This document shows positions 1 to 50,983 of a stretch of 50,983 nt of DNA, one piece after another. The position numbers were made by a program, and so were the translations under genes. Where the stretch lies: positions 1-50,983 of the IMG/VR virus record IMGVR_UViG_3300034411_000277; one strand, written 5' to 3'. Position 1 is the stretch's first letter. Each line of letters opens with the position of its first letter. A model generated the notes under the pieces. The model ran no database searches, was not told the DNA's origin, and saw only the letters and a program-made list of their open reading frames with translations. This DNA comes from a virus. Lineage: Duplodnaviria > Caudoviricetes.

Positions 1-55
1 AGTCTTATTTGTGCGATGTCCATATCGAACGTGTAGTCCGGTGTGTTTTCTTCCA

Positions 56-490
56 TTACATACCCATACCTGCTTGGAACTTGAGATAGTCAACGCTATT
101 CTTAATCTGATATCCACGATTATGAATCATACGTAGGATGTCCTCTAAGTAATCAAGCATTACATCATAATACTCTACCTTGAGTCTGATCTTGGATAGC
201 TTCTCATCTGAGTTGAGATGAAGAGACATTGATTCTTTGTCTCGAACTTTATATGGAAATGGCTCCTCAACGTAAGCTTCAGCCGGTGCTTTACCACTGT
301 AATAGTTATACCGGTCAAGTCGTGTCTTGTTTAGAGTATCTAAACTTTTAGTCTTCAACAACTTGATAGTCGTATACAGTGTGTAGTACTTTTGGTGTAG
401 CTGTGGAATCTTCAATGATTCATCGTGTAGGTTATCCATATCCATACGGGAATCTACTTCCCACATTTCCTGGATTTTTTCTAGATTCAT
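56..490 (-). CDS. uvsY: Recombination mediator protein UvsY
   Basis: 144 aa with LHDESLKIPQLHQKYY and IHNRGYQIKN motifs; position after g3 as in T4-like cyanophages. Confidence 0.92.
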   Translation of the reverse strand: MNLEKIQEMWEVDSRMDMDNLHDESLKIPQLHQKYYTLYTTIKLLKTKSLDTLNKTRLDRYNYYSGKAPAEAYVEEPFPYKVRDKESMSLHLNSDEKLSKIRLKVEYYDVMLDYLEDILRMIHNRGYQIKNSVDYLKFQAGMGM

Positions 491-1065
491 CGCAACAATG
501 CTTGGTTTACATAGTCAGGGGATAGTTCCTTACCATCTTTATCTAAAATCTGGAAGTACAGATAGTTGAATGTTACATTAGCAGTTAGATAGTTGATATC
601 TGTATCTGTTGCTGTAAATTCAAGTGTAGATAGAGTAGTTGGGTATAGGTCCCAGAACTTTACTTGAGCAATTGTGTTGTAATTGCTGTTGAGCACCTTG
701 AGTGTAGCATCACTATACTGTAATTTCAAGTCTCTTTGTCCAGTTTCGTCAGTGGTCCAATCAACAAACTGCTGCATTGACTCGGGGAAACCAAGACCTG
801 TGATCCAGTTGTGGATCAGTGTATAGTTCAGCATATCCTCGTCTACTAAGAACTGGATGGGTAGCTCACCATACTCAACACGATCACCTGGGTGCATCAG
901 TGACTTGAGGTAGTTTGCTTGCTCTGCACCACCAATTGAGATTTCTGGAATAGAAGCACTATTACTGAAAAAAGAAACCTTTGGGAATCTAGCAATACTG
1001 AAATCAAAACCAATAGGACTCATATAGTTCCTATTACCTAGTTGTTTATAATAAATGTTGGGCAC
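487..1065 (-). CDS. gp3: Tail completion / sheath stabilizer gp3
   Basis: NRNYMSPIGFDF...SASIPEISIG...FLVDEDMLNY..IHNWITGLGFPES motifs. Start moved from 1188 to the in-frame GTG at 1065 because the longer ORF crosses the g23 terminator and a late promoter. Confidence 0.85.
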   Translation of the reverse strand: MPNIYYKQLGNRNYMSPIGFDFSIARFPKVSFFSNSASIPEISIGGAEQANYLKSLMHPGDRVEYGELPIQFLVDEDMLNYTLIHNWITGLGFPESMQQFVDWTTDETGQRDLKLQYSDATLKVLNSNYNTIAQVKFWDLYPTTLSTLEFTATDTDINYLTANVTFNYLYFQILDKDGKELSPDYVNQALLR

Positions 1066-1088
1066 ATCGTCACCAGTTGCTTCATCTA

Positions 1089-1094
1089 TATTTA
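1089..1094 (-). promoter_or_regulatory. Late promoter core TAAATA upstream of g3
   Basis: TAAATA on the minus strand just downstream of the g23 terminator; matches the T4 gp55 consensus TATAAATA core. Confidence 0.65.
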
Positions 1095-1099
1095 GAGAC

Positions 1100-1130
1100 A
1101 AAAAAAAGACCCCCCATTGCTGGGAGGTCT
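1100..1130 (-). terminator. Intrinsic terminator after g23
   Basis: AGACCTCCCA-GCAA-TGGGGGGTCT followed by a T run on the minus strand. Confidence 0.9.
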
Positions 1131-1161
1131 TAAACTCGTCGGAGTTTTTGGAAAGGTTGGG

Positions 1162-1179
1162 TGCCCCCCGAAGGGGGCA
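1162..1179 (-). other. C(UUCG)G hairpin just after the g23 stop
   Basis: TGCCCCC-TTCG-GGGGGCA, 7-bp stem, no U tail. Confidence 0.75.
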
Positions 1180-1184
1180 GTGTA

Positions 1185-2609
1185 TCACATTAGGTTTGCA
1201 ACCTGAACGCGACGGTAGTAGACGTTGGTGTTTGTAGCCAAACGTCCGAGACCACCACCACCTAGGAGAGGATCGGCTGCGCCTTCTGCGAAGGGGTTAG
1301 CGACCATGCCGTAGCGGGTCTTGAAGCCGATACGAGGCTGGAAGCTGTCCTGACCAACTGCACGAACCATCTGAAGAGGAACGTAAGGGCAGTAGAATAG
1401 ACCAGCGTCATAAGGTGAAGAACCTTTGTAGCCCATAACGTAGTACTGCTGTGAGGATACGTTAGCGGCATAAGGATCGATGTAGACCTTGTACTTGCCT
1501 TGTAGTGTACCAGCGAAGGTGTTGCCGGTGTCGTCAACGTTGAGGTTAGCGTTGAGTGCAGGGGTGTAATCAAGTACACCAGCCATGGTTAGAGCGGATG
1601 CAACGTCTGCTGAACAGACGATGATGTTGCCCTTCCCGCGACGTGTTTGCTGCGCGATTGCGTTAGCGTCTCTTTCCATCTGGAAAATAAGACCCTTGAA
1701 CTTCTCAACTGACCAACGACCGTTGGAGTCAACGTCAAGGTCAAAGATGCCCTTGGTTGCAACGTTAGCTTGAGCACCAGGAACGGCTGTCTTGTAGATT
1801 GTACGGACAACTTCGCGGTTGATTTCAGCTAGGATCTCAGAGGAGAGGATGTTAGCTAGCTCAGCTTCTGCATTTAGACCGTGGATAGCCTTGAGGTCTT
1901 GTGCAAGCTCCATGCTGTACTGAGCCTTGAGCGCACGGCTCTTAGCAGTAACAGTGACCTTCTCGATTGAGAAGCCCATTTCGCGGAACTCTTCGCCAGT
2001 TGGGGTGCCGAGTGCCTCAGCTTCCCATGTGCCCATGCCTTGACCAGCGTTATACTCTTGCTGGTTTAGAGGAGCACCTGTTGTTGGGTTCAATAGACCG
2101 GGGTTAGTACCACGCTGGGTACCGGTGGTTCCTAGACCGACTTCAACGCTCTCGCTGTTTTGAACGTAGAGTGCAGAGCCGTCCTGAGGACCGCCTGAAT
2201 AAGCAGAATCGACTTCGTTGTAGAAGGTCTCAGGACCATTCTGACCTTCGTAGCGGCTACGCATTGCGAAGATTAGACCTGTAGGACCGTTCATTGGCTG
2301 AACACCACATAGGTCGTATGCCATTAGGTTAGGCATTGAACGACGGATGAGGCTGATTAGAACAGGATCGAAACCAGCTACTGGACCTTCTGCTGCTGCG
2401 TTAGCAGAGAAACCAGCGGCACCGGCTGCGGACTGTGTTGTGATTGGTGTTTCGGAGAGGAAAGCACGCTCTTCGGAGATGGCGACTTCCTGGTTCTCAA
2501 GGAGTTGTGCGGTTACTGCACGCTTATGAGCGTCCTTGATACCACCTTCGTGGTCCAATACAGGAGACCACTTCTCCATTAGTTGTTCGGCGTTTGCGTT
2601 GTTATACAT
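1185..2609 (-). CDS. gp23: Major capsid protein gp23
   Basis: FDPVLISLIRRSMPNL, GVQPMNGPTGLIFAMR, KSRALKA.YS.ELAQDLKAIHG, FYCPYVPLQ, GFKTRYG. Confidence 0.99.
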   Translation of the reverse strand: MYNNANAEQLMEKWSPVLDHEGGIKDAHKRAVTAQLLENQEVAISEERAFLSETPITTQSAAGAAGFSANAAAEGPVAGFDPVLISLIRRSMPNLMAYDLCGVQPMNGPTGLIFAMRSRYEGQNGPETFYNEVDSAYSGGPQDGSALYVQNSESVEVGLGTTGTQRGTNPGLLNPTTGAPLNQQEYNAGQGMGTWEAEALGTPTGEEFREMGFSIEKVTVTAKSRALKAQYSMELAQDLKAIHGLNAEAELANILSSEILAEINREVVRTIYKTAVPGAQANVATKGIFDLDVDSNGRWSVEKFKGLIFQMERDANAIAQQTRRGKGNIIVCSADVASALTMAGVLDYTPALNANLNVDDTGNTFAGTLQGKYKVYIDPYAANVSSQQYYVMGYKGSSPYDAGLFYCPYVPLQMVRAVGQDSFQPRIGFKTRYGMVANPFAEGAADPLLGGGGLGRLATNTNVYYRRVQVANLM

Positions 2610-2663
2610 TGGGGATAATCCTTTTTGGTGAAAAATGGTAAGTTTGATCTAATGATCTAAAAT

Positions 2664-3803
2664 TCACTTTTTAGAAACTCTGTCGAGAGCTTGTAAATAT
2701 GACATCATTGAACCAGAAACATCAGTGTGCTTCGCTTCAGATGTACCGACTTCTTCGGTTAGGTCCTCGACACTGTTTCTTGTCGAGACGGTAGTATTAC
2801 GGCTAGGGAAATAGCTTTCCTTTAGCGATTCTAGCTTCTCGCGATAACCTGTTTCACTATCAAACTCAACAGATTCAGCAAGGGCGGATAGCTTGTCCTT
2901 TTGGGTTTCAGCTAGTCCCTCGGAAACTTCAAAGAAGATTCCTTCTGCAACAACGGTGCCTAAACGATTGTTTAGTCCGACGTTACGCTCGATCTGCTCG
3001 TTGAGCTTTGATTCCATTTCATCAAGTTTTTCAACCATGGACTCAACCACGTCGAAACGCTCCTCAGGAATAGCAACGTAGTGCTCTGAGAATAGTGAGT
3101 GCATACCTTGTAGGAATGACTCGGTCATTTCGGTGCGGAGACCATGTTCGACGGCGATAGCATTTTCAGCCATCCACTCGTCAGCTACGTACTCTAGGTA
3201 AGCGTCTACACGCTCACTTAGGCTTGAACGAACAGCAGATAGTTCTTCAACTAGCTTCTCTTCGTATGTTGCTTGTAGCTCTTCTTTGACGATAGCGACT
3301 TTGTTACGGATAGCGGCTTCGAAGATGGTGCGAGCTTTGCTCTGGAACTCTTCAGAGAGATCCTCACCACTTAGAAGGGCAGTAACGTCCTCTTCAATAT
3401 CAAATTCAGCGATCTCAAGATCCTGTTCGGAAATGATTTCTTCTGATTCGACCTCAGTCTCTTCCTTGCGGGTAGAGCCTGGGACTACTGAAGCGGGTAC
3501 CTTTTCGGCTGATGAACCAGCAGAGCGACTATCAGTAGAACCACCAGCGTTGCCGCCAGGAACTACTTTAGCGTCTACCTTTTCCATACCATCTGCTGCT
3601 GCGGCACCTTTATTTACTACATCCTTAACTTGCTTAAGGGGAGCAGCGGCATCGTTGAGCTTTGCAGGACCGTCCGGTTCATTAGTATAGTTCTCGGGGG
3701 TTGGACCACCGAGATCTGTAATTGATTGTCCGGGAACTACGCTGGTTGGAACCTTTTCCATTGGTTCAGCAGCCTTAGCACCTTTCGTTACTACGTTTTC
3801 CAT
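2664..3803 (-). CDS. gp22: Prohead core scaffold protein gp22
   Basis: Acidic protein with LSEEF..KA.TIFEAA and YL.YV.DEW..EN..A.E.G motifs; between g21 and g23. Confidence 0.95.
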   Translation of the reverse strand: MENVVTKGAKAAEPMEKVPTSVVPGQSITDLGGPTPENYTNEPDGPAKLNDAAAPLKQVKDVVNKGAAAADGMEKVDAKVVPGGNAGGSTDSRSAGSSAEKVPASVVPGSTRKEETEVESEEIISEQDLEIAEFDIEEDVTALLSGEDLSEEFQSKARTIFEAAIRNKVAIVKEELQATYEEKLVEELSAVRSSLSERVDAYLEYVADEWMAENAIAVEHGLRTEMTESFLQGMHSLFSEHYVAIPEERFDVVESMVEKLDEMESKLNEQIERNVGLNNRLGTVVAEGIFFEVSEGLAETQKDKLSALAESVEFDSETGYREKLESLKESYFPSRNTTVSTRNSVEDLTEEVGTSEAKHTDVSGSMMSYLQALDRVSKK

Positions 3804-3840
3804 GTCTTGTAAAAATTAGTTGCTACCGACGAGTAAAATG

Positions 3841-3886
3841 ATCTATAAACTGTATAAATCTATATTTATTTATACGATTTATAGAT
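3841..3886 (-). promoter_or_regulatory. Late promoter TATAAATA (3867-3874) inside an inverted repeat upstream of g22
   Basis: Exact consensus; arms 3841-3859 and 3868-3886 give 17 of 19 Watson-Crick pairs. Confidence 0.8.
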
Positions 3887-4529
3887 TGGACAAAAATTGG
3901 CTGAATAGCTCAATTTTCTTTTCTTGTAGATCTCTTGCTGCTACTGCCTTTTCGATAGTAGACTGGATGGCATCGATCTGTTGTTCTTTTAGAGTGCCGT
4001 TCACATAAACCCACTCTTTGCCTTCCATAATGCCTTGAACAAAAGCATCAGGCGCACTTGGATCAGCTACAATATCAGCAGCGGTGGCGAGCATAAAATC
4101 TTCACCAACGAGCTTGTAACCGCCACGTGTTTCGGATAATGATCCAATACCACGAGAAGAAACGCCAAGAGTAACCCCCTCATCAATAAGGTTCTTGGCT
4201 ATCTTACCCATAGGGGTTTCTAGAAGCTTGGCTTTACCAATAAAGTTGTTTCCTTCCTGACGGAGAGAAACAATCTTGTGTGATACACGGTCAAGGTTTA
4301 CTGTAGGTCCATCGGGATGACCCAATTCACCTAAAGCGCGACCATTATTGATGTACTGCTCTGTATATCGAGCAACTTCGCGCTCCATAACGTTGCGCTT
4401 GTACACCCTATTATTGCGATTAGGTTGCTCAGTCTGAAGGAATACTCCCTCAATGAACATCGACTTTTTACCGCCGACTTCCTCTACAATAAATTCAACC
4501 TTGTTAATTTCTTCTGTGATTAGTTTCAT
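3879..4529 (-). CDS. gp21: Prohead protease gp21
   Basis: MKLITE, ALGELGHP, LGVSSRG.GS, DIVADPSAPDAFV. Confidence 0.98.
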   Translation of the reverse strand: MKLITEEINKVEFIVEEVGGKKSMFIEGVFLQTEQPNRNNRVYKRNVMEREVARYTEQYINNGRALGELGHPDGPTVNLDRVSHKIVSLRQEGNNFIGKAKLLETPMGKIAKNLIDEGVTLGVSSRGIGSLSETRGGYKLVGEDFMLATAADIVADPSAPDAFVQGIMEGKEWVYVNGTLKEQQIDAIQSTIEKAVAARDLQEKKIELFSQFLSNL

Positions 4530-4530
4530 T

Positions 4531-4782
4531 TTAGTAAATGCTTACTCCTGAGATGCGGACTGATTCCGACGTTGCGTATACTGTTGCAGATACAGCTTTC
4601 TTTAGTTGAATGCTTTCGTTCACAGATACAGTTATGGAAGTTTGGTTTTCCCCGTCAACAATAAAAAGTTTATGGGGTGCCTTAGAGACGTTGACCGCTC
4701 TTACACAAGTTGTACGCCCACAATCAATGGAGTCTTCTCTTGTAGTTGGAGAATCAACTTCAGAAAATACTACTTTGATCAT
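4531..4782 (-). CDS. Hypothetical protein (head gene cluster)
   Basis: 83-aa ORF tightly packed between neighbours, ATGA overlap with the upstream ORF. Confidence 0.7.
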   Translation of the reverse strand: MIKVVFSEVDSPTTREDSIDCGRTTCVRAVNVSKAPHKLFIVDGENQTSITVSVNESIQLKKAVSATVYATSESVRISGVSIY

Positions 4783-4967
4783 GCTTCCTCATCCTCAATA
4801 GTCTCAGAGCCCTCTTCGCTGTCTCCAGCAAATAGTCGTGTTGCCGCTACCTGACGGTAGTCATCAACTCTCTCAGCCGCCTTTGAATAAAGAACATCTT
4901 TAATTTCTTGGCTGATTGATGATGGCGTTTCGCCAGCAACAATGGCGTCAATAATGTTTGCGTTCAT
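4779..4967 (-). CDS. Small acidic putative prohead core protein
   Basis: 62 aa, IKDVLYSKAAERVD; follows g20; TAAATA at 4990-4995 upstream. Confidence 0.75.
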   Translation of the reverse strand: MNANIIDAIVAGETPSSISQEIKDVLYSKAAERVDDYRQVAATRLFAGDSEEGSETIEDEEA

Positions 4968-5002
4968 GACAAAAGAGGAAATATGTAGTTATTTAGTAGG
5001 GA

Positions 5003-6733
5003 TTAAATTTCTCCCTCACCACTCTTAGGTAGTTTGGGGGGTGCTGGATCGGTTGGAACGGCACCTGCGGCTCCGTTGATATCAGCAGCAGCGCCAGCCA
5101 TATCAGCCATTGCTCCTGCTGGATCCCCCTCTCCCATTGCTGGTAGAGGCTCACCAGTGATTGGATCTAAAGTAGATGGATCAGGAATTACACCATCCTC
5201 AATCTCCTTTTCGATCTGTTCGTCTTGCTCCTTGATCTCACCGTCAGTCTGACGTAGGATCTTGGTTCTCACATATTCTTGTGAGTAGTACTTACCAACA
5301 TAAGGCTCAGCTTGTGCTAGTAGGTTTAGACGTTCTTGCATCAACTCAGTATCTTTGAGTTCAGCAAAATGGTTGTCGTATAGGAAGTCATACTGGATGT
5401 TATCCTTGATTTCTTCCCAATCATCAGGAGTAATGATGTTCTTTAGGATGAGTTGTGTTCTTAGTAGATCACTGAATAGGTTTGCAAAGCGCTTACGTAG
5501 ACGAGCTACGAACTTGGAAAACTTAACTTCATCACGAAGGATTTCAGTTGAGCGTCCCATATTGAAGCCTTCGCTACCACCAGGCTGACGTGAACTAGGA
5601 ACGTTTAGTGAGTCATACACCTTGCTACGGAAATACTCTAGGTCCGTAATCTCACCGAGGTTCTGTCCGCCGGGGAGAGTAGAGATCTCAGTACCACGAC
5701 CGCCCTCACGGCGGGGTAGCCAGAAATCTTCTAGCATAGACATTACTTTCTTATCACTCTTTACCTCACCAGTTGCTGCGTTATAGCTCATCTTGTTTCT
5801 ATAACGTTGCATTACCTGCTGTAGGTATTGCTCTGCCTTCACTTTCGGCAAATTACCAACGTCAATATAGAAAATACGACGTTCTGGAGCACGGGACAAG
5901 CGATAGATCACGATAGAGTCTTCGATCATCTTGAGTTGATTCAAGGATCTGATACTCTTGTGCAACCAAGACAAGGTTGTCTGATTGTTCCTATCCACCA
6001 GACCTGAGTTACAGTAGGCTATGGAGTCTTTAGCAATCTTTATACTTCCAGAGCTGTTACTGCTGAATGGGGCGTTGTAGCCCGTTGCAGAGTTGGCTGA
6101 TGGAGTATAAACATAGTACTCATCCATCGCTTGGCTGAATTGATCATTCCTAGCGTTGGGGATGTTTCTACCTGTATTGTTGACCGTTAGAACTTGCGTT
6201 GCACGAGTGTCGGCGGCTTTATCATTTAGTTTGCGAACAAACTTGATTTTCATTGGATCAATATATCTGAGATCCATGATGCCGTCTTGGGGCTTCTCAA
6301 AGTCAATAACTTTGAGATAATGTAGGCGCCCGTCAATGTACCAGTTGCGGAAGATCTCGTGAGAGCGCTTATCAAAGTCCAATAGTTCTTTGATGTACTT
6401 GAACTCATCACGAATAATGTTCTTGACCTTCTCACTAGCATTTACATTGCTTAGCTCTACCTGTACTGGTGACTCATAAAGGTCACTAACAATTGCTTCA
6501 TTTACAATATCTTCAATGGCGCTATCCACTTCAGGATAGAGAGCCATCTCGCGATATCTGCGAATTAGCTCATACTCAGTTCTATAAACACCCTCAATGT
6601 CAACGTGAGTCCCGCCAAACCCGCCAGCAGAATAATAGTCCACACCATCAGAGTTGTTCTCTGGTACTGGGCTAATAGATCCGGGACGTTGAATGTCGGA
6701 GTCTTCAATTGAGAAACCAAAAAGTCTACTCAT
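5003..6733 (-). CDS. gp20: Portal vertex protein gp20
   Basis: RAPERRIFYIDVGNLPK.KAEQY, MLEDFWLPRREGGRGTEISTLPGG. Start set at MSRLFGFS (6733), downstream of the promoter and terminator. Confidence 0.98.
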   Translation of the reverse strand: MSRLFGFSIEDSDIQRPGSISPVPENNSDGVDYYSAGGFGGTHVDIEGVYRTEYELIRRYREMALYPEVDSAIEDIVNEAIVSDLYESPVQVELSNVNASEKVKNIIRDEFKYIKELLDFDKRSHEIFRNWYIDGRLHYLKVIDFEKPQDGIMDLRYIDPMKIKFVRKLNDKAADTRATQVLTVNNTGRNIPNARNDQFSQAMDEYYVYTPSANSATGYNAPFSSNSSGSIKIAKDSIAYCNSGLVDRNNQTTLSWLHKSIRSLNQLKMIEDSIVIYRLSRAPERRIFYIDVGNLPKVKAEQYLQQVMQRYRNKMSYNAATGEVKSDKKVMSMLEDFWLPRREGGRGTEISTLPGGQNLGEITDLEYFRSKVYDSLNVPSSRQPGGSEGFNMGRSTEILRDEVKFSKFVARLRKRFANLFSDLLRTQLILKNIITPDDWEEIKDNIQYDFLYDNHFAELKDTELMQERLNLLAQAEPYVGKYYSQEYVRTKILRQTDGEIKEQDEQIEKEIEDGVIPDPSTLDPITGEPLPAMGEGDPAGAMADMAGAAADINGAAGAVPTDPAPPKLPKSGEGEI

Positions 6734-6770
6734 AATAATAAAAGTTGGGTGTATACCTTTCTTACACTTA

Positions 6771-6778
6771 TATTTATA
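6771..6778 (-). promoter_or_regulatory. Late promoter upstream of g20
   Basis: Exact TATAAATA on the minus strand. Confidence 0.8.
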
Positions 6779-6783
6779 TGCAC

Positions 6784-6807
6784 AAAAAAAGACCCCTTTC
6801 GGGGTCT
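6784..6807 (-). terminator. Intrinsic terminator after g19
   Basis: AGACCCC-GAAA-GGGGTCT followed by a T run. Confidence 0.9.
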
Positions 6808-6827
6808 CTCGTTGTTGTGATTCGGAA

Positions 6828-7424
6828 TCAGAAGATATCCACGCCACCTGCGTTTGGACCTGAGCCCTTGATAGCTTCCCACCACTGAACCTGCATTTCC
6901 ACGGTGAACTCCTGAATAGTATCAGTTGTCTCGTAGTTGAGGTCGATGGTTGAGATGTTCGTTGGGAACACGTCGTGGAAGCGGTATGTACGGAGCGTGG
7001 AGCCGTCGCGGTCTAGCTGGTAGACATATGCGTCAGACTGATAGTCTGCGGGATCCTGGGTGCCTGTAGCATCCTCCATCTTGTTCATTGTGTTCATCCA
7101 GTTCTCAAAAGCAGAACGGATGGCGAAGTCGGTGTCGTTTAGGACTGTGATTGTCCAGGTGTCGAAGGTGCGGTCTCCTGCAATCTTCAATGTACGCCCA
7201 CGGAAGGGAACTTCGATAGGTGTAATGTTTGAAGCTGGAAGAGCTGCTGCCTTGACTAGGAAGCGTGACTTCTGTAGTGTATCTGTATCGGTAGGTGCTG
7301 AGAGAGGGAACTGAAGAACAACTTCAAATAGATTGGGGCGAGCACCGCCACCAGTCATTTTTGCTTTGAAGTCGCTAATAGTCCTCAATACTGGGGACTC
7401 TACCTGCTTTCTTGTACTTGCCAT
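6828..7424 (-). CDS. gp19: Tail tube protein gp19
   Basis: GGGARPNLFEV, VPFRGRTLKIAGDRTFDTWTITV.ND. Confidence 0.97.
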   Translation of the reverse strand: MASTRKQVESPVLRTISDFKAKMTGGGARPNLFEVVLQFPLSAPTDTDTLQKSRFLVKAAALPASNITPIEVPFRGRTLKIAGDRTFDTWTITVLNDTDFAIRSAFENWMNTMNKMEDATGTQDPADYQSDAYVYQLDRDGSTLRTYRFHDVFPTNISTIDLNYETTDTIQEFTVEMQVQWWEAIKGSGPNAGGVDIF

Positions 7425-7453
7425 TTTGGTTTCTCCTTAGGTAGTTATAGCGA

Positions 7454-9646
7454 TCAAACAGTTCCGACTACTTCTTCAAAGCTGACGCCAGTACGGGTAG
7501 CAACGAAGGTTAGACCGATAAAGTTGATAGAGCGGGTGGGCTTGACGAAGATGTCTGCAACAAACTCGTTACGGTCAACTACCGCTGGAGTGTTGTTTGT
7601 CTCGTCGCAAACAACAATGAAATCAGTGATACCACGCTTAGACTCAACGTCGCGGAGGAAAGGCTCTACGATGTTGACGAAGTTGGTACGGGTTACTTCA
7701 TCGTTGAATTCGAATAGTTGATCCTGTGCTGCGGCTGTGATAGCCTCTTCGATGTAGATGAACAAACGGCGAACGTTGATCCTATCGAAGGCTGAGGAAG
7801 CACTGAGGGCTGTCTTATCACCGAATAGAACAATACCACCAACATCATTGGAGAAGATGACTGGGTTGATTCTAGCGGAGTAGAGACGGTCTCTTTGGGA
7901 CTGAGTTGGGTTGTATGCTAAGCGAACACCGTTGAGGATAGCACCACGGGTTGTTCCAGCGGGGGAGAACCAAGGGAATGCGACCTGATCGGTACGGGCA
8001 CAGCAACCAGCGATGTCTCCGTTTAGGGGAACATAGCGGAACTTGTCTGCAAAACGATCGTACATATACTTGTAGCCAGTATCTAGGATCGCGTAGGAGC
8101 TAGAAGCTACAGTAGAGTAGTAGTTGATTAGGTTGTTTGTTACTTGCTCAGAGGAGATAGTAACCTGGGCACCAGCACCGGAATCGGTGATCTGTGAAGC
8201 GCGGTATGGAGATACAAACGCTAGTGCATCACGACGTTGCTCTGCAATGCCGATGATCTTATTAGCTAGTGACTGTGACTCAGCAGCACTGTATGCTGAT
8301 GAACCCATTAGTAGGAAGTCAACGCTTGTCTCGTCATCTGATTCGAAGTTGTCGTAACCAGCGGCGATATCACCAACAGAAACGCGAAGTGCGCCAGGAA
8401 GATCAATATCGGTGAGTCCGTCGTAGTTCTTACCATTTTCTAGGATGAGCTGTAGGTTTCCACAACCAAAGAAGATGATGTTACGAGTCTGTTGATCCCA
8501 AGAACCACCAGTCTCAGGGCGGAATCCGTTACCTTCTGCCTCAAACGCAAGAGGAATAGTACCCTCGGGCTCTGAACCACCAAAAGCGTAGCTAGAGGTA
8601 TTTGCTAGATGCTTTCTCCAGTATGAAGGAGTACCTACTGAGAATTCTGCGTCTCTTCCTTTGGAGATACCGATATTCTTTTCTAGGATAGTACCAGCAT
8701 TACCTGTTACTTCTCCGGTGTCGTCAAAGATAACAACGTGAACTTCATCGAAGCGTGAGTTGCGTGAACGTGCGAACTCGGTTGTTGTTGGGCGGTTGGC
8801 GATGGAGTTCCAAGAAACTTCTACGCGACCACCTTGAAGTGATACAGTCTGCTCATCGAACCAATCGATTGGAGCAACGCTGGATACTGCTGTGATTAGA
8901 CCAACCTGGGAGTAAACGTCGAAATCACCATCAGTGAATGACCAAGTACCACCTTGCTGATAATCAACATCAGATAATACACCTGCATTAGGACCAGATG
9001 CTGGAGTAAATCCTAGGACCTTTACCTCTAGCTCTGACTTAGCTGTTGAAATACCAGTAATGATACCTTTTAGGTTTCCTTCTACTAGCTGAGTTGTACC
9101 TGCACCAGCAGCAACCTTGCTGATGGATTGGATAACACCCATTCCCACTTCAACATCTCTTCCTGCGTTTACGAGGTCAACGCTGCTGAAGATTTGATCT
9201 GCTCTTCCGTCGATGAATGCAACCTTTACACCATTAGCCCAAGAACCGGGGTTTCTGGAAATAATTGTGTATCCTGGAATGATATTTTCATCATAGCCGA
9301 GGGCATTGTAGTCCTCCAAGCTTTTAATTTTGATAGATGTTGTACCGGCGCCAGCAAAACTATTTGAAATCTCATCGTTGTCTGAACGCACCACCTGCAT
9401 AATACCGCCGTAGGCGAGGTATGAGGAGATGGTTAGCCATCCCTCGTACTGTCTATCAGTAGAAGAAGGTTGTCCGAAAACTTCTAAGAGTTCGTTCTCA
9501 CTGGCGATTAGTACAGGCTCATCTACGGGTCCTCTTGCGAAAGAGGCAACAATAGCTCCGGTCTTATCAGAAGAGGTTTGCACCTGACCGAGCGTAAGGT
9601 CAACCTCTCTGACTAGTACTCCGGGCGATGCTAAATTTACAGGCAT
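7454..9646 (-). CDS. gp18: Tail sheath protein gp18
   Basis: LASPGV.VREVD, PWFSPAG..RG, FDRINVRRLF, FEFND..TR, P.RSINFI.L.F. Confidence 0.98.
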   Translation of the reverse strand: MPVNLASPGVLVREVDLTLGQVQTSSDKTGAIVASFARGPVDEPVLIASENELLEVFGQPSSTDRQYEGWLTISSYLAYGGIMQVVRSDNDEISNSFAGAGTTSIKIKSLEDYNALGYDENIIPGYTIISRNPGSWANGVKVAFIDGRADQIFSSVDLVNAGRDVEVGMGVIQSISKVAAGAGTTQLVEGNLKGIITGISTAKSELEVKVLGFTPASGPNAGVLSDVDYQQGGTWSFTDGDFDVYSQVGLITAVSSVAPIDWFDEQTVSLQGGRVEVSWNSIANRPTTTEFARSRNSRFDEVHVVIFDDTGEVTGNAGTILEKNIGISKGRDAEFSVGTPSYWRKHLANTSSYAFGGSEPEGTIPLAFEAEGNGFRPETGGSWDQQTRNIIFFGCGNLQLILENGKNYDGLTDIDLPGALRVSVGDIAAGYDNFESDDETSVDFLLMGSSAYSAAESQSLANKIIGIAEQRRDALAFVSPYRASQITDSGAGAQVTISSEQVTNNLINYYSTVASSSYAILDTGYKYMYDRFADKFRYVPLNGDIAGCCARTDQVAFPWFSPAGTTRGAILNGVRLAYNPTQSQRDRLYSARINPVIFSNDVGGIVLFGDKTALSASSAFDRINVRRLFIYIEEAITAAAQDQLFEFNDEVTRTNFVNIVEPFLRDVESKRGITDFIVVCDETNNTPAVVDRNEFVADIFVKPTRSINFIGLTFVATRTGVSFEEVVGTV

Positions 9647-9683
9647 CTTAGTCTCCCTGGTTAAAGTCCGAATAATCTAAAAA

Positions 9684-9691
9684 TATTTATA
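9684..9691 (-). promoter_or_regulatory. Late promoter upstream of g18
   Basis: Exact TATAAATA on the minus strand. Confidence 0.8.
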
Positions 9692-9714
9692 GGAATATAG
9701 ATTTTGAGACGTAA

Positions 9715-11370
9715 TTACATATAGTCCCACATATAACTGCTAGACCCATACTCACTAGTTTCTGTCGTAGACCAGATAGTTCCATCGCTACCAACGAAAC
9801 TCTCATCCTCTGTTCCATCATTCATAAAACCGAAAGGAGCCATATCCTGTTCGATTTGGTTTTCTTTTTCATTATAAATCTCTTTGCGAACATCATTGTC
9901 CGTCATCTCGCGGAAGAAATCTTGCGCTACTGCCCAAGAGAAAATAACCATACACATAGCAAGGTCATCATTACATCCGTCTTCTGCGGCATATGAGTTG
10001 TTCCTAGAAATGAAAGTTGTTAGCTCTTGTACAATATTGAAATCTTCAAACATCAACTTGCGTTCTTCTACCAATGCCTTCAAGTTGGAGCAACCTAGCT
10101 TCTTAGTAGCTACACTCATTTTGACGCCTAGTTGAGTCTTGGTTCCACTGAAACCAGAGCCAAGCTGCTGACCAGCACGACCTCTCATCGCACACATCAT
10201 TACATTTGGATATTCTAGATCGTAGTTGAGGATAGATGCAACCTGATCACCAATATCATTGACTTCAATAAGGACGTGAGCCATATTGTATGCCTTAGCT
10301 GTCTTATTGATGACGCCAGGAAATACCATCGGCTTGATCTCATTATCCTTATACTTAGCTACTACTTTGTATGGGAATGATGTTGTATCAAACACAATGA
10401 AGGCAGAATAATCTTTACCAACGCCGCGAGCAACGTCGGCTGTTATCATATAACGATGCCCCTCTTGTGGTTCATAATACACATCAAAGTTGTCGTTTGA
10501 GCTGTCTGGATTCCTATATTCCATCGCACGTAGGGCTGATGGTGAGATTAGAGTATCAACAGATCCAATGAACTCACACTCAAACTCAACCTTGAACTGC
10601 TCTTCACTCGTGTTTTTGATAGTGGTCTCTTTCCACACGTCATCCCTACCAGGAACCTGCGACCAGTGAACCTCAATTGGATTGTAGTCATTCTTTCCCT
10701 TCTCAGCATCGTGCCACATTCGGTAGAAGTGGTTCATACCGTGTGGGGTAGAAACGATAATAACCTTCGTTGACTTACCAGAAGTAATGGTTGGATATAC
10801 AGAAGCGAAGAACGCATCAGCAATGTTGTTTTGAACGAACGCAAATTCGTCCAAGAAGATGATGTTGAACGACATACCACGAACGGCAGACGCTGATGTA
10901 GAAGCAGCTAGGATAGTGGAACCATTCTCAAGTTCAACAGAACCTTTGTTCCAGGAGATAATACCGTGCTGCATCCATTGAGGTAAGTTCTCATAAGCCA
11001 ACTGCAAACGTCCAAGAATCTCTCTCGCAGTGGACGCTTTGTTAGCTAGGATACCAATAGTAACGTTGTCGTTGAAAATTAGATAGTGTAGTAGGAATGC
11101 AACGCAAGTGGTAGACTTACCCGTCTGACGAGGCATTTTACAGATAGTAAATCTCTTCTCGTGGAAACTTCTAATAAGATCTTGCTGGAAGTCATACAAC
11201 TTGAACGGAATAACACCGTGGTCAAGAGATACAATCTTAATATAATTCAGAGCAAAATAAATGGGATCTTCTTTGCACCTGATAAACTCCATCACCTGTT
11301 CTCTTGTGAACTGAACAGGTACGTTCGTCTTCTTTAGATTGGGGTTACCAAGGTACTGGGTATCAGCCAT
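9715..11370 (-). CDS. gp17: Terminase large subunit gp17
   Basis: Walker A PRQTGKST, Walker B IIFLDEFAF, STPHG.NHFY, nuclease motifs ADVARG.G.DYSA and NDDLAM. Confidence 0.99.
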   Translation of the reverse strand: MADTQYLGNPNLKKTNVPVQFTREQVMEFIRCKEDPIYFALNYIKIVSLDHGVIPFKLYDFQQDLIRSFHEKRFTICKMPRQTGKSTTCVAFLLHYLIFNDNVTIGILANKASTAREILGRLQLAYENLPQWMQHGIISWNKGSVELENGSTILAASTSASAVRGMSFNIIFLDEFAFVQNNIADAFFASVYPTITSGKSTKVIIVSTPHGMNHFYRMWHDAEKGKNDYNPIEVHWSQVPGRDDVWKETTIKNTSEEQFKVEFECEFIGSVDTLISPSALRAMEYRNPDSSNDNFDVYYEPQEGHRYMITADVARGVGKDYSAFIVFDTTSFPYKVVAKYKDNEIKPMVFPGVINKTAKAYNMAHVLIEVNDIGDQVASILNYDLEYPNVMMCAMRGRAGQQLGSGFSGTKTQLGVKMSVATKKLGCSNLKALVEERKLMFEDFNIVQELTTFISRNNSYAAEDGCNDDLAMCMVIFSWAVAQDFFREMTDNDVRKEIYNEKENQIEQDMAPFGFMNDGTEDESFVGSDGTIWSTTETSEYGSSSYMWDYM

Positions 11371-11373
11371 AAT

Positions 11374-11400
11374 AAAAAAGCTCCTATGTTATGTAGGAGC
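11374..11400 (-). terminator. Terminator-like hairpin overlapping the g17 ribosome binding site
   Basis: GCTCCTA-CATAACA-TAGGAGC-TTTTTT-ATT-ATG; AGGAG lies in the 3' arm. Confidence 0.65.
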
Positions 11401-11406
11401 CTTTTA

Positions 11407-12294
11407 TTATTCTACTATCGTAATGAAACTAGGAGAAGCAGCTACTGAGTGAGCAAAACCAAAGGAGTCTACCCATCTAGTTCTACCTCTAATATCAAAC
11501 CCAATATCATCCTCCTGGACAACATAAGTTAGACCATTTGCAGCACCAAAACGCCTAAAGGTATTGGAGGGAGCACCAGTTTTCCTCCTTATCCATTCAT
11601 ATGCTTTCGTATATGGTCCAATTCCACCAATAATAGTTGACTCGGTTTGAGTTATTGTGCTCCCAACCAGACCAGTTCCGGTAAGGGTACCATTCGCAGC
11701 CTTAGTCATTTTAGGCTGAACTTGTATTGAAGTTGCGGTACCAGGAATAATGACTGGGGTTGTGTTGTCTCTATCACTAATACGGGTGTTAGCTCTGATC
11801 CTCATCCCCTGTTCATTGGTGGACAACTCCCTTTGAGCAGCTACAGCAATTACCCAAGGAGTGAAGCCTTCCCATACTCCAGGTGAAGTTTCTCTTTGGA
11901 GCTGTGCCTCATATGTAACAGGTGGAACTCCACCACTAAACTGCGAGGCTACAGCATAAATGACTCTGCCGACAACTAAACCGTCTGGGGCAAATATTTG
12001 ACCAGCAGTACCTGGAACCAATGGACCGGGCGAAACGACTGGGTCATTGTCCTCATCCATTCGCACGTACTCGTCCTTTGGAACGATCTGGTTTCCTTCT
12101 CCGTGAGGAACATACGGTAGGGGGGTTCTTGGATTGTCGTCAGCATCTCTTGCGACGTAATCCGCATTAAAATTCTTGTATGGTTTGGAGTCCCACCCCA
12201 GACCTGGGTCTGAGGTGTCTTGTGTTGACCCTGGCTGGGGAACTACTGGATTGCCGTCGGCATCGTAGCGTACATAGTTCTCATTGCTTGCCAT
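11407..12294 (-). CDS. Hypothetical protein with N-terminal acidic repeats and two putative Ig-like modules
   Basis: Repeats YVRYDADGNP / YVARDADDNP / YVRMDEDNDP; C-terminal Y.W.R...TY.V...DIG..I pattern; TAAATA at 12324-12329. Confidence 0.75.
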   Translation of the reverse strand: MASNENYVRYDADGNPVVPQPGSTQDTSDPGLGWDSKPYKNFNADYVARDADDNPRTPLPYVPHGEGNQIVPKDEYVRMDEDNDPVVSPGPLVPGTAGQIFAPDGLVVGRVIYAVASQFSGGVPPVTYEAQLQRETSPGVWEGFTPWVIAVAAQRELSTNEQGMRIRANTRISDRDNTTPVIIPGTATSIQVQPKMTKAANGTLTGTGLVGSTITQTESTIIGGIGPYTKAYEWIRRKTGAPSNTFRRFGAANGLTYVVQEDDIGFDIRGRTRWVDSFGFAHSVAASPSFITIVE

Positions 12295-12326
12295 CAGTGG
12301 ACCATTATATTACTTCTATGTTTTAT

Positions 12327-12422
12327 TTATTGCCTAGAAAATTTGACTAGGATAGCTGTAAAAACTGCCGCGCCGTAGACTGCGAATAATGTTGGTGCGT
12401 TCATTGTAGTAACCGATACCAT
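12327..12422 (-). CDS. Putative 31-aa membrane peptide (absent from ORF track)
   Basis: MVSVTTMNAPTLFAVYGAAVFTAILVKFSRQ; TAAATA at 12427-12432; second ATG (MNAP) is an alternative start. Confidence 0.5.
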   Translation of the reverse strand: MVSVTTMNAPTLFAVYGAAVFTAILVKFSRQ

Positions 12423-12453
12423 ACTCTATTTACTCATCTCACATAACATAACG

Positions 12454-12564
12454 TTACTTATGTGGTGTAATCAAGATAAGTCCCAAAACTGGGATTACTA
12501 TGAGTAGGTAACATAGGAGACCTAGGAACCAAGTGTGCTGCAATGCTGTGAATAGAATATTCAT
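12454..12564 (-). CDS. Putative 36-aa membrane peptide (absent from ORF track)
   Basis: MNILFTALQHTWFLGLLCYLLIVIPVLGLILITPHK; one hydrophobic segment. Confidence 0.6.
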   Translation of the reverse strand: MNILFTALQHTWFLGLLCYLLIVIPVLGLILITPHK

Positions 12565-12630
12565 TTCATCAGTAGTGATTTCTACTAATTATAGTAATCG
12601 ACTACCCCATATGCTACATTTATGGGAGTT

Positions 12631-13596
12631 TCAGCATTTCCACCTTTTACGAGCCTTACAGATAGGCTTGTCGGGTGTACTACTACAGTCTATATTGTGC
12701 ATATCCTGCTGACCTTTTGATCGGTCACAGTAGTTTTTTCTTCTGTCGGCATCCTTACTGCCCTTTTTTGGATTACCTGTTACAGCACCCTGCAATTTAG
12801 AACCTGGATTCTCGCGGCGATAAGCTTTGATGGAGTCTTTACCCATACCATCTACCTTATCGCCCTTATTCTTTTTTGACCAATCCTCCTTCAACTTACC
12901 TTTGAGTTTATTCTTCAAAGACTTCATTTTGGATAATGGCTCACTGTGGTTTTTGGCTTTGGAGTGAATCGTATCAGCTTGTTTGGCTTTCTTCTCAGCC
13001 TTCTGCATACTGATCTGATCTTCTATGGTTCCTTCACCAGCCGCACCAGACGTCGCTGCGTGCTTCACAGCGGAGAGAATCTTCTTTCCTGCCTTCATAC
13101 CCATCTTACGCTTAGGAAGGTCCTTATATCCCTCCGTAGCCATCTGCTGACGCCATCCGGTCATAGGTTCGGGTTGAATTAGATCTACAACCTCAGCAAA
13201 CTTATTACCATCAGCATCAAGGATCTCTACGGATTCCTTCTTCATCTTTGCCTTTGTCTGCTCCTTACGCTTATCTGCGAAGTTATCAGCTAAAGCTTTA
13301 AATCTTTTTCTATAGTCTGGGTCAGTCTCAATACGTGACTTACCTTCAGCACAAAACTCAGCGAAAGACTTACCCTCCTTCACGCAATTGGGAACTTCTT
13401 TACCGTCTTTCTTTTTAGTACCTTTGGCTTTATATCCATCCCAACAGGTATCGGCACCCACATTCTTGCGAGCTTTCTTTAGACCTTCACCAATGTCAAG
13501 TGTCTCTGGATAATCTTTGCTGCCCTTTTTGGCGGGGGATTCACCGCGCTTACGTTTAGCGTGGATATTATCCCATAGACCCTTCTTCTTAGCCAT
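12631..13596 (-). CDS. Lys-rich modular protein, DUF6321-like C-terminus; putative internal head protein
   Basis: Modules GLWDNIHAKRKRGE, CWDGYKAKGTKKK..K.VPNCVKE, RRKNYCDRSKGQ...KARKRWKC; TAAATA at 13694-13699. Confidence 0.75.
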   Translation of the reverse strand: MAKKKGLWDNIHAKRKRGESPAKKGSKDYPETLDIGEGLKKARKNVGADTCWDGYKAKGTKKKDGKEVPNCVKEGKSFAEFCAEGKSRIETDPDYRKRFKALADNFADKRKEQTKAKMKKESVEILDADGNKFAEVVDLIQPEPMTGWRQQMATEGYKDLPKRKMGMKAGKKILSAVKHAATSGAAGEGTIEDQISMQKAEKKAKQADTIHSKAKNHSEPLSKMKSLKNKLKGKLKEDWSKKNKGDKVDGMGKDSIKAYRRENPGSKLQGAVTGNPKKGSKDADRRKNYCDRSKGQQDMHNIDCSSTPDKPICKARKRWKC

Positions 13597-13696
13597 ATCT
13601 AATAACAGGATTTAATAAAATGATTCGAAAGGTTATACCAGACGGTATCGACGACATATATTGTCGTCCGAAATTATATTACCTTTCTGTGATTAT

Positions 13697-14110
13697 TTAG
13701 TCGTAAGTCTTTTTACCACCTTTTAGATACCCAGATCCCTTAGCATCATAGAAACGAACGCCCTTACGCATACGCTGAACTGCTAACTCATCCTTACGGT
13801 CTTTGTCGCCTTGACGCTTCTTAGCATCAGCAGCAGCAGCTCGGAATGAATCAAGATTCTTCTTTTTCTTCTCTGAAGACATACCCTGCATTGACTTGTC
13901 TGCATCGGTAGGTTCCTTAGGCATCTTGATGGCTTCGGACATACCACCACCTTCACCGGATGATTCAATTGGGGAGTCTGGATCCATACCGTGGTCGTCA
14001 CTATGATCTTCTAGACCATAATAACCTTTCTTGGCTTTCTTGGGACACTTACAGTCGTCTCCCATACCTTCACACTCTTTACAGCGCTTTTCTTTCTTTT
14101 CTTTAGCCAT
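13697..14110 (-). CDS. Hypothetical charged protein
   Basis: 137 aa, N-terminal CKEC...C.C, C-terminal KGVRFYDAKGSGYLKGGKK. Confidence 0.75.
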   Translation of the reverse strand: MAKEKKEKRCKECEGMGDDCKCPKKAKKGYYGLEDHSDDHGMDPDSPIESSGEGGGMSEAIKMPKEPTDADKSMQGMSSEKKKKNLDSFRAAAADAKKRQGDKDRKDELAVQRMRKGVRFYDAKGSGYLKGGKKTYD

Positions 14111-14113
14111 TGT

Positions 14114-14575
14114 TCAAACCTCAGGTAGTTTATTAGACATAATTCCCTCTTTGATCATTTTCTGCAAATCAGAAGTTGACCCAACAAAGACGGAGTTATT
14201 GGTGACATTTGTTTGATTGTTAGTGATGTTTTCAGCATCAATGTCTTTGAGTTTCTTTTGAAGGTCAATGAGCTTTTCAGCGACCTCTGAGACGTTCTTG
14301 ATGCCGTTGATTGCTACTTCATATGAGCGAGCACTGTCGCCCTCATTAGCAAGCTCTAAGGCACCGTTGACGGCTTCCTGCCCCTTTTCGATTAGGCTGT
14401 ATAGCTGAGCACGTGAGTACTCATAATCTTTTTGTTTGTCGGACATAGTAGATTTACCTGATGATTTTTCTATGGAAGTTTCATCAGTTACATTAACTAA
14501 GTCGTGATGCTTCGGTGTAGGAGCAGCACTTGACTCTATATCCAGAGCCTCATCGATGGAATCAAAGTTACTCAT
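14114..14575 (-). CDS. gp16: Terminase small subunit gp16
   Basis: DYEYSRAQLYSLIEKGQEA, RSYEV, NNSVFVGSTSDLQKM. Confidence 0.95.
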   Translation of the reverse strand: MSNFDSIDEALDIESSAAPTPKHHDLVNVTDETSIEKSSGKSTMSDKQKDYEYSRAQLYSLIEKGQEAVNGALELANEGDSARSYEVAINGIKNVSEVAEKLIDLQKKLKDIDAENITNNQTNVTNNSVFVGSTSDLQKMIKEGIMSNKLPEV

Positions 14576-15372
14576 GGGGTGTAATCCTCATTTTGTGTAG
14601 GACTATAAACTTTGGAGTCGTAGTAAACTACTGTCTCCTCACTGAAACCAAAATCATCATCTGGACCAGCATCGATTGGGTCTGGTTGAACAGTATAGCG
14701 AACCTCTCTTGGAGCAGTACGCTTTGTGTCCATATGATAATCAACCTGTACCTTGCGGATGAGACCGTCGCCAGTATCGTCCACAGGACCAAATAGATAG
14801 GTCTTGGCTGTAAAGTTCAAAGTATATAGTAAAAGTCTTCTCGTAGAGAAGTCACCTTCATAGTCATCACTAAAGGTAATTGAGTCTAAAACAATGGGAA
14901 TGTCCCTCTTTTCACCAATAGTATCTACTAAATCTACTGTGATATTGAATGATGGTTGAAAATAAGGAAGAATCTGCTCAACGATTTGTAGAGCATCCTC
15001 ATTCATTTTCGCCATAATGTTCATCTCAATACCTACATTGTAAGGTACCGGTAGGTATACCTTTTGTAGTTTCTCACCTTGATCGGTGGTTTTGAACATT
15101 TTTGTGGGCTGAGTCTTTCTGGTTCCATCATAACTGAGGGAAGTCATTTCAAAAGACATTCTAGGTAGCGTGAGTTGAGTAGGCTGATCTAACTCTGCCT
15201 GCTGCTCAAGCCTAGCCAAAAACTTCTGTATAGGTCCATATGCAAGAGGGACCTTCATTTCGTTTATGACGTTCTGCTTTTTATCCACCCTCTGGATACG
15301 CATATCCCTGAACAAGTTGCCGAAGCCGACAATTGTTCGCTTGAAGATTTCGTGATAAAAATACTCGCCCAC
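14572..15372 (-). CDS. gp15: Tail sheath stabilizer / terminator gp15
   Basis: YFYHEI....VGFG.LF, VPLAYGP.QKFL, LPRMSFE, QIVEQILPYFQP; GTG start. Confidence 0.96.
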   Translation of the reverse strand: MGEYFYHEIFKRTIVGFGNLFRDMRIQRVDKKQNVINEMKVPLAYGPIQKFLARLEQQAELDQPTQLTLPRMSFEMTSLSYDGTRKTQPTKMFKTTDQGEKLQKVYLPVPYNVGIEMNIMAKMNEDALQIVEQILPYFQPSFNITVDLVDTIGEKRDIPIVLDSITFSDDYEGDFSTRRLLLYTLNFTAKTYLFGPVDDTGDGLIRKVQVDYHMDTKRTAPREVRYTVQPDPIDAGPDDDFGFSEETVVYYDSKVYSPTQNEDYTP

Positions 15373-15384
15373 AATAGTTACCTA

Positions 15385-15414
15385 GTGATAGATATAATAT
15401 TATATATTTATCAC
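15385..15414 (-). promoter_or_regulatory. Late promoter TAAATA (15405-15410) inside an inverted repeat upstream of g15
   Basis: GTGATAGATATA (15385-15396) / TATATTTATCAC (15403-15414), 11 of 12 pairs. Confidence 0.7.
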
Positions 15415-16883
15415 ATTTCGCCAAACGGGTCTTCTGGATTGAAATCTTCTTCTTCAATGCGGAATGATTCTGGGGAGAATTGGTTGAATTCCGTCTTGTC
15501 TACAACAACGTCAGCGATGTCTTCAATCTCATCATTCTGTGAGTAAGCATCCTGAATTGTCTGATCTTCACTGTAACTCTTGACTGAATACTTAGCACCA
15601 CTGGTCTCACCAACGATTGTCTCGCTTGGTGTGAAGAATACGGTATCAGCTTCTGGATCTAGGTTGGTGATCTGTAACTGCATCGTGGTTTGATCCCATC
15701 CACGGACACGTGCTCTGGTACCAGATGACTTACCAACGATAATCTCATTGTACTTATAGGTGCCTTCACCAGCCATTGCAGGCTCAGATACAACAGCAAA
15801 AGCACTCTCATCCAAGTTCTCACCTGGGTTTGTAATGACTGCCTTAGCAATCTTATTACCATTAGTTAGTGCTAAGCCCTGAGCTACGATGTTATTATTA
15901 GCATCATAGATGATGATATCAGCATCCTCGGAGTAACCAGCACCGCTCTCGGTAACTGTTAGCTCAACAACACCAAAACCAGTACCAAGACCAGCTCTAA
16001 TGATGGAACCAGTTCCACCACCACCCTTAGCGATGACGCGTGGTGCCTCGGAGTAACCAGCACCACTATTGAATACGATCAATTGCTTGATTGCAGGGGT
16101 ATCGATATTGGTATCTGGGGCAGTAAGTAGAGCAACAACGTCTGGATCAATACCAACTTCGGGTGGATCAATTACAATAGTTGGGGTTGATGTATAGTTA
16201 TTTCCTTCATTTAGTATCTTAATTTCTTTGATATATCCTGTTCCCAAGCCAACTTCTACCTCTGCTCTATTGGAAAGAGGTACTAAATCTAATGTTGTGA
16301 TATATCCTTTGCTTAGAATGGTACTATCGATCTCATCAATCGTAGTTTCTAGTACTTCATCCTCGTATTCGAATAGCTCACACTGCAATTCGTATGTATA
16401 GCCGGTGCCTAACTGATAGAATGGCTGCTCGTGCTCTACAAATTTGATCTCAAAAAGTCTTCTGCCTAGTGGGAAGTATATTAAGTCCCCCTCTCTAGGT
16501 CTGTGGATTGTTGGTAATGTATTGTCGTTTATCTTAGACGCCATCAAGAATAGCATCCTTGAATTCATAAATGGCGCAATATAGTTCTCATATCTCTCTC
16601 GGGATATGGTCAGGGTGACTTCGTCCTTTACTTGGATACCAAATTTGGACATAATGTCGCCCTGACCACCATACCCATCAAAGTTATTGAGGTAGGACTC
16701 AATAACAAAATAGGACCTGAACTCGGAAGATGTAATCTCCCTCATAATGGACGCATCCCTTACAAACTCTCTAGGAATGTAAAAAACATCCATCCCGTGC
16801 ATACGGATCTGTTCGTTGATCAGATCCTGTACGAGATTTTGCTCAGAAGTTGAGCCGTGAAGAAAGAAGGGATTGACGACCAT
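15411..16883 (-). CDS. gp14: Neck protein gp14
   Basis: NPFFL.G..SEQ.L.QDL.NEQI, RPREGDLIYFP, FEIKFVEHEQPFYQLG; internal G.GY...P repeats. Confidence 0.95.
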   Translation of the reverse strand: MVVNPFFLHGSTSEQNLVQDLINEQIRMHGMDVFYIPREFVRDASIMREITSSEFRSYFVIESYLNNFDGYGGQGDIMSKFGIQVKDEVTLTISRERYENYIAPFMNSRMLFLMASKINDNTLPTIHRPREGDLIYFPLGRRLFEIKFVEHEQPFYQLGTGYTYELQCELFEYEDEVLETTIDEIDSTILSKGYITTLDLVPLSNRAEVEVGLGTGYIKEIKILNEGNNYTSTPTIVIDPPEVGIDPDVVALLTAPDTNIDTPAIKQLIVFNSGAGYSEAPRVIAKGGGGTGSIIRAGLGTGFGVVELTVTESGAGYSEDADIIIYDANNNIVAQGLALTNGNKIAKAVITNPGENLDESAFAVVSEPAMAGEGTYKYNEIIVGKSSGTRARVRGWDQTTMQLQITNLDPEADTVFFTPSETIVGETSGAKYSVKSYSEDQTIQDAYSQNDEIEDIADVVVDKTEFNQFSPESFRIEEEDFNPEDPFGEM

Positions 16884-16888
16884 TTTAT

Positions 16889-17776
16889 TCAGCCAATAAA
16901 GTCGAGAGGTGGAAGTTCGTATGCACTAGACATATCCTGCTTGATTTCTTCAAGCTCTTTTACGCCATCATCATATATCTCTCTGCCGTTCATTTCGATA
17001 CCGCCAGGTAGCTTTACTCCCCTAAACTTGATTAGGTTCTGACCCCATTGCTTCTTGATAGCAGCAACTAGGTACTTCTTTACCCAACTGTCATTGTATA
17101 CCTGGCAGAAATGCTCAGGATCAAGTGCTCTATAGCACTCAATTACAATAACATCACCCGCAGAAAGGCGATTCCAGTTTATATCTAGGTATAATCTATC
17201 CATACGCTTGTTGAAACGAATGGGAGCAGAAGGATTGAACATAAAGTTGTATGTTTCAAACCATTGCTTAGTCATATAGTAGTCGGTTAGACCACCACCG
17301 CCAAACATACCCATACCACTCATAACACCACCAATACCGCCAGCATAGGGGACAGCGGCACCAGGACCTAGGATACCCAAACCGGGTATTCCAAGTGAAG
17401 CGGATCCAGTTGCTTCGGGTGGAACCATTACTTTCTCGATTCCGATGATATGATCGGGAATCTGAATGTAATTTGAGTTTTCAATATAGGTGTTAGTAGT
17501 TACACCAACGTCACCAGCATATGTTTGAGATGCTGATGATAGTTGTGGGTTAGTAAATGGATCGAAATCATTACCGCGATTGATATCCTCCTCGGTAAAG
17601 GCGTACTTTAGATAAGTACGGATAACGCCATCGTAGTGCCTCTCCTGGAAGTGCTGGATGGTGTCGTCAAGAATATCATCCAGTTGCTCATCTGCAACGT
17701 TGATTTCTAATACAGGGGCACCTAGACGCCTTAGAGCGTAGTCTACTAACTCTTGTCTGGAAGATGGTTTAGCCAT
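16889..17776 (-). CDS. gp13: Neck protein gp13
   Basis: P.SRQEL.DY.LRRLGAPVLEINV, KQWGQNLIKF.GVKLPGG, YELPPLDFIG. Confidence 0.96.
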   Translation of the reverse strand: MAKPSSRQELVDYALRRLGAPVLEINVADEQLDDILDDTIQHFQERHYDGVIRTYLKYAFTEEDINRGNDFDPFTNPQLSSASQTYAGDVGVTTNTYIENSNYIQIPDHIIGIEKVMVPPEATGSASLGIPGLGILGPGAAVPYAGGIGGVMSGMGMFGGGGLTDYYMTKQWFETYNFMFNPSAPIRFNKRMDRLYLDINWNRLSAGDVIVIECYRALDPEHFCQVYNDSWVKKYLVAAIKKQWGQNLIKFRGVKLPGGIEMNGREIYDDGVKELEEIKQDMSSAYELPPLDFIG

Positions 17777-18033
17777 TAGAAGCTACCCCCATCAAGAGTA
17801 TCTGTGAAACCTGTGTTTTTTGTCTCTGGATCTACTGTAAGAATACAAGTAGAACTTGGAAGGGTGCAGTCATCAACCTTAGGTGTGAAGATTTCTCCAT
17901 TCCAGACTGGAACTGATCCGGTACCAATACCACTAAAATCGGTATCAGTTAGCCCTTCAAGAGAAGATGGAACACCGTTTGAGATAACACGGACAACATT
18001 GCGTTGCCCAAGCTGGTCTAATAGGTTCGCCAT
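17776..18033 (-). CDS. Small putative virion protein
   Basis: 85 aa ending in LDGGSF; overlaps both neighbours by one base. Confidence 0.65.
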   Translation of the reverse strand: MANLLDQLGQRNVVRVISNGVPSSLEGLTDTDFSGIGTGSVPVWNGEIFTPKVDDCTLPSSTCILTVDPETKNTGFTDTLDGGSF

Positions 18034-18563
18034 CAGTTACTCCTCTCATTATCTTTGTTACCTGGGTTAGTTTGTACCCACTGTGCTGAATCTTCATCAA
18101 CATAGTAGATGTACATACGCCCATCTTCGGAATTCCACCATAGATTTCCTGCGATTGGGTTCTCCGGTGGAGTAATACCAATGGAAACTGGTGGATTGGA
18201 TGGCTTGATTACGCCGCTTTGCATGTCGGTTACTCCTGGGTTGACTAGAGCCATACCTTCAACAACACGATAAACTTTGTTATCCGTATTACTAATAAGG
18301 ACAACATCATATACATACCTGCCCTCTTTGAGAGCAGAAGTTTGTATGGCGTTAAGCTTTATTATAATTTCACCCCTTTTTGGGTTAGCAATGAAAACAT
18401 CAAACTCCACACCGAATTTTGCCCCGGCGTGTTTTCTTAGTTGACCAAAACCCCTAAACGTAGTTAGGTTAATGGGGACTGAAGTTCCTGCGTCGTCAAG
18501 CTTGAAACTAGAAGAAAAATCAGTACCTTGATCAATAGTAATGTTTGATACGTAGGCACCCAT
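18033..18563 (-). CDS. Putative virion structural protein (BppU-like N-terminal domain)
   Basis: NITIDQGTDF...L...QTSAL..GRYVYDV...RVVEG; C-terminal G.LWWNSEDGRMYIYY.D.DS.QWV module; TAAATA at 18590-18595. Confidence 0.75.
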   Translation of the reverse strand: MGAYVSNITIDQGTDFSSSFKLDDAGTSVPINLTTFRGFGQLRKHAGAKFGVEFDVFIANPKRGEIIIKLNAIQTSALKEGRYVYDVVLISNTDNKVYRVVEGMALVNPGVTDMQSGVIKPSNPPVSIGITPPENPIAGNLWWNSEDGRMYIYYVDEDSAQWVQTNPGNKDNERSN

Positions 18564-18588
18564 AGGACTTAGTATAGTCTTTACAAAT

Positions 18589-18816
18589 CTATTTAGCCTC
18601 TAGTGCCTTTCGCACTAGTTCTCGCAACTCCTCTATCTCACTTCTTGCCTCCAAAAGCTGAGATGATAGGGAATTGATTTGATCGTCTTTTATTTTTGTG
18701 GAATTTTTCTTTTTTAGGTATGCACGGTAAGCTGCTTCGTCATTATTGACGATATTACCGTGCTCATTGCGGTAGAGGTTGTTGTATCCCTCTACCCTTA
18801 GCAGTTTCTTTTCCAT
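18589..18816 (-). CDS. Hypothetical protein with coiled-coil C-terminus
   Basis: 75 aa, VEG..NLYR...G.IVN.D...Y..Y; directly follows the VrlC-like gene. Confidence 0.8.
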   Translation of the reverse strand: MEKKLLRVEGYNNLYRNEHGNIVNNDEAAYRAYLKKKNSTKIKDDQINSLSSQLLEARSEIEELRELVRKALEAK

Positions 18817-18817
18817 T

Positions 18818-21800
18818 TTAGGCTAATGCAATGGCTCTAATGTCTCTTAGGAATGGTGCTCTTGCTTCGTTTGATCCACTGAACTCAACTTTGAGTTGGA
18901 ATCCAGAGAACTCGGGAAGATCCTGTACTTCGTAGAGGTATTCTAGAACTTCTAGGTTACCGCTTGCTCTCACTTGAGCATTTGGTAGACCGTTATTCTT
19001 AGAAGGATCTACGACAGTATCTCCAATACCATCACCATCAACGTCGATCATATTCGTATAACCAGGGAATAGTTCCCAAGTTGGCTCTGTACTTCCGGGT
19101 GCATTGGTAGTATAGAGGCGATATAGAACTCTGATGTCTGCGCTAGCGTCTCTGTAAGCGCTGAGGATCGTCTTCAATGACGTGGAAGGCTTACTTAGTG
19201 AGATTAGCTGGGAGATGTAGCAGGAGGAGTGTGGGTCGCCTACAACAGCATTTACACGAGGATCATCTGCATAGTTGCTGACTGGCTTGTTTAGAGCAGA
19301 TCTAGCGATAATCAAGTTAGCCTGATTCATATCAAACACGGGGCTTAGGTTCGCATCGGATGATGAGAACGTCATTGCGATCGTGAATGACTTGAATTGT
19401 GGTAGATCTTGTAGGAAGTTTCTCTCGTTGATAATGGAACATAGTAGACGTGGTGTGTCGAATACGTTCATTTCATTGATTGTGATCGGAGTGAAGCCCT
19501 GATCTAGGAATGAAGCCTCATTACCACCTGCACTGGTACCAGATACAGTTCTTACAGTTGCATTGATTGAAGTTGTACTACCAGGAGTCAACGTAGCAAT
19601 CGAAGGGAACATCCTATTGAACTGGAAGTTCTGTGAGCATTGTGCGGAGTCAGAACCAACCTGTGCTTCAGTATTGAAGGTTAGTAAGTTGTTTACATTG
19701 TCTCTACCTGCGCGGTCAAAGCGTAATGGTAGCGTGTTGATATCACGCGCAGCCTTGAGTGCTGTAGTTGATGCGTCGTTTACTAGGTGAGTTGTGTTGA
19801 TTCTACGTAGTGATACGCCACTGATCTCATAAGGGAATACTCTTGTTCCTTGATCGTGGATAGAAACTGATGTTCCGTCAATACCACGTGATGTGATGCC
19901 TAAAGTACCATTACCGTTATCGGTGTACTCGATGATCTCACCGCCAATATAGGCATAGCCTCTGTTTGTTGTGATCCCTTCAAAGGTTTCAAATACGGAT
20001 GGATCAGTGATAGTTAGACTGTTTGACTCAATACCAACGTCTTCAAGAATGGTTGTTCCTGCTGTATCAGGTAGAACACCGATGATTGTTAGTAAGTTTG
20101 AGTCGGAATGCATACCGTGAACTGGGATGTTCATCTCAAATACATTACCGTCAAACAATTCATCAAATACAATAGATGTACCACGTACACCAACACCAAC
20201 GTCCTCTAAATCATCCGTCTGTGGATTTAGTAGTTTGATGTCGTCATTGACTGTGAATGACTCCCAACCAGTTACGTTAGTAACATATAAGGTATCGGTC
20301 TGACCAATAACTTCTACTGTTAGTAGTGCATCACCACCAGCACCGTCAACCTGTGCGGTTGTTAGACCAACGGTATCACCGACCTTATAGCCAGTTCCCT
20401 GTGTGGTTACAAGTACTGAGTCAACTACACCGCCAGCAATAGTGACGTCAACAACTGCACCTTCACCCAAGCTATCAATTGGATAAACTTCAACGGATGA
20501 ATAGCTACCATCAACGAAACCAACACCAGGATCAGTGATTTCTAGTAGACCACAAGGACCACCGAGACTTTCTAGGTCACTTCTAACCTTGATTGTGTCT
20601 GGTTGTGCGGCAATAGTGGAACAAACAATATCACCAGGCTGGAAATCATATGAGGTTGAGAATACAGGTACGCTCAACTTTCTTGGTAATGTCTTCACTG
20701 GGTTGGATCCCAAACGAGTCTGGTTACCGATTGGTGGGTTTGTTAGGAATACAGTTGCTTCCTGTGTAGTGAATTCAGCCTTATATAGAGTGAACTTCAA
20801 GTCTTCAAACTGTGAAGGTGTCCAGATTGAACCGTTCTGTGACTTGAATAGTGAACCATTTAGGTACTGCTGTGAAATAATAGCTGTACCGCCTGCCTCA
20901 TCAGCATCACCAGAGATGTTCTCTTCACCCATACGTGCAATCCAAGCTGTGTAGTCGTCTGTGGTAGGAGCAACTAGAACAATAGCATATGTGATGCCTG
21001 CTTGTAGATAGATTGGTGAAGGGAATACAACGTTAGTTGGGATTGAACCATCTTCAGAAACATTGACCTGTTCAGGGGATAGAACAACTTCAGCGTAGTC
21101 TTGTAGGATGAAGTTGGTTGGTGTTCCTAGCTCAGTGGGTCTGATTTGTACGGTTAGGTTATCACTCGTAGCCCTAGTCGCCATATAGATATCGACTGAG
21201 GTCAAGAACGCACCAGTCTCATCAACACGGAAGGTTTGTGCTAGTGGGTCATCGTCTCTAACTCGGACCCTCTGTCTGATAGTTCTAGTTCTATCAATGG
21301 TCTGTCTGATAGTTCTGGTTCTATCGATAGTACGGTTGATAGTAACAGTACGGTCAATAACGTTAGTGAAGTTATTTGTAACCGTGTTATCAATAATAAC
21401 TGGAGGTGGTGGGGGTGGAAGGTCGCGAATAGTTACGCTTTCTGTTCTTCTGTTCTGTACGGTACCTGATGACTCAAATACAGTTTCTGCGAATGAGATG
21501 TTAGTACCACCCAAGATTGGGGTACCATCAGTTGGGCTAGAAGATAGACGGAAAGTTCTGATACCAGTTCTCAAACGGAAAGCGGGAGCTGGTGTGGTGT
21601 AAGGATCACGGAAGAAATATGAGCCAAATAGCTCACCAAAACTATCAGTAACTAGACGTAGATTCTCAACGTCTGCTACAGCACCGCTAGAAGCGCCTAC
21701 AAGGCGTACTCCATTACCAAGTAATCCAAAGTACCTATCATCGCTAATGTCCGCTAGGGAGTCAATATCTAGGTTTAGAGTGGTTGATGAAGTTGAGTAC

Positions 21801-24800
21801 TGGTTGGGGATTGTGATCTCTCTGTTGTATGGATTGAGAGTAAATGACCTGATTGGATCACGGAAGTTACCAGTCTTATGACGTGGGTTAGCAATACGTG
21901 CTGCAAAGATCTGTGAATTACCATTGAAACCACGTACAGTCTCTCCAACCTGGAAAGTACCGGAACGCATTATGATCTCAACTAGCTTAGGAACAATATC
22001 GATACCACCTGATCCCTCAAAGAATGGGTAGAAACGAGTTAGTGGACGTAAGTTAGAAGCAGAGAAAGCAACATTACGCTCTCGCATAAACTGTGCTACT
22101 TCAATACTCTCAACGAATGTTCTGTTGAAGCTACCAGTTGTAGTACCAAAGACGTCAATACGACGGCTACCAATCTGACGTGTAACAACAAAGTCATCAG
22201 AACGGGGGTTTAGTGCAATTCTACCTGTGTATAGAATGACGTTGAATGGGTTTACATTCTCAATTCTAGAGCATAGGGGCTGATTGATCCACTGAATCTC
22301 ATCATAGTTGAGAGTAACTAGATCACCAGTCTTGGTGGTATTTGGATCAACTAGGGCAAGGTCGCCACTTAGGTTGATATCTGTCTCATCAGTCCCCTCT
22401 TCCAACTTCAAACGAATGGGCAATGTAGCGAACTCACTGAACGCAACTAGGGCACCAACTTCAGTATTGACGTCAATCTGGGTGTCTTCATTTTCGAAAT
22501 CAACGAATGAAGATGATGAGAAGTCATCAGCAAAGAAACCAGTCTTGAATCTGTCGTTGCCTTGACCATCCAATACTTGGAGTGATTCAGTCTCACGCTC
22601 AAGTAGTGATAGTGAGGTGATCTCTTCTAGATTCTCAATACGAGTTTCTAGACCACCAATATCCTTCATCGTATAACGCTTGTTATCGATTAGAGTGATC
22701 TTTGCATCGTCAACGGAGTACAAGTAAGGTGGATAGTGGATACGAGCCAATTCCATAGCACCTTCAGCCTCAATAGGCAATGCTGGGAACTTAGCAGGAG
22801 CACCAAGGACTAGCTTATAGTTACCTTCCTTGTCTAGGACGACTCTATCCTGTCTTGCTAGGTAGAAGTCATAACCCAATATCATACTCTCACTTGGAGC
22901 GGTTACTAACAATGCAGTAGAACCAACAGTACCAAATGCACGGCTTCTGTAATCAAATGGAGATGAAGTGGTACCCGTGAAAGGAGCAACGCGTGGTCTG
23001 AAATCTAATGTATCAGCAGCACGGATGGTGCCCTGACGCAACATAGGCATACCATCACCAAAGCTCTGCTCATCGTAGGAGTTAGCTGTGTAGAAGTCGC
23101 CAGTATCGTTAGCAGGTACAGCAAAGCGATCAAAGATGACTAGTAGCTGTCTGCTAGGAGCTGCCTTACCTTTCTTACGTACTAGACGTGAGTAATCATA
23201 GAACTGCTCTCTCTGACCCTTGTCTAGGGTGAATGTGGAGGTCTGATCAATGTAGTTACCAGCAATAATCTGCTGTAAGTTAGTCTGAATGCTTGACTCA
23301 TCAAATACAACACGCTCACCAATTTCAAAACGAGCTTGACTGAGGTATACAATTCTAACAGTTGCTTCGGTAGGAGCACTAACTAGCTTAGCAATAGCAC
23401 CAGAAATGGTACCACGGACAAGCTCACCAACTACTGTTGTTGTGTCTAGTTTTAGACCATTGACGAAACCTAGTGTGTCTAATGTTGGAGCACCACTACC
23501 AGTGGACTCATAGACAGCAAATACTTCCTTAGCATCAGGAACGTTTAGTGAGATCTCTTCGTCATCAACACGGAGACCATAGTAATCACTCCTTTCTAGG
23601 ATGTTTTGTGCAGTACCAATACCAGTAGAAATCTTATCTACGATAAACTCAGTACTTCTAACAACAACCTTAGTCTTGGACTTAATCTCGTTCTTGATAG
23701 CAGTACAGTTTACAGTTACATTTCCCTGACTAGGTCTGATACCACGGAAGGTTACTGAAGTAGATAGGACGTTGACTTGGTTAGCTGATAATGACTCAAC
23801 TGTACCGTCAGTGTAGTGAATACTGTATCTTTCCTGGTCAAATGCTAGGAATGCTGCACTATCAACACCCAAATCGGATGTGTTGATCGTCAAGTTACCA
23901 GTAGCACTAGAACCTAGGTTATTGATCTGCTTGGTAAAGGTCAAGCTTGAATTGGATAGGTCAACCTTAGCAATATTACTCTCTTCCATCTGAGCGTAGA
24001 GGAAGGACTTATCCTGATTCAATACGCGAGCATCGGAAGTAGCAACAGTAGCCTGAACATCAGCAGCAGGCAAAGTACCATCACAAACATCAACCACATC
24101 AGCAACTGCCTCAACAGTCATTGATAGGTCGTTAGCAGCAATAGCTGTTACACGGTTGATTGTGGGTACGGAGAAACCTTCCTTCTGATAGATGATTAGA
24201 TCACCAATGGTATAACCATCAAAGATCCTACCGGGGCAGGTTACAGAACCACCAGAAGTGATTGTATGGGTGTCTTGATTGCTAAAGTTTGTTTGGCTTC
24301 TTAGATATAGTCTAGTATCAGCAGAGAAGTCAATAGCCAAACCATCATTAGATGATTCCTGATATACACTCTTTACATCCTGTGCCTTGTGGATTACTAG
24401 CTCAGAAATAGTAAATGCGTTTTCTGTTGTACCATTTACGACTAGTGATTCACCACGAGCGAAGTCGCCACTGACCTGAGTTAGCTCAACTGAAGTACCA
24501 GATACACTCTTTACATATGCAGTAGCACCACTACTATTACCTTTCACTCTGTAACCAACCAAGATCTTACCATCGGCTGATGTGTTTACAGTTAGTGAAG
24601 TGAAAATCTGTAGATCAAATAGGTATAATGTCCAAGGGGTAAGGTTATTTTCATATGGAGCATCCTCTAACGCAAAGCTGAATACGCGAGCTTCGCCGAT
24701 GACGCTACCAGTTCCTTCACCGAAAGCATCCTTTCTACCATCATACAATTGTACTAGGTTGTTATTGTTGTTTAGACCAATAACAGGAGTACCAAGAACG

Positions 24801-25999
24801 TTATTTACAATGAAAAGGCTTCCCATTTCAAATGGGATAGCAGCAGATGCTACGTTTTCAGTGCTTCTAGGCTTAGGAGCATCTAGGTTCTGTGTTCCTG
24901 GGTTTTTTACATCGTAACCACGAACATATGCAGTACCAGAGGATACCTTGACGATAGCTAGATCATCGGAAGGATCGGAACCTTCTGACGTCTTCTGGTC
25001 GAGAGTGTAGACACCACCATTACCAATACCATCATTTAGTGACTCGTCTACGGTCACTCCCATACCATTGACTACATAGTCACCAGACTCATCAAAAGTC
25101 CTCTGTGCAATGTAGTCCTTGATGAGGTTATAATCACTACCTTCGGCAAGCTTCTTGACTTCGCCCTGCTCAACACGTAGTAATTCAACGAAATTATTAT
25201 CGTTGAAGTCGTTTAGTGGCTTCTTAGTTAGAGTCGCTTCAATTCTTAGGCGATCTGCACCAGGAGCTGAGAAGTTATTGAATCCTTTTGCGTTGTCGTA
25301 GAGGCTATTGTCCTGACCAGCAGTGATAATAGACTCGGAGATTTGTAAACCAACGCGGTATGAAGGATTGTTGGTGTAAGGCTCTAGGATGACGGTGCTA
25401 TCAGCAACACGTACAAAAGTGCCTCTTAGGAAGTAAACACCATCAGAGATGTTTGCAGCAGAACCAATAGTAACAGCATCAACGTTTACAGTGGTAGCGA
25501 AGATGCTTCCTGCTGTAATTGTTGTGTTTCCGTACGTTACTGGCTCTAAATTGATTAGTGCTTCATTAGTTAGATACTGTGTGGTCTCTTCATCGGTACC
25601 ACTATCAGAATATGAAATGAAGATTGTTGGGCTGACGATTCCCTCATCAGGGGGTAGTAAGTAGTTTACAACCTTTGCAGTGATACCACTTACTTCACCA
25701 CGGATAGTTTTGCCTACTAATTTATCTAGATACAAAGAAATATCAATACCATTCTGCTGTGGCTCCAGAATGACTGCACTGTAATTTGGATTATAGATGA
25801 TACTTCCAGGTATCACCATAGATCCTTCCTTGAAGAAATGCTCTCCAAAAGAACTAATCTGATTTTGAAGAATTGACTGTAAGGTCGTTAGTTCACGAGC
25901 TTGCACAGGAAAACCTGGCTTGAATAGGACTTTATAATAGTCCTTATCAGCATCAAAGTCGTCAAAGTACGGACTTGTATCTAGATTGATCTGAGACAT
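18818..25999 (-). CDS. Large virion structural protein, VrlC/DUF4815-like
   Basis: SPYFDDFD..KDYYKVLFKPG.PVQARELTTLQ, APGADRL, RTFDESGDY, NKRYTM.DIG.LE.RI.NLE, DPLAQTF, DIRAIALA. Confidence 0.9.
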   Translation of the reverse strand: MSQINLDTSPYFDDFDADKDYYKVLFKPGFPVQARELTTLQSILQNQISSFGEHFFKEGSMVIPGSIIYNPNYSAVILEPQQNGIDISLYLDKLVGKTIRGEVSGITAKVVNYLLPPDEGIVSPTIFISYSDSGTDEETTQYLTNEALINLEPVTYGNTTITAGSIFATTVNVDAVTIGSAANISDGVYFLRGTFVRVADSTVILEPYTNNPSYRVGLQISESIITAGQDNSLYDNAKGFNNFSAPGADRLRIEATLTKKPLNDFNDNNFVELLRVEQGEVKKLAEGSDYNLIKDYIAQRTFDESGDYVVNGMGVTVDESLNDGIGNGGVYTLDQKTSEGSDPSDDLAIVKVSSGTAYVRGYDVKNPGTQNLDAPKPRSTENVASAAIPFEMGSLFIVNNVLGTPVIGLNNNNNLVQLYDGRKDAFGEGTGSVIGEARVFSFALEDAPYENNLTPWTLYLFDLQIFTSLTVNTSADGKILVGYRVKGNSSGATAYVKSVSGTSVELTQVSGDFARGESLVVNGTTENAFTISELVIHKAQDVKSVYQESSNDGLAIDFSADTRLYLRSQTNFSNQDTHTITSGGSVTCPGRIFDGYTIGDLIIYQKEGFSVPTINRVTAIAANDLSMTVEAVADVVDVCDGTLPAADVQATVATSDARVLNQDKSFLYAQMEESNIAKVDLSNSSLTFTKQINNLGSSATGNLTINTSDLGVDSAAFLAFDQERYSIHYTDGTVESLSANQVNVLSTSVTFRGIRPSQGNVTVNCTAIKNEIKSKTKVVVRSTEFIVDKISTGIGTAQNILERSDYYGLRVDDEEISLNVPDAKEVFAVYESTGSGAPTLDTLGFVNGLKLDTTTVVGELVRGTISGAIAKLVSAPTEATVRIVYLSQARFEIGERVVFDESSIQTNLQQIIAGNYIDQTSTFTLDKGQREQFYDYSRLVRKKGKAAPSRQLLVIFDRFAVPANDTGDFYTANSYDEQSFGDGMPMLRQGTIRAADTLDFRPRVAPFTGTTSSPFDYRSRAFGTVGSTALLVTAPSESMILGYDFYLARQDRVVLDKEGNYKLVLGAPAKFPALPIEAEGAMELARIHYPPYLYSVDDAKITLIDNKRYTMKDIGGLETRIENLEEITSLSLLERETESLQVLDGQGNDRFKTGFFADDFSSSSFVDFENEDTQIDVNTEVGALVAFSEFATLPIRLKLEEGTDETDINLSGDLALVDPNTTKTGDLVTLNYDEIQWINQPLCSRIENVNPFNVILYTGRIALNPRSDDFVVTRQIGSRRIDVFGTTTGSFNRTFVESIEVAQFMRERNVAFSASNLRPLTRFYPFFEGSGGIDIVPKLVEIIMRSGTFQVGETVRGFNGNSQIFAARIANPRHKTGNFRDPIRSFTLNPYNREITIPNQYSTSSTTLNLDIDSLADISDDRYFGLLGNGVRLVGASSGAVADVENLRLVTDSFGELFGSYFFRDPYTTPAPAFRLRTGIRTFRLSSSPTDGTPILGGTNISFAETVFESSGTVQNRRTESVTIRDLPPPPPPVIIDNTVTNNFTNVIDRTVTINRTIDRTRTIRQTIDRTRTIRQRVRVRDDDPLAQTFRVDETGAFLTSVDIYMATRATSDNLTVQIRPTELGTPTNFILQDYAEVVLSPEQVNVSEDGSIPTNVVFPSPIYLQAGITYAIVLVAPTTDDYTAWIARMGEENISGDADEAGGTAIISQQYLNGSLFKSQNGSIWTPSQFEDLKFTLYKAEFTTQEATVFLTNPPIGNQTRLGSNPVKTLPRKLSVPVFSTSYDFQPGDIVCSTIAAQPDTIKVRSDLESLGGPCGLLEITDPGVGFVDGSYSSVEVYPIDSLGEGAVVDVTIAGGVVDSVLVTTQGTGYKVGDTVGLTTAQVDGAGGDALLTVEVIGQTDTLYVTNVTGWESFTVNDDIKLLNPQTDDLEDVGVGVRGTSIVFDELFDGNVFEMNIPVHGMHSDSNLLTIIGVLPDTAGTTILEDVGIESNSLTITDPSVFETFEGITTNRGYAYIGGEIIEYTDNGNGTLGITSRGIDGTSVSIHDQGTRVFPYEISGVSLRRINTTHLVNDASTTALKAARDINTLPLRFDRAGRDNVNNLLTFNTEAQVGSDSAQCSQNFQFNRMFPSIATLTPGSTTSINATVRTVSGTSAGGNEASFLDQGFTPITINEMNVFDTPRLLCSIINERNFLQDLPQFKSFTIAMTFSSSDANLSPVFDMNQANLIIARSALNKPVSNYADDPRVNAVVGDPHSSCYISQLISLSKPSTSLKTILSAYRDASADIRVLYRLYTTNAPGSTEPTWELFPGYTNMIDVDGDGIGDTVVDPSKNNGLPNAQVRASGNLEVLEYLYEVQDLPEFSGFQLKVEFSGSNEARAPFLRDIRAIALA
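21271..21330. repeat. 30-bp tandem duplication inside the VrlC-like gene
   Basis: tctgtctgatagttct(a/g)gttctatc(a/g)at(g/a)g twice; encodes TIDRTRTIRQ twice. Confidence 0.9.
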
Positions 26000-26002
26000 T
26001 GT

Positions 26003-27547
26003 TTAGAATTCCAAAATGATCTTAACGTCTTCTTTTTGGCGTGGGTTCCTAGGCACCAAAGGACGGTTGTCGAGATAGAGAATCTCCCCGCTTTGTTTAT
26101 TTATCTCACTATCAGCGAGACCATTTGTGAACTCAACACCCAATTCAACTGCCTTATTAGCAATTGTAATGGTTGAACCATTGAAGGTTGTATCAATAGA
26201 TCCTAGGAAACCAGAGGTGGATGTAATAGGACTTCCACTAGACTCAAATTGGATCTTTTGACCTGATGTACTAATACCAGCATAGTCCTGGTTATCGTCT
26301 GTAACTGGGTTGAAGTATAGTGAACGGTCTTGGATATACTTGAGAACCTGTGTTTCTTCATCATAAGAAACAACATAGCCCTTAGCCTGACCTTCGACTG
26401 TGGATTGAACGATTACTTCGCCAATCTCAACACCACCACTATTAGATAGAATCTTGATTGAGTTTGCAGATGTGAATGTGTTCTCAGTGAAAACAGTATC
26501 AGAACCACTAATTGTTGGGTTTCTGATCAAACCAATCTGAGCAAACTGAGTGTCGATTGGGAAATCTTGTGTAGAATCGTCAAAACGAGCATACAATAGG
26601 ATCCTGTCTGTACCCAATTCTTCATAGATGTTATAACCGTGCCCTTTAGATGGGGGGATAATAACGTCTAACTTGGCGGCTTTTGATGCGTTAGCATTGA
26701 TAGGACCTAAGTCAACTAGCCCCCAACTATATCCTTTACCACCTTTAGCAACCACGGCATTAGTAATAGTACCGGAGTTGATATCAACAATTGCTTGACC
26801 ACCTTCACCGTCTCCGATGATAGTCATTGCCTGACCGACACCACCAGCATAGCCAGCGCCACCACGGTCAATGTAGATTTGCTTGATTTGGCTATCGTTG
26901 ACTTCTGAGTTACCACTCTCGCGGATAGAAGCGACCTGTGGGTCAGTTGACGTCAACCAGTTACTTGGTACAGTAATATACTCGGTTGAGTCAAACTTGA
27001 TAACGTCTGATGGAGATACTGTAAATAGGTACTTCCAAATGTATCCGTCTCCACTTGAACCGGCTGCGGATGGCTCAGTATCAACGAAAGTGGGTTCATC
27101 TTCTGAACCATTACCTTTGGGGTTAGCACCAGTAGAACCATTACTCAAACAGATATACACTCTGAAGTCACTGTTTACTACGTAGTAGTTTGAGTCATAG
27201 AGCCTAGTTGCTGACGTATTTGGAGATACGTTGAATACACTATAGTCGTCACGATATTGCTCGAAACGAGATCCTTTATTCCAGTCGATACGACGGATTA
27301 CGCGGCGAATGTTGGCGGGAGTAATCCTCCTACCATACATCATCCAGTCGTAACAACTACGAATGTAAGTAAAGTTGTCGATTGGCGCTGGTGGATCAGC
27401 ATTCCAATCGTCTGTTCTACCAAACGCGTTTCCAACGGGGTTTGGTAGTCCTACAAAGATGTAGTATGAGTTATCTGGGTCATTTACTGAGTCGATGAAG
27501 TTGTCAGCATTAAATAGCCTAAATTCATCAGTAATTAGAGCAGCCAT
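26003..27547 (-). CDS. gp8: Baseplate wedge subunit gp8
   Basis: MAALITDEFR, YYVVNSDFRVYICL.NG, DGYIWKYL, G.ILYLDNRP..R...QKEDVKIILEF. Confidence 0.93.
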   Translation of the reverse strand: MAALITDEFRLFNADNFIDSVNDPDNSYYIFVGLPNPVGNAFGRTDDWNADPPAPIDNFTYIRSCYDWMMYGRRITPANIRRVIRRIDWNKGSRFEQYRDDYSVFNVSPNTSATRLYDSNYYVVNSDFRVYICLSNGSTGANPKGNGSEDEPTFVDTEPSAAGSSGDGYIWKYLFTVSPSDVIKFDSTEYITVPSNWLTSTDPQVASIRESGNSEVNDSQIKQIYIDRGGAGYAGGVGQAMTIIGDGEGGQAIVDINSGTITNAVVAKGGKGYSWGLVDLGPINANASKAAKLDVIIPPSKGHGYNIYEELGTDRILLYARFDDSTQDFPIDTQFAQIGLIRNPTISGSDTVFTENTFTSANSIKILSNSGGVEIGEVIVQSTVEGQAKGYVVSYDEETQVLKYIQDRSLYFNPVTDDNQDYAGISTSGQKIQFESSGSPITSTSGFLGSIDTTFNGSTITIANKAVELGVEFTNGLADSEINKQSGEILYLDNRPLVPRNPRQKEDVKIILEF

Positions 27548-27560
27548 TGTATAAATTTCA

Positions 27561-27601
27561 GAGTGTGTATAAAATGTCCGTAATGGTATTTATACACACT
27601 C
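27561..27601 (-). promoter_or_regulatory. Late promoter TATAAATA (27587-27594) inside a perfect 13-bp inverted repeat upstream of g8
   Basis: GAGTGTGTATAAA (27561-27573) / TTTATACACACTC (27589-27601). Confidence 0.8.
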
Positions 27602-27609
27602 ACAAAACC

Positions 27610-30600
27610 TTATCCTCGCTTCGAGATTCCTCCCTCGTTTCTCAAGCCCTCAGCGGTCCTGATAATAGTTGGGTAGTTAGCCATATCGGGTGTGAATAGC
27701 TGGTTACCAACTGGGATATCGATTGAGGTCTCAATGTCGCGTGTGATGTTTGCGATTCTACCCCAACTGAAGTGACCTACGTTAGAACCAAGAATATCGA
27801 TCGCGGGATCTGATAGTGGTAACGTATCAACATCAAAGTAGCCAACTCGTGAGAACGGTACGTGATCCCAAATCTGATAGACAGAGTCAATAAATGATCT
27901 ACCTGAACCGACTTGGTTAGCCGCGCTATTGAAGATCGCGGTCACGCCTAAGCCTACGGATGTTCCTCCCACAACAACAAAGTATCCTGGTTGTAGTGCA
28001 TTGAGGTTTCCTTGATCAGAGTCAGTCTTGTAGAAGAATCTGATTCCGTTGCCGATAACCGGTGAGGATCCGTTTGTTCTTTGGATACCAGTGATAATAC
28101 CACTGAATCCTTCAACAATCTCAATACTCTCGATGTCCTCGTAGTCGCCTGTGTTAGTTAGTGAACTTCCCTCAGTTAGAGGTGGCTCAACAACAGTGAT
28201 GAGAGGTGGCTTCTCGGGTAGATATCCAGAACCACGGTTGAGGATAGCTGCGTTCAATACAGAACCTGCTGCGTTGAAGATAACAAGTAACTGACATCTT
28301 CTGGGATCATCAGGTGGTGCGGATACGCCTGGGGGTGGATCGATGTAAACAATAACACCGGCACCGCCTGGTGGATATCCTAAGCCTGGATCAATGATGT
28401 TGACGCTACTGATGAATCCGTCTGGATCAACTACAGCTTCAAGAGATGCTGTCTCAAATGAGCTTAGCTTCTTGTACATCCTGCCCGTAAGACCCCTTAG
28501 TACCACGTCACTTAGAACTTCGCTTTCGTATTCAAAGAGGAATGAGTTGTCTACGAAGATCTCAGTAGCTGCTTTATCAACAGATGCGATGATACTTGAG
28601 TTTGGACGAATGATAGGCTCTAGGCTATCTCTGGTCTTAGGTGCGACTTCACCATAGATGAAGATGTCTCTCTTCTGCTTATCCCACGCAACTTCACGTG
28701 GCTTGACTTCCTCAATATCATTATTACCGAAGTACAAGTTAGTTCTTACGGTATCAGATGAGGCGATCTCAGTAACGGTACGGATGTTCTGAGTCTTGGT
28801 GTCTTCTAGTGCGTCATTCTTCTTGATCTGTAGTTCATCACCTGGGCGGATTGATTCATCAACCTCAGTGACGATACGAGAGTCAACGTTACGCTTACCA
28901 CGGTAGAAGTAGATATCAATATCATCTTCTTTGAATGGTGCTCGTGCGAAGTCGAATGAAGTACCACCGTCGAATGTGTAGTTTAGACCTGGAACTTGTA
29001 GAACTGTGTTGACGAAGATTAGTAGAATAGAATCTAGGTCAATCGCGGATGATTCCTCGTCTGCGGGGTTCTGTTCAAAGGAGAACGGTTCGCCCTTATA
29101 GATTAGTGGGAATCTTGTTCTATCACCATCCTGTAGTCTCTTGACGCTATCGATGTAATCTAGTTCACCGAAGTTCCAAGCTGAGAAGTTATCCGTGAAT
29201 GTCTCAAGGATGGTTACTTGGAATGGCTCAATTGGAGCAGATAGACGCTTGTCCGTTACTAGTCCAACAACTTCAACAACGTCTCCTGGTAGGAATCCGA
29301 AACCTTGGTTGGATAGTTCAAAGTTACTTACTTCAAAGAACTCAGAGCGACCAATCGCGGTTGTCTTAGATGCCCCAACTTCACACGTGATGAATAGGTT
29401 GTTACCAGTTTCAGTACCGAATCCCGTAGATCTTCTGAACACACCCGTTACAGGTAGGTTCGCGTAGTTGGGATCAGGAGCCCAAATGTATGGGTTGGTG
29501 TAACCTGAACCAGGATCAAGGATCGTAAAGTTGGTTAGCTCACCACCAGGACCAGGGATCGCGATGATGGACGCGGCAGTTCCTACGTGACCCTTTTCTG
29601 TGATTCCAATAGAAACAACTGGGAAGTTGTAACCAGAACCAACATTGTTCATTGAGTACTGACCGATTGTTCCGCCATCTACGTAGGTGTGGTCAAATTC
29701 AGATCTACCAACCAATACGCGGAAGTGAGCTGCATCATCTAGGAAGACGAAGGGGAACGCTTCAGCTTTATCTGGGAAGAAGTCTGTATTTAGACCAACG
29801 CTCATTGTTCCACCGTCTACGTATGTGTGTACGATTCCTGGAACAGGACCCACATTCAACTCAACAGTGAAGCTATCTAGAACAGTTTGGATTGGGAACT
29901 CATAACCATTTGTTCCATCAGGGAAGTAACTTGTGGTGAAACCAACGGTTCCAATACCACCAGACACGTATGTGTGCTGGATACCAGGAGCGGCACCCGT
30001 GTTTACAACCAAGGTGGTTAGTGATGGAGTATCAAGGATCTCAAAACGATATCCGTTAGTTCCATCGGGGAAGAATGTTGTGGTGATACCACAGGTTCCG
30101 ATACCGCCGGTTACGTACTCTTGACCGAATGGTAATGTACCAACGCCAATTGTGATCGTGTTTTCGTCTGGTGTGGTTAGAACTGTGAATTCGTATCCGT
30201 CGTTACCTGAAGGGAAGATAGTTGATGTGATACCAACAAACATACTTCCACCGAACTCATACTCGTGCGCGAAGACGTTTCCACCAACGTTGATTTGTAG
30301 TTCTGTTGGTGAGATTACGTTAGTAACTTCAAACTCAGTACCTTCAACTTCTGGTCTTGGGAATACGTTTGATCCAGGTAGACCACCAGAATCGCAAGAG
30401 AATGTTAGATCTTCTAGTCTGATCTTATCACCGGAGAGTCTTCCGTGTGCTCCATCAACTTCTAAGGTGACTACACCTGATAGGTTCGCGTAGTTAGCAG
30501 TAACAATACCCAACTCAGTGAGTGATGTGTTGTTACAGGTGTAACCCAAACCAGTCAACTGAACGGTCTGACCCGTGGAAGTCTTGTGCTCTCCGTCAAA

Positions 30601-33600
30601 TAAGACGGTAACAATACCGGTTGTGTTGTCGTAAGGTGCGTCAAGTACGGTTAGTGTGGTTAGTGAAGTACCAGCACAATCAAACTCAATACCACTTAGC
30701 TGCAAGAAGTAACCATTTTCGCTACCGTGTGCTGCATCAAATGTGATGGTTGAGATACCACTTAGGTCATCATAGATAACGTTAGTGACGTTTAGAGTTG
30801 TCTCGGATGTTCCCGCACAGTCATACTGTAGATCGCGAAGCGTAACTAGGTTACCCGCCACTCTCTTGTGCTGACCGGAAGTCTTGATCGTTACAATACC
30901 AGTCGTCTCATCATATGGAGCTTCAACAACCTTGAGTGATCTGTCGTATCCACCACCTTCTGGGCTAGGGCAACTGAACTCAATTCTATTCAAGTAGACG
31001 AACTCAGGTTGCTGACCGTCTGCTCCAAAGAAGAATGGTTCGTGTCTCTGGAATGTACCGCCACCGATGTATGTGTGGGGGATTCTGATGATACTACCAA
31101 CATCAATTGAGAATATGTTGTCGTTGACGATTGATACAACCTCATAAGCAGGATCCTTATCTGGGAAGATGCTTGTGTTGAAACCAACCGTCGCTTCACC
31201 ACCGAAGTCGTATTCGTGTGGGAAAGGTGAAGGTCCTACGTTACAAGCGAAGACTCTGGATCCTAGGATATCAGTAATCTCAAACTCATAACCATTTGTA
31301 CCATCAGGGAAGATGGTTGTAGTGAAACCAACGAATGCTGTACCCGCGCCTACGTATGTGTGCTCAATGCCGCCGATTGCACCGACATTTACAGTGAACT
31401 CAGTTGCACTTCCAACGGACAATACAACGAACTGATAACCATTAGTTCCATCGGGGAAGACGGTGGTTGTGATACCGACAGTACCGATGCCTCCAGAGAC
31501 ATATGTATGTGGGTATGGAGCAGCACCTGTGTTTACGACAAGTGTGTTTAGTGATGGAGTTTCAAGAATCTCAAACTCATAACCATTTGTACCATCAGGA
31601 TAATTATCGGTTGTGAAACCAACGGTACCAATACCACCGGTTACGTACGTATGAGTGATTCCTGGGATAGAACCAACGTTGATCGTAAGTGTGTTTGGTG
31701 AATTGATGTCTAAGATTTCAAACTCATAACCATTTGTTCCGTCTGGGAAGAAGTTGGTTGTTAGTCCAACAGTTGCAATACCACCAGAGACATAGTTGTG
31801 AACGATGCCTGGGATAGCGCCTACGCTAACTTCCAACTGTGTTGTTGATGGTACGCTTAGAATCTCAAATTCATAACCGTATGTTCCATCAGGGAAGAAG
31901 TTCGTTGTGAAACCAACGGTTCCAATACCACCAGAAACGTAGTTGTGTGTGATTGAACTTGGACCTACGTTTACTGCAAGTCTGTTGTTAGCTAGAACTT
32001 CAATGACTTCAAACTCATAACCATTGATACCATCGGGGTAAGTTGTGGTTGTGAAACCAAGCTTCGCAGTTGCTTGTGAATCATACTGGAAGATGTTTTC
32101 TTCATAGCCTAGAGTAACAGCACCAGATATAAAGGTAGGTGCGTAATAGTTGATGTCTACCTGACCACTACCATAGTAGAAGTGTGGCTCAGATGTTGTA
32201 CCTGCGCCAATAGTGATGATTGTTCCGCCAACACCAGTTACGGATAGAACCTCAAAAGAGCTAGGTGTTACTGGATATGTACTAATACCAGGCTGACTAC
32301 AAACCCACTTGAAGTTGGTTAGAAGCACACTGGAACCAACGGAGACTGAATCAACTGCATCTTGTGTAAGAATAATCTCAACAATACCAGTTAAGTTGTC
32401 GTAATCGGCAGTAACAACACCAGACGAAACGTATGAGCTTTCGTTACTGATCTCAAACGTGGTCGAGTCAACTACGTTTGTGATGTCGTAGAATCTGTTT
32501 GTACCCGTGTAGGAATCATCGAACACCAAACTATCAATACGAACTTGCTCACCCGCAATAATACTCTTGTCGGGGTTGTCGATTGTGATGGTTGTGATAC
32601 CAGAGTCGGTATCAAACTCTGCCGCAATTATGCTTGAAGATCTAGTTGAATAACCAACGTTGATCTCAAATGTAGTTGCATCAATAACGGTAAGAACATC
32701 ATACTCAAAATCAGGATTGACTGGGTATGTTTTTAGCTCAGGTCCAACAGCACAACGGAAGTCGATATTCTCTAGTCTGACCTTTCTACCAACGAATAGA
32801 TTTGCGTTGCTGGTAGAACAACGAACGGTTAGAATACCAGTTGCGTTATTGTATCCAGCACCAAGAACGTTGAAGATGTCTAGTGAATCGGGACAATCAA
32901 ATTCCAAACCACTCAACTGGATTCTGTCGCCAACTTCACTGTCGTGATTAGCTAGGAATGTAAGTGTGGTGATTCCGCTTGTGTTGTCGTATTGTGCGTT
33001 GAATACGTTAAGAGTTGATAGTGACGTGCCTGCACACTCATATTCAATACCACTCAACTGGACGCGACTACCAACAACCTGATTGTGTGGAGCATCCAAG
33101 TCAATGATTGCTCTACCGGTTGTTGCGTTGTATGGAGCATCAACAACGTTGAGTGTGACGAATGAAGTACCTTCGCACTCATATTCAATACCAGAGAGTT
33201 GCATTCTCTCACCAACAGAAGCCAAGTGGTTACCGAAGAATGTGACTGTAGCCAAACCAGTGGTGCTATCGTAAGGAGCATCTGTTACATCTAGTGTGCG
33301 TAGGGATGCGCCATCACAATCAAACTCGATGTCTGATAGTTGGATTCTCCAGCCAGTCCTGCTTCCGTGTGCCCCATCTAATGTTACTGTTGTAATACCA
33401 GTCGTGTAGTCATAGAGTACATCGAGTACGTTGAATGTTTCTAGTGAAGTACCGTTGCACTCATACTCCAACCCACGTAGCTGAACAGTGTCGCTAGGAA
33501 CTAGTGTATGTGGAATTGCAGTCGTGATGGTTACAATACCAGTTACATCATCGTATGGTGCATCTATGATATCAACTGCGTTTAGCTGATAGCTGTTGCA

Positions 33601-36600
33601 GACGTAGTTTAGACCAGTTAGTACAATGCGCTCACCAATCTCACTGTTGTGGGGTGAAGATAACGTTACAGTAACAATTCCACTGACGTGATCGTAAGGT
33701 GCGTTGACTACAGGGATGCTCTCAGTAGATAATCCAGCACAATCAAATTCTAGACCTTCGATGACGACAACGTCGCCTTCATCAAGGTTGATGCTGGATA
33801 GTGATACTGGGGATTCAATCAATAGCTGACCAGAGATGTTCTGGTATGTCGCTACTCCGATGTTGATCTTAGCGGTTGTTGGCTCACCATATGCAGTGAC
33901 GACCATCTCACCAGTCTCGTTATCATAATCAGCGTACTTGATATCGGTAGTTACTCCGATCTGGTTCTCAGTGATAATACCTGTGATTGCACCACCACTA
34001 ACCTCTGCCTCGATTGATGCGCCATATAGAGGAGCATAACCTAGACCAGGAGTTGAACCCAAGGAAACGATTAGACCACCACGTGGGATCTGGTTCTGGT
34101 TTACGTCAAATTCAGATAGAACTTGATCACCATTCTCGGATGTGATACCAGTAAAGATTACTGAGTTGATGCCCGCGACTGGGTTGTATGCGTACTCGTA
34201 GTTGTTACCTTCGTTGTTATCAGTTGTTGGTGTCTGGTAGATATCGTTGATTAGAAGTAGTCCACTTCCATTCTCAATTTCGTTGATGGTGCTACCAGCA
34301 GATGTGAGTGTGAAAGCAGAAGTCTCGCCATCAAATTTGTCGCTGATATCATCGAAGACCGCGATCTTATCATACTCTCTTTGTAGGAATGTTCTCCCCT
34401 GGAAAGATGAGTTGAACTCAACCAAGTTGTTTTCGTTGACTGTAAGAGCACCCTTACCAGAAGGAGCCTCTGTGAAGATAATATCACTTGCAACTAGATT
34501 GTAGGAACCTCTGTAGAGGTCCATAGAAGCGCCCTGAGTGTGGCTAGTCGCGATACTACCTACAACTCCCCTCTCAACACGAATCAACGGTGTTGTACCC
34601 GTGTTATTGATAGGACCCTCAGTACCAGTACCGAAGCCAACGTTATCAATCTTGACGAACTCAGTACCGCCTACTAGTAGTAGATCACCAACTGAGATGG
34701 TACCAATACCAGCCAATGTTAGTAGTTCCTCTGTCTCATCGATGGTCTCATCCAACGTGTAGACCTTATTCGAAGATGTGATAGGAGACTGTAGAACACC
34801 GTCAATTGTGATGACTGTCTTCTCAAGCTTCTGAGACATTTCAAATGTGTGGGCGTTACCAGAACCAATACCGGTGATGATTAGTGCATCTCTGTTGATT
34901 GCATCATCATAAGTACCAGCAACAGAGAATCTGTTGAGGTCTCTCTTGATTGCGTAGACCACATTAGGCATCTTGGTAGTAATACCGATACCTGGGATAT
35001 TGATTGACTGAATATCAATCGCTTCAGATGCAAGTTCTTTTACAGAAGACTCTGGTGTATAGAATAGTCTCTCACCTGTGCTAAAGAAGTGGTCTGGGCT
35101 ATCAATTACGTTGAAGCCATTAGAACCAATATCAATCAAATCAGTAGCAGGATCAATTGTCTTCTGATAGATTGGGATACCTTCATAACGTAGAGGGAAC
35201 CTCACATTGTTTGTTCTCTGCCCGAGAGGAGCAATGAAACGGTCAATGAAGTAGGTTTCTTCTGACTGTGCATAGACTAGGGGAATGTTTCTATAGTTTA
35301 GACTATCAAGGTCTCTATAAATTGTTTCGTTGTAAACGTTAGCTGAGATATTACCACCAGCTAGGTTTGTGTCTGGGTAGAAGAAGAGTACCATATCGGG
35401 ACCAACAACCTCTGCACCGAATGTACCAATACCAGGACCAGGGATGCCGTCACCCTCGGTTATGAATGGATACTCGTTCGTGTATGTTGAACCAGCAGAG
35501 TTTACAAACATCACTTGCTGGATGGTTGCGAATGTATCGTTTCTTAGGTAGACCAAAGATCTAACTGACTGGAACAATCCACTATCGTATCTTGCAAGCT
35601 CAATGGGGCTAGTTACAGGACCTACATTCCTCAAGGAATCTAGAATCAAACTTCTCTCAGTACCAGCAGGGATGTTACCACGCTTGAAACGGTAAGGAGT
35701 TGAGCCTAATGTAGTTTCGGAGAACTCAGTTGACTTGGTAGTAAGTAGGATAGTGCCATCGCTTGTGTTCTGATATTCAACCAATAATACATCAGCACCA
35801 GATACGCTATCAACCTTTACATTGAACTCACCAACAAAATCTTCGTTGACGTTCTTCAACGTGTTACCACTGAAGCCGTAGATCGCCTGGAAGGCGTCAT
35901 CTCTGATGCGGAAGGCATATATCTCAACATAGGATGCTTGATCCCTGGAGTCGATTAGAGTGACCTGTAAGGAGATCGCCTCAATCTGCTCGCTAGATGC
36001 AGTAAATACGATTGCCTGTGATCCACTCTCAATAGATCTCTCTAGACCACCTAGTTGTGCGTTACCAATCTGCTTGAAGCTCTCATCCTCAAACGTGAAT
36101 GAGTTTGTGAATAGCTTTAGGTCAACGTCGAATTCTTCCTGGTCATCAGACGTGTATCGCATTGTATACTCAGTACTTGGTAATGCGATTGCCTCAAAAG
36201 TACCGTAGCCTTTCTCATTATCAGAAACGATTGCCTTCTGTAAGGTGAAAGCATTGTTATCGTAAGTAAGAGCAATAATCTCAGTTAGTTCAACCTGATC
36301 TGTAAATGGGTTTCTTACTTGAAGCAATCCTCTGGTGTAGAGACTGTTGATTACGTTGAAGTCAATGTATTCCTTCTGTGAACGTACGTTATCAGCGTCA
36401 ATGAACTCGTTACTGATATCATCGTGTAATAGAACGCGGTTGGTTCTTACTTCGATGTAGTCAGTTAGTCTCTTGTTAGGAGTCCTACTGTTGAAACGAA
36501 TAGCATTGGTGATGTTATCTCTTACGTTCTGATCGTAACCCAAGTCAAAGTTGTTGATTCTATCAACACGCAATGGGGTTAGTTCAACGTCAGTTAGACC

Positions 36601-39600
36601 GATTAGATCAACTGTGATTGAAGTTCCGGTAGATGATGTGAACGCAATACCAGCAGAACTCTCCAACTTGACGTCGGCAAAGTTTTTCAAGCCAGCAGGG
36701 TGTACCAATCGGTTGATTGGACCGATCATTTCTTCAAATGTAACCTCACTCTTGATAGAGTAAGATAGGTTCTGGTAGTAATCGTTGTCTGGTGTTACCT
36801 GATACTCCTCGTTTAGGAATCCAGTCTGATTGTTCCAACCAGTTGAGATTCTTGATACAGCACCGATTTCAAAACGACACTCAGAACTATCAATAGCAGT
36901 TATGGTTACCGTGATACCACTAACATTACCCTTTAGAACGTCTCCAGGAAGAATGTCGTATCCACCTCTTACCTTGAAGAAGTTGGTGTTTGACTGCTCA
37001 ACAACCAAGTCGGTATCAGCAGCATTACCCAATTCGTCAATGATTGATACGCGCTCACCAACAATCAAGATCGCGGTGTTCTGGTTGACCGTAAACTCAG
37101 GATAGATGTTCTTGTTTACAACAGATGAGAACGCACCCTGGAAAGTTACAGCAACGCCGATGTTGTCGATTGCCTCTTCTGGATACTTGACTCCAATAAA
37201 GATGCGACCGTCTTCAATTCCTTCATCAACAACCTGGAAGAATGAATAACCATAGTCTTCGGAGTTCATATTAGCGAACTCACCAAACTCGGAGATGATG
37301 TTCTCAATGAATACTCTATCACCAACCTCAAAAGGCTTGGTTGCATATCCAAGGATAGGAGTCTGAATACCAAAAGTAACAACACCAACGTTCTGATCAA
37401 TTGAGTTGATTGTTAGAATGGGAATACCGTTACTGTTATTTGTGGTGAATAGCTCGTGTCTGTTCTTAGATAGACCAGAAGGTGCTACGTCAATAATAAC
37501 CTCTGAGATGCCGCTGTTTTGTACAGCGAACTCAATGGATCCACTCTCAATGACTTGACGCGTTACAGCGTCTACTAGGACTGAGTTAGGGGCATTCTGA
37601 TAGCCACTACCACTTGAAAGGATATCAATGCTAGTGATAAAGTCACTATCACCAAATTCAATCTTGGATTGGATGATACCTTTGGGGTTTAGTGTGTTAT
37701 CAGCAGAGTAGGACCAACCTGGGTTCTGGATATTGAAGTTAGCTAGCTTACCGATTGAATCCGACTTAGCTCTCAACGTTGCTGCTGAACCAAACTCACT
37801 ATTGATTGTGATGAACTCAGGAAGATCACTAAAGTTGTCTCCACTAGAAATGATACGAGTATTAGCTACTCCACCAAGTGCGTTTCTAGAAGATGTCTTA
37901 TACTGAATGTCTGCGTCAATAGCAAAGTACTCAGTACTTTCTGGATTATTGTATAAGCTGTACTTGAAAGTATTCAAACCAACGTTTACAATTCTATTAG
38001 AAATGTTGTAGTTACTTTCAATTAGAACAACTGTATTGTTGTTGATTGTGTCTGTATCTGCTGTTGATATGTAACCACCCTTCTCTACACCGTAGTAAAT
38101 GGCAGTTGGGTTGTTGGGTGAGTAGTTGATAGTTCTAACACCATCCTCAAGACCCAATGTTCCAACACCAACGATTGGGAACTCGTCATCAATACCGTTT
38201 GACTCAAAGATTTCAGTTAGAGTCTGATCATAGAAGAACTTCAACTCGTAACCGAGTAGTGATGGATCACTAACGTCAAACTTGATGTTGTTGTTTTTTG
38301 TTACGGCAATCTTAGGATTGACTAGTGATAATGTATGAGTAGAGACGCCAACAGATGTTAGGTCAATAATCAACTCAGAACCAGGCTTAATGTCCTCAAA
38401 GGTCTCAGCAAGCTGGAAGCGGTTACTATCAAAAGGTACAACATAGTACTTCTGATGTAACTCAAGACCACCGACAGATTCAATACCAACACTTGTGTAT
38501 AGGACATAATCACCCAATACAAAGTTGTGAGACTCTATATTGATGATGTTTGCTACTGTATCAATACCGACTGGTTCAACATTCCTTGGGTTAGTGATGA
38601 GTGACTGTGAGATCTCATCAAATAGTAGTGTGACTTCTTTATCAGTACCAACTCCACTATCACCTGTTGGGAGGATTCTCATAGTGATTGCATCACCATT
38701 CTCCAATTCGTGTGGAGTAGCAGTTGTTACAACAGCATCTAGACGCGCAATATTAGCACCCTCAGAATAACGAGTTGTTCTGATGCTGTATGTTGGTAAG
38801 TCTTCACCGCCACCAGGAATGAATACGTTGTTTCCGTCAGCACTTGTTCTAATGCCGATGTAATCTCTTGATAGACGCTCAACAAAGATCAACTGCTCGG
38901 TAGTACCGGTAGATGGTAATGGGGAAATGGTAGTACCATCATCAATGACTAGACGATCATCATCCTCATCACCGATGGAGAAGATAGCTGGCTCAACACC
39001 AACAAACCCGTGATCAGGTGCGAAGATTCTACCAACAGGAATGTCTAGATTATAATTGATATTTCCGATAGAATAAACTGTACCGAATGACTTTCCATCC
39101 GCACCACGCGTACCAAAACCAACAGTTTGTAGGGGATTGAAGTAATAGACTTCATCTAGCTGTGATTCAAACTCAGGTAGAGTTACACTTACATCAAAAC
39201 GATCAGGAATAACATTGAGTTGTGCTCCAATACCAAAGCTAATACCCAATCCAAGTGGACGCAATACTCTGAGTGCTTTGTTTATTGGGAAGATGTTTAT
39301 GATCTCACAACCTTCCGTTGTTAGACCGAAACCAACAACCAAACTAGAACCTACGCTGATGTTATCGGTTAGTGAGTTTACAAAGATGTCTGTATAACCA
39401 GGGAACTGATTTGCCTCCATTGGAGAGAACAGCGTCATAAAGCTGTTGTCTACGGCGATACGCTTTGTTCCACCTAGACTTTCTAATGAAGTGGTTAGAC
39501 CAGAGAATACTACACTGTCGTCATCCAAGTAATCGTGCTTAGGATCAACGTAAACAGATACCGTTGTCTTGTCCTTTCTGACGATTTTAGTAACGTCTTT

Positions 39601-42600
39601 GGTGTACTCAAGCTTCTCGTTGATCACACTAAGGACTTCTTTACCAGTAATCTCACTGATGACTACACTTAGGTTATCTTGCTCCTGGTCAAAGACTGCA
39701 ATCTCACCAATACTGTAACTTACACCAGCACCAATGATATCAATACCATCAACACCACCTTGCTTGATGGTATCAATGATTGCTTCCTGAGTATCAAATA
39801 GGTATGACTGATCTAGGAACTCAGAACCCATAAAAGGATTACCGACAGCATAAGGCTGTGTGTTACGGTAAATGGGCTTATCATTGATGTTGAAGTCTTG
39901 ATCTACATCACCAGATCTGGATCTGATAGGAGCATCACGGAACTTAGGACCAACAAAGTAAGGGAACTGTGGCTCTCTTTCTAGTGACTGTGCATCGGTG
40001 GAGATACCAGCGAAGTATGCATAAACACCGTTGGGGAATTCGGGAGTACGGCAATAGCGACCGTTGTACTCGTCAAGGTCACCATTATCAACATACTTGA
40101 AGTCTTCAACGAAGAAACCAGAAGGATATAGGAACTCAGAAGGACGACCTTCAATAATTGATGGATCTAACTCATAAGCAGTCTTCATCGCTCTGAAGCC
40201 TGAGTTGAAGTTCTCAGGATCATCTAGTGCGAAACCACCATAGATTGGGTTACCGTCATTTGCCCAACCGATGATTGGGGAGTGAGTGAAACCTACGTCA
40301 TTATAAACATTCTCTCTGATTGTTCTATCGTAAGATACGATAGCGTAGTTGTTGTCGATTAGACTCTGGAAACCAAAGCGCTCTTGTAGGTTGACTGATA
40401 GGTCTCTGATACGAGGAGTTAGGATAGCACCGTCAGCAGGATCAACTACAGTAGTTTTTGTAGTCTCTTGCTTGTACCCAAGACCTGGGGATAGGATTAG
40501 TACCTCTTCAATAGAGCCGTCTACAACGATTGCGCGAAGTACAGCACCCTGACCACCACCTTCGGGATCAGTAACGATAACATCAGGGGAGTCTGGGTAG
40601 TTGATACCTTTGGATAGAATTAGGATTGAGATGATCTCACCTTCTACCACAACAGGAGTCAATCTAGCTCCTTCACCTCTAACAGTAGTTACCTTGGGAT
40701 TCTTCTGGAAGTTTAGGATATCAGAACCATAGTAACCACCTTCATCAACATAAGTGGATTCAATCTCACCACGGATGAATGGAGTTGCTGTAATGATACC
40801 AGTTACAGTTGATGCGAAAGATACAACAATATCAACGACAACGTCGGGATACTTTACATTGTGTGTTCCTACACCAGTAGATGTGAAGTTGACGAAATCT
40901 TTGCGATCATAGTCAAACTTGCTAGTACCGCCTATACCCGCGTCAGCGAGCTTGAAGCTGTCGTCGGTGAGTTTCTCTACGTAGTACTGGTTAGAGGTGC
41001 TCAAGCCGCCGATAGACGTCTCTGTGTTGCCGTACTCAACCAATTCACCTGAATTGAATCCGTGCTTGGGATAACGGATCTCGTCATACTCAATAAAGAC
41101 GTTCTCAGGGCGGAACTGCATATTGCGGTAGTAGAAGTCACCACCGTCTTCGATGATTGTAGCACCAGTGATTCTACTCTTAGATAGAGTATCGAATGAC
41201 TGAATACCATAACCATTACCAGTTGAGGTAAATCCAACTGTATTGACACCAGCTCGTAGATCACCCTGTGTTGGGTAGATTCTAATTGTACGTGAGTTTA
41301 GTGGTTCGCAGTAGTAAATACCACCGTCAGCTAGGACGTTTGCTGCACTTCCACTGTTTGTACCACCAGCTCTAGCAATAGAGATACTCTGAGCACCCTT
41401 ACTATTATAAACAATCTCCTCACCAAGTGAGAACTTGTGATCGTTTAGGAATAGGATTGATTCGTCTTCAGCATCAATACCACCACCAAGAGCAACGATT
41501 CTACTATCGAAAGGAACCGAACGACGTCTTCTCTCGATTAGAGGAATAGCAGATGCACCAGGGCTGTTACCACCAACTACACTGATAGAGAATACTTTAT
41601 CAACGTCAAAGTCTTGTGGGTCAATTAGGATCTTTTCTAGCTTACCTTTGATAACAGGGGTTACATAGGCAGTAGAAGGACCAACGGTAGTAGGAGCAAC
41701 TAGTTGTAGATCGGGATCTTCAATAATGATCTCAGGGGGGCTAGTTACGCTGTAACCACGTCCACCAGCAACTGGATCCACCTCTACGATAGGACCAAGG
41801 TATACCTTGCTAGCACCTTTGTAAGATAGAATCTCAACACCATTAGTGAGTACAGCAACAGTACCAGGATCTACTTCTACTGGAGTACGTGAGATGGTGA
41901 TGTTCTGTAATAACTGTGTATCACTAATAGGGATCTTTCTGTAAGTTCTCTGGCTTCTGATCTCTCTACCACTCTGAGTTGCAAGAGTGAAGATGTGGTC
42001 ACCAGGAGAAACTACACCGTTGAATCCAACAGCATTAGTACTACCAATGAAGGAAGGTGAGATGAAGAGGCGGATCTTTCTGGGATCACTCAATACTTCA
42101 ACAAAGTACTCACTGATCTCACAAATCGGAGTGGTTACCTTTGAATTGGTAGTATACCTAATTAGGTCGCCGGTTAGGAATGGTACTGGAGTCTCAAATA
42201 CAAGAGTATTGAAAACATCCTCAAACTTATCAAACTCTTCAAAGTTTGTTGTGGTGATACCAGAGATTACACTCTCAATAACCTCAACATCCATCTCGTA
42301 AGATGGTAGTGAGTTAGTAGCAACATAGAAATTGGAATCATACTCCCTTGCATCATACAAGTTGATGACGTTACTTAGAACAGCATCATTACCATAATCA
42401 ATATTGGTATTTGAACTAGTTGCAAAGTTCTGCTTTCTTCTAATATCAATTAGAGCATTGAGGGGTAGACCAGATGTATCACTAACAGTGATTGTTGCGT
42501 TCAAGAAGTCAACGCTATTTACTACTCTGTTCTCCAAGAGAACTTCTTGGGAGTTTCTGGTCAAGAAGTCAACAAAGTCACCCTCATTGATATATGACTT

Positions 42601-44019
42601 GTCCAAATAGGAAGCATTGATGCTGAATGTACTACCATTCGTCTCAAGTACCTCAAAACGGACACTGGTGTTATAGATGAAGCTGTTAGCAACGATATCA
42701 GCATAATCTTGGGCATCTCTAGTCGCAGTAGCAGGTAGGATGTTCTCTCCCAAGGTATCTACTACAATCTTCTCACCAATGCTGGTGAATGGGACGCCAT
42801 CCTCATCAAAAGAGATATCTGATAGTGTGCCTGTTAGTCTTAGTCTGACTTCTTCACCTTTATCGTTGATTCCGAATACGGTGATATCATCAATGATCTC
42901 ATCTCCGATAGCAATCGTCTTTTCTAGGTCAGAACAAGTAACTCCAAGGAACTGGTTTACAGTCCTTTCCTCATATTTGAAGATTGTGCCGTCTTGGGTG
43001 ATAAATTCGTTATTATCTCTAAAACCAATAGTGGTGTCTACGGTAATTGTAGTATCACCTTGCTTCCACGCCCTTTGTGCCTTGGTTCTGCCGGGAATGG
43101 TGAATAGTTTTCTCTCATTCTTGATTTCGTCATTAGAGACGAATAAGTAGAGTCTGTAATATAGTCTTCCGTCTCTAGTAAACGGCTCAATCTCAGATAC
43201 AGCACCAAATACGCTTACATCGTTGCTTTGGAAGATTGTTTTGCCTTTTAGCTCAGAAGGATTACCTTCGATTGGAATTGCAACAGAGAAATCTCTTCTG
43301 GAATAAGCTGCATCAGAAGATTTGATCAAGAACTGCTCTAGATCAATAACAGTTGGGTCTTGACCGTATAGAACACGGAATAGAATCTCAAATGACTCTT
43401 CACTACCCTTTGTCTGGTAGAAAGAACGTGCTTGACGGATCCAGTTTCCAGTATTGATTTCACTATTGACTTCGATGTTCTCGAAACCAGGAGCAAACGT
43501 AAATTTGATCTTCTCGTAGAACTCTTTTAGGAATAATGTGCTTAGGTTCTTTACAGATGCTTCAATTTCGTGGCTAGCAGCAGTAGTTTGCTCAAAAACT
43601 AGCTCTGCTGGGTTGGATGGATCGGTATAACTGGTGATACCACTAAATCCACGGATAACACCCGTGAATGAATTGGTTGTGATGCCGGTATATGTGAGAA
43701 TTTCGTCATCAACCTTCAATAAACCCCACTCATTTGGAAAGCTTTTAGTGGAATTTACGAATACTACGCTATCTTCCTCGGAAATGGATTGGGTAAGGAA
43801 GAATTCGCCGGAAATGGCTTCGGTTGTAAGGTTAGCTAGGTCAAGATACTGGTCCAAATTGGTCGCGAAGTCCATCGCGCCACCCTGGAACTCCTGGGAG
43901 ACATAAAATTGCTTTAAAAAGTCGTCAGTTAGTGGGGAATCACTTCGAATATACTCTGGAAGTTGGGAAGAGACAATATCCTGAATCTTCACCCTCACAT
44001 CAATACCAGTACCAATCAT
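27610..44019 (-). CDS. gp7: Giant baseplate wedge initiator gp7 (5469 aa)
   Basis: Between g6 and g8; V.SQLPEY...FLKQFY.SQE, FYQTKGSE.SF.ILFR.LYG, DNDYYQNLSYSIKS...LVHPAG.K.F; YHYH-like segment and nested repeats. Confidence 0.9.
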   Translation of the reverse strand: MIGTGIDVRVKIQDIVSSQLPEYIRSDSPLTDDFLKQFYVSQEFQGGAMDFATNLDQYLDLANLTTEAISGEFFLTQSISEEDSVVFVNSTKSFPNEWGLLKVDDEILTYTGITTNSFTGVIRGFSGITSYTDPSNPAELVFEQTTAASHEIEASVKNLSTLFLKEFYEKIKFTFAPGFENIEVNSEINTGNWIRQARSFYQTKGSEESFEILFRVLYGQDPTVIDLEQFLIKSSDAAYSRRDFSVAIPIEGNPSELKGKTIFQSNDVSVFGAVSEIEPFTRDGRLYYRLYLFVSNDEIKNERKLFTIPGRTKAQRAWKQGDTTITVDTTIGFRDNNEFITQDGTIFKYEERTVNQFLGVTCSDLEKTIAIGDEIIDDITVFGINDKGEEVRLRLTGTLSDISFDEDGVPFTSIGEKIVVDTLGENILPATATRDAQDYADIVANSFIYNTSVRFEVLETNGSTFSINASYLDKSYINEGDFVDFLTRNSQEVLLENRVVNSVDFLNATITVSDTSGLPLNALIDIRRKQNFATSSNTNIDYGNDAVLSNVINLYDAREYDSNFYVATNSLPSYEMDVEVIESVISGITTTNFEEFDKFEDVFNTLVFETPVPFLTGDLIRYTTNSKVTTPICEISEYFVEVLSDPRKIRLFISPSFIGSTNAVGFNGVVSPGDHIFTLATQSGREIRSQRTYRKIPISDTQLLQNITISRTPVEVDPGTVAVLTNGVEILSYKGASKVYLGPIVEVDPVAGGRGYSVTSPPEIIIEDPDLQLVAPTTVGPSTAYVTPVIKGKLEKILIDPQDFDVDKVFSISVVGGNSPGASAIPLIERRRRSVPFDSRIVALGGGIDAEDESILFLNDHKFSLGEEIVYNSKGAQSISIARAGGTNSGSAANVLADGGIYYCEPLNSRTIRIYPTQGDLRAGVNTVGFTSTGNGYGIQSFDTLSKSRITGATIIEDGGDFYYRNMQFRPENVFIEYDEIRYPKHGFNSGELVEYGNTETSIGGLSTSNQYYVEKLTDDSFKLADAGIGGTSKFDYDRKDFVNFTSTGVGTHNVKYPDVVVDIVVSFASTVTGIITATPFIRGEIESTYVDEGGYYGSDILNFQKNPKVTTVRGEGARLTPVVVEGEIISILILSKGINYPDSPDVIVTDPEGGGQGAVLRAIVVDGSIEEVLILSPGLGYKQETTKTTVVDPADGAILTPRIRDLSVNLQERFGFQSLIDNNYAIVSYDRTIRENVYNDVGFTHSPIIGWANDGNPIYGGFALDDPENFNSGFRAMKTAYELDPSIIEGRPSEFLYPSGFFVEDFKYVDNGDLDEYNGRYCRTPEFPNGVYAYFAGISTDAQSLEREPQFPYFVGPKFRDAPIRSRSGDVDQDFNINDKPIYRNTQPYAVGNPFMGSEFLDQSYLFDTQEAIIDTIKQGGVDGIDIIGAGVSYSIGEIAVFDQEQDNLSVVISEITGKEVLSVINEKLEYTKDVTKIVRKDKTTVSVYVDPKHDYLDDDSVVFSGLTTSLESLGGTKRIAVDNSFMTLFSPMEANQFPGYTDIFVNSLTDNISVGSSLVVGFGLTTEGCEIINIFPINKALRVLRPLGLGISFGIGAQLNVIPDRFDVSVTLPEFESQLDEVYYFNPLQTVGFGTRGADGKSFGTVYSIGNINYNLDIPVGRIFAPDHGFVGVEPAIFSIGDEDDDRLVIDDGTTISPLPSTGTTEQLIFVERLSRDYIGIRTSADGNNVFIPGGGEDLPTYSIRTTRYSEGANIARLDAVVTTATPHELENGDAITMRILPTGDSGVGTDKEVTLLFDEISQSLITNPRNVEPVGIDTVANIINIESHNFVLGDYVLYTSVGIESVGGLELHQKYYVVPFDSNRFQLAETFEDIKPGSELIIDLTSVGVSTHTLSLVNPKIAVTKNNNIKFDVSDPSLLGYELKFFYDQTLTEIFESNGIDDEFPIVGVGTLGLEDGVRTINYSPNNPTAIYYGVEKGGYISTADTDTINNNTVVLIESNYNISNRIVNVGLNTFKYSLYNNPESTEYFAIDADIQYKTSSRNALGGVANTRIISSGDNFSDLPEFITINSEFGSAATLRAKSDSIGKLANFNIQNPGWSYSADNTLNPKGIIQSKIEFGDSDFITSIDILSSGSGYQNAPNSVLVDAVTRQVIESGSIEFAVQNSGISEVIIDVAPSGLSKNRHELFTTNNSNGIPILTINSIDQNVGVVTFGIQTPILGYATKPFEVGDRVFIENIISEFGEFANMNSEDYGYSFFQVVDEGIEDGRIFIGVKYPEEAIDNIGVAVTFQGAFSSVVNKNIYPEFTVNQNTAILIVGERVSIIDELGNAADTDLVVEQSNTNFFKVRGGYDILPGDVLKGNVSGITVTITAIDSSECRFEIGAVSRISTGWNNQTGFLNEEYQVTPDNDYYQNLSYSIKSEVTFEEMIGPINRLVHPAGLKNFADVKLESSAGIAFTSSTGTSITVDLIGLTDVELTPLRVDRINNFDLGYDQNVRDNITNAIRFNSRTPNKRLTDYIEVRTNRVLLHDDISNEFIDADNVRSQKEYIDFNVINSLYTRGLLQVRNPFTDQVELTEIIALTYDNNAFTLQKAIVSDNEKGYGTFEAIALPSTEYTMRYTSDDQEEFDVDLKLFTNSFTFEDESFKQIGNAQLGGLERSIESGSQAIVFTASSEQIEAISLQVTLIDSRDQASYVEIYAFRIRDDAFQAIYGFSGNTLKNVNEDFVGEFNVKVDSVSGADVLLVEYQNTSDGTILLTTKSTEFSETTLGSTPYRFKRGNIPAGTERSLILDSLRNVGPVTSPIELARYDSGLFQSVRSLVYLRNDTFATIQQVMFVNSAGSTYTNEYPFITEGDGIPGPGIGTFGAEVVGPDMVLFFYPDTNLAGGNISANVYNETIYRDLDSLNYRNIPLVYAQSEETYFIDRFIAPLGQRTNNVRFPLRYEGIPIYQKTIDPATDLIDIGSNGFNVIDSPDHFFSTGERLFYTPESSVKELASEAIDIQSINIPGIGITTKMPNVVYAIKRDLNRFSVAGTYDDAINRDALIITGIGSGNAHTFEMSQKLEKTVITIDGVLQSPITSSNKVYTLDETIDETEELLTLAGIGTISVGDLLLVGGTEFVKIDNVGFGTGTEGPINNTGTTPLIRVERGVVGSIATSHTQGASMDLYRGSYNLVASDIIFTEAPSGKGALTVNENNLVEFNSSFQGRTFLQREYDKIAVFDDISDKFDGETSAFTLTSAGSTINEIENGSGLLLINDIYQTPTTDNNEGNNYEYAYNPVAGINSVIFTGITSENGDQVLSEFDVNQNQIPRGGLIVSLGSTPGLGYAPLYGASIEAEVSGGAITGIITENQIGVTTDIKYADYDNETGEMVVTAYGEPTTAKINIGVATYQNISGQLLIESPVSLSSINLDEGDVVVIEGLEFDCAGLSTESIPVVNAPYDHVSGIVTVTLSSPHNSEIGERIVLTGLNYVCNSYQLNAVDIIDAPYDDVTGIVTITTAIPHTLVPSDTVQLRGLEYECNGTSLETFNVLDVLYDYTTGITTVTLDGAHGSRTGWRIQLSDIEFDCDGASLRTLDVTDAPYDSTTGLATVTFFGNHLASVGERMQLSGIEYECEGTSFVTLNVVDAPYNATTGRAIIDLDAPHNQVVGSRVQLSGIEYECAGTSLSTLNVFNAQYDNTSGITTLTFLANHDSEVGDRIQLSGLEFDCPDSLDIFNVLGAGYNNATGILTVRCSTSNANLFVGRKVRLENIDFRCAVGPELKTYPVNPDFEYDVLTVIDATTFEINVGYSTRSSSIIAAEFDTDSGITTITIDNPDKSIIAGEQVRIDSLVFDDSYTGTNRFYDITNVVDSTTFEISNESSYVSSGVVTADYDNLTGIVEIILTQDAVDSVSVGSSVLLTNFKWVCSQPGISTYPVTPSSFEVLSVTGVGGTIITIGAGTTSEPHFYYGSGQVDINYYAPTFISGAVTLGYEENIFQYDSQATAKLGFTTTTYPDGINGYEFEVIEVLANNRLAVNVGPSSITHNYVSGGIGTVGFTTNFFPDGTYGYEFEILSVPSTTQLEVSVGAIPGIVHNYVSGGIATVGLTTNFFPDGTNGYEFEILDINSPNTLTINVGSIPGITHTYVTGGIGTVGFTTDNYPDGTNGYEFEILETPSLNTLVVNTGAAPYPHTYVSGGIGTVGITTTVFPDGTNGYQFVVLSVGSATEFTVNVGAIGGIEHTYVGAGTAFVGFTTTIFPDGTNGYEFEITDILGSRVFACNVGPSPFPHEYDFGGEATVGFNTSIFPDKDPAYEVVSIVNDNIFSIDVGSIIRIPHTYIGGGTFQRHEPFFFGADGQQPEFVYLNRIEFSCPSPEGGGYDRSLKVVEAPYDETTGIVTIKTSGQHKRVAGNLVTLRDLQYDCAGTSETTLNVTNVIYDDLSGISTITFDAAHGSENGYFLQLSGIEFDCAGTSLTTLTVLDAPYDNTTGIVTVLFDGEHKTSTGQTVQLTGLGYTCNNTSLTELGIVTANYANLSGVVTLEVDGAHGRLSGDKIRLEDLTFSCDSGGLPGSNVFPRPEVEGTEFEVTNVISPTELQINVGGNVFAHEYEFGGSMFVGITSTIFPSGNDGYEFTVLTTPDENTITIGVGTLPFGQEYVTGGIGTCGITTTFFPDGTNGYRFEILDTPSLTTLVVNTGAAPGIQHTYVSGGIGTVGFTTSYFPDGTNGYEFPIQTVLDSFTVELNVGPVPGIVHTYVDGGTMSVGLNTDFFPDKAEAFPFVFLDDAAHFRVLVGRSEFDHTYVDGGTIGQYSMNNVGSGYNFPVVSIGITEKGHVGTAASIIAIPGPGGELTNFTILDPGSGYTNPYIWAPDPNYANLPVTGVFRRSTGFGTETGNNLFITCEVGASKTTAIGRSEFFEVSNFELSNQGFGFLPGDVVEVVGLVTDKRLSAPIEPFQVTILETFTDNFSAWNFGELDYIDSVKRLQDGDRTRFPLIYKGEPFSFEQNPADEESSAIDLDSILLIFVNTVLQVPGLNYTFDGGTSFDFARAPFKEDDIDIYFYRGKRNVDSRIVTEVDESIRPGDELQIKKNDALEDTKTQNIRTVTEIASSDTVRTNLYFGNNDIEEVKPREVAWDKQKRDIFIYGEVAPKTRDSLEPIIRPNSSIIASVDKAATEIFVDNSFLFEYESEVLSDVVLRGLTGRMYKKLSSFETASLEAVVDPDGFISSVNIIDPGLGYPPGGAGVIVYIDPPPGVSAPPDDPRRCQLLVIFNAAGSVLNAAILNRGSGYLPEKPPLITVVEPPLTEGSSLTNTGDYEDIESIEIVEGFSGIITGIQRTNGSSPVIGNGIRFFYKTDSDQGNLNALQPGYFVVVGGTSVGLGVTAIFNSAANQVGSGRSFIDSVYQIWDHVPFSRVGYFDVDTLPLSDPAIDILGSNVGHFSWGRIANITRDIETSIDIPVGNQLFTPDMANYPTIIRTAEGLRNEGGISKRG
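29656..33948 (-). repeat. Nested half-domain repeat array in gp7
   Basis: Runs of A halves (V..A.YD..TG..T.T....H....G..V.L.G.E(F/Y).C) followed by equal-length runs of B halves (T..FPDGTNGYEFEI......L.VNVG.....HTYV.GG); 33-nt perfect repeat at 31276-31308 and 31567-31599. Confidence 0.9.
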
Positions 44020-44035
44020 AATGAGATACCTGTTT

Positions 44036-45964
44036 TTACCTTGTTAGCTTTCCATTTCCGTAACTTGACGTTACTGAGAATCCGACACCAGAGATCTGTT
44101 CACCACTAGAAATCGTATCCCTAACCATATTTATCTCACTTGCAGAAACGTCAAATGAGACATAAAGATCCTTCAATCCAAGTACGTCATTGGATTGTGG
44201 ATATGCCTGAACTTCGATTACTCTATTGGGCTTATTGGTTGAACTAATACGTGTTGTGAAGAGTTGAATCTCACCTTTGGTGTAATCAATGACTCCTGCC
44301 TCATCAACAACTACGGTATAACCAACGTTACCAGTTTCTGCGTCAAACTTCTCACTGATGAATGAGATCTTACCTTTGCCGCTTCCATCAAGCGCACCAG
44401 ATGCCGTTGTATTGGGGATATCGGTAAGATAGATGGTTTGACTGTTACCGAAGATCTGGAAGCCTGTGGACTTGATAGAGCCCCCTCCTGGGATGATGTA
44501 GAAGCCGTTACCGAAACATAGCTCATACTGAGCAAACGTGTCTAGAGCAGCAGCTAGGTTCCTTCTGATGAGCACTCTACTGATGTTAGACGTGATAGCC
44601 ATAGACGTGTCGTCAATAACCTTCTGAGCCTTAGAATACTTGAATCTTCCACCGAACTTGTTTAGGTCAATACTAGAAGAGTATGTTTCAAGTGATCTGA
44701 TTACCTCCGCTTTCAAGCTATTAGCAGAAGGTGTCTGAGTCTCGTTATAGTAGACCGCACTTTCAAGCTCAACAAAGAGAATCTTGAGATCTACGATCTT
44801 CTGGTTCATACCAGCAATCGTATATTGCTTCAATTTCTCTAAAATAACGGTTTTGTCGAAATCACTAACATCAGTACCATTACTAGGTTTGATACTAATG
44901 ATGATATTACCGAATTGTGGGGGATCAAGCTCTTCACCACCAACAACAGAAACGGATTCTGTATTTGGATAAACTTCTTTGATGATGGCTTCGTAGTCAC
45001 GTGCCGTCACAGCTCTGTATTGGGCTGCGTACTGCTTGGGAGCGTAGTACTTTACAGATTGTATGGTCTCAATGTTTGTGCCGTTTCTAGAGGCTTCTAG
45101 AGTGGTTATAACGACGGGTGTGCTAGAGGTAATGATGACGCCATTTGCTGACGCAATAGAACCTGTGAAAGAGAACCTAGAAGGACCATTGCCGTCCTTG
45201 CCGTCAGTGACGATATATGAACTGTTTACAGTCTGCCCTTGTTGTAGCTTCTTACCGAAGATACCATCGCCGAAAATAAGCTCATAGTACTCATTATCAA
45301 CTTCGCTGAGATAGAAGATTTCGCTATCGTCTTTGATTCCGATGATATTATCGGAACGGTTCCACATATTTCCACGACCTTGCTCATTCTGGTCTTGAAT
45401 GAATACTCTTAGAGTTGTATAGTCGATCTTATTATTACTTAGAATGAATCTCTGATCGAGAGATCCATCATATGCAAATGCTTTCTGTAGGTAAGTTCCC
45501 TGGAAGATCTCAATAGGTTCTTCTACTGTACCGAAGACAGCTACACCATCCTCTACCGTAGTTGTAATGTCGTTCGGGACTGAGAATAGGAAGTCTGTAT
45601 CGTCCGCCGCACCCACTGCTACCAACCCGGCTTTCAAGGTTAGAGTGGGGGTATCAACTGTGGTCGATACAGTGAAAGTAACCTTTGCAACCGCAGCTCT
45701 TGTAGACATTGGTAAGTAACCAATGTTGCCTGCTAATGATACAACATTCCTTCTTAGAGTGGCTGAATCTAGGAAAGACTCATTCACAATCATATTGGCG
45801 TTGACTGAGTTGATGTAGGCATTGTAAGCCAAAGTATCAACTAGTACAGAGAAGTTAGACCCCTCAAAGTCAAATCCAGTAAAATCTGAATTGGCTCTAA
45901 GATAATCTTTTACAGATGCTCTGATTTGATCGTAATCTAGATTGGTAAACTTAGTAAAAGCCAT
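44036..45964 (-). CDS. gp6: Baseplate wedge subunit gp6
   Basis: LDYDQI..S.K.YL....DF..FDFEGSN.S.L.D.LAYN, NESFLDSA.LR.NVVS.A, FGDG.FGK, QYRAVTA.DY. Confidence 0.97.
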   Translation of the reverse strand: MAFTKFTNLDYDQIRASVKDYLRANSDFTGFDFEGSNFSVLVDTLAYNAYINSVNANMIVNESFLDSATLRRNVVSLAGNIGYLPMSTRAAVAKVTFTVSTTVDTPTLTLKAGLVAVGAADDTDFLFSVPNDITTTVEDGVAVFGTVEEPIEIFQGTYLQKAFAYDGSLDQRFILSNNKIDYTTLRVFIQDQNEQGRGNMWNRSDNIIGIKDDSEIFYLSEVDNEYYELIFGDGIFGKKLQQGQTVNSSYIVTDGKDGNGPSRFSFTGSIASANGVIITSSTPVVITTLEASRNGTNIETIQSVKYYAPKQYAAQYRAVTARDYEAIIKEVYPNTESVSVVGGEELDPPQFGNIIISIKPSNGTDVSDFDKTVILEKLKQYTIAGMNQKIVDLKILFVELESAVYYNETQTPSANSLKAEVIRSLETYSSSIDLNKFGGRFKYSKAQKVIDDTSMAITSNISRVLIRRNLAAALDTFAQYELCFGNGFYIIPGGGSIKSTGFQIFGNSQTIYLTDIPNTTASGALDGSGKGKISFISEKFDAETGNVGYTVVVDEAGVIDYTKGEIQLFTTRISSTNKPNRVIEVQAYPQSNDVLGLKDLYVSFDVSASEINMVRDTISSGEQISGVGFSVTSSYGNGKLTR

Positions 45965-46368
45965 TACCTAGTAGCCTCTAAGATGAATGTATACGTTTGT
46001 GTTGGAAACGACTGTCCGATAATGTTGTAATTGACCACAACCTCAAATTCGTTGGTATCTGGTCTTGGTTGTACGAATACTTTCAAGTCATTGACTCTCG
46101 GCTCGTAAGCTGAAATGGATTCTACGATTTGGATACGTACGTTTTCGGCAGTACCGAAGTCAACTAGCTCAAAAAGCTGGCTTCTGACGTCAGAACCAAA
46201 ATCTGGATTGAAAAACTTCTCTCCAGGAATCGTTTCTACGATGTTTCTTACTGAGCGCATAATAGCTCGCTCATTTTTTAGCACCGGAAGGTCTCCCGTA
46301 ACCGGATGTGGTTGGAAGGAGAGACTAATATCTTTGAATGCTCTAGAAATACGTGAGATTTCCGCCAT
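45964..46368 (-). CDS. gp25: Baseplate wedge subunit gp25
   Basis: FKDISLSF..HPVT.D, NE.AI.RSVRN.V.T.PGE.FFNP.FGS, YEPRV. Confidence 0.96.
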   Translation of the reverse strand: MAEISRISRAFKDISLSFQPHPVTGDLPVLKNERAIMRSVRNIVETIPGEKFFNPDFGSDVRSQLFELVDFGTAENVRIQIVESISAYEPRVNDLKVFVQPRPDTNEFEVVVNYNIIGQSFPTQTYTFILEATR

Positions 46369-46379
46369 TTCAGTCGGGA

Positions 46380-46395
46380 TATTTATATTTATTTA
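46380..46395 (-). promoter_or_regulatory. Overlapping late promoter motifs upstream of g25
   Basis: TATAAATA at 46380-46387 plus TAAATA at 46386-46391 and 46390-46395. Confidence 0.7.
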
Positions 46396-46404
46396 TGAAC
46401 CCAT

Positions 46405-46435
46405 AAAAAAAGGACCCCTAAACAAGGGATCCTTT
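46405..46435 (-). terminator. Intrinsic terminator upstream of the g25 promoter
   Basis: AGGATCCCT-TGTTT-AGGGGTCCT followed by a T run. Confidence 0.8.
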
Positions 46436-46439
46436 CACT

Positions 46440-46571
46440 TCATTCTTCGGTTTTAGCTTCAGTGGCGGCTTTTTCGGCTGCTTGGCGGTCTCTTTGCCTC
46501 AAAGCGCGGTCTAAAGCGCCATAATCTGTTACTAAAACGACACCGGCAACGCGATCTACTGGTCTTCCCAT
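46440..46571 (-). CDS. Small hypothetical protein, 43 aa (absent from ORF track)
   Basis: MGRPVDRVAGVVLVTDYGALDRALRQRDRQAAEKAATEAKTEE; TAAATA at 46659-46664 upstream, terminator downstream. Confidence 0.65.
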   Translation of the reverse strand: MGRPVDRVAGVVLVTDYGALDRALRQRDRQAAEKAATEAKTEE

Positions 46572-46720
46572 AAGTTTTGTCCAAAATAAGTACATTTTAG
46601 AACTTTTTAAGGGGTTCCTATCCCATTAGTCAGTCTAAAGTCCCTTTGGAACCATAATTATTTAGTTGGGGCGAAGCCCTAGGGTCCCAAAAGGGTTAGT
46701 TTTGAAAAAAAAGATGCGAA

Positions 46721-46855
46721 TCAGCCGCGTCCTTGCCCACGATACCGCCTTTTCTTCACATTCCGGCTCGTTGCAGAGAGCTTCGTGCGGTTGGAACGAC
46801 CCTGACGGGTCTTCTTACCAGGGGTTTCGTTTTTTACCTGTGTCTTTCCGAGCAT
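46721..46855 (-). CDS. Small basic protein, 44 aa (absent from ORF track)
   Basis: MLGKTQVKNETPGKKTRQGRSNRTKLSATSRNVKKRRYRGQGRG; KKTRQG...YRGQG pattern recalled from T4-like cyanophages. Confidence 0.8.
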   Translation of the reverse strand: MLGKTQVKNETPGKKTRQGRSNRTKLSATSRNVKKRRYRGQGRG

Positions 46856-46857
46856 AA

Positions 46858-47022
46858 TTAGGATTCCTTTATGTAAGTAGTGTGTGAAATGGTTGATGGG
46901 TCTGGAAAGCCCATCTTATAGTAAGCATTTGAGAGATCAGACATCACATCAAAGAAGACCTCTTGCGAGACGCCCTTGTGAACCGTCTGTCCTTCAATAA
47001 TTATATCGTATACCTGTTCCAT
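46858..47022 (-). CDS. Small hypothetical protein, 54 aa (absent from ORF track)
   Basis: MEQVYDIIIEGQTVHKGVSQEVFFDVMSDLSNAYYKMGFPDPSTISHTTYIKES; stop is 2 nt from the next ATG. Confidence 0.75.
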   Translation of the reverse strand: MEQVYDIIIEGQTVHKGVSQEVFFDVMSDLSNAYYKMGFPDPSTISHTTYIKES

Positions 47023-47057
47023 AGTCAAGGGGTGAATGGGGTAGATTTCAAACGAAT

Positions 47058-47080
47058 AAAAAAAGGAGCCTTTCGGCTCC
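47058..47080 (-). terminator. Intrinsic terminator after the GT-like gene
   Basis: GGAGCC-GAAA-GGCTCC followed by seven T. Confidence 0.9.
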
Positions 47081-47107
47081 CTGTATTATACCACCTTTGG
47101 GGGCGGA

Positions 47108-47875
47108 TCAGATAACTCTGGTCTTTTCGTGTCCAACACGGATGCGGGGATCACACCAGATCTCATAACCAGCGGCGATAGCGTCTAAGCAGAAGCTGAC
47201 GTCTTCTCCACACATATCCTGTACTTTGCCTGAATCAAAGACTTGCATCTTAGGAGCGAACCAGGGGTACTTCATCTCGGGGTTCTCAAATACACCGTTC
47301 TTGATTAGGATCCAACCAAAACCAGCATAGTCAACGGTGAAAGGCTTCTTACGCTTGGAGATACCATCAACCATCTCGTGGTTCATAACACCGCCGTTCT
47401 TAGCGAAGTCGTCTTCCTCTAACCAATGAGCAACGGAAGTAGTACGACCGTCTTCTGTACAATACCAACCAGTAGCAATGTCCTTATCCATAAGAACAAG
47501 TTGTAGGAGCTTCTCAGTATTGAAGATGATGTCTGAGTCAATCCAAAGCTGATAGTCATACTTCAAGCGACCATCCCAAGGAATCTGGTCGGGTCCACGT
47601 AGTACGTTAGCGCCTAGGCACTTACAACGTGCGAAGTTTACCATTGAGCTGTAGTCCTGAGAGATCTGAATAGATGCTCCCATTTGAACTAAGTCAAAAC
47701 ACATTTGAACAAAGTTCTTCAAATAGATGTAGCTAACGCCACGACCTGGGAGACAGAATACAATGCTCTTACCTCGGAGCATTTCTTTTGCCTTTTCATA
47801 ATCCCATTCAACAGCAGCCGCAGCTTCTTGACCCTTGGGGGGTTCCTTAGCCTTTACAGTAAATCCTTTAGCCAT
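47108..47875 (-). CDS. GT-A fold glycosyltransferase-like protein
   Basis: YDYQLWIDSDIIF (DxD), GFG.ILIK..VFE, GEDVSFC...G.EIW.DP.I.VGH. Confidence 0.8.
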   Translation of the reverse strand: MAKGFTVKAKEPPKGQEAAAAVEWDYEKAKEMLRGKSIVFCLPGRGVSYIYLKNFVQMCFDLVQMGASIQISQDYSSMVNFARCKCLGANVLRGPDQIPWDGRLKYDYQLWIDSDIIFNTEKLLQLVLMDKDIATGWYCTEDGRTTSVAHWLEEDDFAKNGGVMNHEMVDGISKRKKPFTVDYAGFGWILIKNGVFENPEMKYPWFAPKMQVFDSGKVQDMCGEDVSFCLDAIAAGYEIWCDPRIRVGHEKTRVI

Positions 47876-47922
47876 AACAGTTAGTAATAATGAAACGTTT
47901 CAATTCAAACTAGTTTAGTCGT

Positions 47923-48117
47923 TCAATAGGACCCATCAGCAAGAGATTCTTGAGGTGGGTCGCATCGAACATAATCCACAATAGCACCATTATCAAGATC
48001 CGTCAACTCAAGGAATGCCCGGATAAATTGGATTTCCTTTCGAAATTCACTTTCCTGTAAATTGTGCTTCACACACTTATCGTTCACATAAATGTGGTAT
48101 AGGGATTCATAGATCAT
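47923..48117 (-). CDS. Hypothetical protein
   Basis: 64 aa, YHIY..DKC.KHNL.E.EF; ATGA overlap with the upstream ORF. Confidence 0.75.
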   Translation of the reverse strand: MIYESLYHIYVNDKCVKHNLQESEFRKEIQFIRAFLELTDLDNGAIVDYVRCDPPQESLADGSY

Positions 48118-48284
48118 TTTTCAATCTCACGTAGAATTAGCTCATCCCCTTCGACGGTCCACTCTAGCTCAGTTCCTTCGTACCAACCCATCTCATTTAA
48201 GATTATTTGTGGAACCGGAAGGACCAGTTCACCAGAGGCAACGTCTTCTTGTAGTTCGACTACAAATCGTTGGTCTCTGTCCAT
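48114..48284 (-). CDS. Small protein resembling an AbrB/MazE swapped-hairpin domain, 56 aa (absent from ORF track)
   Basis: MDRDQRFVVELQEDVASGELVLPVPQIILNEMGWYEGTELEWTVEGDELILREIEK; P..I...MGW.EG..LEW...G..LIL pattern. Confidence 0.7.
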   Translation of the reverse strand: MDRDQRFVVELQEDVASGELVLPVPQIILNEMGWYEGTELEWTVEGDELILREIEK

Positions 48285-48522
48285 AACGTTAATCTATTCA
48301 GTTGTACTTTATATAGGACACTTAGCAAAAGGGTGGGCGTAGCCCCTAGGGTACTAAAAAGGGTTCGCCACCAAAAAAAGAAGACCTCTAAGCACCCAAT
48401 GTACCGTATAAGACTCTAAGACCCCTCTATATGCCTCTGTAAGACCTCTACAATCAGTCTCATATGGAATACTCCCCTCGTGGAACACCAAGCGTCTGAG
48501 AGCGTCTATGTGTTATTTCTTA

Positions 48523-49512
48523 TTACTCAAAGAAACTGGTGAGCGTCCCCTGACTGTTAAGCTCTTCTACGCCCTCCGTAGCTAATCTAATACTATCTGG
48601 GTTAATGTCCATGGTAACGCAATTTCTTCCTAAAGAGTACGCGGCAATAGCTGTAGTACCTGATCCACAGAAAGGATCTAAGACCCAACCATCTGTAGGG
48701 CAAGAAGACTTGATGATTCTCTCTAATAACTTCAAAGGCTTCTGTGTGGGATACTTCCTCTTATTAGCTTCTGAACGAGATATAAAGTATACATCATCCC
48801 AGAGGTTCTGAACGGGTACTCCCTTACTCTCATCCAAGTAGATCTTCTTATATAAGTTATTGCTACCAAAGTGTATCCTCCCGTCTGCATCCAGCCCTGC
48901 GAGCATCTCCTCACTGATACGGAAACCATATACTGGATTGTACCCTTTATACTCAAAGCGGCGACAAGGGCGACTCTTCTCTCCAGAGACCTTAGCGAGA
49001 GCATAGAAACCTTTAGAGTCCTTATTCTTAAAGGAATTCTTTTCATACTTAGCATCTAAGTCAGTATACTCAACCTCAAAGTAAGGGGAACCTTTACGGA
49101 GTACCATAATGGAATCTACGATATTACCCCAACCATTCTTGATATTATTCTTAGGACCTGAACGCTTCCAAGAGATATTCGTGTAATAACACCGACGAAT
49201 CTCTTTGGGTAGTTCAGCAAGTACAAGTGCATTACCTTCGAAGTTATTATGCAAGTACATCCAGCTATTCTTATTCATTTTAGACCAAGCAGACTGGATG
49301 ATATCTGCATACCACTCGATGTACTCCTCAAAGCTGTTCCACTGGTCCTGGAAGCCCTTCTGAGTGCCGTCTTCCTCTACCATGGTGAAATCCCTCATCA
49401 AACCAAACGGAGGGTCCATATAGACCATATCGAAGCTCTCAGTGAGTGTGCTGATTTCCTCTGCTGGTTGCTGAATGATCTTAGAGACAGGCATAGGGAG
49501 AGACTCATTCAC
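48523..49512 (-). CDS. Site-specific DNA amino-methyltransferase, beta class (N6-adenine or N4-cytosine)
   Basis: Motif IV YMDPPF near the N-terminus; YPTQKP..LLERII and motif I VLDPFCGSGTT near the C-terminus. Confidence 0.93.
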   Translation of the reverse strand: MNESLPMPVSKIIQQPAEEISTLTESFDMVYMDPPFGLMRDFTMVEEDGTQKGFQDQWNSFEEYIEWYADIIQSAWSKMNKNSWMYLHNNFEGNALVLAELPKEIRRCYYTNISWKRSGPKNNIKNGWGNIVDSIMVLRKGSPYFEVEYTDLDAKYEKNSFKNKDSKGFYALAKVSGEKSRPCRRFEYKGYNPVYGFRISEEMLAGLDADGRIHFGSNNLYKKIYLDESKGVPVQNLWDDVYFISRSEANKRKYPTQKPLKLLERIIKSSCPTDGWVLDPFCGSGTTAIAAYSLGRNCVTMDINPDSIRLATEGVEELNSQGTLTSFFE

Positions 49513-49522
49513 GTTTCAAAGC

Positions 49523-49531
49523 ATTATAACA
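49523..49531 (-). promoter_or_regulatory. Extended -10 sigma70-type promoter for the methyltransferase
   Basis: TGT-TATAAT on the minus strand, 10 nt before the GTG start. Confidence 0.6.
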
Positions 49532-49578
49532 CATCTTACAGTAACTCGCTTCGCTCGTTGTGAGCTTTGCTCACTGGC

Positions 49579-49607
49579 TTGACAAGTGTCTGTATTATGT
49601 GTAGACT
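49579..49607 (+). promoter_or_regulatory. Sigma70-type promoter facing right
   Basis: TTGACA (49579-49584), 17-nt spacer, TAGACT (49602-49607). Confidence 0.8.
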
Positions 49608-49613
49608 AGCCTT

Positions 49614-49756
49614 GTGGAGGTTGATAAGACACCTTTAAGTTCTTTGAGATTAATAGGTACTTTTTAGAGTACTAAATAGCTTTGTCGCTTTTGGCTCTAA
49701 GACATTAAGACTTAAAAGAGATCCCCTGGGGCTTTGGGTACCTGGGGGATTTTTTT
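49614..49756 (+). ncRNA. Candidate ~140-nt non-coding RNA
   Basis: Bounded by the promoter above and a plus-strand terminator; no substantial ORF; 5' end estimated from the -10 box. Confidence 0.5.
49721..49756 (+). terminator. Intrinsic terminator on the plus strand
   Basis: ATCCCCTGGG...CCTGGGGGAT then a T run; two G-U pairs form only on the plus strand. Confidence 0.75.
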
Positions 49757-49938
49757 ATGGGGCTCTTATTGAGAACTCGGAATAATATAGAGTCAACTCT
49801 GAGAGCGTAGAGATCCCTGGGAGAATTTTTTAAGTAGCGATAAGTATAGGTCGCTGTTTACTTTTATAGCTTACGAGAAGGTACTTTTTTATATACGGGG
49901 TAACGCCGCCCACCATCGATGGACCGCAACGCCATATC

Positions 49939-49982
49939 ACTGTCGATCACGAACGAATGGGATGACTGCCGATCACGAACGA
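49939..49982. repeat. 18-bp direct repeat, two copies
   Basis: actg(t/c)cgatcacgaacga at 49939-49956 and 49965-49982. Confidence 0.85.
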
Positions 49983-49990
49983 TGAGCCAT

Positions 49991-50017
49991 AAAGAAAGCC
50001 CCCCTTAGCGGGAGGCT
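49991..50017 (-). terminator. Terminator closing the early-type gene block
   Basis: AGCCTCCC-GCTAA-GGGGGGCT-TTCTTT on the minus strand. Confidence 0.75.
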
Positions 50018-50024
50018 GTGATTC

Positions 50025-50195
50025 TTAGTTGATTGGAGCGGGGGCTAAGAGCACGGTGTTGTCAGCATCGGAGCCAGTGACGAACCATTCACAGAATTCA
50101 GCAAAGAGAGCGTCGCAGTCATCGTATCGTTCCTGCTGCTCTAGCTCTGCAACGCGTGAACGGAGCCAGATGAGTTGTTCGTTGATGTCGAGCAT
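50025..50195 (-). CDS. Small acidic early-type protein, 56 aa (absent from ORF track)
   Basis: MLDINEQLIWLRSRVAELEQQERYDDCDALFAEFCEWFVTGSDADNTVLLAPAPIN; preceded by TAAACT and a CATACCAAACAAACGAAC leader. Confidence 0.75.
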   Translation of the reverse strand: MLDINEQLIWLRSRVAELEQQERYDDCDALFAEFCEWFVTGSDADNTVLLAPAPIN

Positions 50196-50255
50196 GTTCG
50201 TTTGTTTGGTATGCTTTAGTTTAGAACGGATTGGGCTGAGTGCCGTGAGCTTGGA

Positions 50256-50483
50256 TCAGTTGAGCAATTGGTTGTCAAGCACGCTGTTAGCGTATTGCCC
50301 GTAGCTCAGTGACTCATCAATGAAGAGGTGGCGGATGTAGAAACGAACCTGATCACGGAGGCGGACGGTATGGGCTGAGACTGATCCAGACTTCCAGGCG
50401 ATCTGAGTTCTACGGGGGGTGAGCACGATGGCGTCAACGGCTGAGGAGTAATACTCTGTATCGATGAAGATGGAAGGGGTCAT
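50256..50483 (-). CDS. Hypothetical early-type protein
   Basis: 75 aa, SSAVDAI......QIAWKSG...S.GQ.AN pattern, loosely reminiscent of KTSC-like domains. Confidence 0.65.
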   Translation of the reverse strand: MTPSIFIDTEYYSSAVDAIVLTPRRTQIAWKSGSVSAHTVRLRDQVRFYIRHLFIDESLSYGQYANSVLDNQLLN

Positions 50484-50532
50484 TGAAAATAAAAAATGAT
50501 TTGGATGGGGTGGGGGCAGAGCCCCCGGTGAG

Positions 50533-50775
50533 TCAGTTGCTGATCTTGGTCACTAGTGCGTCTTGACTGATCAGGTAGGCTTTGACTTCCTCGATGGCTG
50601 GAATCACATTCTCTTTGAGGCGGAGGGTATATTCTCTGATCCAGGTCTGGGCTGCTGGATTGTTGGTGCCGTGCAAATCAACAATCAAACCGGCAAGGCG
50701 ATTCTTGACTCCCTCTAGGCGGTCTAGTTCGCGAACTGCGTTTTGAGTGGTTTGAGTGAATGAGAGGCGGGTCAT
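50533..50775 (-). CDS. Hypothetical early-type protein
   Basis: Start set at MTRLSF (50775), downstream of TATACT and a CATACCAAACGAACCAAACC leader. Confidence 0.7.
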   Translation of the reverse strand: MTRLSFTQTTQNAVRELDRLEGVKNRLAGLIVDLHGTNNPAAQTWIREYTLRLKENVIPAIEEVKAYLISQDALVTKISN

Positions 50776-50821
50776 TGGTTTGGTTCGTTTGGTATGAATA
50801 AAGTATAGAGCCAATGGCGGC

Positions 50822-50983
50822 TCAATCCTCACACCTTATGCCAGAGCATGGATTGGCTAAGCTGGCGGTCTTGCCCTCATGCCCGTACGTTGCAGCAAAG
50901 CGAGCGGCGATGGTTTGGGCGTCTTGCCCTTGGGCTGGTCCAAAGTGAACCTCTAGAGCGGCATCGCATCCCTCATAGATTGA
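50822..50983 (-). CDS. Possible 3' end of a gene entering from outside the window
   Basis: Stop-free frame SIYEGCDAALEVHFGPAQ...CED* from the window edge; no recognisable motif. Confidence 0.35.
   Translation of the reverse strand, partial: SIYEGCDAALEVHFGPAQGQDAQTIAARFAATYGHEGKTASLANPCSGIRCED

Follow-up and report, generated by a model that had tools for sequence, protein, structure and literature searches.

How a single virion protein can carry long runs of repeated half-domains, and what shape such a chain would adopt, is the question raised by one gene of the window, i.e. the whole stretch of 50,983 nucleotides analysed here (IMG/VR virus record IMGVR_UViG_3300034411_000277, Caudoviricetes). 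The gene (27610..44019, minus strand, as are all features below) is an ORF of 5,469 aa encoding a gp7-like baseplate wedge protein, which carries the array. The two flanks that make up its non-repeat body match the profile phrog_2885 at 3,826 and 606 bits, and its relatives carry the annotation baseplate wedge initiator/gp7. It lies between a gp6-like baseplate wedge gene upstream (44036..45964; PF21379, phrog_219) and a gp8-like one downstream (26003..27547; PF09215, phrog_438), a position common to ACG-2014f, S-CAM7, S-T4 and S-SRM01, and the order gp25, gp6, gp7, gp8 of T4-like cyanophages is also that of the window. Judged by its sequence, the product is a baseplate protein of a T4-like marine cyanobacterial phage. 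Outside the array it is 37–57% identical to gp7 of S-SRM01, S-CAM7 and ACG-2014f, whereas at the insertion site it holds 15 modules and they hold 0 (S-SRM01) or 2 (S-CAM7, ACG-2014f); S-T4 has more than these.

The limits of the array are given by gp7 of S-SRM01, of which residues 1–3316 align to window aa 1–3348 and residues 3310–3695 to aa 4782–5167, with no match between. The insertion in this gp7 loop (aa 3356–4789; 29653..33954) is 1,434 aa long, is absent from S-SRM01, where the site is empty, and consists of 15 copies of a module of ~95 aa: a base domain (D0), a 10-copy arm 1 and a 4-copy arm 2. As the preliminary description had proposed, the repeats are runs of halves (A and B) and not tandem units, and the positions of the A runs, the B runs and the split outer copy all check. 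D0 is in three pieces: a first hairpin (aa 3356–3379; 33883..33954; partial A match of 21 bits, orthologue pattern a[AB]cB), a third strand ending in Cys4350 (aa 4326–4350; 30970..31044) and a B half (aa 4742–4789; 29653..29796), the last two delimited by sequence parse and directly adjoining each other in gp7 of ACG-2014f and S-CAM7. Each of two D0 loops would host one arm. Arm 1 leaves along the A halves of D1–D7 (aa 3384–3709; 32893..33870), which end in L/I-x-F/Y-x-C at Cys3427–3709, and returns along B halves that run from D7 back to D1 (aa 3988–4325; 31045..32058), placed by the parse and by the mirror-order tests described below. Arm 2 likewise comprises the A halves of D11–D14 (aa 4358–4542; 30394..30948), which end at Cys4401–4542, and B halves running from D14 back to D11 (aa 4547–4741; 29797..30381), which four concentric model ranges support.

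The tip of arm 1 (aa 3714–3987; 32059..32880) had been set apart from the repeats; the count of 15 copies stands, and the tip itself proves to be three further nested copies, which brings the tally to 1 + 7 + 3 + 4 and the depth to 11. In the sequence parse, D8 (A 3714–3756, B1 3762–3791, B2 3973–3987) holds D9 (3794–3862 and 3958–3972), which encloses a contiguous D10 (3865–3957); model ranges for D10, D9 and D7 accord with this assignment. Insertion into the loop after the cysteine, proposed for all copies, applies to 11 of the 14 nested ones; another lies within D0, between its strands 2 and 3, and the other two in a loop of the B half. Four different loops of the module accept insertions.

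The half repeats are not due to chance, since A and B profiles gave no match at ≥13 bits on 20 shuffled proteins and the window halves score 14–69 bits. An assembly artefact is ruled out by the unchanged order of halves in relatives 86% and 63% identical and by overlapping contigs of run X15, from a study other than that of X1, which tile the whole stretch. Joints in public contigs were set aside, one being a 151-base contig of depth 2 that skips 1,990 bases and the others having sides of 21–30 bases; these thin joints are probably related phages matching the repeat.

Whether the halves combine in mirror order was addressed with AlphaFold models made of arm 1 and arm 2 separately, the D0 pieces not being folded together. 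For arm 2, four concentric ranges account for 49 of the 50 listed barrel matches (36 on 145–244, 2 on 97–291, 6 on about 50–341 and 5 on about 1–390), none lies on a parallel range, and the B half of D0, which has no partner in this model, stays unfolded. The arm 1 model is weak (pLDDT 60, pTM 0.26; an A half and a B half are left unfolded), with matches on the predicted ranges 509–606 (D10), 439–618 (D9), 313–684 (D7) and 264–737; a clean range for D8 is not among them, and D1–D5 never appear in the expected register. One further match (171–878) joins A of D4 to B of D3 and thereby departs from strict nesting by one step; this slip falls in the weak outer part, at pLDDT under 50. The mirror pairing expected of structure prediction was thus obtained for arm 2 and for four arm 1 domains, but not for the outer part of arm 1. 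Concentric pairing is therefore predicted for D6, D7, D9, D10 and D11–D14, and D0–D5 and D8 would pair likewise, judging from orthologues and coevolution. The description of two rigid arms on one base domain holds for the arms and their base, but pTM values of 0.26 (arm 1) and 0.34 (arm 2) give rigidity no support.

In the models an A half and a B half together superpose on one solved barrel, which supports A+B as the intact domain, as had been suspected. The module is predicted to form a six-stranded closed antiparallel barrel, the fold of E1 FCCH (PF16190), and its strand ladders are also seen in coevolution. Across the predicted models, matches to the FCCH domain of UBA1 reach Z 9.3–10.5 with rmsd 2.0–2.6 over 80 residues (best UBA1 215–295, Z 10.5, rmsd 2.0), followed by the phi92 endosialidase barrel (Z 9.1–9.2) and the FCWL1 tail protein (Z 9.0), and of the named Atlas clusters a viral one for E1_FCCH comes nearest (score 0.92). 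An FCCH-like fold, which the preliminary description had recognised from a sequence pattern, can thus be assigned to the models with high confidence. Foldseek against the PDB gave nothing at E 0.001 or better, a sequence search of solved structures gave no match (best E 0.52), and Pfam gave nothing useful on the array (DUF1905, 22.9 bits, below cut-off). PF16190 itself matched neither the window region nor D14 alone at its gathering cut-off of 29.5 bits, just below which the relatives P0014 and P0069 score (29.1 and 29.3 bits). The window module differs in an added neck, C...FP...G.S..H.Y.GG, and the solved FCCH examples matched are single contiguous barrels.

Balanced A and B counts had been expected across relatives, and among 78 distinct half strings from 177 proteins the balance is within one in 67 but exact in only 34; 52 strings never go negative, against 10.9 expected. 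The 44 strings without exact balance include that of the window protein (−1), and many are out of balance because of fragments or of split halves under threshold; a count of +10 in P0050 is unexplained by this module alone. A held-out set behaves similarly (exact in 21/37, within one in 32/37). At one site, orthologues carry inserts of 0, 202, 297, 409, 501, 595 and 688 aa, with arm 1 at 1–6 levels and arm 2 at 0, 4 or 6, and across relatives the half counts stay balanced while the arms vary over 1–10 and 0–6 levels. Two-armed orthologues can be short, as are L052 (683 aa) and P0028 (780 aa). Where arms are short, it is the first A and the last B halves that remain, as in P0037 (A~D1 A~D2 B~D2 B~D1), level-specific partners are kept among orthologues, the most divergent copies are the tip copies, and the relatives P0040, P0044 and P0046 branch at several levels. 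P0058, considered as an arm 1 moved to another protein family, is a gp7 fragment. A first locus scan with the arm 2 protein found no relatives, and searching bacterial and archaeal genomes yielded 0 loci, a weak indication that cellular genomes lack such arrays.

When couplings learned from single AB units are applied to nested blocks, mirror pairing scores better than parallel pairing in 54 of 71 non-redundant blocks (p 1e-5). Nested non-leaf pairs reproduce the leaf couplings (mean z 1.92, top 20) better than parallel pairs (0.59–0.71) or parent-shifted pairs (0.80). In P0001, the cluster representative of the window protein, A–A similarity tracks B–B similarity in mirror order (r 0.62, rank 672/120,960); in parallel order it does not (r −0.15). 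A Mantel-type similarity test over 35 relatives was neutral (18/35), and coupling energies within the window arms are weak, mirror order ranking 1,544/5,040 and 10/24. Mirror-order pairing, the central earlier proposal, is upheld by the concentric ranges, the coevolution blocks and the balanced relatives, and by all discriminating tests apart from two weak ones, and we hold the nested tree with very high confidence. The sequence itself shows the bracket order, the empty S-SRM01 site, the stepwise arms of orthologues and their retained basal levels.

Because the ends of the barrel would lie adjacent and several loops would tolerate a whole second barrel, the chain would travel outwards through the first halves and come back through the second, with two segments crossing every joint. 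Arms would grow or shrink at the tip as inner blocks are gained or lost in single contiguous pieces, and folding would proceed from the tip inwards to the base. The tree probably projects outward from the baseplate, in what may be six copies, the stoichiometry of T4 gp7 per baseplate, which we take to apply here, and its arms may bind weakly and multivalently to the host surface. A shared fold alone shows no function, and the position of the arms on the virion is one that we infer. Taken together, we regard it as likely that the 15 copies of the module are nested in mirror order to 11 levels as a forked tree, probably an accessory, length-adjustable host-contact appendage. At the joints, where spacings of 15 and 12 residues are conserved, a putative Cys-His-His clamp is proposed tentatively; an intein-like or catalytic Cys-His-Ser cluster found no supporting profile match.

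The host-contact role itself is favoured by a modest degree in our analysis, the site being dispensable, the length variable and the same module present in proteins annotated as tail fibre. The same tree might instead serve structurally, as a spacer or as a scaffold for docking, whether of tail fibres or between wedges, with no host binding, to which we give a lesser but substantial probability: at the tips there is again the module's own barrel, and profile searches recognise no binding or enzyme domain there, the conserved joint spacings would suit a ruler, and the external FCCH domains of siphovirus tail tubes have no binding role stated in the available text (PMC13576161). However, close relatives differ freely in arm length and branching, and some gp7 proteins have nothing at the site, so an accessory surface role fits better than fixed docking, and divergence is highest at the tips. 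It is improbable that halves pair between chains or in slipped register, giving an interlocked net rather than six separate trees; halves are 30–75% identical to each other, the arm 1 model slips by one step and recursively inserted HABAS domains are sometimes domain swapped, according to the available text of PMC11515920, but the slip lies in the low-pLDDT region, parent-shifted pairs carry less coupling than strict nesting and orthologues retain their level-specific partners. That A and B are independent short tandem repeats, or pair in parallel, is very improbable even though each run resembles an ordinary tandem repeat in DNA (spacing 141 nt for A halves and 144–147 nt for B halves, which are 60–86% identical to a reference copy) and the similarity test over relatives is neutral, since no parallel range occurs among 150 listed fold matches, a lone B half stays unfolded while A+B forms one barrel, half counts stay balanced and the coevolution signal is lost under parallel pairing.

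The nested tree has a precedent in Si3 of cyanobacterial RNA polymerase beta' (RpoC2), which is built from recursively inserted SBHM/HABAS domains according to the available texts (PMC13114784, PMC10895346, PMC11515920). There, as predicted here, one domain family is self-inserted, domains are discontinuous, nodes bifurcate and an elongated arm stands in a host loop. Si3 has 8 domains and six levels, whereas the window array has 15 and 11; Si3 has a fairly fixed shape (8–10 domains) and is part of an enzyme, whereas here the tree shape varies. The host is a phage baseplate protein, so the location in the beta' trigger loop is not shared, and the Si3 structure 8emb matches the arm 2 model at a Foldseek probability of 0.06, a weak match that is not proof of different folds. 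Endosialidase barrels (phi92 4hiz, K1F 1v0e/3ju4) match at Z 8.3–9.2 and rmsd 1.9–2.2 over about 80 residues with 11–14% identity, and belong likewise to a virion surface protein, but as one barrel beside a catalytic propeller, whereas the window array has no catalytic domain; for K1F, the available text places in this barrel a sialic-acid binding site with an influence on host range (PMC12632334). The suggestion that such nesting might be undescribed must therefore be narrowed: recursive self-insertion is known from Si3, and what would be new is a virion protein, a fold that probably differs and greater predicted depth. A literature search covering few subscription journals and no supplementary files turned up no description of such nesting in a virion protein, and the available part of PMC12801897 holds nothing on nested barrels in them.

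Almost all known repeat proteins are tandem, and here a single virion chain encodes a branched tree whose depth is about double the maximum, six levels, recorded by a survey covering 2.7 million classified domains, as given in the available text of PMC13114784. The relatives form a natural series, with trees of different shape at one and the same site, and this series and the branched single chain make two old questions testable, namely how a protein folds when as many as 1,400 residues separate the halves of a domain and near-identical decoys surround them, and by what steps insertion architectures grow. It is a rather doubtful extension that the self-inserting barrel of cyanophages constitutes a grammar for single-chain dendrimers, in which four permissive loops, 0 to 33 or more copies and metal-locked stalk joints (invariant parent Cys and His, child His) would allow trees of any depth and branching, with host-contact reach and valency tuned in one step as inner blocks are gained or dropped. 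The array may also be a natural template for branched single-chain scaffolds, and it offers a structural reading of marine cyanophage baseplate and fibre proteins that are giant and unannotated.

The array is carried by an ORF of 5,469 aa (27610-44019, minus strand), which stands in the structural block of a T4-like phage in the order gp25, gp6, the array-bearing ORF and gp8; genes for neck, sheath, portal and capsid come after these. Judged by sequence, its host protein is cyanophage gp7, because phrog_2885, a baseplate wedge subunit, is matched on both sides of the array (3,826 and 606 bits) and the C-terminal part is matched in 97 phage records (Synechococcus, 82; Prochlorococcus, 12; marine virus, three), many of them labelled baseplate wedge initiator or gp7. 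By the same kind of comparison, the whole array is a single insertion in one gp7 loop, since S-SRM01 gp7 aligns to window gp7 aa 1-3348 and 4782-5167, with nothing in between. The insertion was shown to be accessory and variable in length. Elsewhere in this baseplate protein, a YHYH domain (PF14240, 73 bits), retained by most gp7 relatives, lies at aa 1246-1339, and further barrel-like H-x-F/L-x-x-G-D/E motifs without the Cys neck occur at aa 861, 986, 1770, 1831 and 2977 (nucleotides about 41440, 41065, 38710, 38530 and 35090); those at aa 1770 and 1831 may together form a further small nest. A DNA methyltransferase gene (PF01555, 127 bits; 48523-49512, minus strand) lies just upstream of the baseplate genes.

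The repeated module is a predicted barrel domain of ~95 aa formed by an A half, which ends at a Cys, and a B half; D0 is the base domain, D1-D10 are the copies of arm 1 and D11-D14 those of arm 2, numbered toward the tips. When coordinates were re-derived, the halves were found where the preliminary description had placed them. Arm 1, with seven A halves before and seven B halves after a 274-aa tip, comes between the D0 first hairpin and the D0 third strand with its Cys; arm 2, of four A halves and then four B halves, follows, and the D0 B half ends the array. In 20 shuffled proteins the half profiles gave no match of at least 13 bits. The tip, previously treated as distinct, does lie between the A and B runs, but is no separate element and parses as three further copies: D8, an A half and then the first part of a B half, encloses D9 (compact, without the Cys neck), which encloses a contiguous D10, after which come the closing strands, first of D9 and then of D8. 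The total is 15 copies, with 11 levels along arm 1 (D0 and D1-D10). Insertion into the post-Cys loop, proposed for every domain, applies to 11 of the 14 nested copies, whereas D1 is inserted between D0 strands 2 and 3, and D9 and D10 in the loop preceding the last strand. An assembly artefact was ruled out, because relatives 86% and 63% identical keep the same order of halves and overlapping contigs of the public sequencing run X15 tile the array stretch. Strain variation within the array consists of single-base differences at 31843, 32424, 32713 and 33154 relative to contigs of runs X1, X15 or X18.

Both flanks could be located in 34 gp7 relatives, and in two of these the site is empty. The shortest filled form, of 202-204 aa and pattern a[AB]cB, occurs in ACG-2014f, S-CAM7 and two contigs; longer forms of 297, 409, 501, 595 and 688 aa correspond to an arm 1 of two to six levels, and two-armed relatives have arms of two and four levels (locus L052) or one and six (protein P0028). 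The main evidence that both arms are bracketed by D0 comes from the 202-aa form, where the D0 Cys continues directly into the D0 B half. Short arms retain the first A and the last B halves (in P0037, A halves akin to those of D1 and D2, then B halves akin to those of D2 and D1), so on this pattern levels are gained and lost at the tip, as is required by mirror pairing, in which the first A half pairs with the last B half. The four quarter-motif counts are exactly equal in 11 of the 32 non-empty relatives, the remainder being noisier parses. At the same site, P-SSM2 gp7 (L067) and P0050 hold insertions of 1,069 and 2,887 aa, respectively, in which the module is mixed with more divergent barrel-like repeats that the half profiles parse poorly; S-SKS1 (L069:8327-13716) has a gp7 gene annotated as several pieces and an empty site.

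Across the family, 177 proteins, fragments included, gave 78 distinct strings of A and B halves, of which 34 are exactly balanced brackets and 67 lie within one, sub-threshold split halves yielding a value of -1 (the window protein among them). The balance of halves anticipated for homologues thus holds to within one for most strings and is inexact in 44, P0050 being at +10 when this module alone is counted. The bracket count never drops below zero in 52 of 78 strings, where shuffling would give 10.9, and the correlation between the numbers of A and B halves is 0.986. In a later-found set, restricted to the 37 of 90 newly seen proteins with at least four halves and the array away from the ends, 21 are exactly balanced and 32 within one. 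A grammar parse allowing a complete domain in any of four loops, applied to 27 hand-picked proteins and eight shuffles of each, needed fewer edits than the shuffle mean in all 27 and than the best shuffle in 26; insertions into the fourth accepting loop, which follows the FP motif, make side branches at several levels in P0040, P0044 and P0046.

The alternative, parallel order (first A with first B), was weighed using couplings trained solely on lone AB units and tested on 71 nested blocks of <60% identity: mirror beat parallel in 54 (p 1e-5) and ranked first among the permutations in 46, where 25.8 would be expected. Non-leaf mirror pairs show strand ladders (A21-B31, A23-B29, A26-B49, A44-B8) and share coupling A17-B40 with leaves. 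Over the 20 strongest leaf-derived pairs, mirror pairing has a mean z of 1.92, compared with 0.80 when partners are shifted to the parent and 0.59-0.71 in parallel order. The converse comparison, on the 10 strongest pairs, does not separate the two orders (mirror 2.00, parallel 2.19), because the parallel set retains near-invariant residue pairs. For the window protein, whose coupling, similarity and level statistics were computed on the cluster representative P0001 (few residue differences), A-A similarity tracks that of the mirror partners (r 0.62, rank 672 of 120,960) and gives r -0.15 in parallel order; coupling ranks inside its arms are weak (mirror 1,544 of 5,040 and 10 of 24), as is the similarity test in 35 relatives (mirror favoured in 18).

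Pairing in structure models was read from the ranges to which solved single barrels align. The model of arm 2 with the D0 B half (437 aa, 17 sequences; pLDDT 69, pTM 0.34), in which the last B half, its partner absent from the construct, is unfolded, predicts four concentric domains: of 50 match rows, 36 fall on 145-244 (D14), two on 97-291, six on about 50-341 and five on about 1-390, one is a poor extended match, and none has a parallel range. In the arm 1 model (1,000 aa, 14 sequences; pLDDT 60, pTM 0.26), matches on 509-606 (D10), 439-618 (D9), 313-684 (D7) and 264-737 (D6) agree with parse-based predictions made beforehand. The D2 A half and D5 B half are largely unfolded, and one row (171-878) pairs the D4 A half with the D3 B half, a mirror order slipped by one step, which we suspect stems from gapped alignment of shorter relatives; D1-D5 and D8 gave no match in the expected register. 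The mirror pairing put forward in the preliminary description is thereby reproduced for D11-D14, D6, D7, D9 and D10 and is not confirmed by the models for D1-D5 and D8, and with such low pTM the inter-domain angles are not predicted. The best fold match is UBA1 FCCH (Z 10.5, rmsd 2.0 over 80), followed by the phi92 and K1F endosialidase barrels (Z 8.3-9.2), a phage FCWL1 tail protein (Z 9.0) and then flavin-binding reductase barrels; the supposed FCCH resemblance is therefore one of fold and not of Pfam membership.

The Cys at the A end (97%) and the His of H.Y..GG (96%) are near-invariant, are lost jointly and form the top coupled pair, figures possibly inflated by profile-based selection. 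Among only children, 85% carry the His of H..G..V.L, as do 63-69% of other children and 35% of root domains, and in the window this His occurs in 10 of the 11 children inserted in post-Cys loops and none of the three copies inserted elsewhere; the parent loop near its His also couples with the child segment near its own (B38-A32, z 5.1). This neck conservation, His distribution and coupling tentatively suggest a candidate Cys-His-His site, possibly for metal, at each joint. Against it, Cys and His are still at 95% in leaves, D13 carries Gln in place of His, yet its child has His, and direct coupling of child His to parent Cys is weak (z 2.1).

The module also occurs in a separate non-gp7 family of about 3,100-4,300 aa (S-CAM7 gp208, P0005, L002:6760-19266; P0004-P0033), in which as many as about 35 copies are arranged in several balanced trees. 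The first tree, of 15 domains, is AAAAAAAABBBAABBABABABBBABBABBB; the family has its N-terminal 290 aa in common with S-PRM1 gp156 and other tail-fibre-type proteins. Barrel loops seem to host other folds too, because in P0081 a phycobiliprotein-like match (PF00502, aa 771-833; 25.5 bits, cut-off 22.2) sits inside a split B half, in a gap of ~335 aa; P0072-P0078 have the pattern AABAb-335-bB. In P0135 and related AABB proteins, a carbohydrate-binding module (CBM_5_12, 52 bits) is in chain with a two-level nest.

The predicted structure is a two-armed barrel tree with two chain crossings per joint. Folding would close from the tips toward D0. Since every complete inner block is one continuous stretch, a single insertion or deletion would add or remove levels with the brackets staying balanced; a lone half, if gained, would be an unfolded orphan. 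The tree would project outward from each baseplate wedge, of which T4 has six. It may well give the phage reach and let it touch the host surface through many weak contacts; the main rival to this role, a spacer or docking element, is somewhat less probable. The same module fills proteins annotated as tail fibre in S-PRM1, S-SCSM1 and S-CAM9, and the K1F barrel, which has the same fold, binds sialic acid (PMC12632334), although fold likeness by itself shows no function.

Recursive self-insertion is described for Si3 of cyanobacterial RNA polymerase, with eight domains, six levels and bifurcating nodes (PMC13114784, PMC10895346, PMC11515920); Si3 gives no fold match to the arm 2 model (probability 0.06). 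No published report of nesting in virion proteins was found in a search covering few subscription journals. The nested array is real, and what it adds is a nest deeper than the published case (11 levels against six), in what is predicted to be a different fold, and one whose tree shapes vary in a natural series among relatives.
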